In this document: positions 1 to 64,000 of the stretch, one piece after another
Layout: every line of letters begins with the position of its first letter
Position numbering within the stretch: position 1 is the first letter of the stretch
From: a virus
Taxonomy: Duplodnaviria; Caudoviricetes
Virus record (IMG/VR): IMGVR_UViG_3300017917_003016
Span: 1 to 64,000 of that record
Length of the DNA: 64,000 bases
Reading direction: 5' to 3' (one strand)
Program-made: the position numbers and the translations under genes
The notes under the pieces: model-generated
What the model was told of the DNA's origin: nothing
The model's input: only the letters and a program-made list of their open reading frames with translations
Database searches by the model: none

Positions 1-774
1 GTTGCTGGCGGTGGTGGCGGTGGTGGCGGTAACTCTAGTTTTATTGGCGGTATGGGCGGCGGTGGTGCCGGTGGCTATAGGACTGGAACTTTATCCGTTT
101 CTTCTGGCGTTTTATACACCGTTACTGTTGGCGGCGGTGGGAACGGCGGGTTTGAAACAGTAGGCTCCAATGGTTCCAACTCTATTTTTAGCAGCATTAC
201 ATCTACCGGAGGTGGCGCAGGCGGTGGTGCTACTCCGAATGGCTCTGGTATTCCCGGCTCTTCTGGAGGGTCTGGCGGTGGCGCCGCGCCTAGTACGGCA
301 AGCGGATCTGGTACTGCTGGACAGGGCAATCAGGGCGGTACTGCAGGCCCTGCTCAGCAGAACAATAGCGGTGGCGGTGGTGGTGGTGGTGGTGGCGCTG
401 CTGGCGGAAATGGTTCTGCTGGAGTTGGCGGTGTGGGCGGCAAAGGCCTTGCATCTTCAATTAGTGGGGCATCGGTAACTTACGCAGGCGGTGGCGGCGG
501 CGGATGGGGTGCTGGAGGAAGCGGTGGCGGTGGTGCGGGTGCTTCTAATCAAGATACTAATGGTGAAAATGCTACTGTAAATCTTGGTGGTGGAGGCGGT
601 GGTGGAGTATCGGCTGACGCAGGCACAACCGGCGGCAATGGTAGTTCTGGCGTTGTAATTATTCGTTATCCGGACACATATCCTGCCGCATCTACTAGTG
701 GCTCCCCTACAGTTACAGTGATTGGTGGATACCGCATTTACAAGTGGACTGGTTTAGGCTCCATTCGATTCTGA
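1..774 (+). CDS. Glycine-rich virion-associated protein (5' truncated)
   Basis: Frame is open from base 1 (VAGGGGGGGGNSSFIGG...) with poly-Gly tracts and a C-terminal GSSGVVIIRYP...GGYRIYKWTG motif typical of phage Gly-rich proteins. Confidence 0.75.
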   Translation, partial: VAGGGGGGGGNSSFIGGMGGGGAGGYRTGTLSVSSGVLYTVTVGGGGNGGFETVGSNGSNSIFSSITSTGGGAGGGATPNGSGIPGSSGGSGGGAAPSTASGSGTAGQGNQGGTAGPAQQNNSGGGGGGGGGAAGGNGSAGVGGVGGKGLASSISGASVTYAGGGGGGWGAGGSGGGGAGASNQDTNGENATVNLGGGGGGGVSADAGTTGGNGSSGVVIIRYPDTYPAASTSGSPTVTVIGGYRIYKWTGLGSIRF

Positions 775-782
775 GGTAAAGT

Positions 783-1139
783 ATGGCTCATTTTGCACAA
801 CTTGATGAAAACAATGTGGTAATGCAAGTGGTTGTTGTTCATAACAATGAACTTCTGGACAACGGGATCGAATCCGAAGCAAAAGGTATCGCCTTCTGTC
901 AATCACTATTTCCGAACACTAACTGGATACAAACTTCGTATAACGGCAACATGAGGAAAAACTACGCAAGTATTGGTTATACCTACGATGCCCAAATAGA
1001 TGCATTCATTCCTCCAAAGTTATATGCCTCGTGGATACTAAACGATGCTGCTCGATGGGAAGCACCTGTACCTATGCCGCAAGATGGGAAGCAATATCAG
1101 TGGGACGAAAACATAATTAAATGGCGTGAAATCAATTGA
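783..1139 (+). CDS. Conserved phage hypothetical protein
   Basis: 118 aa, MAHFAQLD...WIQTSYN...YAxIGYTYD...W; GAGG RBS upstream; a type often found next to Gly-rich phage genes. Confidence 0.7.
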   Translation: MAHFAQLDENNVVMQVVVVHNNELLDNGIESEAKGIAFCQSLFPNTNWIQTSYNGNMRKNYASIGYTYDAQIDAFIPPKLYASWILNDAARWEAPVPMPQDGKQYQWDENIIKWREIN

Positions 1140-1188
1140 GGTAAACTAATAATTTAAGTATCTCAATTGAAAAATATCAAACTCTTCG

Positions 1189-1196
1189 CATAAATA
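1189..1196 (+). promoter_or_regulatory. T4-type late promoter (CATAAATA) for the fibre gene
   Basis: Matches the NATAAATA motif recurring upstream of structural genes in this window. Confidence 0.6.
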
Positions 1197-1272
1197 CAAT
1201 AAATCAATACTAATGCCTTAGGGGAATATGGAACCGCAGGCAATAACTAAACCCACAACTGCGGAGTTTTGA

Positions 1273-4200
1273 ATGTCAGCGTTAACCCGAATACTCAATA
1301 ACCAAATTTACGATAGTACCATCGTAGCATCGCAAAAAATAGCGCCGGGAACCATAACCGGCAGTTTATTCTCAAGCAACGTAACTGTACCCGGAGACTT
1401 GCTAATCTCCGGAAACTTGTTTGTACTTGGAACCAGTGCTTACACAACCATTGCCAGTACCAACACCTACGTCAATGACCCACTGGTTACTCTTAACAAT
1501 GGATTTAGTGGAACAAACAATAGAGATTGTGGTTTAATTTTCAATCGCGGATCATCTCAAAATCAAGCCATTGTTTGGAACGAATTTAACAAAGAATTTC
1601 GCCTAATTGGCACTACTGAAACAGGCACGACCTACGGCAATGTAGTGGCCAGCACGTTTGCAAATCTGCATGTTGGTAATATCGGTGTTGATTACAATTT
1701 ATCAACTAACAGCCTTGCAGTCAACTCAGCCATCACAGCATCGAGTCTTAATCTATCTGGAAACCTACTGGCCAGCACAGTTGGCGCTAGTTTTATAACT
1801 GCCAGCACCGCAGCAGTTGGTAACCTTGCAGCAGTAACCGTAGGCAATGTTGGCACTCAATTCAATGGTACGGCTATTAATCTGAGCGGAAACGTTATAG
1901 CTGCTGCTGGAATATTGAATGCCCTTACAGTCAATGGTAATGAATCGGTAACTGGTTATTTAAATGTCACAGGTAATATACTGGGTGCAGCGGGTACATT
2001 TAGTGGCCTTACAGTCAACGGTAACGAGTCGATCACTGGTTATTTGAACGTTACGGGTAATGTACTAGGTGCAGCGGGTACATTTAGTGGCCTTACAGTC
2101 AACGGTAACGAGTCGATCACTGGTTATTTAAATGTCACAGGTAATGTGTTGGCTAGTACAGTTGGTGCAAGTTTCTTAACAGCCAGCACAACTGTAGTAG
2201 GTAACATTTCAGCAGTTACCTTTGGCAATACAGGTGCAACCTTTACCGGTGCGAGTTTGAACGCCACAGGTAATGTGTTGGCTAGTACAGTTGGTGCAAG
2301 TTTCTTAACAGCCAGTACAGCCACAATTGGTAATATTGCAGCAGTTATCTTTGGTAATACAGGTGCAACCTTTACCGGGCTAACAGGTGCCTTTAGCGGC
2401 AATGTCATCGGCGGTCTGGCACAGTTTGCAGCAATAAATTCAACCCCTATAGGTAACGCACTGGCCAGCACAGGCGCGTTTACCACACTTACTGCTAGCG
2501 GAATCGTTACATTTACCAGTGCTACAGATGCTACCAGCCTAGGCAGCGGCGCTCTGCAGGTAACAGGCGGTGCTAGTATTGGTAAAAATCTATATGTAGG
2601 TGGTAACCTAAACATCATTGGTAATTCGTTTGTTGTTACCAGTAATTCTGGTGTATTCTACGGTAATGCTGTGGGCTCTGGTGCACTATATGCAGGGGTA
2701 ACAGGTTATGTACCTCAGGAATTCACAACTATCCAGTCAACCGGTAACTGGAATGGTTATATTCAGATAAACAATCAAAATATCAATAACGGGTCGTCGG
2801 CATCCACAGACTTTGTGGCCACGGCTGACAACGGCACTGCATCTGACACATTTATTGACATGGGTATAAATTCAAGTCAATACAGCGTAGCAGGATTCGC
2901 TTTAAGCCGTGCCAATGACGGATATCTATATGTACACGGCAACACCACTACTGGTGGCGGTAATCTCTTGTTGGCAACCATGCACAACAACGACATTATA
3001 TTTGCTACCAACGGGCAAGACACTGCCAACGAAATAGCACGCCTCAAAGACGGGCAAGGGCTGCAGGTCAAGGCAACTACACCTGCAAGTTCAAGTTCTA
3101 CTGGAGCACTACAGGTCAGCGGTGGTGCAGGTATTGCAGGCAATCTATATGTTGGTGCTGGGATACAAGGCACTGTGATTGGTAATGTTACTCCCGCAGC
3201 AGCCAACTTTACTAATGTTGGCGTAAGCGGAACAATCACTGCGTCAAGTTTATCTATTGGCCAAGTCAATGTGTCTGGTAATGTATTAGCAGCAGCCGGC
3301 ACATTTAACGCTTTGACTGTTAATGGCACTACTACAACTCAAGTATTAAATTCAACAGGTAATATATTAGGTACAGGTGCTGTATTTAACAGCCTAACAG
3401 TCAACGGTAATGAGTCAATTACCGGATATTTAAATGTCACAGGCAATGTGTTAGGTGCAGCAGGTACATTTAACGGACTTACAGTCAACGGTGATGAGTT
3501 GGTAACTGGCTATCTTAACGTTACAGGAAATATACTAGGCGCTACTGGTACACTGGGTATACTAGCAGTAAACAACAATCTCTGGGCCAATGCCAGCATA
3601 GCAACCACAGCCCAAGGTATTGGGGCGATTGTGGTCCCCAACGGCGGTATCAGTGTTGCCGGTGCTGCAAATATTGCCGGAGCCATAACCACCGCAGGCA
3701 CTGCACAATTTAATAACACCCTAACAGTTGGTGGGATAACCTATTACACCAACACAACTAATGCTACTGAATCAACCGGTACTAGCGGTGCACTTCAAAT
3801 CAAGGGTGGCGCCAGCATCGCCAAAGATTTATGGGTTGGTGGTAATATCTATGCAAGTAATATATTTGGTGTTACACATCAAATAATTACCGTAAAAGAT
3901 CCTCTAGTCTATTTTGATGCTGCTAACACCTATCCATACAACTACGATATTGGATTTTATAGTAATTTTGTAGGACCAAATCCAATTGATAATACGGGTA
4001 ACGTATATCAACACAGCGGTGTTGTCCGCGACAATGCTGACAACACATGGAAATTCTTCAGTAACGTTCGCAGCGAGCCAAGCGGCAGTTCTATAACATT
4101 TAATGCGGATACCATATATGATCCAGTATTGGCAGGTAATCTGCGACTGACCTATACCCAGACTGCAACCAGTACCACAACAGGTGCTCTACAAGTGGCC

Positions 4201-7200
4201 GGCGGTGCAGGCATAGCAGGAAATCTGTTTGCAGCACAGATAAACAGTACCGGTAATGTAATAGGACAATTGGGTATCTTTAGTACCCTAACAGTCAACG
4301 GCAATACTGCTACTGGTAACCTTACTGTAACCGGATCTATTACAACTTCTGGCGGTGATGGCAATATCAGCGGGGTTAATAACCTAACTGCTTCAGGATA
4401 CATCAATACCTCAGGCAACATTTCTGCAGCAAGAATCAATGCAGGCAACGTTAATTCTGCACTGTTTACTGCAAACTCGGCTATGAGCATTACCACAACG
4501 GGTAATGCCCTGTCTCATATCACTATGATACCCAATGCCGGTAATGTGATCATCAAAGGCGGGTTAGAAGTAGACGGTAATTTATCAACCAATCAATTTA
4601 GAGCCAACGGTGCAGTTGTTGGTAATTTGTTTATTGGATCCCCAATTAACTTTGACAGTAATGTCTCAGGGATACAGACACTAACTGGAAATCTAGCCAT
4701 TTCCAGTGCTTTGAACACTATTATCCAAAGCGGAAACGGTGGTAACATAGAATTACAACCTGGGATGTCACTTACTAATGGAGTTGCCATTGGCAATTCT
4801 AGTGGTGCTTTCTGGGTTGCTCCCCTATCTTATTTTACCAATGCAACTGATTCAACATCAACTACCTCGGGTGCAGTTAGATTTACAGGAGGTATAGGAG
4901 TTGCAGGCAACGTCTGGGCAGGCAATATCTATACCAGAAATCTTACGCTTACTGGTGCATTAAGTGTTAGTTCACTTAATTTAACTGGTAATTTATTAGC
5001 CTCAACTGTTATAGCCAATTTCCTAACCGCAAGCACTGCGGCTGTGGGTAATATCTCTGCGGTTATAATTGGTAATAGCGGAGCCACGGTAACTGGAACT
5101 ATAGGTGCGTTTAGCGGAAACATTATAGGCGGACTGGCACAATTTGCAGCAATTAATGCAACACCTATAGGTAATGTCACGGCCAGTACTGGTGCTTTTA
5201 CAACACTTAGCGCAAGTGCAGGTATTTGGGCTAACAGCACAACCGCTAGTACCAATACCACAACCGGTGCCCTAGTTGTAGCAGGAGGTGTTGGTGTTGC
5301 AGGAAACATATTCCAGGGCGGTGCGTATTTTGATACAAGTTCTTCAAATTATATATTCGCTGCTACTCCGGCCACTGTAAATGCATTGTCGTCGGGTACC
5401 TTCATAAGTGTTGGTGCAGCCACCGGCACGCTGGTATTGCGTAATCCAAATATTACCACAGTACAAACTGGCACATTAAATTTATTCAATGCTAATGCAA
5501 CTACTATAAACTTTGGGGGTGCTGCTAGTCAAATAACAGTAGGCAATACAGGAAGCCAATTCACATTTAACTCATCTACAATTTCTGGCCCAACATCAGT
5601 TAGCATATTTGATGGCTCGCAGACTGTGACTGCGTTTGGTGCAGCACAAAATTTAGACATTGGTTTCAGTAGTGGATTTGCAAATATTAAGAGTCCCTTA
5701 GTAGACTTTACTAATATAACGAATATTACCTCATCTGCAAGCACTGCTTTAAATCTGTTCAATGCTAATATTCTTACATTAAACGCTTTTGGTGCAGTAA
5801 CAAGTGCAACTATTGGTGCAAACAACAGCGGTAATCTGCGTATACGCAATGACATTGTGTTCTTACAAAATAATGCTAACGTCAACGGCACTCGAGATGC
5901 TACAAACACCACAACCGCAGCACTGACTGTAGCAGGAGGTGCCGCGGTCAAGGCTGGGATGATTATAGGCGGAACCCTGTATGCAAATGCTGCAATCGAT
6001 ACAACACGATCAGACTACGGCGAAGGGGCAATTGTAGTTCCCAATGGTGGACTTAGTGTAAGTGGCAATATCTGGGCAGGAAAAAATTTATATGTAGGGC
6101 CCTACGCACCAGAGGCTGGAAATGTATTACCGGGACTAACCATAGGTGCGATAGATGCAGATCCAGAATACACCGAAATTGCTGTTCTAAATTTAGACAA
6201 TCGGGGGTCAACTGATCTAGCCGTTTACGCCAGCGACTTTGATGTAGACAATGGTTGGGCTGGTATTGGATTCACTGGAAATGCATTTAACGATCCAAGA
6301 TACACTATAACCAAACCCCACGACGGTTATGTATTTGTTAGCCCTAGAGCAACATATGGTGGTAATCTAGTATTAGCCACTGACAACAATGGGGTATACA
6401 ATGATATTGTATTTGGACTAGGAAGTTTCTTAGAAACCTCCGAAGTTATGAGAATGCATGGCAACATCAGTACCGGTGGTAATGCATGGATCAAATACAC
6501 AACCTCTGCAATCACACCTACCAGCGGTGCACTAAGAGTTGCCGGCGGAGTTGGTGTTGGCGGTAACATACGCACCGGTGGCGGCGCAGTATTCAACAGC
6601 AGTCAAACATACGATCCATTCCAAGTCAAGGGTGCTGCAACAACAACATTAATCTATGCCGATCCCGCTTACGGTGCAGTGATAATTGGCGGTAGCAACA
6701 CCAGTCCAGTTTTAGGTAGCACACTCAAAATTAACAGTACAGATTCGCTACTTCTACCAGTTGGATCAACCGGGCAACGCCCAAGTTCAACTGGTAACGT
6801 TGACGTACAAGGGATGTTGCGATTCAACACTACACTAAACAACATAGAATATTATGATGGCATAAGTTGGCAAACTCCGGGGGTTGTGGTTAGTTCCATT
6901 ACCGATCGCCAATTTAGCGGCAACGGGCCTTATGGTAATGTTGATGGAGTTAACACTACCTTTACTATACAAAGCAATGCTACAACGGCTGGTACGCTGG
7001 TAAGCATAAACGGTGTTATACAATTCCCAACGTTGGCCTATAGTGTAAGCGGTACTACTTTAACCTTTACTGAACCTCCTGCTGCAACTGATGTTATTGA
7101 TGTAAGAATTCTAGTGAATACCACAGTAGTGGATACACTAGCAAGCGGAAATGGTCTGCAACAATTTATAGCATCCGATAATGCAGCAGAAATTTGGTCA

Positions 7201-7596
7201 GGAACTTCATATTCGATCAAACAGGTACAGGTCACGCCCGCCGGCGATCTAGAACTGCTTACTGGGCAAAAACTAACCTATACACAACCGGTGGTTAACA
7301 TCGTAGCCAACAATACCCCCTATGTAATCAGTACTTGGAGCCAGGCTGCTTATACCACAGCCAAGTACATAGTCAGTGCTAAAAAGGATTCTACCAATGT
7401 AGAAAGTTACGAAGCACTGGTCACAACAGATGGTGGCGGTAATGCTTATATTACAACATATGGTGTTATTAACAATGGAACAACTATGGGTACATTGACT
7501 GCTAATGTTGTCAGCGGCAATGTTCGAGTATACTATACTACCACAACCGGCATGACCAACGCTAATGTTAAAGCACAGGGAACATTTGTTGTCTAA
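1273..7596 (+). CDS. Large tail fibre / fibre-like structural protein (2107 aa)
   Basis: G/N/T/A/S-rich; about ten GAL(Q/V)VxGGxG(I/V)xGN(L/I) shaft modules; 28-aa and 43-aa repeats; C-terminal globular modules; GGAG RBS. Confidence 0.8.
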   Translation: MSALTRILNNQIYDSTIVASQKIAPGTITGSLFSSNVTVPGDLLISGNLFVLGTSAYTTIASTNTYVNDPLVTLNNGFSGTNNRDCGLIFNRGSSQNQAIVWNEFNKEFRLIGTTETGTTYGNVVASTFANLHVGNIGVDYNLSTNSLAVNSAITASSLNLSGNLLASTVGASFITASTAAVGNLAAVTVGNVGTQFNGTAINLSGNVIAAAGILNALTVNGNESVTGYLNVTGNILGAAGTFSGLTVNGNESITGYLNVTGNVLGAAGTFSGLTVNGNESITGYLNVTGNVLASTVGASFLTASTTVVGNISAVTFGNTGATFTGASLNATGNVLASTVGASFLTASTATIGNIAAVIFGNTGATFTGLTGAFSGNVIGGLAQFAAINSTPIGNALASTGAFTTLTASGIVTFTSATDATSLGSGALQVTGGASIGKNLYVGGNLNIIGNSFVVTSNSGVFYGNAVGSGALYAGVTGYVPQEFTTIQSTGNWNGYIQINNQNINNGSSASTDFVATADNGTASDTFIDMGINSSQYSVAGFALSRANDGYLYVHGNTTTGGGNLLLATMHNNDIIFATNGQDTANEIARLKDGQGLQVKATTPASSSSTGALQVSGGAGIAGNLYVGAGIQGTVIGNVTPAAANFTNVGVSGTITASSLSIGQVNVSGNVLAAAGTFNALTVNGTTTTQVLNSTGNILGTGAVFNSLTVNGNESITGYLNVTGNVLGAAGTFNGLTVNGDELVTGYLNVTGNILGATGTLGILAVNNNLWANASIATTAQGIGAIVVPNGGISVAGAANIAGAITTAGTAQFNNTLTVGGITYYTNTTNATESTGTSGALQIKGGASIAKDLWVGGNIYASNIFGVTHQIITVKDPLVYFDAANTYPYNYDIGFYSNFVGPNPIDNTGNVYQHSGVVRDNADNTWKFFSNVRSEPSGSSITFNADTIYDPVLAGNLRLTYTQTATSTTTGALQVAGGAGIAGNLFAAQINSTGNVIGQLGIFSTLTVNGNTATGNLTVTGSITTSGGDGNISGVNNLTASGYINTSGNISAARINAGNVNSALFTANSAMSITTTGNALSHITMIPNAGNVIIKGGLEVDGNLSTNQFRANGAVVGNLFIGSPINFDSNVSGIQTLTGNLAISSALNTIIQSGNGGNIELQPGMSLTNGVAIGNSSGAFWVAPLSYFTNATDSTSTTSGAVRFTGGIGVAGNVWAGNIYTRNLTLTGALSVSSLNLTGNLLASTVIANFLTASTAAVGNISAVIIGNSGATVTGTIGAFSGNIIGGLAQFAAINATPIGNVTASTGAFTTLSASAGIWANSTTASTNTTTGALVVAGGVGVAGNIFQGGAYFDTSSSNYIFAATPATVNALSSGTFISVGAATGTLVLRNPNITTVQTGTLNLFNANATTINFGGAASQITVGNTGSQFTFNSSTISGPTSVSIFDGSQTVTAFGAAQNLDIGFSSGFANIKSPLVDFTNITNITSSASTALNLFNANILTLNAFGAVTSATIGANNSGNLRIRNDIVFLQNNANVNGTRDATNTTTAALTVAGGAAVKAGMIIGGTLYANAAIDTTRSDYGEGAIVVPNGGLSVSGNIWAGKNLYVGPYAPEAGNVLPGLTIGAIDADPEYTEIAVLNLDNRGSTDLAVYASDFDVDNGWAGIGFTGNAFNDPRYTITKPHDGYVFVSPRATYGGNLVLATDNNGVYNDIVFGLGSFLETSEVMRMHGNISTGGNAWIKYTTSAITPTSGALRVAGGVGVGGNIRTGGGAVFNSSQTYDPFQVKGAATTTLIYADPAYGAVIIGGSNTSPVLGSTLKINSTDSLLLPVGSTGQRPSSTGNVDVQGMLRFNTTLNNIEYYDGISWQTPGVVVSSITDRQFSGNGPYGNVDGVNTTFTIQSNATTAGTLVSINGVIQFPTLAYSVSGTTLTFTEPPAATDVIDVRILVNTTVVDTLASGNGLQQFIASDNAAEIWSGTSYSIKQVQVTPAGDLELLTGQKLTYTQPVVNIVANNTPYVISTWSQAAYTTAKYIVSAKKDSTNVESYEALVTTDGGGNAYITTYGVINNGTTMGTLTANVVSGNVRVYYTTTTGMTNANVKAQGTFVV
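1924..2150 (+). repeat. 84-nt in-frame tandem repeat (LTVNGNESITGYLNVTGNVLGAAGTFSG)
   Basis: Near-identical units start at 1924, 2008 and 2092; diverged copies at about 3390-3540. Confidence 0.9.
2137..2378 (+). repeat. 129-nt (43-aa) in-frame direct repeat in fibre gene
   Basis: acaggtaatgtgttggctagtacagttggtgcaagtttcttaacagccag starts at 2137 and 2266. Confidence 0.85.
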
Positions 7597-7605
7597 GGGT
7601 AAAAA

Positions 7606-8340
7606 ATGTTAAGATTGGTTAAAAAATATCGACGAGGCTATACCGGTGAAGACGTTATTGTTGAAAAACGTATGGAATACGGTAGATGGCATACTGTTAC
7701 AGAAAGAGTACCTAATCGCATAGTAAATAAACAAATTTCCAATGTTGCGGTGATTATTGGAAATGGCACTAATCGTTTAAATTTTGATCTCATGAGATTA
7801 AAAAAACTCAGCGGACTTCTTGGGTCAAAAACAGTACAAACCTACGGATGCAATGCATTGTATAGAGATTTTTCACCAGATTTTTTAATAGCAGTAGGAA
7901 ATAACGGTATAGTTGATGAGATTGCTGACAAAGAATATACTAACGAACACATTGTATATTCAAGTGCTGCACATCTGCTGCAATTTCCAGGAAAGTTTTA
8001 TCTGCTACCGTATGATGTATATGCTGATGCTGGTACTGCTGCTATCTACCTGGCAGCATTTGATGAACATAAAAAAATTTACCTAATTGGTTTTGATGGT
8101 CATGAGCCTAATTGGAACAATAATGTCTACGCCGGAACAACCGGTTATGACGGCAAAAATGTTCACATTGATCATTCAGAATGGATACTTAATCACAAAC
8201 AAGTTTTTGATGTTTACGACGACGTAGATTTTGTTTGGGTAACCCCGTTAGGCAATAATCTTGTACCAGAGCCGCTGAGATCGTGTCTTAATTTTAGACA
8301 AATTAGTTTTCAAACTCTGATATTAGAGTGCGATCTATAA
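7606..8340 (+). CDS. MptE/Maf-like (DUF115-type) putative transferase
   Basis: VAVIIGNG...YGCNALYRDFxPDFLIAV...AGTAAIYLA...IYLIGFD motif pattern. Confidence 0.5.
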   Translation: MLRLVKKYRRGYTGEDVIVEKRMEYGRWHTVTERVPNRIVNKQISNVAVIIGNGTNRLNFDLMRLKKLSGLLGSKTVQTYGCNALYRDFSPDFLIAVGNNGIVDEIADKEYTNEHIVYSSAAHLLQFPGKFYLLPYDVYADAGTAAIYLAAFDEHKKIYLIGFDGHEPNWNNNVYAGTTGYDGKNVHIDHSEWILNHKQVFDVYDDVDFVWVTPLGNNLVPEPLRSCLNFRQISFQTLILECDL

Positions 8341-8763
8341 AACTTCTTCTAAGGTCCGAATTTTATCTATAACAGTAGCAAAGTTAATAGTTCGCCAAAC
8401 CCCGGGATGTAAAGGTCTTGGGTGATCCTCTAATCTGACCCAACAGTAACCGCGGTGCTCATCATTTAATGCAGGCACAAATTCTTCGTCTAGAGCAATT
8501 AAAAAAGTATGATATTTGAATTTACCGTTCTCGCTGGTAAATTTTTCTAAAGGGATAACTTTGATAGCGGAAAAATCAAATCCAAGTTCTTCTTCTAATT
8601 CTCGATACAGACTGCTCAGAAGATATTCGCCCGTTTCAACCCCGCCACCTGCTAACCCCCACGTGCCGGCATGCCTTTTGGTGTTACGCAGTAGGAATAG
8701 ATAACGTTTGGTACTAGTGCTGTATATAAAAGTACCAACGCCTTCTATAATACCAGCGTCCAC
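8335..8763 (-). CDS. NUDIX hydrolase
   Basis: Nudix box GGGVETGEYLLSSLYRELEEELG; GTG at 8763 chosen as start to limit overlap with gp15. Confidence 0.85.
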   Translation of the reverse strand: MDAGIIEGVGTFIYSTSTKRYLFLLRNTKRHAGTWGLAGGGVETGEYLLSSLYRELEEELGFDFSAIKVIPLEKFTSENGKFKYHTFLIALDEEFVPALNDEHRGYCWVRLEDHPRPLHPGVWRTINFATVIDKIRTLEEVL

Positions 8764-10157
8764 AGACCCGCTTTGTATTCCCCTTCGTAACTCTTTAGCC
8801 ATTGTATACCGTTCCATTTATATTGAGTACCTGTGGTTAGATTACTAACATATTGTAGATTAGAATTATTTTCGCTGTCAAATGAAACAGTCCAATAAGT
8901 GCCGGTCCATTGAATAATATCGTTGGCATTTGCAACCAGATCCTGGCCATTGGTTCCTCGCCAAGCACTGGCTCCTTCTTCAGGGGGATTATCATAACTA
9001 CCTATGGCATGCAAGATAAGATATCTTGTACCTGTGGGTGGATTAGTTATGTTTGAATCAACAGTTACTCTAGTAGGATCTATAATGGCATTTATTGCCT
9101 GTAAGGTATTAGTGGGTTTAGTGTCAACGTCAACATTAAAAATTAACAGGCTATCATCAGTGGGATGATAACTGACAGTGCCAATCACTTCAGTATAGCC
9201 GTCCTCTTGGAGAAGTCTTACTTGACTGATACCATTTTGCAATGATCCGTACATGTCAACAAGTTTGTGCCAATTGTCTCTGGTACCAACTTTAACAGAA
9301 GGTTCTAAAGTTGGAGGGTCGCGGGGATCAGCAAATTCACTAACTTTAAGTATAGTCAACGTATTGCCTACGAGCAATACACCATACTGCAAAGGAGTAA
9401 AATATTGACGCTTGCCCAATAAATTGTCTTCGTTTAAAACATCTTCACTAAGATTACCGTTAGAATCGTGTATATTGGCAATTATTTTTTGAATAACACC
9501 TAGTTTTTTAACTTTGGCCGGCGGTGAGATCCACACAGGTAGTTTAAATGTTAGTGTGGCAACATCGATGGGATTTTCTGTACCGATTGGCACCGATCGG
9601 TTGGTCCACGACGGGCTCTCAAGATAAACTACACTTAGGCTGGTCCAATCTATGTAATTGTCTGTTGATTGTATTTCCAGTGCAGGGTTAAACAAAACCA
9701 TCAATTGTTCTAATAATTGTAATTTTTGTTTAGTATTGCTAGTCCAAATGTCTAGTTTAAGTTCTATAGTATAAGGTACTGGCATTAGGCGTTCTATAGT
9801 AAATGCATTGCCTTGCCGATTTTCAAACTCTTGAGTTTCTTCATTGTAGTATCGTTCACGTATCTGCATTTTTCCAACAAATGTTGGTTCCTGCACACGA
9901 TCTCGATCATAAGACACACCATTGATATAAACAGTCATTGCGGGCACCGCCGGTAGCACACTTCCGCTGGCGTTTTGACTAATGATCATTTGTACTTGAC
10001 GACTGCTGTCGCCCCAGTATACTGGCACACGTTGATAGGCAAGATTACCATCTCGATCCTTGCCAAACTCAACTTGAAAACCAGACACCATACGTATGAA
10101 CTGTGCAAGAAAACGTTCTATTTGAGCATCATAGAAAAATTGTTGAAGTGCTGCCAT
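8745..10157 (-). CDS. gp15: Tail completion / sheath stabiliser, T4 gp15-like
   Basis: FYDAQIERFLAQFIRMVS...QRVPVYWGD...MPVPYTIELKLDIWTSNTKQKLQLLEQLMVLFNP; lies next to gp14. Confidence 0.75.
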   Translation of the reverse strand: MAALQQFFYDAQIERFLAQFIRMVSGFQVEFGKDRDGNLAYQRVPVYWGDSSRQVQMIISQNASGSVLPAVPAMTVYINGVSYDRDRVQEPTFVGKMQIRERYYNEETQEFENRQGNAFTIERLMPVPYTIELKLDIWTSNTKQKLQLLEQLMVLFNPALEIQSTDNYIDWTSLSVVYLESPSWTNRSVPIGTENPIDVATLTFKLPVWISPPAKVKKLGVIQKIIANIHDSNGNLSEDVLNEDNLLGKRQYFTPLQYGVLLVGNTLTILKVSEFADPRDPPTLEPSVKVGTRDNWHKLVDMYGSLQNGISQVRLLQEDGYTEVIGTVSYHPTDDSLLIFNVDVDTKPTNTLQAINAIIDPTRVTVDSNITNPPTGTRYLILHAIGSYDNPPEEGASAWRGTNGQDLVANANDIIQWTGTYWTVSFDSENNSNLQYVSNLTTGTQYKWNGIQWLKSYEGEYKAGLWTLVL

Positions 10158-11512
10158 TATATATTATCCGCTGAAGGGCGCAAGGCCTGACTCAGGCTTT
10201 GTCGTTCGTTAATTACATGGCGATATACCGTATATTCGAGTAAGTCGCCAGTTTCAAGAACACTTGACACAGTAAACGAAACATTACCGCCAGTGTTGGC
10301 CATGGTATTTACAATTTGGAATCCGTTGAGTTTTACACGAACACCATAGGTACTGACATACGGTACTTTAGTAACGACAGTACCGTAGGGATTGACATTG
10401 CTGAGAGTAAATGACAGGGTGGCAGAATTTGCAGATGGAGTATAGGGACTAGAAACACGTATACCGTCCCAGGCAGCAGAATTACTCATAAATTTTTCAG
10501 TGTCATTGATAAATCCGCTGAGTTGTGTGGTGTTATTTACACCCGGGGTCAAATTAGTGCGCACAGCATCTTCTATTTTAACCCAACGTTGGCCATCATA
10601 ACGGAAAAGTCTGTTAGGTACATAATCCAGTCGAAGATAAAAGTCGCCTTCGCTGGGGCCTGCAGGGAAACTTAATCCTGCTGCTACGCTTGCACCATTG
10701 GGCGGTCTACCATCGCCGGTAAGATATCCTTCTACTTTAGCAGTGGGAGTATAAGTATTGGCACTAGTATCATTGGATAAGGTATAGATACTACTAGTGT
10801 CGTATCCACTTTTGGGCACGTCTTCTTCGGCCCGTGCAACCACTGCATCGTTAATACTGATTAGTTTGTTGTAGGTACTGAGGGCCTCGGTCAATGCTCG
10901 ATCTTGGTTATCAACGATGCCGTCGCCGTTGAGATCTAGATTATTAAGTATGTCCTTGTATTCCTGACTGTCTACTAGCGGTGCTAGTTTAACACGCCAA
11001 AGGTGCGGATACCATGTAGGAGCAAAACCTTCTGCTGCACGTGTAGCGTCTTGTACTACATAGAAACGCTTAAGAGCAATACCGATGGTGTCGTCTAATG
11101 GCCAAAAATCTTTGAGGAATGGCATTTCCATAACATCGCCCACCATGATCTTACGACCCAAAGTTTCAATCATATCGTTAAGATGAAATACAGCAAATAT
11201 GGTATCGCCTGTTAGAAACAGGCCAAACTGAGTTAGATCAAAATCACTGTCGTTGATGCGAAATAGCGTGCGCATAACATAGATTGATGTATCATACTTT
11301 CGATCACGATTTTCTAAAAACAACAGATCTTGGATGGCAGTGACACCGGTGCTACCAGGTTCTGTTAGACTTATATTTCCTGTATTCTGAGGCCCTAGGT
11401 ATTTGTGTATGTTAACATCAACTCCACCCACAGTGAACATTTCACTCATAGTCTTGTCAAAGAACTGATAGTCAAATCCTTTGGTTGGGCGATATAAACT
11501 TAGACGAGGCAT
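10157..11512 (-). CDS. gp14: Neck protein, T4 gp14-like, with C-terminal extension
   Basis: GGVDVNIHKYLGP...LTQFGLFLTGDTIFAVFH...GRKIMVGDVMEMP; late promoter upstream. Confidence 0.7.
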   Translation of the reverse strand: MPRLSLYRPTKGFDYQFFDKTMSEMFTVGGVDVNIHKYLGPQNTGNISLTEPGSTGVTAIQDLLFLENRDRKYDTSIYVMRTLFRINDSDFDLTQFGLFLTGDTIFAVFHLNDMIETLGRKIMVGDVMEMPFLKDFWPLDDTIGIALKRFYVVQDATRAAEGFAPTWYPHLWRVKLAPLVDSQEYKDILNNLDLNGDGIVDNQDRALTEALSTYNKLISINDAVVARAEEDVPKSGYDTSSIYTLSNDTSANTYTPTAKVEGYLTGDGRPPNGASVAAGLSFPAGPSEGDFYLRLDYVPNRLFRYDGQRWVKIEDAVRTNLTPGVNNTTQLSGFINDTEKFMSNSAAWDGIRVSSPYTPSANSATLSFTLSNVNPYGTVVTKVPYVSTYGVRVKLNGFQIVNTMANTGGNVSFTVSSVLETGDLLEYTVYRHVINERQSLSQALRPSADNI

Positions 11513-11533
11513 TGAGACATCCTAATTATCTAG

Positions 11534-11574
11534 TATTTATCGCCGTTGACAGTCATAGCATGCGATGTTATACT
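11534..11574. promoter_or_regulatory. Back-to-back promoters: late GATAAATA (minus strand, gp14) and sigma70-type TTGACA-N17-TATACT (plus strand)
   Basis: tatttatc at 11534-11541; TTGACA 11546-11551; TATACT 11569-11574. Confidence 0.75.
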
Positions 11575-11580
11575 TGCATT

Positions 11581-11853
11581 ATGGCTGAGATTCAAACTAG
11601 TTTAGATTGGCAAAAAACAGCGCAGACGCTGCAGATGACCTTGATACGAGTTCCAGAGGGACAGCCCAGAAGGCAATTGATTGACCATATGGTAAAAATA
11701 CAGACTATGGTTAGTGAACTAAGTAAAGAAGAAGTTAACTGCCGCCGCCGTCAAAAACAAACACTCAAACACAAAGAACAACTAACTAAAATAAACAAAG
11801 AAATAGACCAGTTGGAACAAATGATTACTTTTACAATGCTAGCAGGACGTTAA
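11581..11853 (+). CDS. Hypothetical coiled-coil protein
   Basis: MAEIQTSLDWQK...; start placed at the ATG just downstream of the sigma70 promoter. Confidence 0.6.
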   Translation: MAEIQTSLDWQKTAQTLQMTLIRVPEGQPRRQLIDHMVKIQTMVSELSKEEVNCRRRQKQTLKHKEQLTKINKEIDQLEQMITFTMLAGR

Positions 11854-11854
11854 T

Positions 11855-12040
11855 ATGAAGCACATATGGAATCAACCCTACGATCCCACTAACCGCTGGA
11901 ACGGCTGGGGTATCGCTAAGATTTCAGTGGCAAATCACACACGCCTGGTTGAACTGGATAGGTTAGAACCTATTGTTGATACTACAGAAGCGCAAGCAAT
12001 TCTAAGCAAATTTACTCTGGAGAACGGTAATGGCAATTAA
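11855..12040 (+). CDS. Hypothetical protein
   Basis: 61 aa, tightly packed between neighbouring genes. Confidence 0.55.
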   Translation: MKHIWNQPYDPTNRWNGWGIAKISVANHTRLVELDRLEPIVDTTEAQAILSKFTLENGNGN

Positions 12041-13220
12041 AGTTGACGGTAGCAAGCGCAAAGCCAAAACGCAACGCGATCCCTTGTTCCTGGACGAAAA
12101 GTATACCGGAGGTGAACCCACGTGGGACACTGTTCGTGCATTGGAGTTTACCAACGAAGAGTTTGATCATCATCTGCGTAAGAGTTTGGCCTACTACAAT
12201 TATTACTACTCAGTAAAAGACCTTCGCAAGTATTTGGTAGACTGGCTGCGTAAACACATTGGTGGCGACTATCATCAATTGGACAAGGCTATGGTAGATC
12301 GATACGCCAAAACTCCAGACTCGTGGACTCCTATGACTGCTTGCGCTCTGGTTAAATCACACGATAGCGGCATGCCCTTGCGTGATCGCCATGTTGAATA
12401 TATTCTTGAGACGGTCAAGCGAGTCATTACACAGGCAATTGATGCAGAAGAGCCTGAAGTTAAGGAAGAAAAAGCCAAGGTAGAAGTTCGAGTTCCTACT
12501 ATTCAGGATCGCATGAACGAAATCGCTAACAAGCATATCCTTTATTTTGAAGAACTTGAGGACCGTGTGCATGCTGGCGAAACTGTAGAAGTCAAAGCCT
12601 ATGAATACCTCTTGGGTAAGAATGTTCCGCAGGCATTGATCGGTAAGATTCAGGCAGTGTTTGAGCCTAGACTAGCAGAGATTCGTGCTGCACGAGACAG
12701 TGACTGTGAACAACTTAAGGAAGGTTATGCGCACCTTAAGGCTGCAGACTATCGTCGCTATGAATCATTCTATGAAAAACTCTTTAATGATTTTGCCAGT
12801 TATGCGCAGACCAAAAAGGCCACTAAGAAAGCCAGTGTACGCAAGCCTCCTGCTAAGGAGAAACTTGTTGCAAAGTTGAACTATTGCAAGAATGATGCTG
12901 GTCTTAAGGTGGTCAGTGTCAATCCTGTGGACATTATCGGTGCTAAGGAAGTGTGGGTCTACAATGTTAAGACTCGTAAACTAGGACGTTATATTGCAGA
13001 CAGCCACATTGGTACGTTGGGCATTAAAGGTACTACAATTGTGGGATTTGATGAGATCAAAAGTACACAAAAGACTCTGCGGAAACCAGAAGTTCAGATC
13101 AAAGACTTTATGTCTTCAGGCAAGGTGGAACTGCGTAAGTTCCTTGATAATATCAAAACCACAGAAATCAAACTTAATGGTCGCGTAAACGCAGACACTC
13201 TGCTGCTAAAAGTTCAGTAA
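12030..13220 (+). CDS. Conserved myovirus hypothetical protein (396 aa)
   Basis: GGAG RBS; C-terminal KLVAKLNY...NPVDIIGAKEVWVYNVKTRKLGRY...KTLRKPE pattern. Confidence 0.75.
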   Translation: MAIKVDGSKRKAKTQRDPLFLDEKYTGGEPTWDTVRALEFTNEEFDHHLRKSLAYYNYYYSVKDLRKYLVDWLRKHIGGDYHQLDKAMVDRYAKTPDSWTPMTACALVKSHDSGMPLRDRHVEYILETVKRVITQAIDAEEPEVKEEKAKVEVRVPTIQDRMNEIANKHILYFEELEDRVHAGETVEVKAYEYLLGKNVPQALIGKIQAVFEPRLAEIRAARDSDCEQLKEGYAHLKAADYRRYESFYEKLFNDFASYAQTKKATKKASVRKPPAKEKLVAKLNYCKNDAGLKVVSVNPVDIIGAKEVWVYNVKTRKLGRYIADSHIGTLGIKGTTIVGFDEIKSTQKTLRKPEVQIKDFMSSGKVELRKFLDNIKTTEIKLNGRVNADTLLLKVQ

Positions 13221-13267
13221 TTAAAACTTGGATCTGGCGATAAATACTCAGTAAAGGATATTTCATA

Positions 13268-14461
13268 ATGAGTCTATTGCCAGCCAATGTTTCTCCCACT
13301 GCTAATCTAACTGCTACTCTAAGTATGGAGACGCAGAGCCTGTACAATAATTACACAGGCACCGGCGCCGGCCATATCGCATTCGATGCAAACTTAGAAG
13401 CGCAGTTAACTACCGTTACTAGTCTTAGAAACGATATCACAGACTACATTCGTTTGCGTTTAGGCTATGGTATGATTGATGTTGAGGCAGACAAAGAACA
13501 CTTTGATAACGGTATCAAACAGGCATTAATACGCTATCGGCAGCGTAGTTCAAACTCAGTTGAAGAATCCTATGCCTTCTTAGACTTATATCCAGAAACA
13601 CAAGAATATATTTTGCCTAATACCATTATGGATGTTAAAGCAGTGTATCGTAGAGGTATTGGGTCAGTCACAGGCACTACTGCTAGCCAATTTGAACCTT
13701 TTGCATCAGGTTACCTAAACACTTACATGTTAGTTGCAGGTCGAGTTGGCGGACTTACTAACTATGAACTGTTTGTAGATTACCAAAAATTAGCAATGCG
13801 TATGTTTGGTGGCTTTATGAATTTTACCTGGAATAAGGTTACTAAAAAAATTACATTAGTTAGAAAAATGCCATTTCAAGGGTCCGGAGCCACATTGCGG
13901 CTGAAAAGTCTTACGGCATCGGGAACAGCAGTAGGCAGCACAGTAACATTTCAAATCAGCAGTCAAGGTCCCTGGAGCGGAGTGGGTGTAGGATCTGAGA
14001 TTGCTATTACCAACTGTCCGGTGTCGGGCTACAACGGAACCTATACAGTTCAAACGGTTGACCCAACAGGGCAAGTGTTTACATTTCTAAACACAGCACC
14101 TCTGGGTGCAACCACAGTCAACGATATGTCTCTGGCATCAACCTTTGTTAGTGCTCCAGGATCACCAGATAATGCAGTTAAAGAAACTGTACTTCTACAT
14201 ATATACAATTACAAACCAGATGTTATGTTACTCAACGATCCGCAGGTATTTCCTTGGATTCAAGACTATGCCTACGCTCTAACGTTGATAAGCATAGGCA
14301 ATGCCCGTGAAAAATTTCAAAGCATTGCGGGCCCACAGGGCGGCACATCACTAAACGGCGCTGCCCTCAAACAAGAAGGCACAGAACTGCTGACTAAACT
14401 AGACGAAGAAATTCGTAATTATGTTGATGGTGGACAACCTCTGACTTGGATTATGGGTTGA
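13268..14461 (+). CDS. gp13: Neck protein, T4 gp13-like
   Basis: DYIRLRLGYGMIDVE...WIQDYAYAL...GNAREKF...GGTSLNG; late promoter GATAAATA at 13239-13246. Confidence 0.8.
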   Translation: MSLLPANVSPTANLTATLSMETQSLYNNYTGTGAGHIAFDANLEAQLTTVTSLRNDITDYIRLRLGYGMIDVEADKEHFDNGIKQALIRYRQRSSNSVEESYAFLDLYPETQEYILPNTIMDVKAVYRRGIGSVTGTTASQFEPFASGYLNTYMLVAGRVGGLTNYELFVDYQKLAMRMFGGFMNFTWNKVTKKITLVRKMPFQGSGATLRLKSLTASGTAVGSTVTFQISSQGPWSGVGVGSEIAITNCPVSGYNGTYTVQTVDPTGQVFTFLNTAPLGATTVNDMSLASTFVSAPGSPDNAVKETVLLHIYNYKPDVMLLNDPQVFPWIQDYAYALTLISIGNAREKFQSIAGPQGGTSLNGAALKQEGTELLTKLDEEIRNYVDGGQPLTWIMG

Positions 14462-14511
14462 TTTTTCTTATTAAACTCTAGTATACTAATTCAATTAATA
14501 GGAGTATTTCA

Positions 14512-15195
14512 ATGCCTCAAATCATTGGCATTTGCGGATTTATTGGTAGCGGCAAAGACACGGTTGCTGACTATTTGGTAAACCTACATCAATTTCGAAG
14601 AGAGAGTTTTGCCAGCAGCCTTAAAGATGCTATGGCACACATTTTTGGTTGGGACCGCCAATTACTAGAAGGCCGCACTAAACACAGTCGTGAGTGGCGG
14701 GAACAGCAGGATGAATGGTGGAGTCAACGGTTAGGTATGAATATTACGCCACGTTGGGTTCTTCAACACTGGGGCACTGAGGTCGCGCGCCGCGGCTTCC
14801 ACAACGACATTTGGATAGCCAGTCTTGAAAATCGTCTGCGCAACACTGGGGACGATGTGGTAATTACCGATTGTCGTTTCCCTAACGAAATATCAGCACT
14901 GCGTAAGGTTGGTGGCAAAATTATACGCACCTGCAGGGGACCTGAACCAGCGTGGCATGACATAGCAGTAGCAGCCAATCAGGGAGAAAATTGGGCCGTA
15001 CAAGAACTTAAGGCCTTAAAAATCCATGCAAGCGAATATTCGTGGGTTGACAACGATTTTGATTTTATACTGGACAACAACGGCACATTGGATGAACTAT
15101 ATCAGCAGATTGAGGAGTTCCTTGTTAAAAATCAGGAACTAAATCTCCTTGACGCCAACCTAATCCTTCACGAGCAACTTCAAATTGACAGTTAG
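14512..15195 (+). CDS. Deoxynucleoside monophosphate kinase (T4 gp1-like)
   Basis: IIGICGFIGSGKDT P-loop; TPRWVLQHWGTEV; VVITDCRFPNE; HASE; sigma70-like TTGATT-N18-TATACT upstream. Confidence 0.9.
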   Translation: MPQIIGICGFIGSGKDTVADYLVNLHQFRRESFASSLKDAMAHIFGWDRQLLEGRTKHSREWREQQDEWWSQRLGMNITPRWVLQHWGTEVARRGFHNDIWIASLENRLRNTGDDVVITDCRFPNEISALRKVGGKIIRTCRGPEPAWHDIAVAANQGENWAVQELKALKIHASEYSWVDNDFDFILDNNGTLDELYQQIEEFLVKNQELNLLDANLILHEQLQIDS

Positions 15196-15475
15196 CACAG
15201 ATAGTTTTAAGATTGGTATGTAAATTGTTGTTAAGATTACCATCTATGTAGTAGACAAATAACTGCTCTCGATATTTGGCTTTGAACCCGCACTTTTCAC
15301 AGTGCGGTTTCTTTTTGTATCCTCTTTGTTTCCAAAGTGGTTCGGGCCTTGTGAGGCCTTTCTTTTTTCTTATGCAACTGTCGCAGCGACTACGGTAATA
15401 GGTCTTATCTCCCGTGCGATAGTTCACTGCACAAGGTTTTTTGCCGCAAACTAAACATAATTTTCGCCATTGCAT
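15125..15475 (-). CDS. Zinc-finger HNH-like protein with degenerate active site
   Basis: Four CxxC pairs; QLFVYYIDGNLNNNLHTNLKTICANC; own late promoter (CATAAATA, minus strand, 15480-15487). Confidence 0.65.
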   Translation of the reverse strand: MQWRKLCLVCGKKPCAVNYRTGDKTYYRSRCDSCIRKKKGLTRPEPLWKQRGYKKKPHCEKCGFKAKYREQLFVYYIDGNLNNNLHTNLKTICANCQFEVAREGLGWRQGDLVPDF

Positions 15476-15581
15476 GCCGTATTTATGGTGAACCTTTCAA
15501 AGGGCATCGTAAGCCACCAAAAAAACCAAATAAAAATAAATAGTTTAAAGCGGTAACATATTATTAAAGGAACATAGAACC

Positions 15582-18500
15582 ATGGCATCACTAACTTCCC
15601 CAGGCGTATCAGTTAGCATAATTGATCAAAGCCAATTTGCACCAACACAGGCTGGCACAGTTCCGTATGTATTGATTGCCACAGCGCAAGACAAGCAAAC
15701 ACCTGCTAGTACATTAGCAGCCGGTACAACCATAGCCAATGCAGAAAAGATTATTACGGTAACTAGCCAGAGAGATCTTATCAATACTTTTGGCACTCCT
15801 ATTTTTGAAACAGATGCTTCTGGAAATCCCATACAAGGAAGTGAACTTAGCGAATACGGGCTACTAGCAGCCTATTCAGCACTGGGCGTAACTAACACTA
15901 TATATGTTCAACGCGCCAATGTAAATCTTAACGAATTAACAGGCACAAGCACAAGACCAACAGGTATACCAGCAGATGGTACCTATTGGTTAGATACAGG
16001 CAATACCAATTGGGGTGTTTATACTTGGTCCCCCGAAAATGGATTCATCCAAAAAACACCAACAGTGATTACCGATACAGATTATCTAAGTAGCGGAGTT
16101 CCTTTGAGCACTTTTGGGGTCATAGGTGAATATGCAGTGGTAGCCACAAGTTCAAGTAATCCAATTTATTATAAGGGCTACGACAACAGTTGGACTTTAG
16201 TAGGCAGCGACAGTTGGAAATCTGTAGTTCCGGCCTTGATTGGTAATGTTGCAAGCCCAACAGTCACTGCCGGTAGCAAGTTAATTATTAACGGTAATGT
16301 TGTTACTGTTGCTGGCACTACTGTAAGTTCAGCGGCCAGTGCAATTAATGCTGCAGTAATACCCGGAGTATCGGCTCGAGTTAATTCAACTAGCCAATTG
16401 GAAATATTTGTAAACAGTAATACAATTATCTATAGTAATGCTGCAGGTAATCTTCGAGGTGCAATCGACACTGCAACTAGCAGTGAAGATACTCTACAGA
16501 TTACTAAGGGCAGTGTGCTTCTTGGAAACCTTGACTGCGCTAGTAACATTGGTCTGCTGCAAGACGACATTAATTACGGTCCGTCTATTTCTAACAATGG
16601 TAATACCTATACATACAACGGCCCAACAATTCATTTTGGTGCTTACACAAACCCACCTGCATGGCGAACCACTGACGTAACACCAAGACCAGAAGATTCT
16701 GTTTGGTTAAAAACTTCAGCAACAGGCAATGGTGCCAATTGGGCAATTAAAGAATACGATGCTAATTTAGACACTTGGGTTCAGTTTAGTGCTCCACTTT
16801 ATCTAAATGATTCGTCAGCCATTAATGCTCTAGATCCAGTTTCTGGTGGTGCAGGGTTGGCTGCTGGTACCCTGTATGTAAAATATGATACCTTAGCCAC
16901 AGACACAACTACCTTCCGCCCTTACATTAAAAATGTTTCTGGGGTACTTACTATCACAGGAACAGTAGCAGGTGGATCGGCAACCTATGTCAACGGTGAC
17001 AGTTTCCGTTTAGATGTGTCAGTTCCAGGATCAGCCACGCTGGCCAATGCCACAGTTACACTAAGCGGTACAACTGCAAGTGCATTGGTATCAGGAATAT
17101 TAGGTGCTGGATTACCTAACATTATATCTGGCTTCAATAGCAGTGGTGCGATATACCTGCGTCATTTGGCCGGAGGAACTATCCAAATAACCCAGTTAGT
17201 AGGTAGCCCCCTTAATACTGCAGGCTTACTAAGTGATTCTCATGTTCAAGTAATATCTGCGGGCACTATTTACCTAGCAAGTCCATGGACTCCGTTGACT
17301 TACACTTATGGTGATACTGAGCCGTTTAGCAATCCGGCAGAAAATACTTTGTGGTATTATAGTAATGCTACAGAAGTAGACATTATGATCAGTGATGGTA
17401 CTGCTTGGAAGGGCTATCGCAACGTCAGTAATGATGCACGCGGCTATGACCTAACTGACACTGATGCAAACGGGGTAATATTTAGCGCCAGCCAACCTAC
17501 TACACAAAGCGATGGTACAAGTCAGTTGGCAGCAGGAGATCTTTGGATCGATACCGGAGATCTAGCAAACTTCCCAATACTGTATCGTTATAACGGTATA
17601 ACCTGGGATCTATTAGACAATGCAGACGATGTAAGTGCTAATGGTATTGTATTTGCAGATGCGCGTTGGTCGGCAACAGGAAACGTAAACGTTATAACAG
17701 ACACGTTGCCAACAATTGAATCACTGTTAACCAGCGATCATATTGATCCTGATTGCCCAGATTACCAACTGTACCCACGTGGTATTCTGTTGTTTAATAC
17801 TCGTCGCAGTGGGTACAATGTTAAGAGATTCAAATCAAATTACTTTAGTGATGAGCAATTAGCAACAGTAAACTCTTCTGAAGCAGATGCTTGGGTAACC
17901 TACAGTGGCGAAGACCCTACCACTGGTGTACCGTACTTTGGTCGTAAGTCACAACGTAGTGTTGTGGTACGTGCAATGAAGGCAGCCATCGCAGAAAGTC
18001 AAACACTGCGCGAAGAAGGCACTCAGTTTAATCTAATTTGCGCTCCAAACTATCCAGAATTAATACAGGATATGATAACATTGAACAATGATCGAGTTAA
18101 CACAGCCTTTATTATCGGCGATAGTCCGATTGATCTACCATCAAATAGCACTGCACTAGACAACTGGTCACGCAATGCTGATTTAGCCTCTGATAACGGT
18201 GAAGATGGTCTTGTAAGTCGAAGCGAATACCTAGGTGTTTATTATCCGGGCGGCCTAGCAACTAACCTAGATGGAAATAGTGTTGTGGTTCCGCCAAGTC
18301 ATATCATGCTACGCACAATGATACGCAGCGATGCGGTTAGTTATCCTTGGTTTGCACCTGCAGGGGTACGTCGCGGCATAATCGATAATGTTTCAAGTAT
18401 CGGTTACGTTGACAGAGCAGACAATGACACTTACAAGAGTGTAGGCATAACTACAGGACTGCGTGATGTGCTTTATCGTAACGATGTTAACCCATTAACA

Positions 18501-18887
18501 GTTTTACCTGGGGTTGGACTAGTCGCATACGGGCAAAAAACTCGCTACAGTACCGATAGCGCACTAGACCGTATAAATGTAGCAAGATTGGTTGTATATC
18601 TACGCACAATATTAGCCAAGGCTGCTGCTCCGTTTATATTTGAACCCAATGACGCTATTACACGTAGTCAAGTAAAAGCCGTGTTTGATGCAGTGTTTAA
18701 CGATTTGGTTGCAAAACGAGGCATTTACGACTTCCTAGTTGTGTGCGATACAACTAACAATACACCTACTCGTATAGACAACTACGAGTTGTGGATTGAT
18801 ATAGCAATTCAACCAGTTAAGGCTATTGAATTTATTTACATTCCGGTACGCCTACAAAATACTGGAGCAGCACTGACTATAAGTTAA
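15582..18887 (+). CDS. gp18: Tail sheath protein, T4 gp18-like
   Basis: LTSPGVSVSIID N-terminus; YPWFAPAGVRRG; GQKT; LDRINVARL; FIFEPND; IQPVKAIEFIYIP. Confidence 0.95.
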   Translation: MASLTSPGVSVSIIDQSQFAPTQAGTVPYVLIATAQDKQTPASTLAAGTTIANAEKIITVTSQRDLINTFGTPIFETDASGNPIQGSELSEYGLLAAYSALGVTNTIYVQRANVNLNELTGTSTRPTGIPADGTYWLDTGNTNWGVYTWSPENGFIQKTPTVITDTDYLSSGVPLSTFGVIGEYAVVATSSSNPIYYKGYDNSWTLVGSDSWKSVVPALIGNVASPTVTAGSKLIINGNVVTVAGTTVSSAASAINAAVIPGVSARVNSTSQLEIFVNSNTIIYSNAAGNLRGAIDTATSSEDTLQITKGSVLLGNLDCASNIGLLQDDINYGPSISNNGNTYTYNGPTIHFGAYTNPPAWRTTDVTPRPEDSVWLKTSATGNGANWAIKEYDANLDTWVQFSAPLYLNDSSAINALDPVSGGAGLAAGTLYVKYDTLATDTTTFRPYIKNVSGVLTITGTVAGGSATYVNGDSFRLDVSVPGSATLANATVTLSGTTASALVSGILGAGLPNIISGFNSSGAIYLRHLAGGTIQITQLVGSPLNTAGLLSDSHVQVISAGTIYLASPWTPLTYTYGDTEPFSNPAENTLWYYSNATEVDIMISDGTAWKGYRNVSNDARGYDLTDTDANGVIFSASQPTTQSDGTSQLAAGDLWIDTGDLANFPILYRYNGITWDLLDNADDVSANGIVFADARWSATGNVNVITDTLPTIESLLTSDHIDPDCPDYQLYPRGILLFNTRRSGYNVKRFKSNYFSDEQLATVNSSEADAWVTYSGEDPTTGVPYFGRKSQRSVVVRAMKAAIAESQTLREEGTQFNLICAPNYPELIQDMITLNNDRVNTAFIIGDSPIDLPSNSTALDNWSRNADLASDNGEDGLVSRSEYLGVYYPGGLATNLDGNSVVVPPSHIMLRTMIRSDAVSYPWFAPAGVRRGIIDNVSSIGYVDRADNDTYKSVGITTGLRDVLYRNDVNPLTVLPGVGLVAYGQKTRYSTDSALDRINVARLVVYLRTILAKAAAPFIFEPNDAITRSQVKAVFDAVFNDLVAKRGIYDFLVVCDTTNNTPTRIDNYELWIDIAIQPVKAIEFIYIPVRLQNTGAALTIS

Positions 18888-18973
18888 TATACGCAGATAA
18901 TGGGAGGGCTTGGCCCTCCCAAAACTGAATCAAAAAATGGTAAATACTATAAAGCATTAAAAAGGAAACAAAG

Positions 18974-19591
18974 ATGGCAACATCATCATTAACCAATTTT
19001 ACAGTGCCGTTATCAACAAACCAAAGTGCTAGTTCACAAGGTTTGTTAATGCCAAAATTAAAGTTTCGCTTTCGCGTGACTTTCTTAAACTTTGGTATAA
19101 CCCAACCAACCACTGAATTGACAAAACAGATAGTTAGTTTCAAACGTCCAACGTTGAGTTTTGAACAAATTGAAATTCCTGTATATAACAGTAAAGTTTA
19201 TCTAGCAGGTAAACCAACCTGGGCTGAAGTAACATGCCAGATACGTGACGATGCCAGCGGCGAAGTAACCAAACGAGTTGGCGAACAGATGCAGAAGCAG
19301 TTTGATTTCTTTGAGCAAAGCACTGCGTCATCTGGTATTGATTATAAGTTCCAAACTATTCTTGAGATACTTGATGGTGGCAACGGTGCAAATACTCCAA
19401 ACGTTCTTGAAACATGGGAACTCTACGGTTGCTATCTAATGTCGGCTGATTACGGTGATAACAACTACGGATCAAATGAACCAATGACTGTAGATTTATC
19501 AATACGTTATGATAATGCTCTGCAGACACCAACCGGTAGTGGCATCGGTGCTACTGTTACTCGCACGTTGGGAACAGTAATCACAGGCTAA
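18974..19591 (+). CDS. gp19: Tail tube protein, T4 gp19-like
   Basis: MPKLKFRFRV...RPTLSFEQIEIPVYNSKVYLAGKPTW...WELYGC...LSIRYDNA; follows the sheath gene. Confidence 0.9.
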   Translation: MATSSLTNFTVPLSTNQSASSQGLLMPKLKFRFRVTFLNFGITQPTTELTKQIVSFKRPTLSFEQIEIPVYNSKVYLAGKPTWAEVTCQIRDDASGEVTKRVGEQMQKQFDFFEQSTASSGIDYKFQTILEILDGGNGANTPNVLETWELYGCYLMSADYGDNNYGSNEPMTVDLSIRYDNALQTPTGSGIGATVTRTLGTVITG

Positions 19592-19611
19592 TGATTAAAT
19601 AAAGTAAGAAG

Positions 19612-19641
19612 AAAAGCCCGGCTTAGTTCCGGGCTTTTTTT
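19612..19641 (+). terminator. Rho-independent terminator after gp19
   Basis: AAAAGCCCGG-cttagtt-CCGGGCTTTTTTT. Confidence 0.9.
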
Positions 19642-19670
19642 ACGGATAAATATATGAAATAGGACCAACC

Positions 19671-20681
19671 ATGGCACAGAACGATATATTTTCAGGAATA
19701 TTACAGTCTATAGCACCTCAACAGAATATGCGAGATTATCAGCATGCGTCTCGTACGTTTGTTGACAGTTTATATAGATTAAGTCCTAAGTACAGCAATC
19801 TTTTTCATGTCTTTATAGATGTTAATCGAAGCCTAGCATCTCAACTTAAGGTTGATCAACTCAAACAGATAGAAATTGGTCTTATGGCCAAGCAAGTTCA
19901 ATTACCAAAGTTTACTGTTACCACAAAGACCCATAACGCATACAATCGAAAAATCGTTCAACAAGAAAAAGTTTCATATGATCCGGTGGCTATCACATTT
20001 CATGATGACAGTGCAGATGTAGTTTTAAACTTCTGGACTGATTATTTTCAATACTACTACCGAGACAGCGATTATCCTGATTTGGCAACCTATCAGTATG
20101 ACAGCAAGTATAAGCCTCGCCAAGAGCAGAGGTGGGGGTTTAGTCCAAAGTACGAATCTAATAATATGCCTTATTTAAATAGCATACGTATCTACAGCCT
20201 GCACCAAAAACGCTTTAGTTCTTATACTTTAGTGCGTCCTATAATTACTAATTTTGCTCATGGCCAGCATGTTGCAGGGGAATATTCTCCTTTAGAACAC
20301 ACACTCACAGTTAATTATGAGGCTTTACAATATGAAAGTGGTCCAGTGAGCAATGGAACTGTTCAGGGATTTGATCAAATACACTATGATACTACTCCAA
20401 GCCCGCTGCGCAATGCGGGTGCTTTAATTGGTGCTGGAAGAAGTATCCTTAGCAATATTGAAAACGGTGATCTAGCATCGGTCTTGCAGAACGCAACCAA
20501 CGCAACTAACATACTTAACGGTAGTAATTTCCAATTAAAACAAACCCCTTCATTTGATCTTAGTCAAGTTGGAAACAGTATACTCCGAGGAAAAAACCCG
20601 TTCAGCACCGTTTTTGCTCCAACTAGTTCATCAGTAGAACAAGGTCTAAGAAGTGCAGTGACTAGAACAACCAATCTTTAA
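19671..20681 (+). CDS. Tail tube-like / baseplate tube initiator protein (gp19/gp54 fold)
   Basis: AKQVQLPKF...NAYNRK...SYDPVAITFHDD...W..YF.YY; late promoter GATAAATA at 19645-19652. Confidence 0.6.
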   Translation: MAQNDIFSGILQSIAPQQNMRDYQHASRTFVDSLYRLSPKYSNLFHVFIDVNRSLASQLKVDQLKQIEIGLMAKQVQLPKFTVTTKTHNAYNRKIVQQEKVSYDPVAITFHDDSADVVLNFWTDYFQYYYRDSDYPDLATYQYDSKYKPRQEQRWGFSPKYESNNMPYLNSIRIYSLHQKRFSSYTLVRPIITNFAHGQHVAGEYSPLEHTLTVNYEALQYESGPVSNGTVQGFDQIHYDTTPSPLRNAGALIGAGRSILSNIENGDLASVLQNATNATNILNGSNFQLKQTPSFDLSQVGNSILRGKNPFSTVFAPTSSSVEQGLRSAVTRTTNL

Positions 20682-20690
20682 GAGATAAAA

Positions 20691-21209
20691 ATGGCAATAA
20701 CAGGCAATTTACCAAATCAGACTGCTAGTAATCGTACTACAGAAGGATTTTTTAATAACTTTTACACAGCACCGTTAAACACCAGTGCAAATATCAATGA
20801 TTCTGTGGTGGCCTATTTCCAAGATATAACCGGTAGTAAGGAAATTGGAAAAAATTTAGCAGCGGCAGTAATATACACAGCCCTACAGCAAAATATGGAT
20901 CCGATGGATATAGTTAATCATCTAAAGGTTTTGAGCACTAAAAATCAAAACAATGCTCCAGATTTTTATCCAGGGCAAACTAATCAATATGCACAAGATA
21001 CAGATGTTTACAACACAGGATCCGGCACGTGGTCTACAAGCGGTAAGCAATATGCTAAACCGGGCCCCGATACGCCATATAGCCAGATCAATGAAGTTGA
21101 TGAATATTTAACTATGTTCTTAAATTTAAATAGAGTAGGTACTAGTCTTTTGGGATTAAACAATAGCCCGCAGACTAGCCCGTATGTTCAAAGAGCGATT
21201 CTAGCCTAA
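20691..21209 (+). CDS. Hypothetical virion protein
   Basis: 172 aa in the late tail operon. Confidence 0.6.
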   Translation: MAITGNLPNQTASNRTTEGFFNNFYTAPLNTSANINDSVVAYFQDITGSKEIGKNLAAAVIYTALQQNMDPMDIVNHLKVLSTKNQNNAPDFYPGQTNQYAQDTDVYNTGSGTWSTSGKQYAKPGPDTPYSQINEVDEYLTMFLNLNRVGTSLLGLNNSPQTSPYVQRAILA

Positions 21210-21640
21210 TGAGCAAATATGCCAACGGTAAATTTACTGTAAAAAATCCAGAGAAATATATGGGTAAGAGCGTCCCAACTTATCGATCAAGTTGGGAGTG
21301 GGCTTTTATGAACTTCTGCGATAACAACCCTGCAGTGGTCAATTGGACTAGTGAAAGTATAAAAATTCCCTATTTCAATCCTGTAAGCGGTAAACAGACT
21401 ATCTATGTTCCAGACTTTATGATAGTCTATGTAGATGCAAACAAGCGACAGCACACGGAAATGGTGGAAATTAAGCCATTAAAAGAAACCACTATGGAAA
21501 GTGCACGTAGTCCTAGAGATAAACTTAGTGTTGCTATAAACATGGCCAAATGGGCCGCTGCAGATGCTTTTTGTAAAGCACACAATATGCGTTTTAGAGT
21601 TGTAACCGAATACGATATTTTCAAAAATCTAAAACGTTAA
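21209..21640 (+). CDS. gp4: Head completion nuclease, T4 gp4-like
   Basis: NPEKYMG...YRSSWE...CDNNP...WTSE..KIPY...YVPDF...VEIKP...N.AKWAAA. Confidence 0.9.
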   Translation: MSKYANGKFTVKNPEKYMGKSVPTYRSSWEWAFMNFCDNNPAVVNWTSESIKIPYFNPVSGKQTIYVPDFMIVYVDANKRQHTEMVEIKPLKETTMESARSPRDKLSVAINMAKWAAADAFCKAHNMRFRVVTEYDIFKNLKR

Positions 21641-21650
21641 ATACCATACT

Positions 21651-22145
21651 ATGACACAAAAACTTTCAGAACTTTTTAATCTTCCCGCCACAGAAGACGT
21701 TTCAATTGAAGAAACTGCTCAATCAATTGAAGAACAGCAGGAAATTATTCAAGCAGTAGATACTGCCATCGATAAAATTGATGCGGCTCTGCCCTTTGTT
21801 AACGACCTAGACACTAGCGATCAAGAACTTGACGAGTTGAGCGAGTTAGCCAAAGAAAAATTTCAAGATTTGATCGATTTAGGTATGAATGTTGAAGCAC
21901 GTTTTAGTGGGCACATCCTTGCTACCGCAGGCACGTTATTGGGCCATGCTATCACAGCCAAACAGGCTAAACTAGATAAAAAATTACGCATGGTTGATCT
22001 GCAACTTAAAAAAGCCAGGTTGGATCATCAAGTGGCTCAGGCTGAGAAGAAGTCAGACGGTGAACGCATTATTGATGCTGAAGATGGGCAGGCAGTGGTC
22101 CTAGATCGCAATGAGTTGCTAAGACAGATCCTTAGCAAAAAATAA
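21651..22145 (+). CDS. Possible terminase small subunit
   Basis: Helical 164-aa protein ending in VVLDRNELLRQIL, reminiscent of T4 gp16-type C-termini; upstream of gp17. Confidence 0.4.
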   Translation: MTQKLSELFNLPATEDVSIEETAQSIEEQQEIIQAVDTAIDKIDAALPFVNDLDTSDQELDELSELAKEKFQDLIDLGMNVEARFSGHILATAGTLLGHAITAKQAKLDKKLRMVDLQLKKARLDHQVAQAEKKSDGERIIDAEDGQAVVLDRNELLRQILSKK

Positions 22146-22182
22146 CGGTGCTTTTGATAAATAACACTATAGGATTAGGACT

Positions 22183-22806
22183 ATGAAAAATTTCTTACAA
22201 TATCTAACCGAAACCCAAAAGGTCTACGAATATAAGATAAAATTGGCCAATATTGATCCCAAAGATCATATGGACCGCATTAAAACTATGCTGGCGGCTT
22301 ATGTAGTTGATACTGTTAGCGCACCCAAGCATCTGCCCATTATGGAAAACAATATAGATTTTCCTAGCATGAGAAATGCAGATATTCACGTAATCGAAGT
22401 AAGTTTAAAATATCCGGTTACAGAAACCCAGTTAAGAATGTTAATTGCTGAGACTGTAAGCGTACCACTTAATCAAGTATTTGTTGTGCCAGCCGGACAT
22501 CCGGAAGAACTGTGGCGTAACGGCGAAGGTGAACTCAAACAATATGTTCAGGGCGATGCAGAACTAATAAAGCCATATCCCAACGCCAGCGCGGAACAAA
22601 CTGATGCTGGCAAGGCCTACGCAGAAAAAAAGGTTTTATTTAAAGATCTTCCTAGAACTAAATGGACACAGGCTGGGTCAGACAACACTATCGGTGGTGC
22701 ACCTAATCCAGCAGACGGTAAAACTACTAATGGTATTGCTACTGGCACAAATTCTCCAGTAGGAAGCCAAAAAAATTCAATTCCTAACCCAAATAAAGGA
22801 TTATAA
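22183..22806 (+). CDS. Probable capsid-internal / head protein
   Basis: N-terminus MKNFLQYLTE resembles the T4 capsid-targeting sequence; late promoter at 22156-22163. Confidence 0.6.
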   Translation: MKNFLQYLTETQKVYEYKIKLANIDPKDHMDRIKTMLAAYVVDTVSAPKHLPIMENNIDFPSMRNADIHVIEVSLKYPVTETQLRMLIAETVSVPLNQVFVVPAGHPEELWRNGEGELKQYVQGDAELIKPYPNASAEQTDAGKAYAEKKVLFKDLPRTKWTQAGSDNTIGGAPNPADGKTTNGIATGTNSPVGSQKNSIPNPNKGL

Positions 22807-22808
22807 AA

Positions 22809-24308
22809 ATGAGCGATATGAAAATGTATAATATTTTAGGTAAGTTTAATACTCTAAACCCACAACTTACCAAGGTTAGCGAAAAAGAAATTGATCAACC
22901 AATTAAAGAAGAAGTTGACCCTAAGAGCCTCAAAGGTCACATTCAACAACTAGAAGAAAAATATATGGGTTTTAAGAAAACTGTTGCAGCCATTAAGAAA
23001 GGTGGCAGTGCAGAAGATCCAGAGGCTGTGGCTGCTAGTATTGGTCGCAAAAAGTATGGCAAAGAAAAATTTCAGAAGGCTGCAGCCGCCGGTAAGAAAC
23101 TGGGAGAAGCAGCGAAGCCAGATTTTCTAGATCTAGACAAAGATGGTGATCGCAAAGAGCCAATGAAGAAGGCTGCTAAAGAAAAGAAACAAGTTGCCGA
23201 AGGCCAAATGAAGCAAATGTTGCATAATGATGCAGAACGCATGAGCCTTAAGGCATTTTTAGACAAACACTGTCATCGTTCTGAAGACCGTAAGGAAATG
23301 ACTGACTTTTGGAAGAACGTTAACGGCGAAGGTGATCTAAATGAAGTGGCACCTCCGGGTGCTAAAGCAGAGCGTATGGTCAAACATATCAAGAAAGGTT
23401 ATGCTAAGGACGGTAAATTAACTAAACGCGAAAAGGGTATTGCCTATGCTACTGCTTGGAAGGCTAAAAAAGCAGGTAAGTTAGAAGAAAGTCATGATAT
23501 TCGTAAGCACCCTATCTATACAACGCAGGAAGCCTGGGACCACTATGCCCAAGAACTAGCAGAACAAGAATTAGCCAACATGGAAGCAGAGTCAGTCATG
23601 CAAGAAGAACCACTAATGGATGCTGAGCATGAATTGGACGAAATTGCTCGTTTAGCAGGCTTACCAAAGACAATTGACGTAGACACTAAAACACCTTATC
23701 CAACAGGTGGCGTACCTGCAGATCCAAGCAAGGCACCACCACACGAGGCCCCTGTGGTGCATGAAGGCGAAACCTGCGTAGAATGTGGTATGATGGAAAG
23801 TGAGTGTGGTTGTGATCATGAGCCGATGGATGAAGGTGCAGAAGAGATGGGCGAAGGCAATGAATTCTCTGGTGCACTAGCAGCAGCACGTGCTTCTGGC
23901 GCCAAGGAGTTCAGCGTTGGTGGTAAGAGTTATAAAGTAAAAGAAAGCCAAGAACCTGTAACTGAAGACATTAACTTAAATGTCAGCGCCACTGGTCCTG
24001 AAGATGTTCTTAATGTTATACAAAAACTAGCAGGTATGCCTGTAATTGCTGTAGCCGCGCATGACCAAATGCAAGAAGAACTCGAAGAGGATGGCCCAAA
24101 AGAACGCGATATTGAGTATACCAATACTCCGCGCGAAGAAACAGCGTCACCTGAAGCAGCCTATCCTGGCGGTACTGATTTGAACAGACCCAAGAAGTCC
24201 TATTCAGACAAGCCGTTCCGCGGTGATAACCCGATGGCTGTAGCAGAAGCCAAAGAGGAAGCCTTGTGGAAAGCCTACAAGGGAATGATTGGAAGCGTCA
24301 AGGAGTAA
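22809..24308 (+). CDS. Modular capsid-internal protein (499 aa)
   Basis: Alternating basic and acidic modules separated by (L/V/M)xE sites; DLDKDGD motif; two IxxLAG motifs. Confidence 0.65.
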   Translation: MSDMKMYNILGKFNTLNPQLTKVSEKEIDQPIKEEVDPKSLKGHIQQLEEKYMGFKKTVAAIKKGGSAEDPEAVAASIGRKKYGKEKFQKAAAAGKKLGEAAKPDFLDLDKDGDRKEPMKKAAKEKKQVAEGQMKQMLHNDAERMSLKAFLDKHCHRSEDRKEMTDFWKNVNGEGDLNEVAPPGAKAERMVKHIKKGYAKDGKLTKREKGIAYATAWKAKKAGKLEESHDIRKHPIYTTQEAWDHYAQELAEQELANMEAESVMQEEPLMDAEHELDEIARLAGLPKTIDVDTKTPYPTGGVPADPSKAPPHEAPVVHEGETCVECGMMESECGCDHEPMDEGAEEMGEGNEFSGALAAARASGAKEFSVGGKSYKVKESQEPVTEDINLNVSATGPEDVLNVIQKLAGMPVIAVAAHDQMQEELEEDGPKERDIEYTNTPREETASPEAAYPGGTDLNRPKKSYSDKPFRGDNPMAVAEAKEEALWKAYKGMIGSVKE

Positions 24309-24310
24309 TT

Positions 24311-24664
24311 ATGAAATTTAACGAATTCCTTTCTGAGTCCGTTATTGCTGAAGAAATTTACCATGGTGACGAATTTTACGAAGCCTACGGCGATCTATGG
24401 TATGATGAAGATGGGCTATATGAAGCAGAATATCGTGGTCGTAAAGTACCTCTTGGTAAACCTATGCGTGGTGATGTTAAGAAGTTTAAGGTATATGTTA
24501 AGGATCCTAGCACCGGCAACATCAAAAAGGTAAACTTTGGTGATCCTAACATGCGCATCAAAAAATCTAACCCGGCCCGTCGCAAGAGTTTTCGTGCTAG
24601 ACACAACTGCGATAATCCAGGTCCTCGTACCAAGGCTCGCTATTGGTCCTGCAGAAAGTGGTAA
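24311..24664 (+). CDS. Probable capsid-internal protein with basic Cys-containing domain
   Basis: MKFNEFLSE N-terminus after AGGAG RBS; KVNFGDPNM...RRKSFRARHNC...ARYWSCRKW. Confidence 0.7.
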   Translation: MKFNEFLSESVIAEEIYHGDEFYEAYGDLWYDEDGLYEAEYRGRKVPLGKPMRGDVKKFKVYVKDPSTGNIKKVNFGDPNMRIKKSNPARRKSFRARHNCDNPGPRTKARYWSCRKW

Positions 24665-24667
24665 ACT

Positions 24668-25048
24668 ATGAAAATACGCGAAATTGTTCATGAGGGTAAA
24701 GAAGGAAAAAAACCCAAACACGACCGTGCAGATACTGGCGAGTGGCAGTTTCGAGACCAAGGCGGGTATGATCGTGCTTATAATTTAAATCGTATTATGA
24801 TGGCTAGTGCCATAGCAGACGGCGTTTCTGAAACTGCTGTTGATATGCCGCAAAGTTCTTGGGTTGAAAAATTTAATGTTGCCCGTCCTTATACGGAACA
24901 AGAACACAAGATGATGAAAAGTGCGTTTAAAACTGTAAGCAGTGAGCATTATCACACAGAAAAAGATCATAAGAGCCGCGAACCCAATGATACGCATAAA
25001 GTAAGTCCCATGCGAGACCGCGGTCCTATCAAAAGTAAATCTAAGTAA
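24668..25048 (+). CDS. Probable capsid-internal protein
   Basis: MKIREIVHE N-terminus; 126 aa. Confidence 0.65.
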   Translation: MKIREIVHEGKEGKKPKHDRADTGEWQFRDQGGYDRAYNLNRIMMASAIADGVSETAVDMPQSSWVEKFNVARPYTEQEHKMMKSAFKTVSSEHYHTEKDHKSREPNDTHKVSPMRDRGPIKSKSK

Positions 25049-25275
25049 TGTCTGAACTTGACGAAATAAAACTACTTGCGGGTGTTACACAAAACGTTGG
25101 ACGCCTACAGGAATATAAAGGTGTTGGCAGTGTCCAAACCAACGGCAGTAATATGAGCATTACTGCCAATGAAAAAATTCAATATCAAAATACTCACAAT
25201 ATTCAACCTGGAACTCCAGAATGGTTTAGGTTGTGGTTTAGTAAACCATATCTAACAGGCGAAAAACCCTGGTAA
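25048..25275 (+). CDS. Small virion-associated hypothetical protein
   Basis: MSELDEIKLLAGV...IQPGTPEWFRLWFSKPYLTGEKPW. Confidence 0.65.
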   Translation: MSELDEIKLLAGVTQNVGRLQEYKGVGSVQTNGSNMSITANEKIQYQNTHNIQPGTPEWFRLWFSKPYLTGEKPW

Positions 25276-25311
25276 TCTAATTTACTGTAGTTAAATCTGA
25301 TAAGTAGATGT

Positions 25312-26883
25312 ATGAGTACAGCCAAGGGTACAGATAATGTTCTTGTTAAAAAGCCGCATACCAAATCTGCCTTTACACAAGAACAATTAGAAGAATTTGT
25401 AAAATGTTCAGATCCTATAACGGGTCCAGAATATTTTATGAGTCATTATTTCTATATACAACATCCTACCCGCGGTAGAATGTTATATTCTCCCTTTGAT
25501 TATCAAAAAAGATTAATACATACCTACCATAGTTATCGTTTTAGTATATCATTAATGCCTCGGCAAACAGGTAAGTCAACTAGTGCTGCGGGATATCTAT
25601 TATGGTATGCAATGTTTGTGCCTGATTCAACCATTCTAATTGCTGCACACAAATACTCAGGTTCACAGGAAATCATGCAGCGCATACGCTATGCCTACGA
25701 ATCTGTGCCAGACTTTATACGTGCCGGTGTTGTGAGTTATAACAAAGGTAGTATAGATTTTGACAATGGTAGCCGTATAGTTTCGGCCACTACAACAGAA
25801 AACACAGGGCGCGGTATGTCAATATCTCTGCTGTATGCTGATGAGTTTGCATTCGTCCGTCCAACTATCGGTAGAGAATTTTGGACATCTATTAGCCCAA
25901 CATTGGCCACTGGCGGTAAGTGTATTATTACGTCAACACCTAACTCAGATGAAGACCAGTTTGCCATACTATGGAAAGGTGCCAACAAATGTGTAGATGA
26001 ATATGGTGAGGCCACTGACATAGGCATCAACGGATTTAAAGCGTTTCGCAGTTATTGGAACGAGCACCCAGACCGCGATGATAAGTGGGCCACAGAACAA
26101 CGTGCTCAATTGGGGGATGAACGTTTCCGCAGAGAAATGGATTGTGAATTTATTATCTGGGATGAAACTTTAATCAGCCCAAGTTTTCTAGTAGAAATGG
26201 AAGGAGTCGATCCTATAGAACGGCAAGGTCATGTACGCTGGTACAAACGACCAGAACCGCAGTTTACCTATGCAGTGGCATTAGATCCTAGTTTAGGAAC
26301 TGGTGGAGATCCCGCGGGCATACAGGTTTTTGAATTACCCACGTTTAAACAAGTAGCAGAATGGCAGCACAATCGTACTCCTATACAAACACAAGTGGGT
26401 ATAATTGCAGAAATTACCAAATATCTAGCCGAAACGGTCAATCAAAATAATATCTACTACAGTGTTGAAAACAACACAGTGGGCGAAGCAGCACTTATCT
26501 GTATTAATGAAATTGGCGAAGAAAACATTCGTGGTATTTTTCTAAGCGAGCCTCGCGGTATGTCAGCCACTGGCCGCAGATATCGCAAAGGATTTAATAC
26601 AACAAACAAAACAAAAATTTCAGCCTGTGCTAAATTAAAGAATCTAATTGAAAGCCGGCGCATGACTGTGGTCAGTCGCAGCCTTATATCAGAACTCAAA
26701 ACCTTTGTAGCACAGGCGGCCAGTTATGCAGCCAAACCAGGTGAAACAGACGATTTGGTCATGAGCCTATTGCTGATTGTACGCATGGCTCAGGTCTTGC
26801 AGAGTTTTGACAGCCAACTTGACTATACTATGAAGGACAGTCTTGAGGATGTAGTTGAGCCCATGCCTTTCTATATACTCTAG
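25312..26883 (+). CDS. gp17: Terminase large subunit, T4 gp17-like
   Basis: Walker A PRQTGKS; LLYADEFAFV; IITSTPN; nuclease ALDPSLGTGGD and DDLVM. Confidence 0.95.
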   Translation: MSTAKGTDNVLVKKPHTKSAFTQEQLEEFVKCSDPITGPEYFMSHYFYIQHPTRGRMLYSPFDYQKRLIHTYHSYRFSISLMPRQTGKSTSAAGYLLWYAMFVPDSTILIAAHKYSGSQEIMQRIRYAYESVPDFIRAGVVSYNKGSIDFDNGSRIVSATTTENTGRGMSISLLYADEFAFVRPTIGREFWTSISPTLATGGKCIITSTPNSDEDQFAILWKGANKCVDEYGEATDIGINGFKAFRSYWNEHPDRDDKWATEQRAQLGDERFRREMDCEFIIWDETLISPSFLVEMEGVDPIERQGHVRWYKRPEPQFTYAVALDPSLGTGGDPAGIQVFELPTFKQVAEWQHNRTPIQTQVGIIAEITKYLAETVNQNNIYYSVENNTVGEAALICINEIGEENIRGIFLSEPRGMSATGRRYRKGFNTTNKTKISACAKLKNLIESRRMTVVSRSLISELKTFVAQAASYAAKPGETDDLVMSLLLIVRMAQVLQSFDSQLDYTMKDSLEDVVEPMPFYIL

Positions 26884-26895
26884 ATAAATATTGTT

Positions 26896-29439
26896 ATGAG
26901 AGAAATTAACAAAATCGCAGAAGGTCTATTTGAAAAAATTCGTGACCGTTTTGAGGATGTTAGCCTGGGTGATGACAAAGCCATGGCCACACAGGATCCT
27001 GAAAAGGCAAGATTCTTTAATTTTGACTATGTAGTTGACGGTCATAATCACGGTAACGTAACATTAAGCCTAATTGATGAAATTAGTCTCAAAGTCTACT
27101 TCAGTAAGAACATAACCAAAGATCTAAGTGACCACGAACGACAGCATTGGTATGATTTCCTTCGTAGTCTTCGTGAATTTGCCCGACGAAATTTGCTGAG
27201 TTTTGAACCCAGAGATATCACTCGCTCAACCCTCAAATTCCGTGATATTAGGCAGGTCAGCAAGGCAGACGACACATACGATAAAGATGACGTAGTTAAA
27301 GAAAGTCGCATGTATGGAACCACTCGCAGTAGTTATGAAAATCGTGGCCCGGTGCGTATAATCATACGTCATGCAGATCATGTCGATCCTGAACGTGTAG
27401 GGGACAGATCTCGCAAGATAAAATCAATTTATCTTGAAACACAAGAAGGCGAACGCTTTAAACTGCCACATAACAGCCTGCGCTATGCTCGTGCTATGAG
27501 TCGTCATTTACGTGAGGGTGGTACAATCAATGACGATTTTGGTCAGCACATTACAGAAATGGCTGCAGAGTGCGCTAAACTTAGAAACTTTAAAACTGCC
27601 ATGTCACGTCGAGTATTTGAAGACGAAGAAACTCAGCATATGGTAGAAGCAGCATTTGAATATCACGGACTTCTCAAAAACACTCTTAATCGCATGAGCG
27701 GCCGCAAAGGGTATCAGCGATGCCAAGAACAATTTGTGGCTACTAGTACTAGTTATATACCCGAAGAAGATTTTGATGCAGAAGAATTCAAAGAAAGATT
27801 TGTCAAACGTACATATAATGAACGTATACAAGACGCTCTTCCGTTGGTGCACAAGGCTTATCGTATGAAAAAGACCGATAAATTTGTAGAAGCATTTGAA
27901 GGGTGGGCTGATAGGTTATCAGAAGGAACTTGGCAAATACCAGAAGCAGACAGTGATATTGCACAATTAGTTGAGTTGCTAGCAGAACCTCTTCCTGTAG
28001 GAGCAGACGCTGAAAATGCTATTAATTCACTGAGTGACCTAATAGGAGATGATGTACTTTATGATGATCTTGCAGATCTAGCCAAAGTAAATCCTGAGGA
28101 AGATGCCCGTAATGTTATAATTGCATGGTTACAAACTAATTTGCCGGAAGTATACGACAAACTTGAACAATCTCCTGAGGAAGATCGGCCCTCAACACAC
28201 AACCAAGAACCTATGGCTGAAAATGAAAAGCCAGTGGCAAACATGAGTAGAAATGAAATATTAGATTTATTAAACATGGATCCCATGCGGGCTAAGAATT
28301 ATTCAAATGAACAACTTAGACGTCTGGCAGACAAAAGGACCGGCGAAATGACAGAAAACTATGAACAAGATGATTTAGACGGTAGCCCTTATGAAATGGG
28401 TTATCGTGCTGCTGCACTACACCATAAGAGCAAGAGTTCAAATCCTTTTGACATGTCAGATCCAAGATATGATACTTGGGAAGATGGTTGGCGAGAAGGT
28501 GCAGCAGAAGAAGGCCTTGATGAATTAGACGAATCTGGGGCGTACGGTAGTTACGGTGATATCCATGAAAGTCATGATGCTAGCGAAGCAGTACAGGCTG
28601 CGATTATACACCGCATAATCAATCAACACAAAGATGTTTTAGCCAAATTTGGTCCAACTGCTATTATGAATGCTGTAGAAGATGAAGCAGCACATAAGGG
28701 AGATATTGAAGAAATTGGTACCAGTGATGTCAGTGCATGGACTAGATCAGTAATCCAATCTTTAGAAACAGGTCAGTACGGTGATGCTCATAACGATCTT
28801 GAAGAGGACTATGGTCAACGCGCACCAGCAGATTCTGCTAGCCCGCTTACTCATGCACACCAAGCATGGTGCGATGCTTGTGATCGTGAAGAAAAGAAAT
28901 GTGTCTGCGAAGACAAACTAGAAGAATCTTTTATGTCTGATTGGAATTCATTTCTGTCAGAAGGCAAAATGAAAGACCTAGCCATCGACCTTCGCGAACT
29001 ATCAGAAGCAGAGTTTAAGAAAAAGTATGGCAAGACCAAAGCAGAAATGCGTGCTAGTCTAAAAGAAGATTTAGATGAAGGACAAGAAGAAGATGACGTT
29101 GCTGCCGCACGTGCTGCTAGAGCCAAACTTGACAAGCCTGCAGTGTTTAGAAAACAAGAAAAGTTCCTACCTAGCAAAGACAAGGATTGGATGGTCACTC
29201 CCGACGAACTAAAGGCTGCTGAAGAACTACCCAGTAGAGAGTTTGCACTGCGAAAGAAAGAACTAGGAATGAAGGAAGAAGTAGATACGGGCGAAGTAGA
29301 TGCTCGTAAAACTACGCCATCAAGCGAAGAAGAAAAAGAAAAGGTATTTTCTAAACATCGCGAACGTGTAAAAAATTTAGAAAAAGACGAACTTGAAGAA
29401 GATATCGTAGATATCAAGAAACTAGCAGGCCTTAAGTAA
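26896..29439 (+). CDS. Large acidic modular protein, probable capsid-internal/core protein (847 aa)
   Basis: Late promoter at 26883-26890; MREINKIAE N-terminus; many xxE|S/G/D junctions; ends in DIKKLAGLK. Confidence 0.65.
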   Translation: MREINKIAEGLFEKIRDRFEDVSLGDDKAMATQDPEKARFFNFDYVVDGHNHGNVTLSLIDEISLKVYFSKNITKDLSDHERQHWYDFLRSLREFARRNLLSFEPRDITRSTLKFRDIRQVSKADDTYDKDDVVKESRMYGTTRSSYENRGPVRIIIRHADHVDPERVGDRSRKIKSIYLETQEGERFKLPHNSLRYARAMSRHLREGGTINDDFGQHITEMAAECAKLRNFKTAMSRRVFEDEETQHMVEAAFEYHGLLKNTLNRMSGRKGYQRCQEQFVATSTSYIPEEDFDAEEFKERFVKRTYNERIQDALPLVHKAYRMKKTDKFVEAFEGWADRLSEGTWQIPEADSDIAQLVELLAEPLPVGADAENAINSLSDLIGDDVLYDDLADLAKVNPEEDARNVIIAWLQTNLPEVYDKLEQSPEEDRPSTHNQEPMAENEKPVANMSRNEILDLLNMDPMRAKNYSNEQLRRLADKRTGEMTENYEQDDLDGSPYEMGYRAAALHHKSKSSNPFDMSDPRYDTWEDGWREGAAEEGLDELDESGAYGSYGDIHESHDASEAVQAAIIHRIINQHKDVLAKFGPTAIMNAVEDEAAHKGDIEEIGTSDVSAWTRSVIQSLETGQYGDAHNDLEEDYGQRAPADSASPLTHAHQAWCDACDREEKKCVCEDKLEESFMSDWNSFLSEGKMKDLAIDLRELSEAEFKKKYGKTKAEMRASLKEDLDEGQEEDDVAAARAARAKLDKPAVFRKQEKFLPSKDKDWMVTPDELKAAEELPSREFALRKKELGMKEEVDTGEVDARKTTPSSEEEKEKVFSKHRERVKNLEKDELEEDIVDIKKLAGLK

Positions 29440-29459
29440 TTTGTTTTTTGGTTTTACCA

Positions 29460-29485
29460 AAAAGGCACTAATTAGTGCCTTTTTT
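29460..29485 (+). terminator. Rho-independent terminator
   Basis: AAAAGGCACT-aatt-AGTGCCTTTTTT. Confidence 0.85.
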
Positions 29486-29486
29486 G

Positions 29487-29516
29487 TTGACAGCATAAAT
29501 AATAGTAGCGTATTAT
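29487..29516 (+). promoter_or_regulatory. Nested early and late promoter for gp32
   Basis: TTGACA 29487-29492, N18, TATTAT 29511-29516, with CATAAATA (29494-29501) inside the spacer. Confidence 0.7.
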
Positions 29517-29577
29517 GTATGAGTGCAGAATACGTTTAGGCACAATATTATGGCAAACTTATTAAGGAGAAAACATC

Positions 29578-30576
29578 ATGGCCACATCACTAGCAGAAAT
29601 TCGCGCAAAACTTCAAGCACAAGAAACTCGCAGCCAAGGTAGCAGCGGCACAGGCGACAACGCAATCTACGCACACTGGAACATCCAAGAAGGACAAAAT
29701 GCTCGTGTGCGATTCCTCCCAGACGCAGACCCAAAGAACACATTCTTTTGGGTAGAACGACTCATGATTAACTTGCCTTTTGCAGGTGTAAAGGGTCAAG
29801 TTGATTCTAAGCCTGTAACCGTGCAGGTTCCTTGTGTTGAAATGTATGGCGAAGCATGCCCAGTATTGGCAGAAGTACGCACCTGGTTTAAGGATTCTAG
29901 CCTTGAAGAACTAGGTCGCAAGTATTGGAAGAAGAAGTCATATCTATTCCAAGGATTTGTGCGTGAAAACCCTCTCAAGGACGACGAAACACCTGCCAAT
30001 CCAATTCGTCGCTTTATCATCAGCCCACAGATTTTTAATCTAGTCAAGTCAGCACTGCTGGATCCTGAACTGGAAAATCTGCCTACTGACTATCAAGCAG
30101 GTCTTGATTTTACCATTAGCAAGACCAGCAAGGGTGGATATGCAGACTATAACACTAGCAAGTGGAGCCGCAAGGAATCAGCACTGACCGCTGACGAGGC
30201 CGCTGCTATTGAACAGTACGGTCTGTATAATCTTGCAGACTTCCTGCCTAAGAAGCCCAGTGAAGTTGAACTTAAGGTTATCAAAGAAATGTTTGAAGCC
30301 AGTGTAGATGGGCAAGCCTATGATGCAGAACGTTGGGGTGCTTACTACAAGCCACGTGGTGTTGCAGTAGCAGCATCTAGTGCACCTGCTGCATCAGCGC
30401 CGGCGCCCTCTGTGCAGGCTGTGGAGGATGAAACTCCCCCTTTTGAAACTGCAGATCGCGCAGTAGCAACAGAATCTGTTGCTAGTACAACTGCTCCTGT
30501 GACTACACCTGCAGCAGGAAACACTCGTGCAGAAGATATTCTTGCGATGATCCGTAATCGTCAAAAGACGTCTTAA
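29578..30576 (+). CDS. gp32: Single-stranded DNA-binding protein, T4 gp32-like
   Basis: RVRFLPD...CVEMYGEACPV...YWKKKSYLFQG...IRRFII...GLDFTISKT..GGYADY..S.W; low-complexity acidic tail. Confidence 0.9.
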   Translation: MATSLAEIRAKLQAQETRSQGSSGTGDNAIYAHWNIQEGQNARVRFLPDADPKNTFFWVERLMINLPFAGVKGQVDSKPVTVQVPCVEMYGEACPVLAEVRTWFKDSSLEELGRKYWKKKSYLFQGFVRENPLKDDETPANPIRRFIISPQIFNLVKSALLDPELENLPTDYQAGLDFTISKTSKGGYADYNTSKWSRKESALTADEAAAIEQYGLYNLADFLPKKPSEVELKVIKEMFEASVDGQAYDAERWGAYYKPRGVAVAASSAPAASAPAPSVQAVEDETPPFETADRAVATESVASTTAPVTTPAAGNTRAEDILAMIRNRQKTS

Positions 30577-30635
30577 TCAAGTAAGGCACGGACAGGGTGC
30601 AATGCCCTGTCCATCGATTTCAACAAGGACACACT

Positions 30636-31712
30636 ATGGCAAAGCCATTTGATATTTCAAAATTTCGTAAAAGCATTACCAAATCAATCGACGGTTTGGG
30701 AATTGGATTCAATGATCCAACTGACTGGATTTCAACAGGTAACTATACACTAAATTATCTAATCAGCGGCGACTTTCATAAAGGCGTTCCTCTGGGTAAA
30801 GTAACTGTGTTTGCTGGAGAATCTGGTGCAGGTAAGAGTTACATCTGTTCTGGAAACCTTATTCGTCACGCACAAGCACAGGGCATTTATCCTATTCTAA
30901 TTGACACAGAAAACGCCCTAGATGAAGACTGGCTTCGTGCCTTAGGTGTTGATACCGGCGAAGACAAGTTACTGAAACTTAATGTAGCAATGATCGATGA
31001 TGTTGCTAAAATTATCAACGACTTTGTTAAAGAGTACAAACTGCTGCCTGTGGAAGAACGCCCCAAGGTCTTGTTTATTCTAGACAGTTTGGGTATGATG
31101 CTAACACCTACAGATGTTAACCAGTTTGAAGCAGGCGATCTTAAGGGCGATATGGGTCGTAAGCCTAAGGCCCTGACCGCTTTAGTGCGCAACTGTGTAA
31201 ACATGTTTGGTAGTCTAAATATTGGATTAGTTGCTACTAACCACACCTATGCAAGCCAAGATATGTTTGATCCAGATGATAAGATTTCAGGTGGGCAAGG
31301 TTTCATCTATGCATCAAGCATTGTTGTTGCTATGAAGAAGTTAAAGTTGAAGGAAGACGAAGACGGCAACAAGATTTCAGAAGTACGTGGTATTCGTGCA
31401 AGTTGCAAGATTATGAAGACCAGATATGCCAAACCTTTTGAAAGTGTTCAGGTTAAGATTCCCTATGACACAGGGATGAATCCCTACAGTGGACTTACTG
31501 ACATGCTAGAATCTAAGGGCCTGCTGGTCAAAGATGGCAATCGACTGATGTACAAGACTGCTGATGGCAAAGAAATCAAACAGTTTCGTAAGGCCTGGGA
31601 AACTAACGAGGACGGCAGTTTGGACATAGTAATGAAAGAAATTAGTTCTAACGCCAATTTGCTAAGTAAGAATAATTCCTCTGAGGAAGAACAAGGAGAA
31701 ACAGAAGCATGA
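30636..31712 (+). CDS. uvsX: UvsX/RecA-like recombinase
   Basis: Walker A FAGESGAGKS; IDTENALD; ILDSLGMM; TNHTY; SGGQGFIYASS; start MAKPFD after AGGA. Confidence 0.93.
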   Translation: MAKPFDISKFRKSITKSIDGLGIGFNDPTDWISTGNYTLNYLISGDFHKGVPLGKVTVFAGESGAGKSYICSGNLIRHAQAQGIYPILIDTENALDEDWLRALGVDTGEDKLLKLNVAMIDDVAKIINDFVKEYKLLPVEERPKVLFILDSLGMMLTPTDVNQFEAGDLKGDMGRKPKALTALVRNCVNMFGSLNIGLVATNHTYASQDMFDPDDKISGGQGFIYASSIVVAMKKLKLKEDEDGNKISEVRGIRASCKIMKTRYAKPFESVQVKIPYDTGMNPYSGLTDMLESKGLLVKDGNRLMYKTADGKEIKQFRKAWETNEDGSLDIVMKEISSNANLLSKNNSSEEEQGETEA

Positions 31713-31957
31713 CTTTAGAAGTGGATATTCTTAGCGAAATGTGGACAACCTGTAAGGAGTATATTGCTCCTAAGGATCGTCAAGCAGCAGCGGATCACGT
31801 GATCAGCGTGGTTGCAGATCATAATATTACCGAAGATGATCTTAGAGCCATAGGAGGCACAGACAGTTATTTGAAACGTGCAGTGCAAGAATACATGGGC
31901 GAAGATGAGGAAGACGAAGACCCCTATGATGATTCAATTGAGGATGATGATTATTAA
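31709..31957 (+). CDS. Hypothetical acidic protein
   Basis: 82 aa, coupled between uvsX and uvsY. Confidence 0.65.
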   Translation: MTLEVDILSEMWTTCKEYIAPKDRQAAADHVISVVADHNITEDDLRAIGGTDSYLKRAVQEYMGEDEEDEDPYDDSIEDDDY

Positions 31958-32412
31958 TGTGGTATAGCCGGGTAGTAGCCAGTCTTGCTGCAATACCTGA
32001 TTTCATAGCCCATTATGAATCAGAACTTGATCAAGCCAAACGAGAAGTTGGCACATATGGCAACATTGAGAAGAATCTAGCAAACCTTCCGGGCATTACC
32101 GAACATCGATTTAATCAACTGCAGGAAATTGAAGCAGTGCTGAATTATCTTAATATTCAACTGCGAAAGATTCGTAAGAAGCATTTTCAAAAATACCTTG
32201 AGGCCTACCAACGAGCACTAACGTCGAGAGACGCTGAAAAATATGTTGACGGAGAAGATGAAGTCATTGATTTTGAAACTATTATCAATGAGGTTGCACT
32301 TCTACGTAACAAATGGTTAGGTATCATGAAGGGATTAGAAAGCAAGAATTTTATGCTAGGGCATATCACACGTCTACGCACGGCTGGTATGGAGGATGCC
32401 AGTATTGGTTGA
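31957..32412 (+). CDS. uvsY: Recombination mediator UvsY-like
   Basis: KYLEAYQRALTSRDAEKYVDGE...GIMKGLESKNFMLGHITRLRTAGMED; adjacent to uvsX. Confidence 0.8.
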   Translation: MWYSRVVASLAAIPDFIAHYESELDQAKREVGTYGNIEKNLANLPGITEHRFNQLQEIEAVLNYLNIQLRKIRKKHFQKYLEAYQRALTSRDAEKYVDGEDEVIDFETIINEVALLRNKWLGIMKGLESKNFMLGHITRLRTAGMEDASIG

Positions 32413-33316
32413 GAGGCATAGTTTGTCTATTTTAAGCCTGTTGCAACAGTATGAGGTCTTTTTAGAAAGTCTCAAACATATCGCTGATATGGGTTGCGGC
32501 AGCGGTGCCGATATAGATTGGTGGGCTACCTTAGAAAACAGCGAGAATCCCCCAGAACCTTATAATTTCAATTGCTTTGCTGTAGACCGCAGTTCGTCAA
32601 AATTAGCACAGGTCCCAAATCGCAAAAATATACATAAAATAAACAATTCCTATGATGCAGAATTTTTATTTCCTGTTCCTATAGATTTTATTTGGGCACA
32701 CGACTCTCTGCAGTACAGCACCGATCCGTTGCATACCCTGCGCAGATGGAATAGTTATATGAATACCAATGGTATGTTAGTTGTAACGGTTCCGCAGCAC
32801 ACAGGAATTGAGTATGGCCGTCAATACAGCAGAGCATACAATGGTTGTATATATCATTATACTCCACTGATGTTAATCTATATGCTAGCAGTAAACGGAT
32901 TTGATTGTAGGGATGCGTATCTGCTAAAACGCTGGCAAGACCCTTGGATTCAAATGGCAGTGTACAAATCAGACGTTCCGGCAATGGATCCAGCAACAAC
33001 TACATGGTTTGACCTAGCAGATAAAAATTTACTACATCCTAGTATTGTCAATAGTTTAAATTCCAATGGATTTATCAAGCAAGAAGAAATTTTAATGCCG
33101 TGGTTAGACAAAGAACTTTATTTTATAGACTACGTTAGTCAACGAATGGAAACTCCTCCGGCCACTGAAACCACTGGTGTTATAAATGACGATGTTACTC
33201 GATCTGACAGAATCAGTATTGAACAACCTAAAGAAGCAGTGCGAGCAACTGAAATATTAAAGCCGCGGCCATTGTTAAATAAACCACCAACACGTAAGAG
33301 TTATAAAAATGCCTGA
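32396..33316 (+). CDS. Class I SAM-dependent methyltransferase
   Basis: IADMGCGSG motif I; DFIWAHDSLQY; NGMLVVTVP. Confidence 0.8.
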   Translation: MPVLVERHSLSILSLLQQYEVFLESLKHIADMGCGSGADIDWWATLENSENPPEPYNFNCFAVDRSSSKLAQVPNRKNIHKINNSYDAEFLFPVPIDFIWAHDSLQYSTDPLHTLRRWNSYMNTNGMLVVTVPQHTGIEYGRQYSRAYNGCIYHYTPLMLIYMLAVNGFDCRDAYLLKRWQDPWIQMAVYKSDVPAMDPATTTWFDLADKNLLHPSIVNSLNSNGFIKQEEILMPWLDKELYFIDYVSQRMETPPATETTGVINDDVTRSDRISIEQPKEAVRATEILKPRPLLNKPPTRKSYKNA

Positions 33317-33746
33317 GAAAATTGTTCTAGTAACCGGCGGTTTTGATCCTATTCATTTAGGGCATATTGAATATTTTACCGAGGCTAAACGTTTAGGGGA
33401 TAAACTAGTAGTAGGAGTCAATTCTGATTCTTGGCTAACACGCAAAAAAGGCAAGGCATTCATGCTTAGATATGATCGCATGCGCATAATTTCTAATTTG
33501 CGCATGGTTGACTATGTCTTAGAATTCAACGACGACGACGATACGGCTAATCATGCTATAAAACTAACCAAACAGACTTGGCCTACAGCAGAAATTATCT
33601 TTGCCAATGGGGGCGACAGAAACAAAGGTAATATTCCGGAAATGTCTATAGAAGGCGTTGAATTTGTATTTGGTGTTGGCGGGACTATCAAAAGATCCAG
33701 CAGCAGTAAGTTGTTAGATGAATGGTGCAGGAATTTCGATAAATAG
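33309..33746 (+). CDS. Cytidylyltransferase-like (RfaE domain II / TagD family) nucleotidyltransferase
   Basis: VTGGFDPIHLGH (HxGH); VVGVNSD; FANGGDR; SSS terminal motif. Confidence 0.88.
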   Translation: MPEKIVLVTGGFDPIHLGHIEYFTEAKRLGDKLVVGVNSDSWLTRKKGKAFMLRYDRMRIISNLRMVDYVLEFNDDDDTANHAIKLTKQTWPTAEIIFANGGDRNKGNIPEMSIEGVEFVFGVGGTIKRSSSSKLLDEWCRNFDK

Positions 33747-33752
33747 AGTATC

Positions 33753-35282
33753 ATGCGCGATCTAATAGAAATAGTTACTGAAAGTGTAGGGCTAGCCAAC
33801 AGAATTCCTGGCCAAAAATTTGTCAATCCTGAAACCAAAAAAACTATTACGTTCCAAAGTTTGATATTTTACCCAGAGTCTGGCAGATTTGAATCACCGG
33901 ACAAATTAAACGATGCTATTAATAGTTTATATCATGCTAGTGACATTCAGTGGTCTAATAAACCAACCAGTTTAACTGGTGGTTTTGGTATAGCACAATT
34001 TGGAGATGACGAAACAGGTGAGTACATTTATATCGGAAGATTTTTTAAGGAAATCAGCCCCAATCCTGTAGAAAACAATTTTCCAAACTCTGCTGTTCCT
34101 GGATTTAGATTTCAGGGTAAGTCAGCAGAAAAAGAGCGCACAGGTTATAAGCCCAGCGAAATTTTAACACAATTTGAAAACAATACTCCGCAGTCGATTC
34201 TACAGCAGGTTGTAGAAAAATTTGGCGCAGACAGTGCCATTGCACAGGCTACAAAGATATTTGTAGAATCAGATAGTCTGCCAGTGGTTATGCCTAAAGG
34301 TGATATCAATTTTGCCAGTTTTAGAGACTATTTTTGCGAATTGCTGCAACCGATTGCTTTGATCAAGGGAATGAATGTTGCAGGGAATGCCAAAGAAGCA
34401 GAACAGATATTTTTTGGCGATGCAGGCTTTGACACTAGTACGGTAAGTTTCAACACCGGAGCCATTGGTGGTTTGTCAGACAGTGTGTTAACAAATTCTG
34501 AAGGGCGTGAAATAAAACTCAGTAGTAAAGGCGCTAAGGGTGCTAAAGCCAGTGCAGTTAATTTATTAAACAGTGTTAAGGAACTAGAAGAAACTCCACG
34601 TGGAAAAGATCTAATAGAAAAGTATCAAAACGTCATTGGGATCTTAAACATAATCAAAGACCAAGGGCACTTTATGGCTCCTTTACAACTGGCTGCAATG
34701 TATGGAATTATTTCTAACGAAGACATTCCCTATGTTGAAACACTTAAGAAATATGGACCAAACGATAAAATCATAGGTTCAGGAGTTCTAACACCGACAC
34801 TGGAAAAATTGTATACTGAAAGAAAATCATCTAGCCCAGAACGAATCGTACCTAGAGAACATCTTACAGCAGCCATTGCCTATAAAGTGGCTGAGTATGT
34901 AAATGAGAATACAAACTTTGGTGAGGCTGCTTCTGAAATACTCAATAACGGTGCTTTGGTCCAGATGTACACAGATGCAGCAGAAAAGGGTGACACTATC
35001 ATTATTAAAGGTTTTAGAACAGTCTATCCTAGCACAGCAGTTACTGGTGTTGAACTAGATGCTAGCAAAACCTATTTTAGCACTGGTGGTAAAGGCAACT
35101 TTGTTTTTAATATTTTGTACAACGGCGCAACCAGCAAAGACATACAAGACCAAGAGGTACAGCAACAGGCCTCTGCTGCAAAACAAGATGAAATTGAGAA
35201 AAAAATTCAAGATATTGCACAAAGAAAACCAGTACTGAAACCTCGTGCTAAACGCGAAGACGAGCCAAGACAACTGCGATAA
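33753..35282 (+). CDS. Late hypothetical protein, possibly virion-packaged with a nuclease-like motif
   Basis: Late promoter at 33738-33745; MRDLIEIVTE N-terminus; LSDSVLTNSEGREIKLSSKG. Confidence 0.6.
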   Translation: MRDLIEIVTESVGLANRIPGQKFVNPETKKTITFQSLIFYPESGRFESPDKLNDAINSLYHASDIQWSNKPTSLTGGFGIAQFGDDETGEYIYIGRFFKEISPNPVENNFPNSAVPGFRFQGKSAEKERTGYKPSEILTQFENNTPQSILQQVVEKFGADSAIAQATKIFVESDSLPVVMPKGDINFASFRDYFCELLQPIALIKGMNVAGNAKEAEQIFFGDAGFDTSTVSFNTGAIGGLSDSVLTNSEGREIKLSSKGAKGAKASAVNLLNSVKELEETPRGKDLIEKYQNVIGILNIIKDQGHFMAPLQLAAMYGIISNEDIPYVETLKKYGPNDKIIGSGVLTPTLEKLYTERKSSSPERIVPREHLTAAIAYKVAEYVNENTNFGEAASEILNNGALVQMYTDAAEKGDTIIIKGFRTVYPSTAVTGVELDASKTYFSTGGKGNFVFNILYNGATSKDIQDQEVQQQASAAKQDEIEKKIQDIAQRKPVLKPRAKREDEPRQLR

Positions 35283-35337
35283 TAGTTGACAAATCTATTT
35301 TAACCCCTATATTATATTAATCTCAAGGAGAATCCAT

Positions 35338-35586
35338 ATGACCATTCGAACATTGCGAACGTCGATTGAAAAAGTAGATCTTGATGCATGCATTAAAGAG
35401 TTTGGGGGTAGTAGATATAATTTAATTTTAGCATCCACAGTGCGCGCCAGAGAAATTGCATACCAAAGATTATTGGCTGCAAAAGGAGGCGGTAACATTG
35501 CTTACGAAAGCAAACCTGCAGTAGAAGCACTGTGTGAAATAGCCGCAGGCAAGATAGATAAAAGTTACTTAAAAAAGGTTAAATAG
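35338..35586 (+). CDS. rpoZ: RNA polymerase omega subunit-like protein
   Basis: SRYNLILASTVRAREI...KPAVEALCEIAAGKI parallels omega (NRFDLVLVAARRARQM...KTTVIALREIEEGLI); TTGACA promoter at 35286. Confidence 0.8.
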   Translation: MTIRTLRTSIEKVDLDACIKEFGGSRYNLILASTVRAREIAYQRLLAAKGGGNIAYESKPAVEALCEIAAGKIDKSYLKKVK

Positions 35587-35594
35587 GAGATAGT

Positions 35595-35771
35595 ATGGCA
35601 ACCGTTCACAATAAATTACCTAAAACTGTCAAAAGATTAATGGCTTTGATGCCCGATCAAAGCCGCGTTTCGGTGTTCAAACACATGATGATTGATGCAG
35701 AAAAAAGTTTTCAGGCTGCTCGAAATCGCAGAGCAACTGACATAGATTTAAACAAGACCGGAAACGATTAG
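35595..35771 (+). CDS. Small basic hypothetical protein (58 aa)
   Basis: Not in the ORF track; AGGAG RBS; MATVHNKLPKTVKRLMALMPDQ... Confidence 0.65.
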   Translation: MATVHNKLPKTVKRLMALMPDQSRVSVFKHMMIDAEKSFQAARNRRATDIDLNKTGND

Positions 35772-35814
35772 CAATCTATTATCGACGTTGAGATGCGTCG
35801 ATAAATAGTTTTCT

Positions 35815-36852
35815 ATGTCTAAACATCTTAAATTTTTGCTAGTTTATGGCGCTATATTATTTGGCGCCATAAATTATACTAGCATGGAAATTCATCAAAT
35901 ATTTGCCTTGTTGGCAGCACCCGCCTTATGGGCAGTGTTTGAACTAGCAAAAATTACCAATGACGTTAAGGTAAAAATAGCCCAGGCTATAGCCTACAGT
36001 GTAGCCGCCGGCACACTAATTTGGTTTTGGGATCTAAAACTATTTTTAGTAGCCTTGTTTTTAGGTTGGATATTGTTTGGTCTGGGAGTTAGTATTTGCC
36101 TACATAAATGGGCTAGCCATAAAACATTTGTACCTAAAAATAGATTTTACAAATGGTTAATTTTATGGTTTGGAACCATTTGTACACTGGGAAGTACTGT
36201 AAGTTGGGCTGCCGGTCATCGCAAGCATCATCAATATACAGATAAAGAGGGTGATCCTCATAGACCGGCTGGAAATTTCTGGCACAAGGTCAAAGTATAC
36301 TTTTATTATTTTCCCACTTATCACATTAGTCCGATGATCATCAAAGATCTAACGTCAGATGTAGATCATAAGTGGTTTCATAAAAACTATTACATCATAA
36401 TCTACAGTTATGCACTATCTTTGTTAATGATAGGTCCAGAATATTTAGGTTATTTCTATGCATTACCAGTTTTATATGTTTTTACTGGAATTAGTTGGGT
36501 AACTGTCATTGCTCATATTCCCAGCACCGGACGTTTTGGTTATCGAAGTGATACCTATCGAATTTATAACAGCGATGATTATACCTATAATAGCCATGTG
36601 TGGCAATTTCTATTAATGGGGGAAGGATATCATAACACACACCATGCTTGTCCTTGGTTATGGAACAATGCTGTATTGCCAGGGGAATTTGATATTAGTG
36701 CTAAGATTATCAAATTGATTGGCAATCCTTATGATAAACCTCCTAGTCCCTTTGTTGATGTTCGCCGCGGAAAAAAATTGTGGGAAGAAATTGCCATGGT
36801 TAAAGCAAAGAATACAATTGATGACCGTCCGGAAAAACTGCGCGATACTTAA
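35815..36852 (+). CDS. Membrane fatty-acid (delta-9-type) desaturase 1
   Basis: Three His boxes HKWASH, HRKHH and GEGYHNTHH; multiple hydrophobic segments; late promoter at 35800-35807. Confidence 0.88.
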   Translation: MSKHLKFLLVYGAILFGAINYTSMEIHQIFALLAAPALWAVFELAKITNDVKVKIAQAIAYSVAAGTLIWFWDLKLFLVALFLGWILFGLGVSICLHKWASHKTFVPKNRFYKWLILWFGTICTLGSTVSWAAGHRKHHQYTDKEGDPHRPAGNFWHKVKVYFYYFPTYHISPMIIKDLTSDVDHKWFHKNYYIIIYSYALSLLMIGPEYLGYFYALPVLYVFTGISWVTVIAHIPSTGRFGYRSDTYRIYNSDDYTYNSHVWQFLLMGEGYHNTHHACPWLWNNAVLPGEFDISAKIIKLIGNPYDKPPSPFVDVRRGKKLWEEIAMVKAKNTIDDRPEKLRDT

Positions 36853-37554
36853 ATGCAAATAAAACCTATTGCTCTCATTGGTTATAGATCTGGCTTAGAT
36901 TTGTTTATTGAAACAGCAGATGAACTTGGAATAGAAATAGCAGGAATATATGACAAATATTTTTATGGGAATACTAGTCATCTAGATAGCATTCCAGTCA
37001 TCGGTAACGAGGAAAATATTTCTGATCAAGAAAAAAATCTTTACAATTTTATTCTTTCTAGCGGTAATGCCGGCCATTACAATCCAAAAAATCCAGAACA
37101 CAGTGGAGATAATCTAAGACGCACTAGAATAAAACTCATGCGCGAGCAAAAGTTACCATTGACAAATTTGATAAGTAAACACGCATATATTAGCCCAAAA
37201 ACAAAACTAGGTAGCAGTATAGTAATTGCTCGCGACTGTTATGTTCGAGCCAAAACAACAATTAACGATTTTTGTTATCTAGATAGTGGATCAGCAGTGG
37301 CACACGATGTTATTTTAGGAGAAAATGTTATATTGGCTCCCTACAGTTTTGTGGGCGGGCACGTATGCATAGGTAATAATGTAATGATAGGCGCCGGCAG
37401 CATGGCTATAAACGGGTATCATGATAAATCTTTAGAAATTGGCAATGATGTCAAAATTATGGCTGGGAGCATGATTATGAGAGATGTGCCCAACGGAAAA
37501 TTTGTACATAATAGTGGTAGAATGATTCAACGATTAGATTACAAAAAGGATTAG
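36853..37554 (+). CDS. Hexapeptide-repeat sugar O/N-acetyltransferase (PglD/NeuD-like)
   Basis: N-terminal Rossmann-like IALIGY; left-handed beta-helix repeats; AVAHDVILGENV. Confidence 0.85.
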   Translation: MQIKPIALIGYRSGLDLFIETADELGIEIAGIYDKYFYGNTSHLDSIPVIGNEENISDQEKNLYNFILSSGNAGHYNPKNPEHSGDNLRRTRIKLMREQKLPLTNLISKHAYISPKTKLGSSIVIARDCYVRAKTTINDFCYLDSGSAVAHDVILGENVILAPYSFVGGHVCIGNNVMIGAGSMAINGYHDKSLEIGNDVKIMAGSMIMRDVPNGKFVHNSGRMIQRLDYKKD

Positions 37555-37560
37555 TTAATA

Positions 37561-38847
37561 ATGGACTATAAAATAGCAGATATAAATTTAGCCCCATGGG
37601 GACATCGAGAAATAGCCATTGCGGAAACAGAAATGCCGGGGCTAATGAGCGTCCTAGAAGAATATCGCGCCCAGCAACCTCTTAAGGGCGCACGTATAGC
37701 AGGCAGTCTGCACATGACCATACAGACCGCAGTATTGGTCAAGGTTCTAGTTGCATTGGGCGCAGAAGTTCGTTGGTCAAGTTGTAACATTTTTAGTACA
37801 CAAGACCATGCAGCAGCAGCCCTGGCAGATCTAGGTATACCTGTGTTTGCTTGGAAAGGTGAAACAGAAGAAGAATATTGGTGGTGTATAGAACAGACTA
37901 TACAAGGCCCCAACGGTTGGAAGCCCAACATGCTGCTAGATGATGGGCATGATCTTACTTGGTGGGTACATCAGAATCGTCCTGATTTATTAGACAATAT
38001 CATAGGAGTTACAGAAGAAACTACTACAGGTATACATAAGATACGTGAAGCACAGGCCCGCGGCGAGTTCCGCCTGCGTGCTATCAATGTCAACGATTCA
38101 GTAACAAAATCAAAGTTTGACAACCTTTATGGTTGCAGAGAAAGTCTAGTGGACGGCATCAAACGTGCAACAGATGTTATGATTGCTGGTAAGATTGCAG
38201 TGGTTGCAGGATTTGGTGATGTAGGCAAGGGCAGTGCTGCTGCGTTGCGAGCATTGAGTGCCCAGGTCTGGGTAACTGAAATAGATCCTATCTGCGCACT
38301 ACAAGCAGCCATGGAAGGATATCGTGTGGTCACCATGGATTGGGCTGCTGACAAAGCAGACATATTCGTTACTGCCACAGGCAACATCGATGTGATTACA
38401 CACGACCACATGGCAAAGATGAAGCATAACGCCATAGTGTGCAATATAGGCCACTTTGACAGTGAAATTGATATTACTAGCCTAGAAAAGTATGAGTGGG
38501 AAGAAATTAAACCACAGGTTGATCACGTGATATTCCCAGACGGTCGTCGTATTATTGTGCTAGCCAAAGGACGCCTGGTAAATCTAGGCTGTGCAACAGG
38601 GCACCCTAGTTACGTTATGAGTAACAGTTTCACTAATCAGGTCATAGCACAGATAGAACTGTATACCAACTATAAAAATTATGAGGTTGGTGAACTATAT
38701 CTGCTGCCCAAAAATTTAGACGAACTAGTGGCTAAATTACATCTAAAGAAAATTGGTGCAGAGTTAACTAATTTAACCTATGAACAGGCAGAATACATAG
38801 GAGTTGAGGTACATGGCCCATACAAGCCAGACACCTATCGTTATTAG
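37561..38847 (+). CDS. ahcY: S-adenosylhomocysteine hydrolase
   Basis: [14 protein letters not shown]; SCNIFSTQD; EETTTG; [14 protein letters not shown]; GFGDVGKG; [11 protein letters not shown]; [10 protein letters not shown]. Confidence 0.98.
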
Positions 38848-38872
38848 GAAATTTTACCAAATAAGTGAAAAA

Positions 38873-38913
38873 ATGTTGCAGAGCAGCATAATTTTTCATA
38901 TAATGTATAAATA
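38873..38913 (+). promoter_or_regulatory. Sigma70 promoter overlapped by a PhaR-like operator, followed by a late promoter
   Basis: ATGTTGC-AGA-GCAGCAT (38873-38889) covers -35 TTGCAG; N17; TATAAT 38899-38904; TATAAATA 38906-38913. Confidence 0.6.
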
Positions 38914-38985
38914 GATGTAGCAGTAAGGGGATGCTGCGGGTGCAGGTCTCACAAGTAAACTCGCTTATTTAAAAGGAGAACGCAA

Positions 38986-39177
38986 ATGTTTACAGTTGAT
39001 TATGCAGTTGAGCAAGGTGTTAAGAACGCCAAGACCGTTAGTGCTTTGATTACAAACAAGGAACTTCGTACTGAAGTTGACCGTTTCATTGATGCACAGG
39101 CCGAATATACTAAGACTCTAGTAGAATCAGTGACTAAGATCGGCAAGGCATTTTACGGTTCTGTAGCGACCAAGTAA
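38986..39177 (+). CDS. Phasin-like small amphipathic protein
   Basis: 63 aa, helical, FIDAQAEYTKTLVESV pattern; strong AAGGAG RBS; PhaR-like site upstream. Confidence 0.5.
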   Translation: MFTVDYAVEQGVKNAKTVSALITNKELRTEVDRFIDAQAEYTKTLVESVTKIGKAFYGSVATK

Positions 39178-39197
39178 TTGTATACTTGATCAATACC

Positions 39198-39220
39198 AAG
39201 CCCGCTATATGCGGGCTTTT
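39198..39220 (+). terminator. Rho-independent terminator
   Basis: AAGCCCGC-tatat-GCGGGCTTTT. Confidence 0.85.
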
Positions 39221-39232
39221 ATTTTGATGTTT

Positions 39233-39250
39233 TTGTAATAATAGTGTAAT
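39233..39250 (+). promoter_or_regulatory. Putative Pho box
   Basis: TTGTAAT-AATA-GTGTAAT, 11-bp-period direct repeat resembling CTGTCAT-A(A/T)A(T/A)-CTGT(C/A)A(C/T). Confidence 0.4.
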
Positions 39251-39301
39251 TGATTTTCAAGTAAATATAAAGTAAGTTATAAGATTATTGAAAGGGTGTC
39301 G

Positions 39302-39403
39302 ATGATTGAAATTTTCTTAGGAATTCTAGGAGAAGCATTGCAAGAAATAGGGGTATATCTTATGGTTCTTGTTGCTGCATCAATATGGAACATTTCAAAT
39401 TAA
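39302..39403 (+). CDS. Small hydrophobic peptide (33 aa)
   Basis: MIEIFLGILGEALQEIGVYLMVLVAASIWNISN; AAAGGG RBS; not in the ORF track. Confidence 0.45.
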   Translation: MIEIFLGILGEALQEIGVYLMVLVAASIWNISN

Positions 39404-39427
39404 AAAACAAATTTGTATTTGATTACC

Positions 39428-39457
39428 CAAGGGGTACTGCTTCGGTAGTACCCCTTG
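39428..39457 (+). other. 13-bp stem with C(UUCG)G tetraloop upstream of the plcP-like gene
   Basis: CAAGGGGTACTGC-TTCG-GTAGTACCCCTTG; no U-tract follows. Confidence 0.8.
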
Positions 39458-39476
39458 TCACATTGTGAGATAAAAA

Positions 39477-40304
39477 ATGGAGCAGAACAAAACATATAAA
39501 ACAATCTGTATATCAGATGTTCACTTGGGCAGCAAAGATTCACAGGCTTCGTTGCTGAATAATTTTCTCAAGAACAACAGTTGCAGCCATCTCTTTTTAG
39601 TAGGGGACATAATCGACGGTTGGAAAATACAACAAAACAAGTGGCGCTGGAAACAGAGCCACTCAAATGTAGTGCGCCGCGTTTTGGGAATGGCTAAACA
39701 CGGTACTAAAGTTACTTACATTACAGGCAACCATGACGAATTTTTAAGACCTTTTGTTACCAATGCATTTTTAATGGGTAATATTACAGTGGTTAATCAG
39801 GCAGAATATCGCGACACTGACGGCAATCTTTATCTGTTAACACATGGCGATATGTTTGATGGAATTACTCGAGCAGCCAAATGGTTAAATCTTCTCGGTG
39901 ACAAAGCCTATGATTTTGTATTGTGGATTAATACACATTTCAATTGGTGGAGGCATAGATTTGGTTTTGGCTATTGGAGCCTAAGTAAATTTCTCAAGCA
40001 CAGAGTAAAACGTGCGGTAAATTTCATTTTTGAATTTGAATCAGTACTAGTCAACTATTGTCGTAAAAGAGGATTTGATGGGGTTATCTGTGGGCACATA
40101 CACACTCCAGAAATAAAAACTATCGATGGGATAAACTACATGAACTGCGGCGATTGGGTAGAAAGTTGTTCTGCCTTGGTAGAACACTGGGATGGCCGTT
40201 GGGAAATAGTCTATTGGACAAAGGAGCAAGAAGATGTGGTTATTGCTTTTAACAGCAGTGCACGTGAACAATCCAAACGACATACCAGCAAAAATGTGGC
40301 TTGA
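39477..40304 (+). CDS. PlcP-like metallophosphoesterase (LpxH-related phospholipase C)
   Basis: SDVHLG, GDIIDGW, GNHD, HGD, CGHIH and NCGDWVES motifs; paired with a GT4 gene. Confidence 0.8.
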   Translation: MEQNKTYKTICISDVHLGSKDSQASLLNNFLKNNSCSHLFLVGDIIDGWKIQQNKWRWKQSHSNVVRRVLGMAKHGTKVTYITGNHDEFLRPFVTNAFLMGNITVVNQAEYRDTDGNLYLLTHGDMFDGITRAAKWLNLLGDKAYDFVLWINTHFNWWRHRFGFGYWSLSKFLKHRVKRAVNFIFEFESVLVNYCRKRGFDGVICGHIHTPEIKTIDGINYMNCGDWVESCSALVEHWDGRWEIVYWTKEQEDVVIAFNSSAREQSKRHTSKNVA

Positions 40305-40388
40305 ATTTGAGTCACAAGAATCATGCGAACGTGCTCTTGGCACTATGACTTTTTGGGTTAAATTTCCAGCATTTAAGGTAACAGGAAC

Positions 40389-41396
40389 ATGCACAAAAAA
40401 ATCTTAATCATAACTGATAATCTAAGGGACCAAGTAAATGGCGTTGTCACCACGTTCAAAAATCTTGAGAGTCTGGCTGTTCGTTCTGGTTATAGTCTTG
40501 TTTATATTGATCCCGGGCAGTTCCCTCATATTAATTGCCCTGGTTATCCTGAAGTTAAGTTATCCTGGCCTTGGGGTATTGGAAAAAAGATTGCGGCGGT
40601 GGCTCCGGATCATATACATATCGCTACGGAAGGTCCATTAGGCCTTGCTGCCAGAATCTGGTGCGACCGTAATGGCAAGACCTATAACACCAGTTATCAT
40701 ACTAAATTTCCTGAGTTTTTAGAGCGTTTGTATAATTTTCCTCGTTCTTGGTCCTATTGGTATATGCGTTGGTTTCACAAACATTCGGGGAAGGTTCTTA
40801 CTACCACACAAACTATGGTAAGAGAACTTAAATCACATGGATTCAGTGACAATGTCGTAAGTTGGACACGCGGAGTAGATAAAAAAGTCTTTAGCGATAA
40901 ACTAAGAAGCCCAGAAGTAAATGGTCATCCCATATTGTTAAGTGTTGGTCGTGTTAGCCGAGAAAAAGGTCTTGATGATTTTTGTCAATTAGATGTCCCA
41001 AACGCAACCAAAGTAATTGTAGGTAATGGTCCTTATCGTGCAGAATTAGAGAAAAAATATCCTAATGTAATGTTTGCAGGGTCAAAGTTTGAGCATGAAC
41101 TAGCAGAATATTATGCCAATGCTGATGTATTTGTTTTTACTAGCCGTGTGGACACGTTTGGTATAGTAATGATCGAAAGTCTAAGTTGCGGTACTCCTGT
41201 TGCAGCCTATCCTGTGCCGGGCCCGATAGATATCGTTGAAAACGGTGTTAACGGATACCTGTCTGATGATCTAAATCAAGCCATTCAACAGTGTTTGACC
41301 ATAAGTAGAAAGCAGGTTTATAAATCTAGCCAAAAGTGGACTTGGGAAAATTGTTGGCAGATATTTCATGATAACCTTGTGCCTTCTAAATTTTAA
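40389..41396 (+). CDS. GT4 glycosyltransferase, Agt-like glycolipid synthase
   Basis: ILIITD...QVNGVVTT; HIHIATEGPLG; SVGRVSREKGL; DTFGIVMIESLSCGTPV. Confidence 0.82.
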   Translation: MHKKILIITDNLRDQVNGVVTTFKNLESLAVRSGYSLVYIDPGQFPHINCPGYPEVKLSWPWGIGKKIAAVAPDHIHIATEGPLGLAARIWCDRNGKTYNTSYHTKFPEFLERLYNFPRSWSYWYMRWFHKHSGKVLTTTQTMVRELKSHGFSDNVVSWTRGVDKKVFSDKLRSPEVNGHPILLSVGRVSREKGLDDFCQLDVPNATKVIVGNGPYRAELEKKYPNVMFAGSKFEHELAEYYANADVFVFTSRVDTFGIVMIESLSCGTPVAAYPVPGPIDIVENGVNGYLSDDLNQAIQQCLTISRKQVYKSSQKWTWENCWQIFHDNLVPSKF

Positions 41397-41453
41397 TGAT
41401 TTCCAGTAAAATTTTTGTTTGACCTTAGGCATAAGTAATTACATAGTAATAAG

Positions 41454-41479
41454 ACAAAACCCACTTGCGTGGGTTTTGT
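41454..41479. terminator. Bidirectional-type terminator hairpin
   Basis: ACAAAACCCAC-ttgc-GTGGGTTTTGT. Confidence 0.8.
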
Positions 41480-41490
41480 TGCGATTAAGG

Positions 41491-41559
41491 ATAGTAAATT
41501 TTTTTTATGTTTGTAATAGGAAAAAACAATTAGACTTAAACTCATTATAAGTTTAAACT
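41491..41559 (+). promoter_or_regulatory. OxyR-like site abutting a sigma70 promoter
   Basis: ATAG-N10-TTAT-N7-ATAG-N7-CAAT (41491-41530), then TAGACT-N17-TAAACT (41531-41559). Confidence 0.6.
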
Positions 41560-41580
41560 ATTAAAAGTGTAGGAGATTAT

Positions 41581-41646
41581 ATGTTTGAAATTGTAATCGC
41601 GCTCATAATGGTAGGACTGTTTTGGGCATCATTTGGAAATATTTAA
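41581..41646 (+). CDS. Small hydrophobic leader peptide (21 aa)
   Basis: MFEIVIALIMVGLFWASFGNI; AGGAG RBS; not in the ORF track. Confidence 0.5.
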   Translation: MFEIVIALIMVGLFWASFGNI

Positions 41647-41657
41647 AGGAGAAATCA

Positions 41658-42092
41658 ATGAAACTAGTAGGAACAAAGACAGAGCAGCATCTTAAGGACG
41701 CATTTGCAGGTGAATCAAAGGCTAACCGCCGCTATCTATACTTTGCCAACATGGCTGACATTGTAGGCGCACCAGATGTCGCTAACATCTTTCGACATAC
41801 TGCTGAAGGTGAAACCGGCCACGCCCACGGGCATATGGAATACCTAATCAAGGGTGGTTCAGGCGACCCCGAAACTGGCCTTCCGGCCAATGATATCGTT
41901 CAAGCACTGGAAAGTGCTATTCACGGCGAAACACACGAGTACACTGACATGTATCCGAGCATGGCCCGTGATGCACGTGACGAAGGCTTTGACGAAATCG
42001 CTGATTGGTTTGAAACACTGGCCAAGGCAGAGCGCAGCCATGCTGGCAAATTCCAACGCACTCTTGACGCTTTTGTTAAAGAGAACGCATGA
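41658..42092 (+). CDS. Rubrerythrin (short form without rubredoxin domain)
   Basis: [16 protein letters not shown]; [10 protein letters not shown]; [10 protein letters not shown]; AERSHA diiron ligands; start after AAGGAG. Confidence 0.92.
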
Positions 42093-42679
42093 TGCTAACT
42101 CGCGACGACTTATGGAGTTTAGAAGAATATAGTCAGGTTCGCGAGGAATTCAAACCTGCTGCAGCAGCACATCGCAAACTGCGGCAGGTCAGTATTGGCG
42201 ACCATATGACTATTAGTTTTGAAGATCAGTTTACCGTCAAGTATCAGATTCAAGAAATGCTGTTGATAGAAAAAACTTTTACTGCAGAAGGTATTCAAGA
42301 TGAACTTGACGCATACAATCCTCTAATTCCTACAGGCACCAATCTTAAGGCTACACTGTATATTGAGTACAGTGATCCAACAGAGAGAGCACAGCGCCTC
42401 AAAGATCTTAAACGTGTTGAGGATCGAGTTTTTATAAAAGTCGGTAATTATCAAGCAGTCTATGCCATTGCGGACGAAGATATGGATCGAAGTAATCTGG
42501 ACAAGACTAGCGCAGTACATTTTCTAAGATTTGAACTTACTGAGCCAATGATTACAGCCTTAAGACACGGTGTCAACTTGGATGTTGGAGTGAATCATCC
42601 TGCTTATCCTGTGATTGCAACTGTATCTGATCAAACTCGTGATGCGTTAGTGCAGGATTTTGATAAAGAAATTGCTTGA
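42089..42679 (+). CDS. DUF3501-like protein
   Basis: FE...[13 protein letters not shown]...[13 protein letters not shown]...[12 protein letters not shown]; coupled to rubrerythrin. Confidence 0.8.
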
Positions 42680-42687
42680 TTTAAATT

Positions 42688-42715
42688 TGTAAAGCCTGCG
42701 CAGGCGGGCTTTACA
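42688..42715. terminator. Bidirectional terminator between convergent genes
   Basis: TGTAAAGCCTGC-gcag-GCGGGCTTTACA. Confidence 0.8.
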
Positions 42716-42726
42716 TTTCTATAAGA

Positions 42727-43464
42727 TTAATTTGTATTAATACGCATTAATCCTAACATAGCGAAAAACCTAACATACCAATACCCTAGATCAAACTCAA
42801 ACCATTTCATGGCTAGATTTAGTCTGTTAGGATTTAAATGATGGTTTGCATGAAGTTCTTCGCCGGCTAGTAAAATGCCAATTGGGAACATATTTACTGC
42901 TTTTCCTGAATTGGGTAGTTTTACATATCTAAATCCCAACTTATGGGTGCCCCAATCTGCAGTTAAAATAACAATATCTGTTATAAAAAATCGATGGATA
43001 GCACCAATTATAAATCCAGATATACCAAACAGCAGAGTATATATTCCCCACAGGATAGTTAACCCTAACGTTGGGTGTTTTTGATAAAATTGTTCAATTT
43101 GGCTAGTGTCCGTTTTTATTTCGGGAGCATAAGTGGCTAAATCTTTAGGACCGATGAATCGAGGTTTGTTCGGGTCATTATGTTTGTAGTCGAGCAATTC
43201 CCTAAGGGATTGTAAATGAGGACTACACGGGTCTTCTTTTTGATCGCTAAATCTATGATGTTTTCGGTGCAAAGCACACAAATGTTGTTGCCAGTTTTGA
43301 TAGGCTAAGCCCATCACTACCCATAAAATAAACCTAAACACTATTGCTAAATTTTTATCAATAACATATTGCTTATGTATAATCGATCGGTGAACTAGTA
43401 GGCTAAATGTTGCCCATAGAAGATGATAACAAAGAAGAAAAAATAATATAGAGTTTATCACCAT
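42727..43464 (-). CDS. Membrane fatty-acid desaturase 2
   Basis: His boxes HRSIIH, HRKHH and GEELHANHH; WFEFDLG; late promoter AATAAATA on the minus strand at 43482-43489. Confidence 0.85.
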   Translation of the reverse strand: MVINSILFFLLCYHLLWATFSLLVHRSIIHKQYVIDKNLAIVFRFILWVVMGLAYQNWQQHLCALHRKHHRFSDQKEDPCSPHLQSLRELLDYKHNDPNKPRFIGPKDLATYAPEIKTDTSQIEQFYQKHPTLGLTILWGIYTLLFGISGFIIGAIHRFFITDIVILTADWGTHKLGFRYVKLPNSGKAVNMFPIGILLAGEELHANHHLNPNRLNLAMKWFEFDLGYWYVRFFAMLGLMRINTN

Positions 43465-43572
43465 TGGATCCAATTGAAAAATATTTATTTTAAAGAAACA
43501 ATTGTTTGTTGACTATTGGAAAATTTTCTGTTAAACTAAAAAAGTTAACACTAACCTAAATAAGGAACAAAC

Positions 43573-43731
43573 ATGTTTGATTCGATTGAAATACGCAAAG
43601 TAGCCAATGGCTTTATTGTAATTCTTAATACAGAAGCCGATTCTCTAGAGTATGTTTTTGACACTAGCCGCAAGGCTATCAAGTTTATTCGTGAATACGT
43701 AGAAGCCAAACATATAAGAGAAACTGTATAA
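43573..43731 (+). CDS. Small hypothetical protein (52 aa)
   Basis: MFDSIEIRKVANGFIVIL...; AAGGA RBS; promoter TTGACT-N17-TAAACT at 43509-43537; not in the ORF track. Confidence 0.65.
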   Translation: MFDSIEIRKVANGFIVILNTEADSLEYVFDTSRKAIKFIREYVEAKHIRETV

Positions 43732-43800
43732 TTTTGCTGACATTTTTTAGCAAAATAAATAGTTTTGTTGCTGTAAATTCAATAAAAACTGGAGAAATCG

Positions 43801-44826
43801 ATGTCAAAAACCGTCTTAGTGACTGGTGGTGCTGGATTCGTTGCACACCATGTCATTGAAAAAATCCTGCGTGAAACCGATTGGAATGTAGTAAGTTTAG
43901 ACCGATTGGACTTTTCCGGAAATCTTAATCGCTTGTGGGACATGGCTCAGGATTTGGATACCACCACTCGTAAGCGCATACGTGTAGTATTCCATGATTT
44001 GCGAGCGGATCTAAACCCGTTGGTACGCCGAGAAATTGGCAAGGTTGACTATGTACTGCATCTGGCTGCAGGTAGTCATGTGGATCGATCAATTGAATAT
44101 CCCATGGAATTTGTTTTAGACAATGTAGTTGGAACCTGTAATGTCCTAAACTATGCTCGTGACCTAGACGGTTTAGAACGATTCATTTATTTCTCAACTG
44201 ATGAAGTATTTGGTCCTGCGCCCGTCGGTGTGGACTACAAAGAGCGAGATCGTTACAACAGTTCTAATCCATATTCTGCCACTAAAGCCGGCGGCGAAGA
44301 ACTAGCCGTGGCTTTTGAAAATACCTATAAGTTGCCGATCTACATCACACATACTATGAATGTGTTTGGTCAAAGACAGCACCCGGAAAAATACATTCCC
44401 ATGTGTATTCGCAAGGTACACGATGGTGATACCATTACTATTCACTCAGACGCTACACGAACAATTCCAGGAAGTCGCCACTATATTCATGCTGCAGATG
44501 TGGCAGATGCTATGTTGTTCTTGTTGAATCTACGGGCAACTTTGGAAGAAGATCACGGCGGAGCCAAATGCCCTAAGTTTAATCTAGTAGGGGCTGAAGA
44601 AATCAATAATCTAGCATTAGCACAGTTAATTGCGGATGTGCAAGGAAAACCACTGCACTATGAAATGGTTGATTTTCACTCAAGCCGGCCTGGGCACGAT
44701 CTGCGCTATAGCCTTAGTGGAGAATACATGAAGAGCCTAGGATGGGTTCCTAGGGTTGCACTTAGCCAACGTATTGGTGAAGTAGTGAATTGGACTTTGG
44801 CCAATGAACGTTGGCTGCGAACTTAA
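43801..44826 (+). CDS. rfbB: dTDP-glucose 4,6-dehydratase-like NDP-sugar dehydratase
   Basis: TGGAGFVA; HLAAGSHVDRSI; STDEVFG; YSATK; HPEKYIP; RPGHDLRY; late promoter at 43754-43761. Confidence 0.9.
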   Translation: MSKTVLVTGGAGFVAHHVIEKILRETDWNVVSLDRLDFSGNLNRLWDMAQDLDTTTRKRIRVVFHDLRADLNPLVRREIGKVDYVLHLAAGSHVDRSIEYPMEFVLDNVVGTCNVLNYARDLDGLERFIYFSTDEVFGPAPVGVDYKERDRYNSSNPYSATKAGGEELAVAFENTYKLPIYITHTMNVFGQRQHPEKYIPMCIRKVHDGDTITIHSDATRTIPGSRHYIHAADVADAMLFLLNLRATLEEDHGGAKCPKFNLVGAEEINNLALAQLIADVQGKPLHYEMVDFHSSRPGHDLRYSLSGEYMKSLGWVPRVALSQRIGEVVNWTLANERWLRT

Positions 44827-44835
44827 AGGACAGAC

Positions 44836-45576
44836 ATGAGCAAGAATATTGTATTTTTAACTTCTGCGGTTTATACTAATTATGGCATTTATAACCCGCA
44901 AGAACGTATTAAGCAAACACTAGAAACAGCACAGAGTGCCAGAAAGTACATTCCTGACTGCAAGATAATTCTTGTGGACAACAGTAAGGTTGACGTGCAA
45001 AATGACGATAGTGCAGAATTTAATGAACTCATCGATACTGTAGATTACTATATCGACAACAGCGACGATAGCGACATTCAGTATTTTCATAACAATGTTG
45101 CAAACTACGATATTGGCAAAAATGCTATGGAAGCCATGGGCCTGCTCAAAGCCCTGACGTTTATCTATAATGACAGCGATATGATGCAGGAAATCAATCA
45201 AGCGTCTCGCATTTTTAAACTCAGTGGCAGATATTCAGTAACTGACAAGTTTGATATTACCAAATTTGATAATCCTTCAACTCAAGACAAGTACGTGTTT
45301 AAAAAGGCTCAGCCAAGTTGGATTAATCCACAAGACACTGGAGTAAATACCTTGCTTCAGACTCGTCTTTGGAGTTTTACGCCAAGCCTGTACCTAGAAA
45401 CCATGCAGATGTATAGTCATATTATTGAAAATATGATTAATTTATTCAATGCAGGCAAGTATATTGACAATGAGCACAGCATGAGCAAGTTTATTCCTCG
45501 CAATAAACTGGTAGAATTAGAAACGGTAGGTCTAATGGGCAACATTGCTCCTAATGGCATGATGATCATCGATTAA
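44836..45576 (+). CDS. Putative glycosyltransferase-like protein
   Basis: IVFLTSAV...RIFKLSGRY pattern; inside the sugar cluster. Confidence 0.45.
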   Translation: MSKNIVFLTSAVYTNYGIYNPQERIKQTLETAQSARKYIPDCKIILVDNSKVDVQNDDSAEFNELIDTVDYYIDNSDDSDIQYFHNNVANYDIGKNAMEAMGLLKALTFIYNDSDMMQEINQASRIFKLSGRYSVTDKFDITKFDNPSTQDKYVFKKAQPSWINPQDTGVNTLLQTRLWSFTPSLYLETMQMYSHIIENMINLFNAGKYIDNEHSMSKFIPRNKLVELETVGLMGNIAPNGMMIID

Positions 45577-46499
45577 TGAAGAATGTACTGTTATTAGGGG
45601 CAAATGGATACATAGGGTCTCGTCTTAAGCAGATCTTAAATTTTGCCCACTGTGTAACTGCAATTGATATTGGTTGGTTTAGTCGTGTTGATGACTGCGT
45701 GGTTTCTGACTACAGACATCTGACTAACAGCGAACTTAAAAAGTTTGATGTAATTATCGTTTTGGCAGGTCACAGTTCAGTAAAAACCTGCGAAGGGCCC
45801 ATGCAAAGTCCATGGTTGAACAATGTGACCAATTTTACAGATCTCTTGGCAAAAACGGACGATCAACTGATAATTTACGCTAGTTCTGCCAGCGTGTACG
45901 GCAATAGTCTGCCGGGACAAAAGCATCGCGAAGAGGTGCAGCGGTTTGTCCCTGTTAATAACTATGATGTTACTAAGTATGTGTTAGATCTGCATGCAGA
46001 AGCGGCCTTGTTGCAGGGACGTAAAATCATAGGTCTTCGATTTGGTACGGTTAACGGTTGGTCATCGATTCTGAGAACCGATGTTATGATCAATGCCATG
46101 TATGAAACTGCAGTGCGCAGCGGTAGCATACAGGTGACCAATAGTCATATCAGTCGAGCCATTCTAGGTATCGAAGATCTTTGCCGAGCCATTGATACTT
46201 GTATCAAAAATCCTGTGCCGGGTATTTACAATCTTGCAAGTTTTAATTTAACAGTCAGTGAAATTGCCAACGCTGTGTCAGACAAGTTAGATGTTCGTTT
46301 GGTTGACAACGGTTTGCTGGGCAATGCCTATGATTTTAGTCTAGACACTCAACTGTTTGAAACTACTTATAATTTCAAATTCAAAGAAACACCCGATAGC
46401 ATACTTCAGAGTTTAGTTGAAAAATATTCAACAGCAAAAACTCAAAGACGTGACCAATATATCTACTATAACTGGACGGAAAAAAATGACATCGAATAA
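45576..46499 (+). CDS. NAD-dependent epimerase/dehydratase (SDR)
   Basis: LLGANGYIGS; YASSASVYG; YDVTK; GLRFGTVNG. Confidence 0.9.
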   Translation: MKNVLLLGANGYIGSRLKQILNFAHCVTAIDIGWFSRVDDCVVSDYRHLTNSELKKFDVIIVLAGHSSVKTCEGPMQSPWLNNVTNFTDLLAKTDDQLIIYASSASVYGNSLPGQKHREEVQRFVPVNNYDVTKYVLDLHAEAALLQGRKIIGLRFGTVNGWSSILRTDVMINAMYETAVRSGSIQVTNSHISRAILGIEDLCRAIDTCIKNPVPGIYNLASFNLTVSEIANAVSDKLDVRLVDNGLLGNAYDFSLDTQLFETTYNFKFKETPDSILQSLVEKYSTAKTQRRDQYIYYNWTEKNDIE

Positions 46500-47706
46500 C
46501 TGTAAAGAACTAACAGAATGCCTGTGCTGTGGTAGCCGCTCTCTAAAAGAAGTACTAGATTTAGGCGAGCAGCCAATGGCCAACAGTTTTATAACATCAC
46601 CTGACGAATCAGAATTGACCTTTCCTCTGCGCCTTAATCTCTGCTCGGGATGTACGCATCTGCAACTTAGCCACGCAGTAAATCCAGATCTATTGTTTAA
46701 AAATTATCTCTATGTCAGCGGTACTAGTCAAACTCTTCGCGACTATTTTGATTGGTTCGCTAATTTTACTTTGCAGTATTTTAAAAATCGTCCTAAAGCA
46801 GTTTTAGATATTGCCTGCAATGACGGTAGTCAATTGAATTCTTATAAGAGTCTTGGTCTCAGAACATTTGGTATTGATCCAGCAGAAAATCTACATAAGA
46901 TCAGTTCTGCCAACCATATGGTTGTCTGCGATTATTTCAGCGACAAACACATTGATGAATTCAAACAACACAAATTAGATATAATTACTGCGCAAAATGT
47001 TTTTGCACACAATAGTTATCCTTTAGATTTTCTTAAGATTTGCAAAGAAATAATGCATGACGAAAGTGTGTTGTTTATTCAAACTAGCCAAGCAGATATG
47101 GTAAAGAACAACGAGTTTGACACCATCTATCATGAGCATCTGAGTTTTTTCAACAGTATGAGTATGAATGCACTAGTAAGTCGCGCTGGCCTGCACTTGG
47201 TTGACATCGTCAAAACCCCTATACACGGCAACAGTTACGTATTTGTTATTCAAAAGAATCCAAGTAATACCGAATTGGTAGACCAGATGCTGCGTAATGA
47301 ACGTGAATTGGGATTACAAAATCTGCAGACCTATAGTGAATATGCAGAAAAGTGTATTAATGTAATTGAAGATCTTAAACAAACGATAATGCACTATCGA
47401 CTGCTGGACTACCATATAATTGGGTATGGTGCTGCTGCAAAAGGTATGACTTTGATTAACTTTGGTGATCTTCATTTAGATTATGTAATCGATGACAATC
47501 CTTTGAAACAAGGAAGATTTTGCCCAGGTAGTCACATACCTGTAGTATCAATTGATATCCTTGACAGCCTGTCTTCAGATGCAAAAGTAGCATTTATACC
47601 ACTAGCATGGAATTTCTTTAGTGAAATTCGAGACAAAATTAAAATCAAAAGAGACAAAACAGAAGATGTTTTTATACGGTATTTCCCTAAAATTAACATA
47701 GAATAA
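46486..47706 (+). CDS. NDP-hexose C-methyltransferase
   Basis: N-terminal CxCC...C Zn site; LDIACNDG; NVFAH; FDTIYHEH; GYGAAAKG; DDNPLKQG. Confidence 0.88.
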   Translation: MTSNNCKELTECLCCGSRSLKEVLDLGEQPMANSFITSPDESELTFPLRLNLCSGCTHLQLSHAVNPDLLFKNYLYVSGTSQTLRDYFDWFANFTLQYFKNRPKAVLDIACNDGSQLNSYKSLGLRTFGIDPAENLHKISSANHMVVCDYFSDKHIDEFKQHKLDIITAQNVFAHNSYPLDFLKICKEIMHDESVLFIQTSQADMVKNNEFDTIYHEHLSFFNSMSMNALVSRAGLHLVDIVKTPIHGNSYVFVIQKNPSNTELVDQMLRNERELGLQNLQTYSEYAEKCINVIEDLKQTIMHYRLLDYHIIGYGAAAKGMTLINFGDLHLDYVIDDNPLKQGRFCPGSHIPVVSIDILDSLSSDAKVAFIPLAWNFFSEIRDKIKIKRDKTEDVFIRYFPKINIE

Positions 47707-48485
47707 TGCGAACACTAATATCTCATTTTTACAATGAAGAATATCTACTACCGTGGTTCCTAAACCACCACAAGCAGATCTTTGATCATGGCATAATGAT
47801 CGACTATCATTCAACTGATCGATCAGTTGAAATAATCAAAGAAATTTGTCCCACGTGGGACATCGTAACTAGTCGTAATAATGATTTCCAGGCCGACATG
47901 ATCGATGTAGAAGTCAATGAAATTGAAAAACAAATCAGTGGTTGGAGAATTTGTTTAAATGTAACTGAGCAGTTGATTGGCGATTATTCTATCCTAGATG
48001 ATCAACCTAGACAATTATTGATACCTAGTGTATTTTTTGTTGATTGTGATAGAGATCGCCATGTTACACATGATTTACCACTTTACGACCAAAAAACACA
48101 TGGATTTATGTTTGGCGATAGTCCGCAAAACTTTTTAGAACGCCGTAGTCGAAGTCTGCACAACATTCCTGTGCACTATCCTGCTCAGAGTACTCCGCAG
48201 TGTATGGCTCCGGGTCGTCACTGGAATTCATACAATACAGACAAACTAGTGACATTTTACTACGGTTGGTGTCCATTTGACGATGGCGGCATAGCACGTA
48301 AACTACAAATACAGACTCAAATACCTTTGATTGACCGTCAACGTGGTTGGGGATTTCATCATATTACCAACAAGGAAACCCTAACCTGGAGATTGGAAAA
48401 TGAATTCGTACCCAGAGCCAGAAATATTGCCAAGGAAATAGAACCTTATGTTACCAAACATAAAAGTCTTACAAATTTATTATAA
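47706..48485 (+). CDS. GT2-like glycosyltransferase
   Basis: HFYNEEYLLPWFLNHH...IMIDYHSTDRS motif. Confidence 0.7.
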   Translation: MRTLISHFYNEEYLLPWFLNHHKQIFDHGIMIDYHSTDRSVEIIKEICPTWDIVTSRNNDFQADMIDVEVNEIEKQISGWRICLNVTEQLIGDYSILDDQPRQLLIPSVFFVDCDRDRHVTHDLPLYDQKTHGFMFGDSPQNFLERRSRSLHNIPVHYPAQSTPQCMAPGRHWNSYNTDKLVTFYYGWCPFDDGGIARKLQIQTQIPLIDRQRGWGFHHITNKETLTWRLENEFVPRARNIAKEIEPYVTKHKSLTNLL

Positions 48486-49284
48486 ACCAGAACTTCGTCA
48501 GCATTGTGACCCGTTGTTTGAACCGTTGGATAATACTGCCAATCCTCGTCCAGATCTGAGAGAGTGGTATAATTGGGATCAGGAACACGAGCGTCTGGTA
48601 TCATCAAACCTAGATTATTGGGGTTTTGTTAGTTGGAAGTTCAAAGAAAAAACCAATCTTACAGGACAACAGGTCTTTGACTGGATACAACAAAACCCCG
48701 GTCATGATGTTTATCTGCTTAATCCTTGTATAATCAATGAGGCTTTATTTTTAAACAGTTGGGAACAAGGAGACCTCTGGCACCCCAACATCAGCGGTAT
48801 AGGTAATAAATTTTTAGAAAAATTAGGTTACAATGATATTGATGTGCGATCTATGGTCTTAGATCGAAACAAGACTGTGTTTGCTAACTATGTTATTGGT
48901 AATCGTAGGTTCTGGACTAAATTTATGGAGTTCAGTCGTAGACTCTTTACAGAAGCGGAAAAAGATAGTATATTTAAAAATGAAGTGTTTGGTGCAGGCG
49001 GCAGCAATTATGCACACGACAAGAGCCTGCCAAATTTTACATTTCTAATAGAACGACTAATTCCTACGTTCTTAGAACTAGAAGGATTCGATAGTATTGG
49101 ATACAGTTATGACAATCCCAATGCAGTTCATGAAAAATACAAGCCCCACTGGGCAGATTTGACTGCAATAAGTGATTTAAAATTGCTCATAAATCGTTAT
49201 GAAAGTGACGAATTATACAGTATTTGGAACTATTTTAGACAAAAAATGCTACAACAAAATCCGGGTATTTTAGGTCTGGAATAA
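48448..49284 (+). CDS. Putative glycosyltransferase-like protein
   Basis: QIYY...LREW...DYWGFVSWKF...FLIERL pattern; cluster context. Confidence 0.45.
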   Translation: MLPNIKVLQIYYKPELRQHCDPLFEPLDNTANPRPDLREWYNWDQEHERLVSSNLDYWGFVSWKFKEKTNLTGQQVFDWIQQNPGHDVYLLNPCIINEALFLNSWEQGDLWHPNISGIGNKFLEKLGYNDIDVRSMVLDRNKTVFANYVIGNRRFWTKFMEFSRRLFTEAEKDSIFKNEVFGAGGSNYAHDKSLPNFTFLIERLIPTFLELEGFDSIGYSYDNPNAVHEKYKPHWADLTAISDLKLLINRYESDELYSIWNYFRQKMLQQNPGILGLE

Positions 49285-49364
49285 TTATCTCTTTTTCTGC
49301 CGATAAAACTACGTATAAAAGTCATATCATCCTTGACTATATACTAAACGTTCGGAGGAAAAGC

Positions 49365-49577
49365 ATGGATAATAACCAAACCGAATCGAGATATTATTGT
49401 GCAGGGAGATATTGCGCAGTGAGGGAACAGTGTCACAGACACACTTCAAGTGTAAAGGTAAATGAAGCAGCATTTGATGACTATGATCTAGTCCATATGA
49501 GAGACGGGGTAATCAAACCTTGTCAATATTTTGTAGACCGCAATCTAGCCACAGGTCTACCGCCGAGAGAAATCTAA
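49365..49577 (+). CDS. Small Cys-containing hypothetical protein
   Basis: 70 aa; GGAGG RBS; YYCAGRYCAVREQC. Confidence 0.6.
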   Translation: MDNNQTESRYYCAGRYCAVREQCHRHTSSVKVNEAAFDDYDLVHMRDGVIKPCQYFVDRNLATGLPPREI

Positions 49578-49608
49578 GCAAGACGTAAAACTAACAGGAG
49601 GGAAAACT

Positions 49609-50187
49609 ATGAGCGTATTTCAACGCCTCAAAACGATACTGACCTGGACAAATATGTCCTTAGTATTTGGAGTAAGCCTGCTGATGTTCAGCAGTAGTGC
49701 AGTACCACAGATGCAAACAAATTTTGTTTTCGATAGATTCCAGCAGTCTTATAAACAAAAATATGATGCCGCAAGACAGCGCCAATTGGTATGCCTGGCT
49801 CGTAACGTCTACTATGAAGCCGGCAACGAACCATTCAAAGGGCAACTGGCAGTGGCTCAGGTCACAGTCAATCGAGCACACAGCGGACAATTTCCTAGAG
49901 ACCTGTGCGATGTAATAAGTCAATCATCTCGCAGAGGTCAAACACGTGTTTGCCAGTTCAGTTGGTATTGCGACAAGACTAAGAATAAAAATTTAAGAAT
50001 CAGTGAATCTCATCCAAGTTATATTGCTGCTAAAAAGGTTTATCTTGAGGGCGAAAGGCTTCCAAAACTGGGACACAGTACCTATTACTTTCATAATCTT
50101 ACGGTAACGGTATCTCAAAGTTATCCCTATAAGATTATAGCAAAAATTGGCAATCATATTTTTTATAGGCGAGAAAAACAATCTTGA
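49609..50187 (+). CDS. Cell wall hydrolase, SleB/Hydrolase_2 family
   Basis: CLARNVYYEAGNE...AVAQVTVNR...CQFSW...YYFH...IGNHIFY; N-terminal hydrophobic segment. Confidence 0.88.
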   Translation: MSVFQRLKTILTWTNMSLVFGVSLLMFSSSAVPQMQTNFVFDRFQQSYKQKYDAARQRQLVCLARNVYYEAGNEPFKGQLAVAQVTVNRAHSGQFPRDLCDVISQSSRRGQTRVCQFSWYCDKTKNKNLRISESHPSYIAAKKVYLEGERLPKLGHSTYYFHNLTVTVSQSYPYKIIAKIGNHIFYRREKQS

Positions 50188-50627
50188 ACAAGGCTTTGGT
50201 TTTTCTAAGGGAACGCATACGCCAGGATGAAGTAATTGCTGAATTAAATCCTTGTCTGGTAGTAAAATCAAATAAACCTACTTTTCAACTGCGATTGGCC
50301 GAAGCGGGGTTAATCCTTGATGAAAAAATTGCTGAAGGTCTTAGATTAGATGTGATTTGTGTAGTAAATGAGAATAATTTAAGAATTTATGATCTTGAAA
50401 AATTTTCAAAAGATGATTACCTTGAAAGATTTTACTATACAACTGATCAACTACATTCTAGTTCCTTTTTCTGTAAGCCTGGTGCATTTAGTACGATCAG
50501 CAGTCTTTATAAGATAAATTTTGATAACTATAACTTCAAAAATACTGGCCACGATACCATAGAACTACTTACTGAACAAATTTTCTTTTTGGTTAATCGT
50601 TTGGGATTTGAGGTAAAAATTGGATAA
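50184..50627 (+). CDS. Hypothetical protein
   Basis: 147 aa, TTG start overlapping the previous stop. Confidence 0.5.
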   Translation: MNKALVFLRERIRQDEVIAELNPCLVVKSNKPTFQLRLAEAGLILDEKIAEGLRLDVICVVNENNLRIYDLEKFSKDDYLERFYYTTDQLHSSSFFCKPGAFSTISSLYKINFDNYNFKNTGHDTIELLTEQIFFLVNRLGFEVKIG

Positions 50628-51438
50628 GATATCCAGAGCAGCAGTTTTAGTCGCTGGAGATTTTAGAACTTGGCCCAGAGCCAGCCAATATATCTTTGAC
50701 TATGTTGACGATATCTGTCAACAGGCTGATTATTATTTTGCCACGTGGAGTACTACTAGAGACTATTGGTATCCTCAGATGCATTCAGAAAAAACTCAAA
50801 GAAACGTAACTGATCATGATATCAAAACAAAATTTATTGAAAATAATAAAACACTGATAAATTTTGTTATTGTCACTGATAGACCGGCTGTATTCTATGG
50901 AACTAACTATCTTCAAAGTTATCTAGCCAATCGTGCCAACTTGCTCAAAAGACGTTATGAATTGGACAATGGTTTTGTTTATGACCAAGTATTAGAAATT
51001 CGTCCAGACCTTTATATCTACGATAGCAATAAAGAAAATATAACTAATCTAAAAGATTTTGAATTGCTAATGGATGTTACTCGCGACGTGCTAGTTCCGG
51101 GCTCTCAACTTTTTCCTGAAGCAATAGATTTTTATTATCGAACCAATAGCCTTACCAGTGACATAATGTGTAACAGATTTTTTTATCAAAAATCTTTGCA
51201 TGTTGAATTCTATCGAACACAGTATGATCATTGGCCCTTGCCTATACACAATCACACAATCCTAGCCGACTATGTTTTAGTTAGAAGATTGCATTCGATA
51301 GCCAATCAAGATAGTTTCCAACAAATAGTAATTAGACCCAATTTTCCCCCGGGAGATTTGCGAACTATTCCATATGAAGAATTATGGGAATTACAACGTC
51401 AATTTTTAGATTACACCAGAAGTTTACCAAGAGAATAA
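50620..51438 (+). CDS. Putative glycosyltransferase-like protein
   Basis: AVLVAGDFRTW...YFATW...YDQVLEIRPDL pattern. Confidence 0.45.
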   Translation: MDKISRAAVLVAGDFRTWPRASQYIFDYVDDICQQADYYFATWSTTRDYWYPQMHSEKTQRNVTDHDIKTKFIENNKTLINFVIVTDRPAVFYGTNYLQSYLANRANLLKRRYELDNGFVYDQVLEIRPDLYIYDSNKENITNLKDFELLMDVTRDVLVPGSQLFPEAIDFYYRTNSLTSDIMCNRFFYQKSLHVEFYRTQYDHWPLPIHNHTILADYVLVRRLHSIANQDSFQQIVIRPNFPPGDLRTIPYEELWELQRQFLDYTRSLPRE

Positions 51439-51444
51439 TTAGCC

Positions 51445-51475
51445 ATTGACCTAGGTCAATAAATACGCATATAAT
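51445..51475 (+). promoter_or_regulatory. Sigma70 promoter with a 16-bp palindrome over -35 and a nested late promoter
   Basis: ATTGACCTAGGTCAAT 51445-51460; AATAAATA 51458-51465; TATAAT 51470-51475. Confidence 0.65.
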
Positions 51476-51497
51476 GATATTCAACTAGAGGTCAAAT

Positions 51498-51971
51498 ATG
51501 TCCGTAGAATTTCTAACACTTGACAACTGTCATGTAGTGCACAAGCCCTGGGGGCAGGAAACTTGGCTACAAGGTGGCAGTTCCCTATACCCATTTGCAC
51601 TCAAAGAACTAATACTTCGTGAAGGTTTTGTGACTAGTCTGCAGGTTCATCAGTTTAAATCAGAAACCATACACCTGCATCAAGGTCACGGAGCATTAAT
51701 TTATCATCCAACTCCGTTTGACTGCGAAAAATATCTCCAAGGTGGATATTCTCCACAGGATATTCAACAGATCAAAAATGAATTGATAACACAACCACTG
51801 GGACCGGGTGCAGTATTTCACACACCCCCGGGCACTATACATCGTATGGTAGCCTATACAGACCTACACTATACTGAAGCCAGCACCACACAACTAGACG
51901 ATGTTATACGTCTGGAAGATTCACACAATCGAGGACATGGAAGGATAGACTCAGAACATGAGCAACGCTAA
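51498..51971 (+). CDS. Cupin-domain sugar isomerase-like protein (PMI type II C-terminal like)
   Basis: VHKPWGQE; TSLQVHQFKSET; HTPPGTIHRM; EAST..LDDVIRLED. Confidence 0.8.
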   Translation: MSVEFLTLDNCHVVHKPWGQETWLQGGSSLYPFALKELILREGFVTSLQVHQFKSETIHLHQGHGALIYHPTPFDCEKYLQGGYSPQDIQQIKNELITQPLGPGAVFHTPPGTIHRMVAYTDLHYTEASTTQLDDVIRLEDSHNRGHGRIDSEHEQR

Positions 51972-53550
51972 ACTCACTGTATTAATTCTAGCAGCAGGAT
52001 ATGGCCGCCGTATGGGGCCATTTAGTCGCATGATTCCCAAAGCACTTATACCATATAATAATAAACCTTTGATAAGTCATATCATTGAAAAATTTAATGT
52101 GCACACAAGATTTGTCATAGCCTGCGGACATTTAGGACACATGATCAAAGATTATGTAAATGCAGTTCACGGCGACAAAGACATAGTGTTTGTGGATGTG
52201 CCTAATTATGCAGAAGGTGACACTGGCCCCGCTACCAGTATACAGGCCTGTGCCAAGTACATACGAGGTGGATTCATGTGGTTGGCCTGTGACACTCTTT
52301 TTGATTTTGACTATCATAACAAACTGGATCATAATTGGATTGCCGTGCACCCGGTAGACTCAACGTTGGCACAAGACTACTGCTGGGTAGAGCGAGAGTC
52401 TGATCAGATCATAAATGTCTACAATAAGAAGCCCAGTCGTGATGCTGTGGACGCCTTTGTTGGTCTAATGTATGCTAAGGACGACGAATATCTTGACAAT
52501 CTCATTGCTCGCAAGGCCAAGGAAACCTATGAAGGGTTTAGTGGTCTAACCCTCAAAGCGCATACCATACGCACCTGGAAGGACTTTGGTACCTATGAAA
52601 AATGGGAAGATCTCAATTCAGAATTCACCGATGTTAGTTTCCCTAAACCAGATGAACTATTTTATACAGACAATGGCAAGGTAGTTAAATTTTGGACCAA
52701 TCCCAAACAAGCAGAAATGCGTGTGCGCCGAGCAGACTGTAATCCTGCTGCCATGCCTAGCAATGTTACCAGTGCAGGCAATTTTTTAGTACATGATTTT
52801 GCACAAGGAGACATTGTCTACAATCAGTACACTCCGGAAGTGTTTGCACGTATGCTTGAATGGTGTGAGAACACCCTGTGGAAGCCAGCACCAGAAACAG
52901 AAGAACAGCGGCGATTTGATATATGCCGCAAGTTCTACTACGAAAAGACCATGGAAAGAGTTGAAGCATTCCGTGTCAAGTATTCAGATTGGTCAGAGCC
53001 CTGCGCAGTCAACGGTCAGCAGGTTCTGACCATTAATCAGTATCTAGATCAAATTGATTTCCCATGGTTGTGTTCAACTAATTCGTGGAGTTTCATACAC
53101 GGCGATCTGCACTTTGACAATACCATATATGACAACGGACAGTTTGAAGGCAAAATGAAGATATATGATGCTGAATTAGTGGCTCCTTATAAATTCACTG
53201 CCATAGATTGGCGCACAGATTTTGGTGGTGAACTCTATGGTGATCTTTATTATGATCTAGCCAAGATGCTAGGAGGATTGCATCTCAGTTACAGAGACAT
53301 CAAACATGAGCAGTATGGATATCAAGAACGCGACGACAAGGTCCTGCTAGAGGTGCCCAGTGTACAGAATGTAGATGTCTACGAAAACATGCTGAAAGAA
53401 TGGGTTGAACACCGCGGACTAGAGTGGCGCAAGGTTAAGTTGCTGGTACCGATTATCTATCTTAACATGAGTCCCTTGCATGAATGGCCGTTTGACAAGT
53501 TCCTAGTGGCTCTAGCACAACTACACTTTTCTAAGGTGCTAAATGCTTAA
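51958..53550 (+). CDS. Sugar nucleotidyltransferase fused to an aminoglycoside/choline-kinase-like phosphotransferase
   Basis: N-terminal LAAGYGRRM...PKALI; C-terminal IHGDLHFDN...IDWR...YYDLAK. Confidence 0.82.
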   Translation: MSNAKLTVLILAAGYGRRMGPFSRMIPKALIPYNNKPLISHIIEKFNVHTRFVIACGHLGHMIKDYVNAVHGDKDIVFVDVPNYAEGDTGPATSIQACAKYIRGGFMWLACDTLFDFDYHNKLDHNWIAVHPVDSTLAQDYCWVERESDQIINVYNKKPSRDAVDAFVGLMYAKDDEYLDNLIARKAKETYEGFSGLTLKAHTIRTWKDFGTYEKWEDLNSEFTDVSFPKPDELFYTDNGKVVKFWTNPKQAEMRVRRADCNPAAMPSNVTSAGNFLVHDFAQGDIVYNQYTPEVFARMLEWCENTLWKPAPETEEQRRFDICRKFYYEKTMERVEAFRVKYSDWSEPCAVNGQQVLTINQYLDQIDFPWLCSTNSWSFIHGDLHFDNTIYDNGQFEGKMKIYDAELVAPYKFTAIDWRTDFGGELYGDLYYDLAKMLGGLHLSYRDIKHEQYGYQERDDKVLLEVPSVQNVDVYENMLKEWVEHRGLEWRKVKLLVPIIYLNMSPLHEWPFDKFLVALAQLHFSKVLNA

Positions 53551-54013
53551 GAGATTTATTCTAGATGTAGATGGGGTACTGAACGATGGCATGCTCTACT
53601 GGGGCGTAGATGGCAAGCCGTTCAAGGCATTTGGCAACTACGACCACGATGGTCTTAAGATCTTACGCCAGCATTTAGACATTGAATTTATCAGTGCTGA
53701 CCAACAGGGTTGGGCCATAACAGAAAGCCGCATAGTCAAACATATGAAGTTTCCCTTGACCATGGTCAAAGAAGCGGATAGGTTGAATTGGGTATTGTCC
53801 AGAGGTGACACTGCGGAAACAGTGTTCATGGGCGACGGTCCTTATGATGCAAAAATATTTCCACATGTGGCTCTGAGCATAGCACCTGCACAGGCGTGGA
53901 ATACCGCATGCTCTGCTGCAACTTATGTAACACCCCGTAAAGGAGGCCGCGGCGCTGTAATGGACGCCTGCGTTTATATTATGAATAGGATGGGAATCGA
54001 ACATGAATTTTAG
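53543..54013 (+). CDS. KdsC-like HAD phosphatase
   Basis: ILDVDGVLNDG; K.F...D.DG; FMGDGPYD; GGRGAV. Confidence 0.85.
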   Translation: MLKRFILDVDGVLNDGMLYWGVDGKPFKAFGNYDHDGLKILRQHLDIEFISADQQGWAITESRIVKHMKFPLTMVKEADRLNWVLSRGDTAETVFMGDGPYDAKIFPHVALSIAPAQAWNTACSAATYVTPRKGGRGAVMDACVYIMNRMGIEHEF

Positions 54014-54986
54014 ACTGGGATTTGGGCCTATGAGCCCTGAAGTAATACGTGCAATCTGTACATACTCGCATGATACCAAACGGCCACTGATGATCATTGC
54101 CAGCCGCAATCAAGTTGATGCTGACAGTGGTTATGTCATGACCACACCAGAACTGCGACAACTATTAGACACACTGCCAACTGACCATGTGTGGATGTGT
54201 CGCGATCACTGCGGTCCTTATTTCCTAGACAGCGAGAAGAATCTCAGTCTGCGCAAGGCCATAGAAGCAACTAAGAAAACCATAGCCTATGACATAGAAC
54301 AAGGGTTTGACCTCATACACATAGACACCAGTAGAGTTGATGATACCTATGGTGTTGCTGAAGAACTGTTTAATTTTTGCCTAAGCCTTAAGACCGACAT
54401 ACGTTTTGAGTTTGGTACCGAAGAAAACGTTGGTGTTGCTGCGGGTGCGGTCAAGTATCGTTCAGATGTGGCCTTTGCCAAGAACATTCCAAACATTGAA
54501 TTTGTAGTTGCACAGACAGGTAGTCTGTGTTTTGAAGACCGCCAGGCTGGAACCTTTGATACTGAAACAGTTCGTAGTCTAGTAAAAGAAGCAGAATTCA
54601 ACGGAGTCAAACTCAAAGAACACAATGCCGATTATCTTACACCTGACCAAGTACGTCTTCGCAAGGCCGCCGGTGTACATGCTATGAACATAGCACCGCA
54701 ATTGGGCGTGGTACAGACTAAACTACTTAAAGAACTTTGCTTGAGTCGAGTGGGGCAAGATCTTTGGGATCCCTTTGCTCAGAAAGTCCTAGCCAGCGGA
54801 CGTTGGAAGAAATGGACTAACAGTGATCAGGATGATCAAAAGGTCATAGTCGCAGGACATTACTGTTTTGGCACTGCAGAATATCGGGCAATATTAGATG
54901 GTCTGAGCCAACACGCCAATTGGGATGACGAAATTCAGCAGGCACTTTATCAGGTATTTGATACCTATACAGATAATCTAGCATGA
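54003..54986 (+). CDS. GatZ/KbaZ-like (tagatose-phosphate pathway) TIM-barrel protein
   Basis: IASRNQVDADSGY; RDHCGP; GFDLIHIDTS; EFGTEE; VAQTG; KEHNADY; NIAPQLG. Confidence 0.72.
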   Translation: MNFRLGFGPMSPEVIRAICTYSHDTKRPLMIIASRNQVDADSGYVMTTPELRQLLDTLPTDHVWMCRDHCGPYFLDSEKNLSLRKAIEATKKTIAYDIEQGFDLIHIDTSRVDDTYGVAEELFNFCLSLKTDIRFEFGTEENVGVAAGAVKYRSDVAFAKNIPNIEFVVAQTGSLCFEDRQAGTFDTETVRSLVKEAEFNGVKLKEHNADYLTPDQVRLRKAAGVHAMNIAPQLGVVQTKLLKELCLSRVGQDLWDPFAQKVLASGRWKKWTNSDQDDQKVIVAGHYCFGTAEYRAILDGLSQHANWDDEIQQALYQVFDTYTDNLA

Positions 54987-56077
54987 TTGTATTATTCAAC
55001 GTTAAGATCACTGACGTGCGCATGGGTTATCCCTATCGCCGCGGCGAGTGGATGCCCGATCCAGAGAGATTTGATGTATTTCGTTACTGTTTAGCCAGTA
55101 CCGCAGAATTAGGGCCCCTGACCAGTCGTTTTGTATTTTGTATAACACTTGCACCTGAACTAGCACATAGGCAAAGTGAACTAGATGCTTATATGCGTGA
55201 TCTATTTCCTAGGGAAAAATTAGAAATTATTTGGCAACGCTGTGATTATGGGCGTGATTGGCGCAGGATTTGTGACCAATACCTCACCGATCCTAACGAA
55301 CTAGTTTGGCTAGCCTGCAACGATGATCATATCTTTTTAGACAGCGACCTAGACACAGTTAAGAGTGCAATCAAACATTTGAATCTAGATTCAGATCCCA
55401 ATGCGGTGTTTTACTACAGCCATTGGCCAGAACAAATGCGCATGGCCAATCATTATCATGCGGAATTAACCCAAGATGGTTTACTGGTAAAATATCCCTG
55501 GGAAACCTTTGATGGCATAATGATACTCAAAGCAGGTCGTTTGTCCGGGTATTTTGACCGTGACTATGGCAATGCTGCCATGTTCAAAGTTGATTATCTT
55601 GGTGCATATCATAATTATCAAGCACCTGGTCCTGTGTATGCTCCAACTAAAGAGATAGTTCGTCACTATGAGGGTTATAGTCATGTTAATCACGAAATGC
55701 CACAGCACCTAGCCAATGTAGTTCCTCCCCTGTTTATTCCTCCTGGATTTTTTGAAAATAACATGCAGGTTCGTGTAGGTTATCATGAACGAGATAACAA
55801 CTCTACAAACTTTAATCCTGCAGCAGAGTGGCTATACAATACCAATCCTGCAGGCACAGACTATCGTTGGCATGTCAAGGACATACCTCTGTTTTGGCAG
55901 AAGCACATAAGACAAATTGATCATGCTGATGATTATGATGATATTCTTATGAAACGGGCTAGGGATGCTGCTTTTCTTGCCGCAGCACGTGTACCGATGA
56001 AGTGCTTTGGCATAGACTTTAACCACACATCTGTGCCCCCCAACAGTTGGTTTCAAAAACACCTGTTGTATCGCTAG
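54983..56077 (+). CDS. Putative GT-A-fold glycosyltransferase
   Basis: WLACNDDHIFLD (DDH/DxD-like); ends the sugar module. Confidence 0.45.
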   Translation: MIVLFNVKITDVRMGYPYRRGEWMPDPERFDVFRYCLASTAELGPLTSRFVFCITLAPELAHRQSELDAYMRDLFPREKLEIIWQRCDYGRDWRRICDQYLTDPNELVWLACNDDHIFLDSDLDTVKSAIKHLNLDSDPNAVFYYSHWPEQMRMANHYHAELTQDGLLVKYPWETFDGIMILKAGRLSGYFDRDYGNAAMFKVDYLGAYHNYQAPGPVYAPTKEIVRHYEGYSHVNHEMPQHLANVVPPLFIPPGFFENNMQVRVGYHERDNNSTNFNPAAEWLYNTNPAGTDYRWHVKDIPLFWQKHIRQIDHADDYDDILMKRARDAAFLAAARVPMKCFGIDFNHTSVPPNSWFQKHLLYR

Positions 56078-56141
56078 ATTTTGGTTGACCTTTTGGTCCT
56101 GTGAACATATAATAGCAGCATAACGTAACAACACAGGAGCA
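56075..56141 (+). promoter_or_regulatory. Early promoter-leader-RBS cassette P1
   Basis: GG-TTGACC(56085)-N17-TATAAT(56108)-AGCAGCATAACGTAACAACACAGGAGC. Confidence 0.9.
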
Positions 56142-56145
56142 TACA

Positions 56146-56535
56146 ATGGCATACTTTAGTCAAGAACGCAAGGCTCAAATCGCCCCCAAGGTCAAGAGTA
56201 TCCTGAAGAAGTACGGCCTTAAGGGTAGCCTTAGTGTGCGCAATCACAGCACTGTGGTCTTGACCATCAACAGCGGCAAGATTGACTTTATCGGTAACAA
56301 CCAAGAGACCATGGGTCGCACCTGGGCCCAGCGCCGCACCAATCTTGATGTCAACATTTATCACTATCGTAATCACTTTGACGGTGTTGCACGTGACGCA
56401 CTCGCTGAACTGATTACTGCTCTCAACGACGGCAACTGGGACAACAGCGACATCCAGACCGACTACTTTGACAAGGGTTGGTACGTTAACGTCAATGTTG
56501 GTCGTTGGAACAAGGGTTATATTGTCACTGCCTAA
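56146..56535 (+). CDS. Early hypothetical protein
   Basis: 129 aa directly after P1; DYFDKGWYVNVNVGRWNKGY. Confidence 0.8.
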   Translation: MAYFSQERKAQIAPKVKSILKKYGLKGSLSVRNHSTVVLTINSGKIDFIGNNQETMGRTWAQRRTNLDVNIYHYRNHFDGVARDALAELITALNDGNWDNSDIQTDYFDKGWYVNVNVGRWNKGYIVTA

Positions 56536-56545
56536 GGAGGCTAAG

Positions 56546-56692
56546 ATGTTTGATCTTATCGATGACACGGCTGCACTCCACGCTCAATGGGAACTTGAGT
56601 ATCAAGAATGGCTAGGTAGCGAAGCCTGGGTTGAAGTTGTTAACCAGTGGCTTTGTGAATTGGCTAACGAAATGCTCAATGAGGAGGCCTAA
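56546..56692 (+). CDS. Small acidic early protein
   Basis: MFDLIDDTAALHAQWE...; AAGGAGG RBS. Confidence 0.65.
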   Translation: MFDLIDDTAALHAQWELEYQEWLGSEAWVEVVNQWLCELANEMLNEEA

Positions 56693-56859
56693 TGGAAAGC
56701 GTTCAAATGAATGAAATTCTGCAGCGCATGGCTCGTGAACGTAATTGTACGGTTTATCAGGTCATTCAAGAGTATTTGAAATACCAATTAAACGGGCAAG
56801 TCAAACACTTTTGGCCTGACCAAAACGAGGCCTGTAGGTCCTATTTGGAGAACAACTGA
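56692..56859 (+). CDS. Small early protein (55 aa)
   Basis: MESVQMNEILQRMARERNC...; GAGGAGG RBS; TAATG coupling; not in the ORF track. Confidence 0.6.
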   Translation: MESVQMNEILQRMARERNCTVYQVIQEYLKYQLNGQVKHFWPDQNEACRSYLENN

Positions 56860-56927
56860 TGAGTCTTATTGGACTTATTGTAATGCTGCTGGTACTTGGT
56901 ATTCTTATTGGAAGGTACATTAGGTGA
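56859..56927 (+). CDS. Tiny membrane peptide (22 aa)
   Basis: MSLIGLIVMLLVLGILIGRYIR; TGATG and GTGA overlaps with both neighbours. Confidence 0.5.
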   Translation: MSLIGLIVMLLVLGILIGRYIR

Positions 56928-57151
56928 CTGCAGAATCTGAGCGTTTTTGTCAACTAATTGATGAATTGAGGCGGGCCTATGTTGCCTCAGATTCTGCAGA
57001 AAGTTCATATGCAAGGCTAGTTGGTGCTCTGGGTGCTATGATACCTTGGTATGTAGACGCTGAAAATCTAGCCAAACTCAACAATGCTCTAGAACAAGCA
57101 GTTAAAAACGAAACTATGAAAATTCTTGGTAAGGAAAATATCCATGCTTGA
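56924..57151 (+). CDS. Early hypothetical protein
   Basis: 75 aa, GTG start coupled to the previous stop. Confidence 0.6.
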   Translation: MTAESERFCQLIDELRRAYVASDSAESSYARLVGALGAMIPWYVDAENLAKLNNALEQAVKNETMKILGKENIHA

Positions 57152-57533
57152 TCAAGAAAACGAGAAGTTCAACGAAGTTGTGTTTGATGGCATCCGTTTT
57201 CTAGAGAGCCTGACTCGTTATTACGGTGCTGAGCGTGGCATGGAAGTCTGGGAACAGTTGGGTGAAGTTGTAGGCAAGGACGTGCAGGGCCAGGTGTTCT
57301 TTGCCATGCTCACGGGCGATACCAGTAACCGTGTGAGAATCAGCCGCGGCACCTGTAAAGAAGCAGTGACCGCTATCAAGGCCATTCGTCAGGCCACTGG
57401 CATGAGTCTCAAAGAAGCCAAGGATGCCTGGGATCTCACTGCAGTCAAGACCGTGACTCTTGACAATGTTCAGCGCGATGCCAAACAGGAGTTTCTTCGC
57501 GATCTTCGCAGTATTGGTGTGAGGGTTCACTAA
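57144..57533 (+). CDS. Protein with a ribosomal L7/L12 C-terminal-like domain
   Basis: AVTAIKAIRQATGMSLKEAKDAWD matches the L7/L12 CTD motif (VIKAVRxxTGLGLKEAKDLVE). Confidence 0.7.
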   Translation: MLDQENEKFNEVVFDGIRFLESLTRYYGAERGMEVWEQLGEVVGKDVQGQVFFAMLTGDTSNRVRISRGTCKEAVTAIKAIRQATGMSLKEAKDAWDLTAVKTVTLDNVQRDAKQEFLRDLRSIGVRVH

Positions 57534-57534
57534 C

Positions 57535-57999
57535 ATGGCAGAAATTTTTTACCGTAAGGTCGGCCGCCGCTATGTCCCAGTCAGTGAATATGACAACTCT
57601 GTCATGGACAGTTTTCCCTACGGATCTCATCTTGTGGTGGTAAAGCGAGGATCAACTAGCCGCCGCCACAACATTGATCCTGCACACGCACCTATGATCG
57701 CTGCTGGTCTTATTGCTGAAGATGCAGTGAGAGAAGCATTGGTCAAAGCCGGCGAAATTCGCCTGCAACGCCGTGACCGTGAACGTCAACTTACACCCGG
57801 ACAAAAGCAGGCCTGGGATAATCTAGTCAAAGAATTTGGTGACAGTGCCAAACAACTGGAATGGCCCAGCACTGCAGAAGTTGCTGAAGAAGGAGTTAAA
57901 GCCATGCAGCGAGAAGCAGATCAACTGCTGCAGAACCCCTCAGTACGTGCAGCCTATGATCATTTTTTGACAGTCTGCGAACTGTGCCGCGAGCATTAA
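57535..57999 (+). CDS. Early hypothetical protein
   Basis: 154 aa; IFYRKVGRRYVPVSEYD. Confidence 0.7.
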   Translation: MAEIFYRKVGRRYVPVSEYDNSVMDSFPYGSHLVVVKRGSTSRRHNIDPAHAPMIAAGLIAEDAVREALVKAGEIRLQRRDRERQLTPGQKQAWDNLVKEFGDSAKQLEWPSTAEVAEEGVKAMQREADQLLQNPSVRAAYDHFLTVCELCREH

Positions 58000-58003
58000 A
58001 ATT

Positions 58004-58060
58004 GGTTGACCTTGCCTGCAGATCACTGTATAATGCTTGCATACGCTAACAAAGCAGGAG
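58004..58060 (+). promoter_or_regulatory. Early promoter P2
   Basis: GG-TTGACC(58006)-N17-TATAAT(58029); CAGGAG RBS. Confidence 0.88.
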
Positions 58061-58068
58061 TAGACAAC

Positions 58069-58416
58069 ATGGCTTACATCGTTTTCCATTTTGAAACTCG
58101 CCAAATCATCAAGCATTATGCTTCGCGCAAGGGTGCACTGGTTGGTCTCCGTGCTGCTAATCGCAATGCTGGCTATCCGCAGCGTTGGACTCTGTGCAAC
58201 TACGATGTTGATCACGGTGCTCTGCGTGAGTGGTGCGAGACTGCCGATGGCTCCAACGGCTATGCTCCTTATGCTGCTATCGAATCCAACCTGTTTGATC
58301 AACACTATCGTCGCAACATCACGGTGACCAATCTTATGACGGGCAAGCCTGTGGAAATTGACAGCAACACCCCGTGGAGTTGCCGCCCGGACAGCGAAGC
58401 CTACTGGAGTAACTAA
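58069..58416 (+). CDS. Early hypothetical protein
   Basis: MAYIVFHFETRQ...; C-terminal NTPWSCRPDSEAYWS; start placed after the P2 RBS. Confidence 0.75.
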   Translation: MAYIVFHFETRQIIKHYASRKGALVGLRAANRNAGYPQRWTLCNYDVDHGALREWCETADGSNGYAPYAAIESNLFDQHYRRNITVTNLMTGKPVEIDSNTPWSCRPDSEAYWSN

Positions 58417-58431
58417 TTTAATGAGCCAAAC

Positions 58432-58707
58432 ATGATTAACATTCAATTTAACATTCACAATCCACTAGTTCATCGATTTGTGCCCGTTAAGATATGGCAA
58501 GGTCCAACTCCTATTGAACACAAATTTTGGGAGTTGGAAATCTACAAGAGTTCGGATATTGTTGATGCGTTCTTTCGTTTCGACTGTTGTCAAAGCCATG
58601 CTGGGCTGCATCTAGGTCTAGCACTGCTGGGATACAACATTGAATTTCAAATCTATGACCATCGTCATTGGGACTATGAAGAAGAAGATTGGTATTATAA
58701 TGAATAA
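58432..58707 (+). CDS. Hypothetical protein
   Basis: 91 aa; SHAGLHLGLALLGY...IYDHRHWDY. Confidence 0.65.
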   Translation: MINIQFNIHNPLVHRFVPVKIWQGPTPIEHKFWELEIYKSSDIVDAFFRFDCCQSHAGLHLGLALLGYNIEFQIYDHRHWDYEEEDWYYNE

Positions 58708-58717
58708 GGAACTGATT

Positions 58718-58852
58718 ATGAAAACTATTGCACTGGTAATTGCTGTACTGTCGCTGATTTCTTTGGCATTTAACTACTCTGATCCTGCAGCAGCCGCAGG
58801 TTGGGCTGTGGCCTTTGCTGGTTGGATCTTCCACGCACTGGCCAAAGAATAA
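58718..58852 (+). CDS. Small two-TM membrane protein
   Basis: MKTIALVIAVLSLISLAF...AAGWAVAFAGWIF; AAGGA RBS. Confidence 0.55.
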   Translation: MKTIALVIAVLSLISLAFNYSDPAAAAGWAVAFAGWIFHALAKE

Positions 58853-58899
58853 AATGAAATTTATGCTGCAACTGGGACTCTGCGGAATCTAAAGACCGT

Positions 58900-59118
58900 A
58901 TGAATCAAAAAATTCGTGAGTTTATTCAAAGGTCTTATCCTCAAGTTGACCTTGACCAAGAAATTGCCAATCGCGATGAATTGCCTAAAGAAGTTGAGCA
59001 TTTGGTTACCCTAGTGGTGGAAGAATGTCTTAAGGTTAGTGGCCGCACCCCCACAGTGTGGCCTTTTGCCTTTATAGATTTTAACAAGGTAATCAGACGA
59101 CATTTTGGCCTAGATTAG
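58900..59118 (+). CDS. Hypothetical protein
   Basis: 72 aa; LVTLVVEECLKV...IRRHFG. Confidence 0.55.
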   Translation: MNQKIREFIQRSYPQVDLDQEIANRDELPKEVEHLVTLVVEECLKVSGRTPTVWPFAFIDFNKVIRRHFGLD

Positions 59119-59181
59119 ATTTTGGTTGACCTTTTGTTCCTGTGATCTTATAATAGTGGCATAACGTAAAACACAGGAGCA
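59116..59181 (+). promoter_or_regulatory. Early promoter-leader-RBS cassette P3, near-copy of P1
   Basis: TAGATTTTGG-TTGACC(59126)-N17-TATAAT(59149)-AGTGGCATAACGTAAAACACAGGAGC. Confidence 0.9.
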
Positions 59182-59185
59182 AGGC

Positions 59186-59446
59186 ATGAACAGTCAAGCC
59201 ATTCAAACTGCTATCTATACTTGGGCAACCAACGGTAGTTTTTCTGCACCTTACGGTGTGCTCACTGGCCAACACGCCAGTCGCAATGGTCGCAACTATC
59301 ATTCAGTGACCTTTGGTCGTGCCCGCAGTCTGGACTGCGAAGTGCAGATCTACAACAGGAATTTTATTGTAGTACGTACTAACCGTCATGGTAGCCAGGT
59401 ATTTCGTAACTACCAAGACTGTCAAAACTTCCTGGATACTCTGTAA
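59186..59446 (+). CDS. Early hypothetical protein
   Basis: 86 aa directly after P3. Confidence 0.75.
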   Translation: MNSQAIQTAIYTWATNGSFSAPYGVLTGQHASRNGRNYHSVTFGRARSLDCEVQIYNRNFIVVRTNRHGSQVFRNYQDCQNFLDTL

Positions 59447-59482
59447 TTCTTCCAACAGATAAATATCTAACAAGGACCTGCA

Positions 59483-59665
59483 ATGAAAATCACTGAAGTT
59501 AGCAAGACCAATCGCCAAGCACTGCGCGAAAGCCTTGAACAGTCCAACGATACTGGTTTCAGTGTTGACGACCTTATGACTATCTACGATCTGCACAAGA
59601 ACGGTGATTGGGACTGTGTAGACGCCGATGATGAAATTGCACGTCTTGATGCTATGATTGACTAA
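59483..59665 (+). CDS. Small acidic protein, candidate antitoxin
   Basis: Late promoter GATAAATA at 59458-59465; MKITEV N-terminus; acidic C-terminal half; directly upstream of a RelE/YafQ-like gene. Confidence 0.55.
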   Translation: MKITEVSKTNRQALRESLEQSNDTGFSVDDLMTIYDLHKNGDWDCVDADDEIARLDAMID

Positions 59666-59670
59666 TCAGT

Positions 59671-60072
59671 ATGCCTGCGCCGCGCGATAATAAACCACAA
59701 ATACAAAGAAAATTTTGGCGCAGTACAGAGTACCGAGATCAGGTCAACCCAGAAAATCCAAATCGAGTCCGCGGTTCAGTCAAAGATTCTCTTAAGAGAT
59801 TTTTGAGCAGCAAAAGAACTAATCCGCAACAGTCCTACGGCAACAAAGACTATCCGTTTACATCAGCAGGGCAATTTGCCCATGAAGTTCCGGGACTGAT
59901 GCATGCTCATTTAAGTCAAGATCTTTCCATAGTCTATAAAGTTCAAGGTAACGAAATATATCTTTTTGGGATATTTTCACATGCTGACCTTGGTACCGGA
60001 AATCCTCCAAATATTCGTAAACAAACTAGTATGGCACGAAGATTTGCCAACATGACCTTTACTGAAGAATGA
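59671..60072 (+). CDS. RelE/YafQ-like mRNA interferase
   Basis: DYPFT...GLMHAHLSQDLSIVYKVQGNEIYLFGIFSHADL parallels YafQ (DHPL...ECHIxPDWLLIY...LxLxRxGSHSDLF). Confidence 0.65.
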   Translation: MPAPRDNKPQIQRKFWRSTEYRDQVNPENPNRVRGSVKDSLKRFLSSKRTNPQQSYGNKDYPFTSAGQFAHEVPGLMHAHLSQDLSIVYKVQGNEIYLFGIFSHADLGTGNPPNIRKQTSMARRFANMTFTEE

Positions 60073-60078
60073 CTCTTT

Positions 60079-60133
60079 GGTTGACAACCCTGCTCTAGAC
60101 CTGTATAATAGCGGTACAGTGAACAACAAGGAG
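60079..60133 (+). promoter_or_regulatory. Early promoter P4
   Basis: GG-TTGACA(60081)-N17-TATAAT(60104); AAGGAGC RBS. Confidence 0.9.
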
Positions 60134-60141
60134 CAACAACA

Positions 60142-60297
60142 ATGACCCACAATGAAATCATGGACGAATGGGCACGTCGACTCAATTACGTTGCACAACT
60201 GTTCCGTGAAGGTGAGATTGATCTGTGTGAGTTTGACGAACGCAACGCTGCGGTGCAAGGTTGGTTTGACACTGAGTATGCCAAGGTAGTTGGTTAA
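60142..60297 (+). CDS. Small early protein (51 aa)
   Basis: MTHNEIMDEWARRLNYVAQLFREG...; follows P4; not in the ORF track. Confidence 0.7.
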   Translation: MTHNEIMDEWARRLNYVAQLFREGEIDLCEFDERNAAVQGWFDTEYAKVVG

Positions 60298-60316
60298 TTT
60301 TAACAAGGAGCGCACA

Positions 60317-60406
60317 ATGTATATTCCCCAACCTGTGATTATTTTTGTTGTGTCCCTTCTCATCGGCTACGGCGCTGCTGACATTTTTGCAAAATTCTTC
60401 AATTAA
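60317..60406 (+). CDS. Small membrane peptide (29 aa)
   Basis: MYIPQPVIIFVVSLLIGYGAADIFAKFFN; AAGGAGC RBS. Confidence 0.6.
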   Translation: MYIPQPVIIFVVSLLIGYGAADIFAKFFN

Positions 60407-60431
60407 TCACTTGCTCAATCAGGAGATAACT

Positions 60432-60701
60432 ATGACTGCACAAGAAATCGTTCGCGAGATCGTCACTGGCAACTTCACTGCTGATGAAGTTCGCAGTTTC
60501 TACGACGCCTATAAGTTTGCTGCCAATCAACTGTCGCGCAAGGCAACCTTTACTCTGCGCCGAGGCGACAAGGTCAAGTTCAAGGACCGCTATGGTTTGG
60601 AAGTGATCGGTACTGTGCAGGACATCAAGATCAAGAACGTAGTGGTTAAGACTACGTTGTATACCTACCGTGTGCCGGCTAGCATGGTGACTGCGGCTTA
60701 A
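60432..60701 (+). CDS. Early protein with SH3/KOW-like C-terminus
   Basis: MTAQEIV...; LRRGDKVKF...GTVQDIKIKNVVV..YRVPASM; CAGGAG RBS. Confidence 0.7.
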   Translation: MTAQEIVREIVTGNFTADEVRSFYDAYKFAANQLSRKATFTLRRGDKVKFKDRYGLEVIGTVQDIKIKNVVVKTTLYTYRVPASMVTAA

Positions 60702-60703
60702 TT

Positions 60704-60907
60704 ATGATTATTACCGAAGAACGTCAAATGGTTCTGCAGGCAGTGCTTGACGGGCAACTGAGTGCAGATTATGTCACCGACGAAGAACTTATCTTTCTGC
60801 ATCACAGTCTAGCAGATTCTACTATTGAAGAAGCCATGTATGCAGCAGAGTCTCGCAATGATGTGACGGTGTTTGGTCTTGACTGGGAATATGCGCAGCC
60901 CAATTGA
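60704..60907 (+). CDS. Hypothetical acidic protein
   Basis: 67 aa, packed in the operon. Confidence 0.55.
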   Translation: MIITEERQMVLQAVLDGQLSADYVTDEELIFLHHSLADSTIEEAMYAAESRNDVTVFGLDWEYAQPN

Positions 60908-61106
60908 CACCAAAAGATATCCTTATCAGGTTGTGGTTGTTGAGCCTATACCAGTCATGGCACACATTTGGTTAAAAAATAATCAAATTGATCACAAGGA
61001 CTCCTTTACTGAGGGTGCTGCTGTGGGACAGTTAGATCCTCTGGTGCGTTGTATCTATTTTGCCGATGCTCGTGATGCTGCTTGGTTTGCTTTGAAGTGG
61101 TCATAA
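60891..61106 (+). CDS. Hypothetical protein
   Basis: Ends in IYFADARDAAWFALKWS. Confidence 0.55.
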   Translation: MRSPIDTKRYPYQVVVVEPIPVMAHIWLKNNQIDHKDSFTEGAAVGQLDPLVRCIYFADARDAAWFALKWS

Positions 61107-61126
61107 AATTTGAAATTAGGTAAATT

Positions 61127-61318
61127 ATGATAGAAAAAACTAGATTAGATGGATTACTGTTCGCCATGTTAGGCGACAGTCAGTTGGTAGAACGTTGGTG
61201 GTATAGTCCTAACAAGGCCTTTGACTCAGAAAGGCCGATTGATGTTTTTGTACTAGAGCCCGATCGAGTCAGAGACTATGTCATGCGTATGGCCAATCTC
61301 AACAGTGACTACGACTGA
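61127..61318 (+). CDS. Stand-alone MbcA/ParS/Xre antitoxin C-terminal-like protein
   Basis: MLGDSQLVERWWYSPNKAFDSERPIDV...VRDYV resembles the G...A..WL..PN.AL.G..P.D pattern. Confidence 0.55.
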   Translation: MIEKTRLDGLLFAMLGDSQLVERWWYSPNKAFDSERPIDVFVLEPDRVRDYVMRMANLNSDYD

Positions 61319-61380
61319 TTTTGGTTGACATTTTGGTCCGTTGATCGTACAATAGCATCATACTAACAACAACGGAGCAA
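61316..61380 (+). promoter_or_regulatory. Early promoter P5
   Basis: GATTTTGG-TTGACA(61325)-N17-TACAAT(61348)-AGCATCATACTAACAACAACGGAGC. Confidence 0.88.
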
Positions 61381-61384
61381 GACT

Positions 61385-62014
61385 ATGGCCTACTACCGCA
61401 AGCACCAAGTGGAAGAACCCCGTTTTACGGTCAAGGAGATTGTGGCCGCAGCCATTATTCAAGATGAACAACATCCCACAAAGGACGGTGTTCCGCTGAC
61501 TACTCGTGACATCCTTGAAAGCACTCCTGTGCTGCCCGTGGCTCGTGCTGAGCAAATGATTGAAGAAGTACAGCAGAATTTTACTCTCAGCATGCTGCGC
61601 GGTCGAGAGTTCAGCAACTTCAATCGCAAGTTGGCAGAAATCATCAGCGAGCCTGAAGCCAAAACCAACAGCAATTTTGGTATCCTTGCTTATGTTCCCA
61701 GTGTTCACCGTGACCTGGTCAAGACCAACACTATTACTGAACAAACCTGTGACAGCCGCTATCAAGGACGCACAGGCGAAACTTTGAATTTTACGGCTCG
61801 CGTGTTGAACTGCCGTTACATTGCCAGTTATGGTTTCTATACCGCACTGTTGCTTGACGACACCGGTAACGTCTACAGTTTCAGTCCTAAGGCTTCGCTA
61901 GATGAAGGTGCGACTGTGACCATCCGTGGCAAGGTCAAGGCACACAAGCAGGACAAGTACAACAACAACGTTGAGACTACCTATCTCAACTATGTCAAGA
62001 TTCAAAAAAATTAA
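61385..62014 (+). CDS. Early protein with a C-terminal OB-fold-like domain
   Basis: GETLNFTARVLNCRY...DDTGNVYSF...VTIRGKVKAH...TYLNYVKI. Confidence 0.7.
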   Translation: MAYYRKHQVEEPRFTVKEIVAAAIIQDEQHPTKDGVPLTTRDILESTPVLPVARAEQMIEEVQQNFTLSMLRGREFSNFNRKLAEIISEPEAKTNSNFGILAYVPSVHRDLVKTNTITEQTCDSRYQGRTGETLNFTARVLNCRYIASYGFYTALLLDDTGNVYSFSPKASLDEGATVTIRGKVKAHKQDKYNNNVETTYLNYVKIQKN

Positions 62015-62017
62015 ACA

Positions 62018-62082
62018 AGATTTGGTTGACAGGCTTACCAAAATATCATATAATAGCATCATAACGTAACAACACAGGAGCA
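62018..62082 (+). promoter_or_regulatory. Early promoter-leader-RBS cassette P6
   Basis: GG-TTGACA(62026)-N17-TATAAT(62049)-AGCATCATAACGTAACAACACAGGAGC. Confidence 0.9.
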
Positions 62083-62088
62083 GCACAA

Positions 62089-62490
62089 ATGGCCAAGATC
62101 TACACCTTCGACGAGAACATTGTTAGCGATCTGTACAAGGATGCCTATGGTCACCGCCCGGGCCAATCGTTCTGGGAAATGTGGAAGACTGTCACCGACC
62201 GTGACCGCCAAGAAATTTGGGACAACCTGCTTGAGGCTCTGGACCGTGCCGTTGAGCAAGAACGTGCTGCCCGGACTCGTGCCGAGCATGACTTCCAGTT
62301 CACTATTGCTAGCCTGATGCATGCAGGTGCCAAGGACTTTGAAATGGCCGTTCGTTGGCTACATGACGCAAACGACACCCAAGGTGACGATGAGTACCTG
62401 GAGTACAAGTTGGGAATTGGCTACGGCTATATCCGCGAGGCTCGTGAGTCCATGCAGGTTGCCAATGAACTGCTGGCACAAACCGCATAA
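62089..62490 (+). CDS. Early hypothetical protein
   Basis: 133 aa; SDLYKDAYGHRP. Confidence 0.75.
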   Translation: MAKIYTFDENIVSDLYKDAYGHRPGQSFWEMWKTVTDRDRQEIWDNLLEALDRAVEQERAARTRAEHDFQFTIASLMHAGAKDFEMAVRWLHDANDTQGDDEYLEYKLGIGYGYIREARESMQVANELLAQTA

Positions 62491-62492
62491 GT

Positions 62493-62563
62493 GGTTGACA
62501 ACTAGATCCAAAGATCATATAATACTGAAACTGTAGTACAAAACACAATAACTTTTCAGGAGC
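62493..62563 (+). promoter_or_regulatory. Early promoter P7
   Basis: GG-TTGACA(62495)-N17-TATAAT(62518); CAGGAGC RBS. Confidence 0.9.
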
Positions 62564-62570
62564 ATAGACA

Positions 62571-63398
62571 ATGAAGACTACCACTCGTACTCGCGTTCGT
62601 ATTGCCAAGGCCCCGGTCAAGACTGAAGCCCAGCGCATGCAGGAGATTGCTGAACGTTTTGAAATCCTGGATGAAATGGCCAAGGCCACTACCAACGGTG
62701 ATATCCGTGCTATGATTGTTTCGGGCCCTCCGGGTGTGGGCAAGAGTTTTGGCATCGAGCGTGTTATTGACAAGGCTGTGTTGTTTGACCAAGTGGCCGG
62801 CAAGCGTCTGCGCTGCGAAGTGGTCAAGGGTGCTGCCAGTGCCATTGGCCTGTATACCACTCTGTACAAGTACAGTGATCCTAACTGTGTTGTGGTGTTC
62901 GATGACTGTGATAGCATCCTGTTGGACGATGTCTGTCTTAACCTGCTTAAGGGTGCACTGGACTCGGGCAAGAAGCGCCGCATTTCGTGGCTCAGCGACA
63001 GCAACATTCTGCGCCGCGAAGGTGTGCCTAATCAGTTCGACTTCAAGGGTGCTGTGATCTTTATCACCAACCTTAAGTTTGATGACATGAAGAGCAAGAA
63101 GTTGGCTGACCACCTTGAGGCTCTGCAAAGCCGTTGCCACTACATTGACCTGGCTCTGGACACTACTGAAGACAAGATTCTGCGTATCAAGCAGATTGCT
63201 GCTACTGGTGAACTGTTCCAAGATTATGAGTTTGATCAGTGCGTTCAGGACGAAATCATCGAGTTTATGACTACTAACAGCAGTCATCTTCGTGAAATCA
63301 GTCTGCGTATGGCCATCAAGATTGCTGACCTGCGCAAGAGTTTCCCTGTCAAGTGGCAGGCCCTGGCTCGTACTACCTGTATGAAGGCCGCGGCGTAA
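62571..63398 (+). CDS. AAA+ / P-loop ATPase
   Basis: Walker A GPPGVGKS; Walker B VVVFDDCD; IFITN; ALQSRC arginine finger. Confidence 0.88.
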   Translation: MKTTTRTRVRIAKAPVKTEAQRMQEIAERFEILDEMAKATTNGDIRAMIVSGPPGVGKSFGIERVIDKAVLFDQVAGKRLRCEVVKGAASAIGLYTTLYKYSDPNCVVVFDDCDSILLDDVCLNLLKGALDSGKKRRISWLSDSNILRREGVPNQFDFKGAVIFITNLKFDDMKSKKLADHLEALQSRCHYIDLALDTTEDKILRIKQIAATGELFQDYEFDQCVQDEIIEFMTTNSSHLREISLRMAIKIADLRKSFPVKWQALARTTCMKAAA

Positions 63399-63408
63399 TC
63401 AATTTTGT

Positions 63409-63520
63409 CTGAGGTAATAACTCCACGTGATAACTATTTTTTGCAGTACCTCGGCGCACTTTTTATTGTCTAGCTCCTAGTGCATCGAGTTTTAAGCCCA
63501 GAGTTTTCTCTGGGCTTTTT
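63409..63520 (+). ncRNA. Candidate structured 3' UTR antisense RNA
   Basis: Stems CTGAGGTA/TACCTCGG and GCACT/AGTGC; loop ATTGTCTAGCTCCT complementary to early RBSs; ends in a terminator. Confidence 0.4.
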
Positions 63521-63522
63521 TT
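63494..63522 (+). terminator. Rho-independent terminator
   Basis: AAGCCCAGAG-tttt-CTCTGGGCTTTTTTT. Confidence 0.9.
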
Positions 63523-63567
63523 ACCTTAACAGTTGCATTTGTTTTCAACAAACTATATACTAATAAG

Positions 63568-64000
63568 ATGACCAAATATTCATATGTTGAAGACTATCTA
63601 GAACTCCTAGCAGGCTACGAACCTAACAACCTGCTCAATCAGTTTACGTATTCTTTGCCAGGTAAGATAGTTAAACTGGCCCGTTATGACATCAGTGTGG
63701 TAGAAAACATGGCCAACAACACCATATGGGGTACTGCACTAACTGATCGTCAGGCGGAATTGGCAGTCAAGTTGATTTTGAAATATCGCAGACAATTTGC
63801 TGCCAAAGGTATAGATGTTAGTCCGGTTGAAACACCCACCTTTCGAATCCCAATTAGAAAAATTGATCGAACAAAGAGCATCATACTTGATCAAGATCTC
63901 GTAAAAATTAGATTTCCCTATGATCAAAAGTATATCGATGCCATGCAAAATTTGCAGAAGCAAAACAAAGGGCTAGTGACCTTTGATAGACACTCTAAGA
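63568..64000 (+). CDS. Hypothetical protein (3' truncated)
   Basis: MTKYSYVEDYLELLAG...TALTDRQAELAVKLILKYRRQF...; open to the window end; promoter TTGCAT-N17-TATACT at 63533-63561. Confidence 0.7.
   Translation, partial: MTKYSYVEDYLELLAGYEPNNLLNQFTYSLPGKIVKLARYDISVVENMANNTIWGTALTDRQAELAVKLILKYRRQFAAKGIDVSPVETPTFRIPIRKIDRTKSIILDQDLVKIRFPYDQKYIDAMQNLQKQNKGLVTFDRHSK

Follow-up and report, generated by a model that had tools for sequence, protein, structure and literature searches.

The window, a stretch of 64,000 nucleotides, belongs to a 201.7-kb record from an uncultured, giant freshwater phage (genome completeness 56%), which probably infects an alpha- or betaproteobacterium. At positions 38873-42679 it holds a 3.8-kb stretch of three neighbouring metabolic gene cassettes in the same orientation, each ending in a terminator. 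Cassette 1 encodes a small, weakly phasin-like protein (p63), cassette 2 a micro-ORF, a PlcP-like and an Agt-like protein, and cassette 3 a micro-ORF, a rubrerythrin and a DUF3501 protein. The sequence features named in the preliminary description are all present. DNA similarity to named phages is limited to the neighbouring sugar epimerase, which matches cyanophages at about 67-69%; a search of metagenome contigs for closer relatives of the whole island gave none above 66% DUF3501 identity, and the three-in-a-row layout is not kept in relatives, the tandem order being confined to this phage's lineage. Rfam returned no family for 38700-42800, the only matches, all sub-threshold, being Trp-leader-like ones at terminator 1 and one to a CRISPR repeat at terminator 3.

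Cassette 1 opens with a palindrome, ATGTTGC-AGA-GCAGCAT (38873-38889, no strand assigned), a slightly degenerate copy of a 17-mer, ATGTTGCANTGCAACAT, that covers the promoter -35 of the small phage gene family of p63 and fits the published PhaR consensus sites (YTKNTGCRNYGCANMAR, PMC12849132; core YGCRNYGCR, PMC12542648). As a PhaR operator we counted a palindrome whose core reads TGCR-N-YGCA, with T/A at the seventh position from its centre. The site here differs from YTKNTGCRNYGCANMAR at 3 of 17 positions, one of them in the core, which reads TGCA-G-AGCA and is one position off. Aligned copies in two closely related loci, L182 (with a perfect core) and L183, are both better than the one here, and the p63-family consensus palindrome has a perfect PhaR core. 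A sigma70-like promoter, TTGCAG-N17-TATAAT (38876-38904, + strand), can be read from the sequence, with the same layout across the p63 family, its -35 falling within the palindrome at a distance of 17 nt from TATAAT. Downstream of the box lies a T4-late-type promoter motif, TATAAATA (38906-38913, + strand; invariant in L182 and L183), which gives cassette 1 both a sigma70-like and a late-type promoter, and further on a conserved 5'UTR hairpin of the p63 family (38928-38950, + strand; 9 pairs, 6 with compensatory changes among 28 sequences), then a conserved GTAAACTCGCTTA.

Taken singly and without its context the palindrome is not significant, as the record contains 221 sites that fit the PhaR 17-mer equally well. 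Among 57 p63-family loci, a TGCRNYGCA core is found within 150 nt upstream in 25 (-47 to -109), against a background of 0.010 per 150 nt, with 21 of these 25 falling between -87 and -109. Across 658 kb of viral loci that had not been selected for p63, a p63-like gene and rbr are the only genes preceded by a match at 16/17 positions or better, the central N being included in the count. A query with the consensus 17-mer, rather than the variant at 38873-38889, gave exact copies in 80 bacterial loci, mostly of alpha- and betaproteobacteria, and the 118 flanking ORFs included 17 with Phasin_2 and 3 PHB depolymerases (PHB_depo_C).

The gene behind this promoter (38986-39177, + strand) encodes p63, a 63-aa member of a jumbo-phage family, which is predicted to form a two-helix hairpin (pLDDT 90). 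Searches of Pfam and NCBIfam gave no match, and p63 itself does not reach the Phasin_2 (PF09361) gathering threshold of 24.9 bits; sub-threshold Phasin_2 matches (14-17 bits, E 0.009-0.05) are seen for 9 of the 43 family members and for 4 of the 10 longer ones. An hhalign comparison with Phasin_2 gave P 0.006 and a probability of 6%, and the alignments from two methods disagree in register. Fold searches with the p63 model against the PDB and AFDB clusters found generic helical-hairpin matches only, all with E >0.6, and phmmer matches in long proteins, of inconsistent families, were set aside as low-complexity or coiled-coil artefacts. A phasin-like function is suggested by sub-threshold similarity. 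The preliminary description had a PhaR-like palindrome before a phasin-like gene; the site is there and conserved in the family, while the likeness to phasins stays below threshold. The arrangement resembles the PhaR-phaP circuit of PHB-storing bacteria, as in Ralstonia eutropha (PMC12849132) and Sinorhizobium meliloti (AniA, PMC12542648), where the gene of a small amphipathic helical protein has a palindrome with a TGCR-N-YGCA core at its -35 or across it. It differs in the sub-threshold 63-aa phage protein, the core mismatch, the late-type promoter downstream of the box, and the same PhaR-type box being present on rbr promoters in some relatives. PhaR would repress cassette 1 through the palindrome over the -35 until PHB granules titrate PhaR away.

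Cassette 2 is headed by a Pho box, TGTAAT-N5-TGTAAT (39234-39250), which with an 11-nt spacer and a -10-like TAAATA spans 39234-39267 (+ strand). A Pho box was defined as at least two 7-bp direct repeats at an 11-bp period, standing in for the -35 some 10 nt before the -10, and two direct repeats at this period are found here. The repeat matches once in 201.7 kb, the expected count with the TAAAT element required being 0.0, and because it occurs only once the motif was ruled out as a general phage promoter. Up to 250 nt upstream of plcP, a perfect repeat is present in 28 of 73 non-redundant related phage loci and a match at 11 or more of the 12 positions in 39 of 73; the corresponding figures for control stretches inside plcP are 0 of 73 and 4 of 73. 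Of the 15 other perfect matches in related loci, 9 immediately precede a pstS-like gene, pstS being a hallmark of the Pho regulon; one of these genes was confirmed as PBP_like_2. At 30 of 43 distinct sites a TAAAT follows the second repeat at a distance of exactly 11 nt. The Pho-box-like repeat that had been described before the plcP/agt-like pair is thus present, unique in the record and kept before plcP and pstS in related phages. A second candidate, TTGTCACATTGTGAG, immediately before the plcP ATG, was rejected because, with a period of 8 nt, it offers no space for a -10; the conserved box is found 230 nt further upstream.

Between the box and plcP lie a 33-codon hydrophobic ORF (39302-39403, + strand; start conserved in L183) and a 13-bp hairpin with a UUCG loop (39428-39457, + strand; -26.6 kcal/mol and z -4.8 for the 77 nt that contain it). 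Micro-ORFs comparable to the former occur in L028, L032, L036 and L054. The PlcP-like metallophosphoesterase (39477-40304, + strand; Metallophos E 6.5e-14) scores 32-45 bits against LpxH models with cut-offs of 134-190, and so is not an LpxH equivalog; it is followed by an Agt-like GT4 glycosyltransferase (40389-41396, + strand). With its Metallophos fold, its distance from LpxH and its pairing with agt, the gene product fits the PlcP class as a predicted enzyme, and PlcP and Agt together would replace phospholipid with glycolipid. In bacteria, plcP and agt form a Pho-regulon operon for lipid remodelling, preceded by a predicted Pho box (Sebastian et al., PMC4796936), and the order here is the same, metallophosphoesterase then glycosyltransferase behind a predicted box; in Thalassospira, too, agt adjoins plcP and 11-bp-spaced repeats lie upstream. 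The present pair differs in being phage-encoded, in the micro-ORF and UUCG hairpin between promoter and plcP, and in that these are predicted enzymes, the PlcP-like protein sharing 46-52% identity with the bacterial homologues tested. We found no report in the literature of a PlcP-Agt pair in a phage.

A phage auxiliary gene behind a host PhoB-type site, and thereby responsive to phosphate starvation of the host, has a precedent in cyanophages, where pstS, phoA and other genes are controlled by host PhoR/PhoB via Pho boxes (Zeng & Chisholm 2012, as cited in PMC10976474), and related phages here carry pstS behind the same box. The cyanobacterial type of box, however, is PyTTAAPyPy(T/A), whereas this phage has the proteobacterial one, TGT(A/C)A(C/T) at an 11-bp period, and the cargo is a predicted PlcP-Agt lipid-remodelling pair. 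In cyanophage S-PM2d, bioinformatic Pho boxes were poor predictors of binding (PMC10976474). Under phosphate scarcity, phosphorylated PhoB would activate cassette 2 via the box placed 11 nt ahead of the -10.

Upstream of cassette 3 lies an OxyR-type (LTTR) operator-like site, GTAA-N7-TTAT-N7-ATAG-N7-CAAT (41494-41530, no strand assigned), which agrees at 12 of 16 consensus positions with the OxyR motif ATAG-N7-CTAT-N7-ATAG-N7-CTAT (PMC5002191). Of the record's roughly 201,700 positions just 12 reach a score of at least 12/16, this site among them, and a matrix built from the relatives' rbr promoters alone ranks it first of 403,392 positions, with 22.8 bits against 13.5 for the next. The rbr-DUF3501 loci taken as bacterial (on the basis of 66-75% Rbr identity and GC-rich flanks, not a taxon label) match the OxyR motif at 13-16 of 16 positions, mostly at -122 to -143, the same place as the phage site: L170 and L174 at all 16, and nine further loci at 13-14, eight of the nine at -122 to -143. 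The central palindrome is kept at -110 to -131 in 15 of 18 phage rbr loci. An OxyR-like site before rubrerythrin/DUF3501 is thus borne out, kept before phage rbr and in canonical form at the same position in bacterial operons. A second CTAT-N16-ATAG element, which overlaps the -35 in relatives, is absent from the cassette 3 promoter region, where a -35 and -10 could not be placed, and no divergent dedicated LysR gene was found beside the bacterial rbr operons.

The site is followed by a 21-codon hydrophobic ORF whose stop abuts the rbr ribosome-binding site (41581-41646, + strand; a comparable micro-ORF occurs in L097), a 144-aa aerobic-type rubrerythrin with a Rubrerythrin domain only, without rubredoxin (41658-42092, + strand), and a DUF3501 protein whose start overlaps the rbr stop (42089-42679, + strand; E 7e-68). 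A rubredoxin-less rubrerythrin together with DUF3501, mostly accompanied by RFO, defines the aerobic-type system, an OxyR-controlled cluster RBR-(RFO)-DUF3501 (cluster in Cardenas et al., PMC5114695; OxyR motif in PMC5002191), with which the locus shares translational coupling of the two genes and an ATAG/CTAT-like four-element site some 120-165 nt upstream. It differs in being phage-borne, in the 12/16 site, in the 21-codon ORF before rbr, and in the lack of an Fe-S partner, no RFO adjoining rbr/DUF3501 in the window. Oxidised OxyR may activate cassette 3 through the four-element OxyR/LysR-type site, and its products would serve peroxide defence.

The claim that each unit is insulated by its own terminator holds for the three hairpins, all of which are real: terminator 1 (39198-39218, + strand; -16.9 kcal/mol; kept in both L182 and L183), terminator 2, a two-way hairpin (41454-41479, no strand assigned; -18.4 kcal/mol) whose U-tract is poor on the + strand, and terminator 3 (42688-42715, + strand; -20.2 kcal/mol), with z-scores from -4.8 to -5.6. 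No strong terminator lies upstream of cassette 1. The phage uses T4-like late-type promoters, the NATAAATA motif recurring before many genes of the record, and the TAAATA elements that accompany cassettes 1 and 2 suggest that its own late transcription also drives these two. The statement that the genes are expressed only when the host regulon fires is therefore too strong. PhoB usually works through region 4 of sigma70, a region that the T4-type late sigma lacks; the -10 of the Pho promoter is the same TAAATA as in the many late-type promoters, and its reading by sigma70 is putative.

Because each cassette is preceded by a conserved site that matches the operator of a different host regulator, the phage probably tunes the three to the carbon, phosphate and peroxide status of its host. 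What is demonstrated here is that the sites exist, are conserved and are specific, and conservation upstream of orthologues, the check set beforehand, came out positive for the PhaR-, Pho- and OxyR-type sites alike. On balance we favour control by host regulators at PhaR, PhoB and OxyR sites, and hold it rather likely that the stretch as a whole is part of an auxiliary metabolic gene island under host-state control. Such modulation would be layered on the phage's own temporal promoters. The idea of a modular sensor array, with its inferred binding by host proteins and direction of regulation, is supported overall by motifs conserved at all three sites.

One could also speculate that the sites are relics from the capture of bacterial cassettes and that expression during infection follows the phage programme only, through late-type TAAATA promoters and read-through. 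The TATAAATA and TAAATA elements in cassettes 1 and 2, the degenerate state of the PhaR-type and OxyR-type sites here and the perfect, ancestral site in bacterial rbr operons would fit such an origin, but neutral relics are expected to decay, whereas the position of the sites is fixed across phages with 35-77% protein identity and differing flanks, the Pho box also stands before phage pstS, and its distance to the -10 is fixed; we regard this account as unlikely. Less probable still is that phage-encoded regulators, among the missing 44% or the proteins of no known family, bind the sites and mimic or compete with host factors: the record is incomplete and jumbo phages have many uncharacterised proteins, yet no PhaR-type (PHB_acc_N), PhoB/OmpR-type (Trans_reg_C) or LysR-type HTH DNA-binding domain was found in its 201.7 kb, and the same motifs stand next to the phasin, pstS/plcP and rbr genes of bacteria.

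An alternative that concerns cassette 1 alone takes the palindrome at 38873-38889 for a weak terminator or RNA hairpin closing the ahcY operon. The terminator scan does flag it as terminator-like (7 pairs followed by a T-run), the differences between its arms are G-U compatible here and in L183, and it folds at -6.9 kcal/mol (z -2.2). A hairpin would not, however, account for the palindrome lying at the -35 of a TATAAT promoter in 57 family loci, whatever the upstream gene and usually without a T-run, for a left arm far more constant than the right, or for the same 17-mer flanking bacterial phasin genes, and we consider this, too, very improbable.

Returning to control by host regulators, we would extend it beyond this phage more tentatively, and with somewhat less assurance: jumbo phages of PHB-storing proteobacteria may possess a multi-channel read-out of host physiology, with cassettes under PhaR, PhoB and OxyR, a phasin-like protein of their own and, in some, rbr promoters of a combined OxyR and PhaR type. 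To our knowledge, the only experimentally shown host control of phage auxiliary genes is that by PhoB in cyanophages. The 3.8-kb island offers three clean promoters; each has a candidate host sensor of its own, and related phages supply dozens of natural variants of each. Should the sites work, the operator motifs could aid the host assignment of uncultured jumbo phages, and phage-driven PlcP-Agt lipid remodelling and a phage phasin-like protein would be new classes of condition-dependent host reprogramming. Phages would then sense the carbon reserve and oxidative stress of their host besides phosphate, and host-regulator control of phage auxiliary genes would reach well past the single known PhoB case.

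As proposed in the preliminary description, the window carries three gene cassettes accompanied by sites of PhaR, Pho and OxyR type, and our analysis confirms this observation. The gene ahcY (37561-38847) lies 5' of cassette 1, which consists of p63 (38986-39177, + strand), a 63-aa ORF without any family match, and terminator 1. Cassette 2 comprises a 33-codon hydrophobic ORF, a 13-bp hairpin capped by UUCG, a Metallophos protein (PlcP-like) that scores far under the LpxH equivalog cut-offs, a GT4 glycosyltransferase (Agt-like) and terminator 2. Cassette 3 opens with a hydrophobic ORF of 21 codons, after which come a rubrerythrin (Rbr) lacking rubredoxin, an overlapping DUF3501 gene and terminator 3. 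All three terminators form strong hairpins (-16.9 to -20.2 kcal/mol, z -4.8 to -5.6). Terminator 2 is poor in its U-tract, and no strong terminator is found at the ahcY-p63 junction.

The micro-ORFs heading the Pho cassette (39302-39403) and the OxyR cassette (41581-41646) have counterparts in related loci gathered for comparison: comparable ORFs directly adjoin plcP in four of these (L028, L032, L036 and L054), and a fifth, L097, has one ahead of rbr. Such micro-ORFs may encode small membrane proteins or leader peptides. The gap between the Pho-cassette micro-ORF and plcP is occupied by the very stable UUCG-tetraloop hairpin (39428-39457), with no U-tract after it, and GC-rich hairpins are also seen where pstS meets plcP in L018, L040 and L042. 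These hairpins may be intra-operon stability or processing elements.

The Pho box (39234-39250) belongs to a motif at 39234-39267, 5' of the micro-ORF, that occurs only once in the record. Upstream of 80 plcP orthologues on viral contigs (protein identity 65-77%), a direct repeat TGT(A/C)A(C/T)-N5-TGT(A/C)A(C/T) followed by TAAATA recurs. A perfect repeat was present within 250 nt upstream of plcP at 28 of 73 non-redundant loci, and a repeat matching at 11 or more of 12 positions at 39, against none and 4 of 73, respectively, for control stretches within plcP. The plcP loci hold 15 other perfect repeats, 9 of them just 5' of a pstS-like gene, and one of these genes was confirmed as PBP_like_2. 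TAAAT stands exactly 11 nt past the second repeat at 30 of 43 distinct sites, and most sites lacking this spacing have a third repeat. Bacterial PlcP homologues, 46-52% identical, are found in Ideonella, Rhodoferax and Thalassospira; agt adjoins the homologue in Thalassospira, and repeats with an 11-bp period are visible upstream there and in Ideonella. The layout of cassette 2 is that of the bacterial plcP-agt pair under the Pho regulon (PMC4796936), and it parallels cyanophage pstS under host PhoBR control (PMC10976474). The cyanophage study cautions that a Pho box predicted in a phage is not always bound by PhoB (PMC10976474); on the comparisons made here, the box in the window is very likely functional.

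The PhaR-type palindrome (38873-38889) lies in an ahcY-p63-terminator-Pho box order that is kept in two close relatives, in one of which (L182) the palindrome is a perfect ATGTTGCATTGCAACAT. Across 57 non-redundant loci of the p63 family, the upstream regions follow a plan in which a palindrome ATGTTGC-N3-GCAACAT provides its TTGCAN as the -35 element, followed by a 17-18-nt spacer, TATAAT and, in some loci, a TAAATA element. The family shares a structured 5'UTR (38928-38975 in the window, and the leaders of L184-L250) that matches no Rfam family. Its hairpin covaries, 6 of the 9 base pairs being supported by compensatory substitutions; a nearly invariant GTAAACTCGCTTA and then the ribosome-binding site follow. 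The palindrome agrees with the consensus for PhaR sites in R. eutropha (YTKNTGCRNYGCANMAR) as well as with the S. meliloti core YGCRNYGCR. The core is present in 25 of the 57 upstream regions, with 21 of these 25 sites at -87 to -109; the background is 0.010 occurrences per 150 nt. When the exact 17-mer was scanned across 185,579 species genomes, it matched mostly in alpha- and betaproteobacteria, and the 118 ORFs flanking 80 bacterial sites included 17 with Phasin_2 and 3 PHB depolymerases, the phasin-flanked sites being found in Ideonella, Mitsuaria, Albidiferax, Azonexus, Thauera, Thalassospira and Azospirillum, among others. Since bacterial copies flank phasin genes, the consensus 17-mer is, on this genomic evidence, a genuine phasin-promoter operator. 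The copy in the window has three mismatches, one at a two-fold degenerate core position, keeps 9 of the 10 positions described in the literature as almost perfectly conserved (counting outwards from the centre, positions 1-4 and 7 of either half), and is probably functional. A second conserved palindrome, TTAGTGA-N4-6-TCACTAA, is seen approximately 20-40 nt 5' of the PhaR-type box in many p63-family loci, L190, L191, L195, L199 and L215 among them; the window does not have it, its place being taken there by the ahcY stop.

The p63 family itself consists of 63-118-aa proteins on jumbo-phage contigs, with no informative source name and no Pfam domain assigned. Phasin_2 is by far its commonest sub-threshold Pfam match (9 of 43 members, and 4 of the 10 longer ones), and hhalign against bacterial phasins gave a P of 0.006 and a probability of 6%, with aligned registers that disagree between the two methods. 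The AlphaFold model of p63 is a confident two-helix hairpin. The literature searched contained no report of phage plcP-agt, a phage phasin, or phage genes wired to PhaR or OxyR.

For the third site, loci with an Rbr 66-75% identical to the phage protein, classed as bacterial by this identity and their GC-rich flanks, match ATAG-N7-CTAT-N7-ATAG-N7-CTAT, the OxyR motif (PMC5002191), at 13-16 of 16 positions, -122 to -143 from rbr; no divergent LysR gene was found beside these operons. Of 18 non-redundant phage rbr loci, 15 retain the central (C/G/T)TAT-N7-AT(A/T)(G/A), placed at -110 to -131. The window's own site, 41494-41530, agrees with the consensus at 12 of 16 positions, a score reached at only 12 positions of the record, and a weight matrix derived from nine distinct relatives' sites, leaving the window out, ranks it first of 403,392 positions (22.8 bits versus 13.5 for the next) in the opposite-strand reading; its same-strand reading ranks sixth, as expected from the symmetry of the site. 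Upstream of rbr, the window has neither the second CTAT-N16-ATAG element nor the clear TTGAYN-N17-TATAAT promoter seen in relatives, and no -35 or -10 could be placed there. Overall, we lean towards this site being functional. In L088, L089, L092, L093, L110 and L127, the -10 of the rbr promoter is closely followed by a TGCA-N-TGCA core of PhaR type, set in sequence resembling ATGCAATGCAAC; these promoters also bear an OxyR-like element, which suggests dual control of rbr in these loci. While the aerobic-type rubrerythrin system usually includes the Fe-S oxidoreductase RFO as its third member (PMC5114695), the rubrerythrin-DUF3501 pair at 41658-42679 has no adjoining RFO.

The record spans 201,732 bp, its first 64 kb being the window, and is 56% complete (CheckV), with 44% of the genome absent; relatives with the same genes are metagenomic viral contigs of 330-367 kb. 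Two promoter classes are present: a near-consensus TTGACA-N17-TATAAT series at 56-63 kb, and many NATAAATA motifs immediately 5' of genes, which resemble the T4 late promoter TATAAATA. The run of near-identical early-type promoters at 56146-62571, TTGGTTGAC...-N17-TATAAT, precedes consecutive small genes, and a conserved leader after TATAAT ends in ACAGGAGCA.

With motifs conserved upstream of orthologues, the proposed wiring of the cassettes to host PhaR, PhoB and OxyR passes the comparative test at all three sites. The stronger proposal, that expression occurs only when the host regulon fires, finds no support, as phage late-type promoters coexist with the candidate operators. Since the 56%-complete record encodes neither PHB_acc_N nor Trans_reg_C nor a LysR HTH domain, host proteins would be the economical candidates for binding the predicted sites. 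Nor is the tandem array supported as a conserved unit, the relatives' cassettes being scattered or in another order. Among relatives, L094 and L095 carry plcP, rbr-DUF3501 and ahcY, and in L034 (4001-8282) plcP and pstS each stand behind a Pho box, together with a 91-aa p63-like gene that is preceded by a perfect PhaR box. Given the combination in L034, multi-sensor islands similar to that of the window do, by their predicted sites, recur with differing contents.

Follow-up and report, generated by a model that had tools for sequence, protein, structure and literature searches.

A predicted phage-borne plcP-agt lipid-renovation operon downstream of a Pho-box-like operator

In the genome of a giant, uncultured lake phage we identified two adjacent genes that we interpret as a phage-borne copy of the plcP-agt operon by which bacteria renovate their lipids. 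The identities of the enzymes are read from sequence, and their activities are inferred. The window analysed here comprises the first 64 kb of a 201,732-bp (201.7-kb) IMG/VR phage record, which is ∼56% complete; CheckV completeness suggests a genome of ∼360 kb. Taken jointly with a PhoB switch and a supply of phosphorus to the phage, this interpretation appears fairly likely, though well short of certain. The same degree of belief extends to the inferred expression of plcP and agt as a single transcription unit that begins with the operator at 39233 and closes with the terminator at 41479; this is part of the whole explanation. From the gene identities and the operator we infer that the phage probably frees phosphorus from the host membrane when phosphate is scarce.

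The first-pass annotation had described a metallophosphoesterase with GNHD and GDWVES motifs followed by a GT4 glycosyltransferase, and both open reading frames are present as claimed (Table 1). The pair is phage-borne, because tail sheath and large terminase genes lie in the same window, the sequence belongs to an IMG/VR virus record, and the GC content of the stretch is the same as that of its surroundings, with phage genes on either side. The pair sits within an island of lipid and sugar genes that includes two fatty-acid desaturases, rubrerythrin/DUF3501 and sugar-nucleotide enzymes; desaturase homologues are also found near plcP in nine viral loci. Neither pstS nor a PhoB-type regulator was detected in the 201.7-kb record, as far as this ∼56% complete sequence goes, and the record also lacks homologues of the PAP2, RimK, PF13444 acyltransferase and pstS genes of the relatives. 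No phosphatase lies next to the plcP-agt pair. The phoH gene of the record (192237-192857) is not accompanied by a Pho-box-like box.

Table 1. Features of the plcP-agt locus and phage marker genes of the window
Feature	Position	Strand	Description
Tail sheath gene	15582-18887		same window as the pair
Large terminase gene	25312-26883		same window as the pair
Intrinsic terminator of the upstream 63-codon gene	39198..39218	+	8-bp G+C-rich stem, then T run
Pho-box-like operator	39233..39250	+	exact TGTAAT-N5-TGTAAT
-10-like TAAATA	39262..39267	+	11 nt past the box
Leader	39268..39476	+	∼210 nt, between TAAATA and the plcP start
33-codon ORF	39302-39403		in the leader
13-bp UUCG hairpin	39428-39457		in the leader, just 5' of the plcP ribosome site
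plcP-like gene	39477..40304	+	275 aa; PlcP-family metallophosphoesterase of phospholipase C type, predicted to release diacylglycerol (DAG) and a phospho-headgroup
agt-like gene	40389..41396	+	335 aa; GT4 diacylglycerol glycosyltransferase of the Agt/GTcp clade (predicted)
Two-way terminator hairpin	41454..41479	.	11-bp stem found in the minus-strand scan; closes the unit

Identity of the two enzymes

The plcP-like protein carries the motifs SDVHLG, GDIIDGW, GNHD, HGD, GHIH and GDWVES and matches the Pfam Metallophos model with 53 bits. The calcineurin-like metal-binding set (DxH, GD, GNH[D/E], H, GHxH) is complete, and D14/H16, G43-D44, G84-N85-H86-D87, H123 and G206-H207-x-H209 are invariant in an alignment of 20 homologues. 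LpxH, the UDP-2,3-diacylglucosamine diphosphatase of lipid A synthesis, is the obvious candidate to set against PlcP. On the two LpxH equivalog models the phage protein reaches only 44.6 bits (cut-off 134) and 31.9 bits (cut-off 190.35). True LpxH (E. coli b0524 and three others) reads GNRD at the position where all PlcP-like proteins read GNHD. Gamma- and betaproteobacterial genomes with a close homologue encode a separate true LpxH scoring 220-303 bits, and their PlcP-like paralogues score 37-54 bits. Phylogeny against LpxH had been named as a check on the annotation, and the resulting tree splits the four LpxH from 35 PlcP-like proteins (100/100), placing the window protein on the PlcP-like side within a phage clade (97/99) that has bacterial sequences adjacent to it. 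The use of LpxH as an outgroup to PlcP has a precedent in the literature (PMC9239053, Fig. 3D legend).

Sequence identity points the same way: 51% (E 6e-93) to a protein of Kordiimonas gwangyangensis DSM 19435, versus 20% (E 2e-5) to E. coli LpxH. Supplementary Table S2 of PMC4796936 records both PlcP and Agt for this Kordiimonas strain; that paper defined PlcP by a BLASTP E < 1e-40 to MED193_17359. The Kordiimonas protein serves here only as a proxy and is not a characterised PlcP. Among solved structures, a fold search with the phage protein ranks LpxH first, at only 17-21% identity, and a search by sequence gave no match at E <= 0.01. The enzyme thus modelled is a di-metal phosphoesterase whose helical lipid cap resembles that of LpxH. 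We rejected an LpxH identity on the model scores below the cut-offs, the paralogy, the 100/100 branch, the GNHD motif and the 20% identity. All tests run favour PlcP, including the coexisting true LpxH and the Kordiimonas match, and the earlier designation of the protein as PlcP-like rather than LpxH is supported, with its enzymatic activity inferred.

The agt-like protein begins with MHKKILIITDNLRDQVNGVV and matches the Pfam models Glycos_transf_1 (88.6 bits) and Glyco_transf_4 (54.3 bits). All catalytic, UDP-binding and DAG-contact residues mapped in the SAR11 enzyme GTcp (His104, Asp256, Gly16/82/85, Arg190, Lys195, Thr257-Phe258-Gly259, Glu264, Thr162-Arg163 and Trp320; bioRxiv 10.1101/2021.03.25.437072) are retained as H104, D255, G18/82/85, R188, K193, T256-F257-G258, E263, T160-R161 and W319. 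H104, D255, R188, K193, T256, F257, G258, E263, G18, G82 and G85 form invariant columns among 20 homologues, as do R161 and W319; the DAG-contact pair T160-R161 lies within the motif WTRGVD. Mutants of the DAG-contact residues His104, Thr162, Arg163 and Trp320 of GTcp are inactive (bioRxiv 10.1101/2021.03.25.437072). The phage motifs GRVSREKG and FTSRVDTFG depart from the clade consensus GRVAxEKN and FPSxTDTFG.

The protein shares 43% identity (E 6e-88) with the plcP-adjacent GT4 of K. gwangyangensis and 38-55% full-length identity with the plcP-linked GT4 of ∼45 bacterial loci; no outgroup tree stands behind the clade assignment. The K. gwangyangensis glycosyltransferase falls in one clade with Agt Atu2297, and members of the Agt/GTcp clade are 46-58% identical to each other and under 25% identical to other GT4 (bioRxiv 10.1101/2021.03.25.437072). 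We infer that the plcP-linked Kordiimonas GT4 is the clade member named GT_kg in that study. The AlphaFold2 model of the phage protein (pLDDT 93) has a GT-B fold with two Rossmann-like halves, and its best reviewed structural matches (MgtA, SQD2 and alpha-monoglucosyl-DAG synthases; TM 0.85-0.91) act on diacylglycerol lipids. The suggestion that this GT4 is Agt-like is borne out by the kept GTcp residues, the Kordiimonas match and the conserved plcP-agt synteny. All tests run favour an Agt/GTcp-type enzyme over other GT4, which supports this identity for the second gene; glycolipid synthesis by its product is inferred.

Operator, leader and terminators

The operator consists of direct TGTAAT half-sites at 39234-39239 and 39245-39250, positioned 11 bp centre to centre. 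The full arrangement of TGTAAT-N5-TGTAAT, 11 nt and TAAATA occurs a single time in the window and nowhere else in the 201.7-kb record. Among the loci examined we detected 44 cases of the box with TAAATA, and in 43 of them the spacer is exactly 11 nt; the reversed control yields none. Box hits in 1.74 Mb number 64, against two for the reversed control. The box precedes plcP-like genes in 38 loci and pstS in ∼16 loci, and related viral contigs have the same architecture ahead of both genes. The box is unique in the record and conserved in relatives, and is therefore far beyond chance; the Pho-box-like repeat of the first-pass annotation is real. Judged by its conservation at the sequence level, the operator is under selection across related phage contigs.

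A bacterial homologue (L009) has the canonical TGTCAC-N5-TGTCAC at the equivalent place, with the same TAAATA at the same distance. The lack of a good -10 element at the canonical 10-bp distance had been raised as a caveat. It does not hold against a fixed 11-nt architecture that is common to pstS and to a bacterial plcP with a TGTCAC box. TAAATA alone is enriched upstream of many genes of the phage. We rejected the box as a general phage promoter, as it is unique in the window and the record and only TAAATA is widespread. The enrichment of TAAATA upstream of many genes leaves open which form of polymerase reads the promoter, and a phage-specific form could read it whatever the phosphate status. 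The half-sites read TGTAAT, as opposed to the canonical TGTCA(T/C). The exact TGTAAY plus TAAATA pattern was found in none of 301 sampled genomes from the order of a Burkholderiaceae homologue carrier; therefore, binding of the variant by a host PhoB is not shown, and no host group can be named.

The 5' boundary of the predicted unit is the terminator of the upstream gene, and a hairpin is kept at this place in the relatives with a different sequence. The leader has a fold energy of -55.2 kcal/mol (z = -3.7). In the relatives the distance from TAAATA to ATG is only 24-54 nt, and the long leader is peculiar to the window phage. No copy of it was found elsewhere in the genome, and no homologue in the loci of the relatives. 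In Rfam no family reaches the threshold, and the Trp_leader match corresponds to the terminator only.

Predicted role and alternative explanations

Phage production is phosphorus-limited in many lakes and oceans. In a phosphate-starved host, phosphorylated PhoB would bind the box and switch the unit on. From the phospholipids of the membrane (PE, PG or PC), PlcP would then release diacylglycerol and a phospho-headgroup, and Agt would use a UDP-sugar to glycosylate the diacylglycerol to glucosyl- or glucuronosyl-diacylglycerol, so that the membrane would stay intact. The headgroup phosphate, released by phosphatases that are not identified, would feed nucleotide synthesis for the ∼360 kb phage genome. 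By a rough estimate, the few million phospholipids of a small cell would contain the phosphorus of several such genomes. That the phage mines phosphorus from the membrane to synthesise its genome is a reasonable inference about the purpose of the pair. Against a supply of phosphorus counts the fact that the predicted product of PlcP is phospho-headgroups, not orthophosphate. The absence of pstS from the record, its ∼56% completeness, the unidentified host and the leader that separates promoter from gene also weigh against the explanation as a whole.

The plcP-like gene is common, with relatives encoded in 592 or more IMG/VR stretches. Immediately 3' of it, 39 of the best 80 viral loci and ∼45 of 80 bacterial loci have a GT4 homologue. 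The isolated phages Mosig and S-SRM01 carry a plcP-like homologue deposited as LpxH, and in the pelagiphage Mosig it is positioned back to back with a phosphate ABC transporter gene. At the DNA level, the search of isolated phages gave a single short match, to Mosig; with the GT4 protein as query, no Agt-type match emerged among isolated phages, the best being 31% identical. Our literature searches recovered no paper describing plcP or agt in a virus.

The enzymes may act as described and yet benefit the phage through altered membrane properties instead of phosphorus, an explanation that we regard as unlikely but worth keeping. Such changes could prolong the survival of a starved infected cell, block superinfection via receptors, affect the timing of lysis or, with the desaturases, alter fluidity. 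The position of the pair in a lipid and sugar island and the desaturases near plcP in nine viral loci fit this explanation, and lipid remodelling is reported to alter phage attachment to bacteria and grazing (PMC9938194, PMC9457565). However, pstS, the prime example of a phosphate-acquisition gene, has the same operator, and in Mosig the plcP-like homologue neighbours a phosphate transporter gene; both links tie the module to the phosphorus economy. One benefit does not rule out the other.

A passenger cassette captured recently from a host, or an assembly chimera, in either case without a role in infection, seems very improbable. The origin of the cassette is bacterial, and the nearest non-phage sequences are 65-68% identical. 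Nevertheless, the phage copies form a clade of their own, many related phage contigs retain the pair, at varied genomic positions and with its catalytic residues intact, and the operator is under selection in them; the phage genes on both flanks and the matching GC content also speak against it. We give almost no credence to an LpxH-type UDP-2,3-diacylglucosamine hydrolase paired with a lipopolysaccharide or cell-wall GT4, by which the phage would modify lipid A or lipopolysaccharide synthesis. This explanation agrees with the public automatic names of the homologues ('LpxH' and 'glycosyltransferase involved in cell wall biosynthesis') and with LpxH being the nearest solved fold, but it conflicts with scores far under the LpxH cut-offs, the paralogy with true LpxH, the 100/100 branch and GNHD, and with a GT4 that retains all residues of the DAG-dependent GTcp clade.

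Beyond the phosphorus-supplying operon favoured here, we tentatively propose, as a possibility somewhat short of even, a large group of giant phages from freshwater with its own phosphate-starvation regulon (pstS, plcP, agt and sometimes a further phosphoesterase or a PAP2 lipid phosphatase). Its phage variant of the Pho box would have TGTAAY half-sites, a rigid 11-nt spacer and TAAATA. When such a phage senses phosphate stress in its host, it would turn the phospholipid membrane of the host into a glycolipid one, and membrane phosphorus would pass into genomes of several hundred kilobases. If this regulon reading is true, infection would directly drive the replacement of phospholipid by glycolipid that has been measured in lakes and seas poor in phosphate. 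The phosphorus genes known from phages (pstS, phoA, phoH) serve uptake or are poorly understood. A phage PlcP-Agt module, if true, would represent a different strategy, in which the phosphorus store of the host membrane is dismantled with the membrane kept intact. With its conserved operator, the locus lends itself to testing whether a host nutrient sensor reads phage genes. Phage plcP is annotated as the lipid A gene lpxH and is therefore misfiled under lipopolysaccharide synthesis in surveys of viral metabolic genes, as in a Lake Baikal table (PMC9611531). Correct naming would alter the tally of viral contributions to lipid and phosphorus cycling.

Comparison with known systems

The bacterial PlcP-Agt pathway is described from Phaeobacter sp. 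MED193 and SAR11 HTCC7211 (PMC4796936) and from Methylosinus trichosporium OB3b (PMC9239053), and BCAL2364-2366 of Burkholderia cenocepacia form a PlcP-Agt lipid-renovation operon (PMC13691135). The phage locus shares with the bacterial operon the two families, their order and strand, the short gap between them, an upstream operator of Pho-box geometry and the predicted chemistry from phospholipid via diacylglycerol to glucosyl- or glucuronosyl-diacylglycerol. It differs in being viral, in its TGTAAT rather than TGTCA(T/C) half-sites, in the lack of dagK and in the 210-nt structured leader.

Like LpxH, the phage PlcP-like protein is predicted to have a calcineurin-like di-metal fold with an inserted helical lipid-binding cap, and phage copies are deposited under the LpxH name; unlike LpxH, it has GNHD, scores below the cut-offs, shares 17-21% identity and has a different operon partner. 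The GT4 resembles GTcp of Pelagibacter sp. HTCC7211 and Agt Atu2297 of Agrobacterium tumefaciens in length (335 versus 334 aa), GT-B fold, His-Asp dyad, both UDP-sugar motifs and the DAG-contact residues, and is distinguished by its two divergent motifs.

Zeng and Chisholm reportedly found in 2012 that cyanophage pstS and phoA are driven by the host PhoBR system. The phage module would similarly place a phosphorus-economy gene under the host starvation regulator, PhoB binding being inferred here, and related contigs of the phage group carry pstS with the same box. In contrast to cyanophage pstS and phoA, which address external phosphate, the module would free the phosphorus of the host membrane.

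Identity of the two enzymes

The first-pass annotation had read the two genes as a PlcP-like metallophosphoesterase and an Agt-like GT4 glycosyltransferase, on the motifs GNHD and GDWVES in the first protein and ILIITD...QVNGVV in the second. All three motifs are present in the corresponding ORFs, and both readings held. A sequence search of solved structures with the PlcP-like protein found nothing. Its AlphaFold2 model (pLDDT 77.5) has LpxH as the best match (17-21% identity, TM ~0.5); the two have the di-metal core in common, and two long inserted helices are the counterpart of the LpxH lipid cap. The LpxH equivalog models of NCBIfam, whose cut-offs are 134 and 190 bits, give the protein only 44.6 and 31.9 bits respectively. 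We examined paralogy in three gamma-/betaproteobacterial genomes with a close homologue: in each, the LpxH model gives 220-303 bits to another, distinct gene, whereas one of their PlcP-like paralogues scores 37 bits, one 49 bits, and the last gives no match. The Kordiimonas PlcP-like protein, whose genome yielded no true LpxH match, scores 54 bits. The score of the phage protein is as low as those of these bacterial proteins. In the maximum-likelihood tree a 100/100 branch divides four LpxH proteins (E. coli and three others) from 35 PlcP-like proteins and parts the window protein from LpxH; the aligned position reads GNRD in every LpxH versus GNHD in every PlcP-like protein. Model scores, paralogy, the branch and GNHD in place of GNRD together contradict the LpxH reading, which we reject. 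The first gene is plcP, with enzyme activity predicted.

The window protein groups with proteins from phage contigs and metagenomes (97/99), and the neighbour of this clade in the tree is a group containing a clearly cellular contig. It is 51% identical to its homologue in Kordiimonas gwangyangensis DSM 19435 (E 6e-93), versus 20% over 129 residues to E. coli LpxH. The study that established PlcP in marine bacteria (PMC4796936, Suppl. Table S2) includes that strain in its list of PlcP carriers in which Agt is adjacent. This link to the PlcP literature, resting on sequence similarity, is indirect because there is no direct comparison with experimentally characterised sequences.

Along its full length the phage GT4 shares 43% identity (E 6e-88) with the GT4 encoded immediately 3' of plcP in K. 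gwangyangensis. An enzyme of that species, inferred to be the same one, forms one clade with SAR11 GTcp and Agrobacterium Agt, <25% identical to other GT4 enzymes (bioRxiv 10.1101/2021.03.25.437072). According to the same study, GTcp has a His104-Asp256 dyad, the motifs GRVAxEKN and FPSxTDTFG, the essential residues Gly16, Gly82, Gly85, Arg190, Lys195, Thr257, Phe258, Gly259 and Glu264, and diacylglycerol contacts at Thr162, Arg163 and Trp320. The phage enzyme has H104 and D255, GRVSREKG and FTSRVDTFG, G18, G82, G85, R188, K193, T256, F257, G258 and E263, and T160, R161 and W319; these columns are invariant in a 20-sequence alignment, except D255 (nearly invariant) and T160. The best reviewed matches of its model (pLDDT 93) act on diacylglycerol lipids: corynebacterial/mycobacterial MgtA, plant SQD2 and alpha-monoglucosyl-diacylglycerol synthases. 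The second gene encodes an Agt/GTcp-type glycolipid synthase, its activity likewise predicted.

Features of the plcP-agt region and related phage genes (window coordinates unless G000, the whole record, is named)
Feature	Coordinates	Strand	Description
Sugar-nucleotide/methylation genes	32396-33746, 36853-38847, 43801-48485		methyltransferase, cytidylyltransferase, NeuD-type acetyltransferase, AdoHcy hydrolase, RmlB-like dehydratase, epimerase, C-methyltransferase, GT2-like gene
Desaturase	35815-36852	+	fatty-acid desaturase
63-codon gene	38986-39177		own terminator; region 38925-39218
Terminator	39198-39218		of upstream gene, 5' of box
Pho-box-like operator	39233-39250		TTGTAAT-AATAG-TGTAAT, 3' of upstream terminator
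TAAATA	39262-39267		11 nt after box
Leader	39268-39476		~210 nt, between promoter and plcP start codon
Leader ORF	39302-39403		33 codons, hydrophobic
Stem	39428-39457		13 bp, UUCG loop, just 5' of plcP ribosome site
plcP-like ORF	39477-40304	+	275 aa, Pfam Metallophos
agt-like ORF	40389-41396	+	335 aa, Pfam Glycos_transf_1 + Glyco_transf_4
Rubrerythrin, DUF3501	41622-42679		directly 3' of agt
Desaturase	42727-43473	-	fatty-acid desaturase
Desaturase	G000 137621-138322	-	fatty-acid desaturase

Promoter and leader

Neither the window nor the rest of the record holds a second copy of the double half-site. In related phages these promoter blocks are conserved while the remaining spacer has diverged. 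In a cellular contig whose plcP is 68% identical, the canonical Pho box TGTCAC-N5-TGTCAC stands at the same place, again with TAAATA 11 nt further on, and TGTCAT-type boxes occupy the equivalent place in many alphaproteobacterial loci. Across 1.74 Mb of compared loci we counted 64 boxes versus 2 for the reversed pattern; 38 lie upstream of plcP-like genes and ~16 upstream of pstS (Pfam PBP_like_2, 120-126 bits). No pstS is present in the phage record. In the same loci the box is followed by TAAATA 44 times (reversed control 0), with a spacer of exactly 11 nt in 43. This is therefore the fixed geometry of a promoter class, which answers the earlier caveat that no -10 element lay at the canonical distance. 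A sample of 301 genomes from the order of one homologue carrier contained no TGTAAY variant with TAAATA. The absence of a PhoB-type regulator from the record points to host PhoB as reader of the box; there are no binding data, and the reader of the promoter remains open.

In the record TAAATA clusters 20-40 nt 5' of genes (of 156 copies, 70 fall in the 120 nt upstream of one of 227 ORFs), and it may be a general promoter element of the phage. The same Pho-type box also precedes a second, unrelated metallophosphoesterase in a related contig (L101 6905-7862), of which the phage has a 50%-identical copy without the box (G000 107438-108253, -). Behind this box in three viral loci (L141 4227-4950, L142 6917, L156 3315) also stands a ~215-residue protein starting MRFEDLAARL, without family match, which may be an unknown member of a phage phosphate-starvation gene set.

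The long leader is absent from the three relatives examined, where promoter and plcP are 24-54 nt apart. Its fold has a z of -3.7, and no second copy was found elsewhere in the phage genome.

Conservation and gene neighbourhood

The source record comprises 201,732 bp (56% complete by CheckV), of which the window is the first 64 kb. The window encodes a 1101-residue tail sheath, the large terminase and further virion proteins; the source is therefore a large myophage. The plcP-agt pair has the GC content of its flanks and is a conserved operon. In ~45 of 80 bacterial loci the plcP-like gene is followed immediately by a full-length GT4 homologue in the same orientation, an arrangement that PMC4796936 calls "type 2". 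Closely related giant-phage contigs carry the pair at 69-72% identity, together with the AdoHcy hydrolase, 63-codon and RmlB-like genes; the nearest relative is 84% identical. At least 592 IMG/VR stretches encode relatives of the plcP-like gene; among the best 80, the GT4 lies within 5 kb in 39, and most share more genes with other regions of the phage record. Two isolates, pelagiphage Mosig and Synechococcus phage S-SRM01, carry the first gene without the second, under an LpxH-type annotation; in Mosig a gene for a phosphate ABC transporter stands back to back with it.

Two of the three desaturase genes flank the pair, and the sugar-nucleotide and methylation genes lie around it on both sides. 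Nine other viral loci have weak homologues (28-31%) of the desaturase at 42727-43473 only a few kb from plcP, a hint of a broader membrane-lipid theme. In the bacterial contig L009 plcP, GT2, rubrerythrin and rubredoxin are consecutive, so rubrerythrin may travel together with plcP. In L002, a related viral locus, a RimK ATP-grasp gene separates plcP from agt, and a PF13444 acyltransferase lies 3' (8844-9740, 11573-12223); PF13444 is presumably the family of the aminolipid synthase OlsB. A PAP2 lipid phosphatase adjoins the pair in the closest relative (L179 5030-5593, -). None of these three has a homologue in our phage record. No family matches the 63-codon gene, whose conservation in related phages is 60%; the leader of this gene weakly matches ROSE_3 (19 bits, under the threshold of 43).

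Proposed role and known systems

In bacteria under phosphate stress, PlcP cuts phospholipids into diacylglycerol and a phospho-headgroup, and Agt glycosylates the diacylglycerol (PMC4796936, PMC9239053, PMC13691135). The phage copies retain all needed residues, the operon form and a phosphate-type operator, from which we infer, for catalysis and regulation alike, that the pair probably does the same in infected cells. When the host senses phosphate shortage the unit would act, phage PlcP cleaving host phospholipids and phage Agt glycosylating the diacylglycerol released. The phosphorus gained could go into DNA synthesis, which of the possible benefits best fits the link to pstS. The main alternative is membrane maintenance or altered surface properties, instead or in addition; released headgroups still require a phosphatase, and none adjoins the pair in this phage.

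Our literature searches turned up no report of plcP or agt from a virus; public databases list the first gene as lpxH, as does at least one survey of viruses. From bacteria the PlcP-Agt pathway and the two protein families are familiar, and pstS and phoA are known cases of phage genes controlled by the host Pho system.

Follow-up and report, generated by a model that had tools for sequence, protein, structure and literature searches.

A phage branch of YafQ/RelE-type RNases with a small acidic partner and a late-promoter motif

We describe a two-gene module of a large phage whose second gene belongs to an apparently phage-specific branch of the YafQ/RelE RNases. The module pairs this RNase-like protein with a new kind of partner, predicted to consist of three helices, and places both under late-promoter control; it lies outside the curated YafQ family. 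Our best explanation, in which we have about even confidence, is that the second gene encodes a catalytically competent, phage-specific, ribosome-dependent mRNA endonuclease of the YafQ/RelE type and that the first encodes a dedicated acidic partner, serving as its inhibitor or escort. Direct support extends to the fold, the conservation of catalytic residues, the gene arrangement, the synteny, the natural fusions, and the promoter motif together with its conservation.

Locus, fold and active site of the RNase-like protein

The window, meaning the whole stretch of DNA that we analysed, covers positions 1 to 64,000 of an IMG/VR virus record 201,732 bp long. CheckV places the completeness of this record at 56%, and we therefore read it as a fragment of a jumbo phage genome. 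The layout of the pair was re-read from the sequence and lies entirely on the plus strand. The T4-like late-promoter motif GATAAATA occupies 59458..59465, 17 nt 5' of the ATG of the small gene, and is followed by an AAGGA Shine-Dalgarno sequence at 59472..59476, 6 nt 5' of the same ATG. The small gene (59483..59665, with its ATG at 59483 and its stop at 59663-59665) encodes the 60-aa acidic partner. The gene for the 133-aa RNase-like protein of the YafQ/RelE fold follows at 59671..60072; its ATG at 59671 falls 5 nt past the partner stop and has no obvious Shine-Dalgarno sequence. Two sigma-70-type promoters frame the pair. The first, at 59126..59154 (TTGACC-17-TATAAT, 11/12 consensus matches), serves the upstream early cassette, and the second, at 60081..60109 (TTGACA-17-TATAAT, 12/12), serves the next early cassette and marks the downstream boundary of the pair.

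The 60-aa protein is strongly acidic, with a pI of 4.18, a net charge of about -9 and 15 D/E residues against 6 K/R. It starts with MKITEV and also holds LRESLE within its sequence. The 133-aa protein is basic (pI 9.92) and contains the segments HAHLSQD and FSHADL. Its catalytic core codons span 59902..59982, with H78 at 59902-59904, H80 at 59908-59910, D84 at 59920-59922 and H104 at 59980-59982. The promoter motif, both ORFs, the MKITEV start, LRESLE and the region of the SHxDL histidine were thus all found again as the initial annotation had described them.

That annotation had also called the larger protein YafQ/RelE-like. Its sequence falls short of the curated thresholds for this family: the match to Pfam YafQ_toxin PF15738 reached E 0.016 and 15.9 bits against a cut-off of 30 bits, and the match to NCBIfam TIGR00053 reached 12.6 bits against a cut-off of 87.25. 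PHROGs holds no family for the 133-aa protein or for the 60-aa partner. Across the family, PF15738 was the only recurrent match, found in 16 of 74 members at E <=0.1 with a best value of 1.3e-4. When a profile built from 52 family members was compared with PDB sequences, HP0892 was matched over nearly its full length (E 0.0056), and eight of the nine matches were YafQ-type toxins.

Structure prediction points the same way. The AF2 model of the 133-aa protein (pLDDT 76) contains the elements E15-18, H19-25, H36-50, E76-80, E85-92 and E95-103, an order that matches the compact alpha/beta microbial-RNase-like fold of the RelE/ParE superfamily, in which one strand and two helices lead into an antiparallel sheet of three or four strands. 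When this model was compared with the PDB using Foldseek, YafQ chains came out on top (9lew_B, E 4.3e-5, TM 0.75 on the target), and the significant matches were all RelE-superfamily toxins. A fused family member, modelled by AF2 with a pLDDT of 91, superposed on H. pylori HP0894 with a VIA Z of 11.2 and an rmsd of 1.7 A over 86/88 residues, and on V. cholerae YafQ with a VIA Z of 11.1 and an rmsd of 1.6 A over 88/90 residues. VIA returned 67 chains at Z >=8, and the top 50 listed entries were all of the RelE/ParE fold, comprising toxins and the Cami1 RNase. Further searches gave little that carried a name: BFVD returned one close viral match, unnamed, and none with a named function, and ESM Atlas returned only unnamed or RelE-type clusters for the RNase. 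The Foldseek and VIA superpositions make the assignment of the modelled protein to the RelE/YafQ fold, and so to the RelE/ParE superfamily, secure. With a Z of 11, an rmsd of 1.6-1.7 A and the key catalytic histidine in place, the YafQ/RelE-like label holds. The DinJ-YafQ systems of E. coli and V. cholerae and the H. pylori proteins HP0892/HP0894 share this fold with the phage RNase at Z 10.7-11.2.

We then compared the active site with that of E. coli YafQ, using the MG1655 record as the alignment reference. H80, D84 and H104 align with YafQ H63, D67 and H87, and the phage protein therefore has the same H...D...H arrangement. In YafQ, H87 is indispensable, and cleavage is lost in the H87A mutant; a tuning role towards H87 has been proposed for D67, H50 (the primary one) and H63 act as redundant general bases, and F91 positions the mRNA by stacking (PMC4652777). 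Among 157 cluster representatives, H104 is conserved in 100%, D84 in 93% (otherwise N), H78 in 90% and H80 in 87%; K48, Y89 and G108 are also invariant. This conservation of catalytic residues argues for an active RNase.

The phage RNase also differs from YafQ in several respects besides the missed Pfam and NCBIfam cut-offs. The position of YafQ H50 is occupied by Y61 here and is variable in the family (K 35%, T 22%, Y 15%, R 10%), while YafQ F91 has no counterpart, its position falling on the invariant G108. The phage protein carries about 13 extra N-terminal residues. After H104 comes a conserved G-T-G-x-P-x-N-x-x-x-Q segment and then a helix, together covering residues 108-127, in which G108 (100%), T109, G110, P112, N114 and Q118 (90%) are conserved and for which YafQ has no equivalent. 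The structural alignments to HigB and to 70S-bound RelE extend over this C-terminal helix, which superposes on the C-terminal helix of both. From the catalytic residues and the helix superposition, the protein combines active-site residues of the YafQ type with a C-terminal helix like that of RelE and HigB.

The family proved to be large. A word-indexed search gave eight relatives of the RNase; when a profile was run exhaustively against 1.84 billion cluster representatives, 332 matched at E <=1e-3 and 274 at <=1e-10. On these profile matches, the RNase is one member of a large family without a name, which counts at least 332 clusters (50% identity) from phage and metagenome data. No relative turned up when 185,579 prokaryote species, each represented by one genome, were scanned with a single narrow pattern, and on that scan the family is apparently confined to phages. 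IMG/VR yielded 15 related loci on contigs of up to 338 kb. A tblastn search with the RNase matched only one named phage, the cultured Ralstonia jumbo phage RsoM2USA (343.8 kb), which carries the pair as genes 114/115; a megablast search of the locus against 50,697 phage records gave zero matches. We found no description of the family in a jumbo-phage comparative survey (PMC7824862), in the XacN1 and RsoM2USA papers or in full-text literature searches.

Some relatives are predicted to be multidomain proteins that carry the RNase domain (P0065, P0091, P0080/P0139, P0023, P0074 and P0075). The predicted fusion domains comprise a T7 gp0.7-like kinase, a metalloprotease-like domain, phrog_36119, NUDIX, GNAT and a GH19 lysozyme-like domain.

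The acidic partner and its link to the RNase

The initial annotation had proposed a toxin-antitoxin-like pair, and the gene arrangement in relatives bears this out. In all 12 unfused related loci examined, RsoM2USA_115/114 included, a small acidic ORF (pI 4.1-4.7) that is homologous or analogous to the 60-aa partner lies directly upstream of the RNase gene. In these loci the partner gene ends no more than 5 nt from the RNase start or runs into it, with overlaps of -1 to about -20 nt. The partner is also fused in frame to the RNase N-terminus in the relatives P0007, L008 and L009 and, by HMM search, in at least 15 of the 157 representatives; 33 further representatives have N-terminal extensions of at least 35 residues, some with weaker matches to the partner domain. 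Genes flanking the pair differ among phages and include a gene for ClpP, a cytidylyltransferase or a metallopeptidase-like protein. Since the flanking genes are not conserved, we regard the pair as an autonomous two-gene cassette, and the combination of synteny, translational coupling and fusion makes a functional link between the two proteins well supported.

Sequence searches with the partner itself returned little. The 60-aa protein had no Pfam match, and 14 partner homologues gave only scattered chance matches in Pfam. When the small protein was searched by tblastn, nothing was found in the phage records, and matches were found in 6 of the IMG/VR related loci. ESM Atlas offered no usable relatives, and the Atlas model of the partner was poor (pLDDT 0.59). 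Alignment of the partner family shows an N-terminus of the form M-K/R-I/L-x-E-V/I, followed by L-x-E.

A natural fusion gave a better model. In the AF2 prediction for P0107 (overall pLDDT 91), the partner forms helices at 11-21, 28-40 and 49-61 with pLDDT 77-94, and a linker of low confidence connects it to the RNase domain, which has pLDDT 96-98. The pTM of this model is only 0.66, and it therefore gives no confident interface between partner and RNase and no confident domain placement. The partner is thus predicted to be a three-helix acidic domain without an N-terminal strand. Pfam and PHROG searches and the AF2 model detected no DNA-binding domain in it.

The pair has the layout of a type II toxin-antitoxin module: the genes are co-directional and separated by 5 nt, the acidic partner comes first and the RNase is basic (pI 9.9). 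YafQ-type modules likewise have a basic RNase, an acidic partner upstream and translational coupling. By analogy with this layout, the partner may bind and inhibit the RNase. The autoregulation typical of type II modules was not seen, as the partner matches no DNA-binding family and the promoters are of phage late and sigma-70 types. Unlike DinJ, which has a ribbon-helix-helix DNA-binding domain, the phage partner is predicted to have three helices and no such domain. In contrast to YafQ modules, the pair is phage-borne, stands behind a late promoter and is often fused, RNase to partner or to other enzymes.

A parallel is offered by PaaA2-ParE2-type modules, which also join a small acidic helical partner without a DNA-binding domain to a toxin of the RelE/ParE fold. 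ParE2 is among the structural matches of the phage RNase family (Z 9.0). ParE toxins are not known to possess the RNase histidines and act by poisoning gyrase, whereas the phage family retains YafQ-type catalytic residues, and the two kinds of partner have no sequence similarity.

In one related phage (L012 2938-3558), a ClpP gene (Pfam CLP_protease, E 7e-67) lies directly 5' of the cassette. This neighbour would matter if the partner were degraded to release the RNase.

Promoters and timing of expression

The motif ahead of the pair is more frequent than expected. The window contains 8 copies of GATAAATA against 3.5 expected, and a count of 8 was reached in no shuffle. Across the 201.7-kb record, the shorter form ATAAATA occurs 51 times on the plus strand and 9 times on the minus strand, and most copies lie within about 60 nt 5' of an ORF start. 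Copies stand directly 5' of genes for the tail sheath (E 2e-211), the tail tube, a head-tail adaptor and a virion structural protein. In this behaviour the motif is like the late promoter of T4, TATAAATA. Judging from its counts and placement, we read GATAAATA/ATAAATA as a T4-like late-promoter motif that occurs more often than by chance. A search of the 201.7-kb record did not find the T4 late sigma factor gp55, an outcome that carries no weight given a completeness of 56% and controls that also gave no signal.

The motif is also kept in relatives. In 12 of 14 distinct related loci, ATAAATA (8 loci) or TAAATA (4 more) stands 1-25 nt 5' of the ATG of the small gene. As background, 13% of the genes in the phage's own genome have ATAAATA within 45 nt, and 19% have TAAATA. 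In six relatives (L005, L007, L010, L012, L013 and L017), a TTGACA-type -35 element and a -10 element are found just upstream in addition to the late motif.

We also looked at the region between the upstream early promoter at 59126 and the next one at 60081 and found no terminator-like site on the plus strand. Since nothing of this kind separates the pair from the 59126 promoter, early read-through is likely in addition to any late transcription. The late motif and the sigma-70 -35/-10 elements in several relatives likewise suggest expression that is probably both early and late. These sequence features indicate that the pair is probably expressed early as well as late, not late only. The initial annotation had described the pair as driven by a late promoter. 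The motif itself is real and conserved, but an exclusively late timing is too simple given the expected read-through and the sigma-70 sites in relatives.

The early promoters around the pair form an unusually dense array. Seven sigma-70 consensus promoters, all with 17-nt spacers, lie on the plus strand within 6.5 kb at 56085-62523. Three of the seven in this run (56.0-62.5 kb) are perfect 12/12 matches and four are 11/12, each stands ahead of a short cassette of small ORFs, and the pair sits between two of them.

In five relatives (L004, L006, L007, L008 and L012), ATAAATA ends only 1-6 nt before the ATG of the small gene, and no Shine-Dalgarno sequence is present. At this distance, late transcripts of the partner in those phages would be leaderless or nearly so.

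Possible roles during infection

How might such a module act? We propose that translational coupling lets the 60-aa partner be synthesised before the RNase and in no smaller amount, and that this partner most likely binds the basic RNase and restrains or escorts it as an antitoxin does. Transcription in this phage would come from the T4-type late promoter, probably with read-through from 59126, and the self-contained cassette would move between large phage genomes. The outcome would be that the phage controls cleavage of mRNA in the A site of the ribosome. Host messages, phage messages of earlier classes or both could be the targets, and translation would be redirected during infection. That the family is switched on from late-type promoters suggests that these phages probably use the RNase to cut mRNA on ribosomes. 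RNase activity, dependence on the ribosome, binding and inhibition by the partner and the choice of targets are all inferred. Against this explanation stand the missed curated YafQ thresholds, the variable H50 position, the absence of F91, the pTM of 0.66 in the fusion model with no confident interface, and the lack of a DNA-binding domain in the partner. About 10-30% of relatives have the two proteins fused, which would also be unusual for a mechanism that depends on a labile antitoxin.

The conserved late promoter and the tag-like N-terminus of the partner fit an intracellular regulator and a packaged cargo equally well. In the second case, which the initial annotation had raised beside late mRNA cleavage, a CTS-like tag on the partner or on the fused form would carry the inhibited RNase into the prohead late in infection, and the RNase would enter the next cell together with the injected DNA and immediately cut host mRNA on ribosomes. 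We consider this unlikely, with evidence on both sides. The late-type promoter kept in 12 of the 14 distinct loci suits it, as do the starts of T4 IPII and IPIII, MKTYQEFIAE, which resemble the M-K/R-I/L-x-E-V/I start of the partner, although the resemblance covers only about 6 residues. More generally, the module resembles the CTS-loaded internal proteins and Alt of T4 in a short tag-like N-terminus of the type M-K-x-x-(x)-E-hydrophobic, in late transcription and in a putative effector-type cargo; it differs from them in that only about 6 residues are alike and in that a gp21-type protease was not found in the 56%-complete fragment.

The distribution of the tag is also in favour of packaging. 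Written as M-[KR]-x(2,3)-[ED]-hydrophobic, it is present on 31 of 48 N-extended members, compared with 10 of the 109 members whose sequence opens directly with the RNase fold and with 9 of the 242 ORFs in the phage's own genome, including a cluster at 91-96 kb. The 31 include 7 of 10 long multidomain members, whose middle domains (kinase, metalloprotease, phrog_36119) are unrelated to the partner. A tag on carriers of unrelated middle domains is what would be expected if it marks the RNase carrier, and this keeps the packaging idea alive. In addition, the fusion domains (kinase, NUDIX, GNAT, GH19) resemble host-takeover or entry functions, and a tagged 69-aa protein of the phage's own genome matches a PHROG named for virion structure.

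Other results speak against packaging. The virion study of RsoM2USA, in which only 10 bands were identified, does not mention ORF114/115. A search for the prohead protease PF03420 found none in the 201.7-kb record, which is 56% complete, and the control genomes were silent too. Within the phage's own genome, the tag was not significantly associated with a direct late promoter (3/33 vs 6/209, p = 0.11). The LRE|S cut proposed by the initial annotation would fall inside predicted helix 1 of the partner in the AF2 model of the fusion, and many relatives bear an early promoter too. The tag may instead be a degradation signal or a contact with the RNase. Taken by its sequence features, packaging into the head is possible. 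It is doubtful that a large family of big phages loads a YafQ/RelE-type ribosome-dependent RNase into the head by means of a T4-CTS-like tag on the escort or on the fused polypeptide, and that its injection shuts off host translation within seconds. If this were true, no mRNA interferase would have been seen to be injected before, and the toxin-antitoxin principle would have found a new application.

Similar N-termini recur elsewhere in the phage's own genome. ORFs starting M-K-I/L-x-E-I/V/F are located at 91179, 91756, 94269, 94952 and 95632 (G000 91179-96012; L019 1180-6001). The 413-aa ORF at 91756 corresponds to DUF6267 / phrog_455, and the tagged 69-aa protein at 94269 matches PHROG 16215, 'virion structural protein'. 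M-K-I/L-x-E-type starts are also present at 24311-25048 and 33753 of the window. An N-terminus of this type may be a lineage-wide tag.

A further alternative is that the pair is a selfish or competitive type II addiction or exclusion cassette without a role in the phage's own expression programme; keeping out superinfecting phages or securing its own maintenance would be examples of what it does. Such a cassette would have the classic type II layout seen here, with the acidic partner ahead of a coupled basic toxin, and would be expected to move among unrelated neighbourhoods with its own promoters, as this one does. However, the partner lacks a domain for DNA binding or autoregulation, no relatives emerged from the pattern scan of 185,579 prokaryote genomes, a phage late promoter is conserved ahead of the pair, and fusions of the toxin to its partner and to effector domains recur. 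We therefore regard this alternative as improbable.

Very improbable, finally, is a RelE-fold protein that only binds ribosomes or RNA, or a partner that acts as an effector neutralising host RelE-type toxins (a role the initial annotation had suggested and for which we found no support), since the missing H50 and F91 equivalents and the family-specific C-terminal extension (G108 100%, Q118 90%), which suggest altered function, are outweighed by an essential general-acid histidine conserved in 100% and its Asp partner in 93%, hard to explain without catalysis, and by a partner that is unlike any known antitoxin family and always accompanies its own RNase.

Among lytic phages, the nearest functional precedent is T4 RegB. 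[quoted passage not shown] The phage RNase family resembles RegB, the product of a lytic T4-type phage, in its fold and in the type of activity that we propose. In contrast, RegB is strictly early and has no known partner, and its active-site residues are organised differently from those of the family described here. Homology to RegB was rejected, with an hhalign probability of 0.1% and no PHROG match.

Bacteria are known to use RelE/YafQ toxins in stress and defence. The proteins that we describe form a distinct branch with intact catalytic residues that has so far been seen only in phage and metagenome sequences; with at least 332 clusters (50% identity), the branch is common there. It is tied to phage late promoters and is paired with, or fused to, a new kind of partner, and some of its members are joined to host-takeover-type enzymes. 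The presence of the pair in cultured RsoM2USA, as genes 114/115, makes the family directly testable. If the RNase is active, the family would represent a widespread phage mechanism for cutting mRNA on ribosomes, a counterpart of RegB with a visible inhibitor.

Follow-up and report, generated by a model that had tools for sequence, protein, structure and literature searches.

A conserved 3'-UTR hairpin complementary to the translation start of its own transcription unit, a candidate cis-repressing element of T4-like jumbo phages

Control of translation by a 3'-UTR sequence complementary to the Shine-Dalgarno (SD) sequence is known from a handful of single-species cases, of which icaR is the best known. 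In hok/sok, a message is kept untranslated by the pairing of its own 5' and 3' ends (fbi); the extreme 3' end of hok pairs with a 5' element, activation needs trimming of the 3' end, and the product is a small toxin with an antisense partner. In the T4 genes e, soc, 49 and I-TevI, local 5' hairpins hide the SD and so place translation under temporal control; the block is relieved by a late promoter located inside the hairpin. The icaR message of S. aureus carries a 3'-UTR anti-SD motif that pairs with its own SD region, blocks ribosome loading and creates a substrate for RNase III (PMC3868564). In a 2025 preprint, Gill et al. reported that anti-SD-like (aSD-like) 8-mers hundreds of nucleotides away from a ribosome-binding site pair with it, inhibit initiation and promote decay; this was shown in B. 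subtilis with synthetic substitutions, natural genes being depleted of such 8-mers (PMC12697547).

We analysed a window of 64,000 nucleotides at the start of a 201.7-kb IMG/VR virus record, itself estimated to be 56% complete. The window has a G+C content of 41.7% and T4-like features, and it carries a unit headed by the gene of an ATPase (Table 1). This protein matches phrog_1250, a family of unknown function, at 4e-81 over profile positions 71–327 of 327, and Pfam AAA weakly; it is without the N-terminal extension of about 70–80 aa that is present in most relatives. The ATPase is conserved in T4-like and jumbo phages. Its nearest cultured relative belongs to the Pseudomonas phage PA5oct (48% identity), and no nucleotide match was found in public phage DNA. 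Transcription of the unit is predicted to start near 62530, and the promoter (62495–62523) and the terminator bound a predicted transcript of about 990 nt (996 nt as folded). The 3' UTR of the ATPase is 125 nt long and folds with a z score of -3.73.

Table 1. Features of the ATPase unit, in positions of the window
Feature	Position	Strand	Details
Sigma-70-type promoter of the ATPase unit (predicted)	62495–62523	+	TTGACA-17-TATAAT, score 12/12
ATPase 5' UTR	62530–62570	+	about 40 nt, locally unusually unstructured
ATPase translation initiation region (TIR), 5' arm of the duplex	62558–62577	+	SD AGGAGC, bulged A62564, spacer TAGACA, AUG 62571–62573, next 4 nt
AAA-type ATPase of unknown function, 275 aa	62571–63398	+	ORF; phrog_1250; Pfam AAA (weak)
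3'-UTR hairpin	63450–63489	+	arms 63450–63460/63479–63489, 10 bp and one 1x1 mismatch, 18-nt loop 63461–63478
Anti-TIR sequence, 3' arm of the duplex	63460–63478	+	core UAGCUCCU at 63471–63478, 3' side of the loop
U-rich linker, hairpin to terminator	63490–63493	+	U-rich in nearly all relatives
Intrinsic terminator	63494–63523	+	10-bp G+C-rich stem and 4-nt loop (63494–63517), T run

A preliminary description of this locus had proposed that a segment of the 3' UTR pairs with the SD and start codon of the ATPase as a 19-bp duplex with one bulged A and two G-U pairs. Reading of the sequence gave exactly this duplex. Positions 62558–62577 read AGGAGCATAGACAATGAAGA, that is, the SD AGGAGC, a bulged A and then TAGACAAUGAAGA, while the reverse complement of 63460–63478 is AGGAGCTAGACAATAAAAA; the two arms form 6 + 13 = 19 pairs around the bulged A62564, with G-U pairs at G62573 and G62576 and an energy of -23.7 kcal/mol (RNAduplex). 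The left arm spans both the SD and the AUG, as had been claimed, and the anti-TIR arm indeed lies about 900 nt away and just before the terminator, on the same predicted transcript. The element had also been placed in the loop of a local GCACT/AGTGC stem; its location in the loop was borne out, the anti-TIR arm being the 18-nt loop of the 3'-UTR hairpin, but the stem is longer than had been claimed (10 bp). The terminator begins 4 nt past this hairpin. When the whole transcript was folded, the 5'-3' duplex was present in the MFE structure, in the centroid and in the base-pair probabilities, with a predicted P(SD-loop) of 1.0. The first 121 nt of the transcript have a folding z score of +1.89, with 198 of 200 shuffles folding equally well or better. 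This unusual lack of structure would leave the ATPase TIR open until its distant partner is made.

We then asked how exceptional the complementarity is within the record. Using a strict helix score between each TIR and the 130 nt past the stop codon, the ATPase scored 37, the highest value among the 282 genes of the record; 1 of 5,981 mismatched TIR/3'-region pairs reached 36, which corresponds to about 0.05 such genes expected per genome. A looser duplexfold energy, compared with shuffled 3' UTRs, gave p ~0.011 only. Since these single-locus statistics are only moderate, the case rests on comparative evidence. Two other accounts of the sequence were rejected. A repeated element does not fit a 14-mer that occurs once in the window, where approximate matches (up to 3 mismatches) are no more frequent than expected by chance and the covariance model described below gives a single copy, and a minus-strand gene does not fit an SD-like sequence that there precedes AUA and no start codon.

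Relatives were collected by an IMG/VR protein scan, and 80 loci with 72–77% identity were examined out of 253 relatives. From an alignment of 36 distinct copies with a hand-given structure we built a covariance model, R1, which finds the motif in about 50 of the 80 ATPase relatives and exactly once in the window (63438–63523, 48.6 bits). About 50 further IMG/VR contigs carry it, bringing the total to about 100 related contigs. In many of the relatives, the motif consists of a hairpin with a 12–21-nt loop, a U-rich linker and a terminator, followed by the next promoter. An exact search with a 15-mer of the window-type loop hit 73 IMG/VR contigs: in 33 the ATPase lies upstream, about 19 others are genuine elements interrupted by contig ends, and about 20 were discarded as chance matches in unrelated coding sequence. 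The loop core U(A)GCUCCU is invariant (T28 and G30–T35 in the 36-sequence alignment). In an R1-based alignment of 40 distinct relatives, which is fitted to the model and leans towards it, 12 of 13 stem pairs change on both sides and 93.8% of the stem cells are paired, versus 68% in shuffles (0/500 reach the observed value) and 39–52% when the partner is slid. The terminator helix is 99.6% paired, with compensatory changes. RNAalifold on a MAFFT alignment returned the terminator only, because the stem registers shift. Against Rfam, the window region gave a best match of 21.8 bits versus a gathering score of 50, below the family threshold; five relatives gave no matches, and no hok/sok match was obtained.

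The element is invariably on the same strand as the ATPase and precedes the first strong terminator reached from the ATPase promoter; its distance from the ATPase stop ranges from 16 nt to 3.8 kb, with insertions of small ORFs or of several genes in the gap. Where the inserted genes amount to 2.3–3.8 kb, the element still ends the unit that starts at the ATPase promoter, and in two relatives (L196 and L218) no strong terminator was found between the ATPase and the element. In these two and in the window, a consensus promoter upstream and a first strong terminator past the element put both partners on one predicted transcript. The spacing between the arms ranges from 0.9 to 4.9 kb across relatives.

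We next compared the loop with the TIR of the same locus. In the type A loci (the window, L196/208/219, L021/L180, L197/235, L214, L231, L185, L186, L218 and the L176 group), the TIR reads AGGAGC, then A, C, AA or nothing, then TAGACAAUG, and the loop reads UUGUCUAGCUCCU; the length variation is located at the unpaired bulge. Other lineages carry their own versions. The TIR AGGAGCCAACC of L057 is matched by the loop GGUUGGCUCCU, the TIR AGGAGCUGUUA of L056 and L028 by the loop UGAUAGCUCCU, and in the set L056, L028 and L058 the TIR AAAGGAGCUGUUAUG is matched by the loop UGAUAGCUCCUUU. Matching pairs of TIR and loop that differ between lineages are TAGACAA/UUGUCUA, CAACC/GGUUG and UGUUA/UGAUA. 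TIR/loop matches of 10–14 nt occur in L013, L046, L022, L016 and L030, and L012 has an additional, separate anti-AUG block, CAUUUAU, facing AUAAAUG. Type A and the L022 type differ at three spacer positions, each of which is compensated in the loop. Across 39 distinct TIR/loop combinations, own pairs have a mean energy of -15.85 kcal/mol versus -14.33 +/- 0.30 for permuted pairs (p ~5e-5, uncorrected for relatedness), and an ungapped column count of own versus permuted pairs gave p = 0.014, likewise uncorrected for relatedness. Among 12 distinct type A loci, 4 have the ATPase TIR as the best match to the loop across the entire locus and 7 have it among the top 3, out of 700–2400 windows on both strands; the corresponding binomial p, ~1e-14, assumes independence, and the cases are not independent. 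Of 29 whole units, partition functions gave a P(SD-loop) of at least 0.9 for 12, of 0.3–0.9 for 7 and below 0.1 for 10.

The covariation between ribosome-binding site and 3' UTR in orthologous loci that the preliminary description had put forward as a check was found in part: several lineages have matching variants, but in the majority of relatives the complementarity covers the SD core only (7–9 nt) and not the SD plus the AUG. In the largest group of relatives, the loop reads UUUUUG[U/A]UAGCUCCUUUUAC and the TIR flanks are variable, only 7–9 nt of the own SD being paired; conservation is higher in the loop than in these flanks. Presence of the element goes with an AGGAGC SD (47/1 vs 11/16, Fisher p = 2e-8), an association that is not significant after phylogenetic correction, where 2–3 of about 6 independent contrasts support it and none oppose it. 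In five large relatives searched whole, the own TIR was not outstanding, ranking 63–1887 genome-wide by duplex energy. Two relatives, L002 and L005, have the promoter and 5' UTR of the window in common but are without the window-type element. L002 keeps the same architecture with a different 19-nt loop; 8 nt of this loop complement the leader of L002 immediately 5' of the SD, a match with a chance of about 0.007 that we take as suggestive only. In PA5oct, an arm of a 3' hairpin can pair with the TIR (8 Watson-Crick and 4 G-U pairs) within a different architecture, and we treated this case as weak; the T4-like phage LPCS28 showed nothing comparable. An asymmetry of G-U over A-C juxtapositions, tried as a test of selection at the RNA level, reflected composition only (own 61/25, permuted 58.7/23.1), and a duplexfold-based count of it is biased. 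These comparisons, in which the complementarity is kept and in part covaries from one relative to another, make it likely that pairing of the 3' element with the TIR is under selection.

Like icaR, the phage message carries in its 3' UTR a motif that is complementary to its own SD. The phage motif UAGCUCCU has no sequence relationship to the icaR motif, UCCCCUG, and unlike the latter it is displayed by the loop of a hairpin that is conserved, covaries and immediately precedes the terminator. It also differs in belonging to an early unit of lytic jumbo phages, in being found with matching TIR variants in about 100 diverged contigs and in reaching over up to about 5 kb. Inhibition of ribosome loading, known for icaR, would in the phage follow from a thermodynamically predicted pairing, whose P is 1.0 for the window and 0.3 or more for 19 of 29 units. 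The conserved 8-nt core of the motif fits the rule of the 8-mers of Gill et al., from which the phage anti-SD differs in being positively conserved and structurally displayed. The module further resembles the enterobacterial 3'-UTR sRNAs CpxQ, SroC, MicL and MalH in its use of the parent terminator, its conserved seed and a U-rich stretch before the terminator, and the C-rich-loop sRNAs of Firmicutes, RNAIII and RsaE, in targeting the SD from a hairpin loop; unlike in 3'-UTR-derived sRNAs, the seed is in the loop rather than in a 5' single strand, and the best-conserved target is the parent message. As with the TIR-sequestering hairpins of T4, the phage SD is opposed by a complementary segment, but for the ATPase this is a distal 3' partner. 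The same genome also offers the local arrangement: a csgF-like gene, 55 kb from the ATPase locus, has its SD hidden by a local complementary segment.

We regard it as about an even call that the conserved anti-TIR 3' element uses base pairing, mainly in cis, to repress the leading cistron of the unit to which it belongs, and an icaR-like anti-SD 3' element repressing the first TIR of the operon is probably the best reading of the locus. The main argument for action in cis is the fixed place of the element at the end of the unit whose first TIR its loop matches. In the mechanism that we propose, the unstructured ATPase TIR would be accessible to ribosomes during synthesis of the message. Once the 3' end is transcribed, the loop (UUGUCUAGCUCCU) would pair in vivo with the first gene's SD and AUG on the very RNA that carries it, forming, in this phage, 19 bp over about 900 nt. 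The duplex would block 30S binding and would probably also be a double-stranded target for RNase III, the outcome being a limited yield of ATPase per message, in keeping with the logic demonstrated for icaR and for the B. subtilis 8-mers.

One of the findings against this repression of the own first gene, namely that the csgF-like TIR of this genome pairs with the loop better than the own TIR does, makes a serious rival of an alternative that the preliminary description had not considered and that we regard as possible, though on the unlikely side. According to it, the hairpin, the U-rich linker and the terminator accumulate as a stable RNA of about 85 nt that pairs in trans with several phage TIRs. 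This RNA would be processed from the early message or, in some relatives, be transcribed from a late promoter of its own. Its targets would include the ATPase message from which it derives, as feedback or shut-off of an early gene, and in this phage also the csgF/csgG-like cluster and a DUF4337 gene. The module does resemble a 3'-UTR sRNA, sharing the terminator of its parent message and presenting a conserved seed in an open loop with a U-rich stretch, and its loop is more conserved than any one TIR. When the loop was scored against 282 TIRs (mean -9.05, sd 3.8), the csgF-like gene at 118895 came out best (-30.0, 19 contiguous bp with one G-U and no bulge), followed by the own ATPase (-25.2), the DUF4337 gene at 139257 (-23.6) and a gene at 120278 (-23.0); the csgG-like gene between those at 118895 and 120278 ranks 7th, which puts three adjacent genes in the top 7. 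The TIRs of the early cassette rank 5–28 of 282. This match to the csgF-like gene is not conserved, however: two contigs with the same loop (L086/L191 and L089/L215) have a csgF-like TIR without complementarity, and the csgF and ATPase leaders appear homologous over about 35 nt, so that one leader cassette could explain it. As to an own promoter, about 10 type A relatives have a T4-late-promoter-like TAAATA 12–16 nt upstream of the hairpin, and in this genome NNTAAATA shows an enrichment of about 7-fold ahead of genes (about 47 copies 15–45 nt before starts vs about 7 expected), by which it behaves as a late-promoter motif of this phage; the motif of the window itself is GATAACTA, with a mismatch in the core. 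Action in trans is further weakened by the five large relatives, in which no TIR stands out as a target, by the shortness of the anti-SD, as 7–9 nt could not discriminate among many similar SDs, and by the strict linkage of the element to the 3' end of the ATPase unit, which a trans-acting gene would not need. The authors of the icaR study likewise left the choice between cis and trans open (PMC3868564), and the two are not mutually exclusive. Their combination, an undescribed family of giant-phage regulatory RNAs in which a hairpin of an early operon auto-limits its unit by 5'-3' pairing and a fragment of about 85 nt represses in trans, we consider unlikely.

It is more doubtful still, and in our view improbable, that the hairpin has another purpose to which the complementarity to the SD is incidental, such as a site for an RNA-binding protein or nuclease of phage or host, a stabiliser of the mRNA 3' end or one component of a compound terminator. 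Both loop core and architecture persist even where the extended match to the TIR is gone, and relatives without the element have other conserved large-loop hairpins in the same place, with the loop CAAUGUCAAUAAGU in one and 19 nt in L002, which suggests a generic structural slot. Yet the different loop of L002 is again complementary, over 8 nt, to its own 5' UTR beside the SD, matching variants of TIR and loop occur in at least three lineages, and a loop-exposed, pyrimidine-rich anti-SD 8-mer is an experimentally shown cis repressor that is otherwise depleted from genes (PMC12697547). The preliminary description had read the same duplex as a hok-type fold-back lock, in which the full-length message is inert until exonucleolytic trimming of the 3' end activates it, a timer. 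The complementarity of the 5' and 3' ends of one message is indeed shared with the fbi of hok, and the duplex evidence serves this reading as well as it serves repression in cis. The analogy nevertheless failed on several points: unlike hok, the gene encodes no small toxin but a 275-aa ATPase of T4-like and jumbo phages, the pairing element is an internal loop and not the extreme 3' end, and the open 5' region permits translation during transcription, before any lock exists. Activation by trimming is itself implausible, as the anti-TIR loop lies upstream of the strong 10-bp terminator hairpin, which would block 3' exonucleases and shield the element, and a lock of this kind is in our judgement highly improbable. 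Scarcely any weight, finally, is left for a chance complementarity or an inverted repeat acting at the DNA level, such as recombination sites on either side of a mobile or invertible segment. The single-locus statistics are moderate (p ~0.01) and the whole 64-kb window had been screened, but the complementarity is kept in about 100 contigs within a covarying RNA hairpin in front of a terminator; the motif is single in the window, the arm spacing varies between 0.9 and 4.9 kb, and the minus strand has no start codon past its SD-like sequence. The comparative data thus largely refute these last explanations.

Repression of the unit's own first gene through its 3' end would make this the first example of 3'-UTR anti-SD control with broad comparative support, extending over about 100 diverged contigs and a range of about 5 kb, and would offer a natural test set for the silencing of bacterial messages by distant anti-SD-like 8-mers. 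The consensus sigma-70 promoters make the system directly testable in E. coli reporters. The element is also a candidate phage sRNA with possible trans targets; if a family acting both in cis and in trans did exist, the RNA with its anti-TIR loop would be an early/late translational switch, its trans targets being a late curli-type CsgF/CsgG-like secretion cluster and the DUF4337 gene. For T4-related jumbo phages, the element would add a post-transcriptional layer to the control of early genes.

The ATPase locus in the window is not the only one at which a hairpin following the AAA-type ATPase gene carries sequence complementary to the gene's own leader or translation initiation region (TIR). 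Relative L002 has the window's promoter and leader in common, and its 3′ hairpin differs from the window's while the architecture is the same: eight nucleotides of its 19-nt loop (AAAGATTG) are complementary to its own leader directly 5′ of the Shine–Dalgarno (SD) sequence. In the nearest cultured homologue, a gene of Pseudomonas phage PA5oct, the 3′ arm of the hairpin that follows the gene is predicted to be able to pair with the SD-to-spacer region through 8 Watson–Crick and 4 G–U pairs. GenBank lists this gene as 'thioredoxin'; the label is apparently a propagated annotation error for an AAA ATPase. Comparison of window positions 62571–62620 with loci L003–L081 revealed that the ATPases of the window, L002 and L005 are missing an N-terminal extension of ∼70–80 residues that phrog_1250 and most relatives possess; the window's short ATPase retains the type-A TIR sequence, as found in full-length relatives.

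A second conserved hairpin, with a stem similar to AACGGG/CCCGTT and a 13–14-nt loop reading CAATGTCAATAAGT or a close variant, lies within the first ∼50 nt 3′ of the ATPase stop codon in L003, L009, L012, L014, L017, L018, L038 and L048, and immediately upstream of the anti-SD element in L013 and L046. L012, L013 and L046 carry both hairpins, the anti-SD element being the one farther downstream; the second hairpin shows no complementarity with the TIR. In about ten type-A relatives (L175, L192, L193, L196, L214, L218, L226, L229, L231 and L241), a TAAATA motif resembling T4 late promoters is found 12–16 nt upstream of the anti-SD hairpin. Hence, judging from the sequence, the hairpin could be transcribed separately, late in infection, in those relatives. 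The window has GATAACTA in place of TAAATA (63428–63435), and NNTAAATA is ∼7-fold enriched upstream of genes in the phage genome.

For the gene next after the ATPase unit, the −10 element of a promoter-like sequence ends ∼8 nt ahead of the ATG and there is no SD, which implies that its message would be leaderless or almost so. The same layout is kept in relatives, where the T run of the terminator runs into a TTGAC −35 element.

Coordinates of the genes and hairpins discussed
Feature	Position	Remarks
L002 3′ hairpin	L002 3346–3440	
PA5oct homologue	248735–249940	locus L104
Gene next after ATPase unit	start 63568 (window)	promoter-like TTGCAT-17-TATATA, region 63533–63570
Hairpin at csgF-like TIR	G000 118850–118897; L084–L103, near position 560–600	
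CsgF-like and CsgG-like genes	G000 (whole record) 118895–120263; locus L082 1396–2766	beyond the window; PF10614 (4.7e-11) and PF03783 (3.4e-50) matches, respectively

The TIR of csgF-like genes, considered in this phage as a possible trans target of the anti-SD loop, itself lies within a local hairpin whose arms covary from contig to contig and whose loop holds a late-promoter-like TAAATA. This is the arrangement of T4 e, soc and 49, in which the TIR is concealed in read-through RNA and accessible in late transcripts. A FecR-domain protein is encoded two genes downstream of the csgG-like gene, with a 259-aa ORF (G000 120278) in between. CsgF and CsgG are parts of a curli-type secretion channel, and such curli-type genes are an unusual cargo in a jumbo phage.
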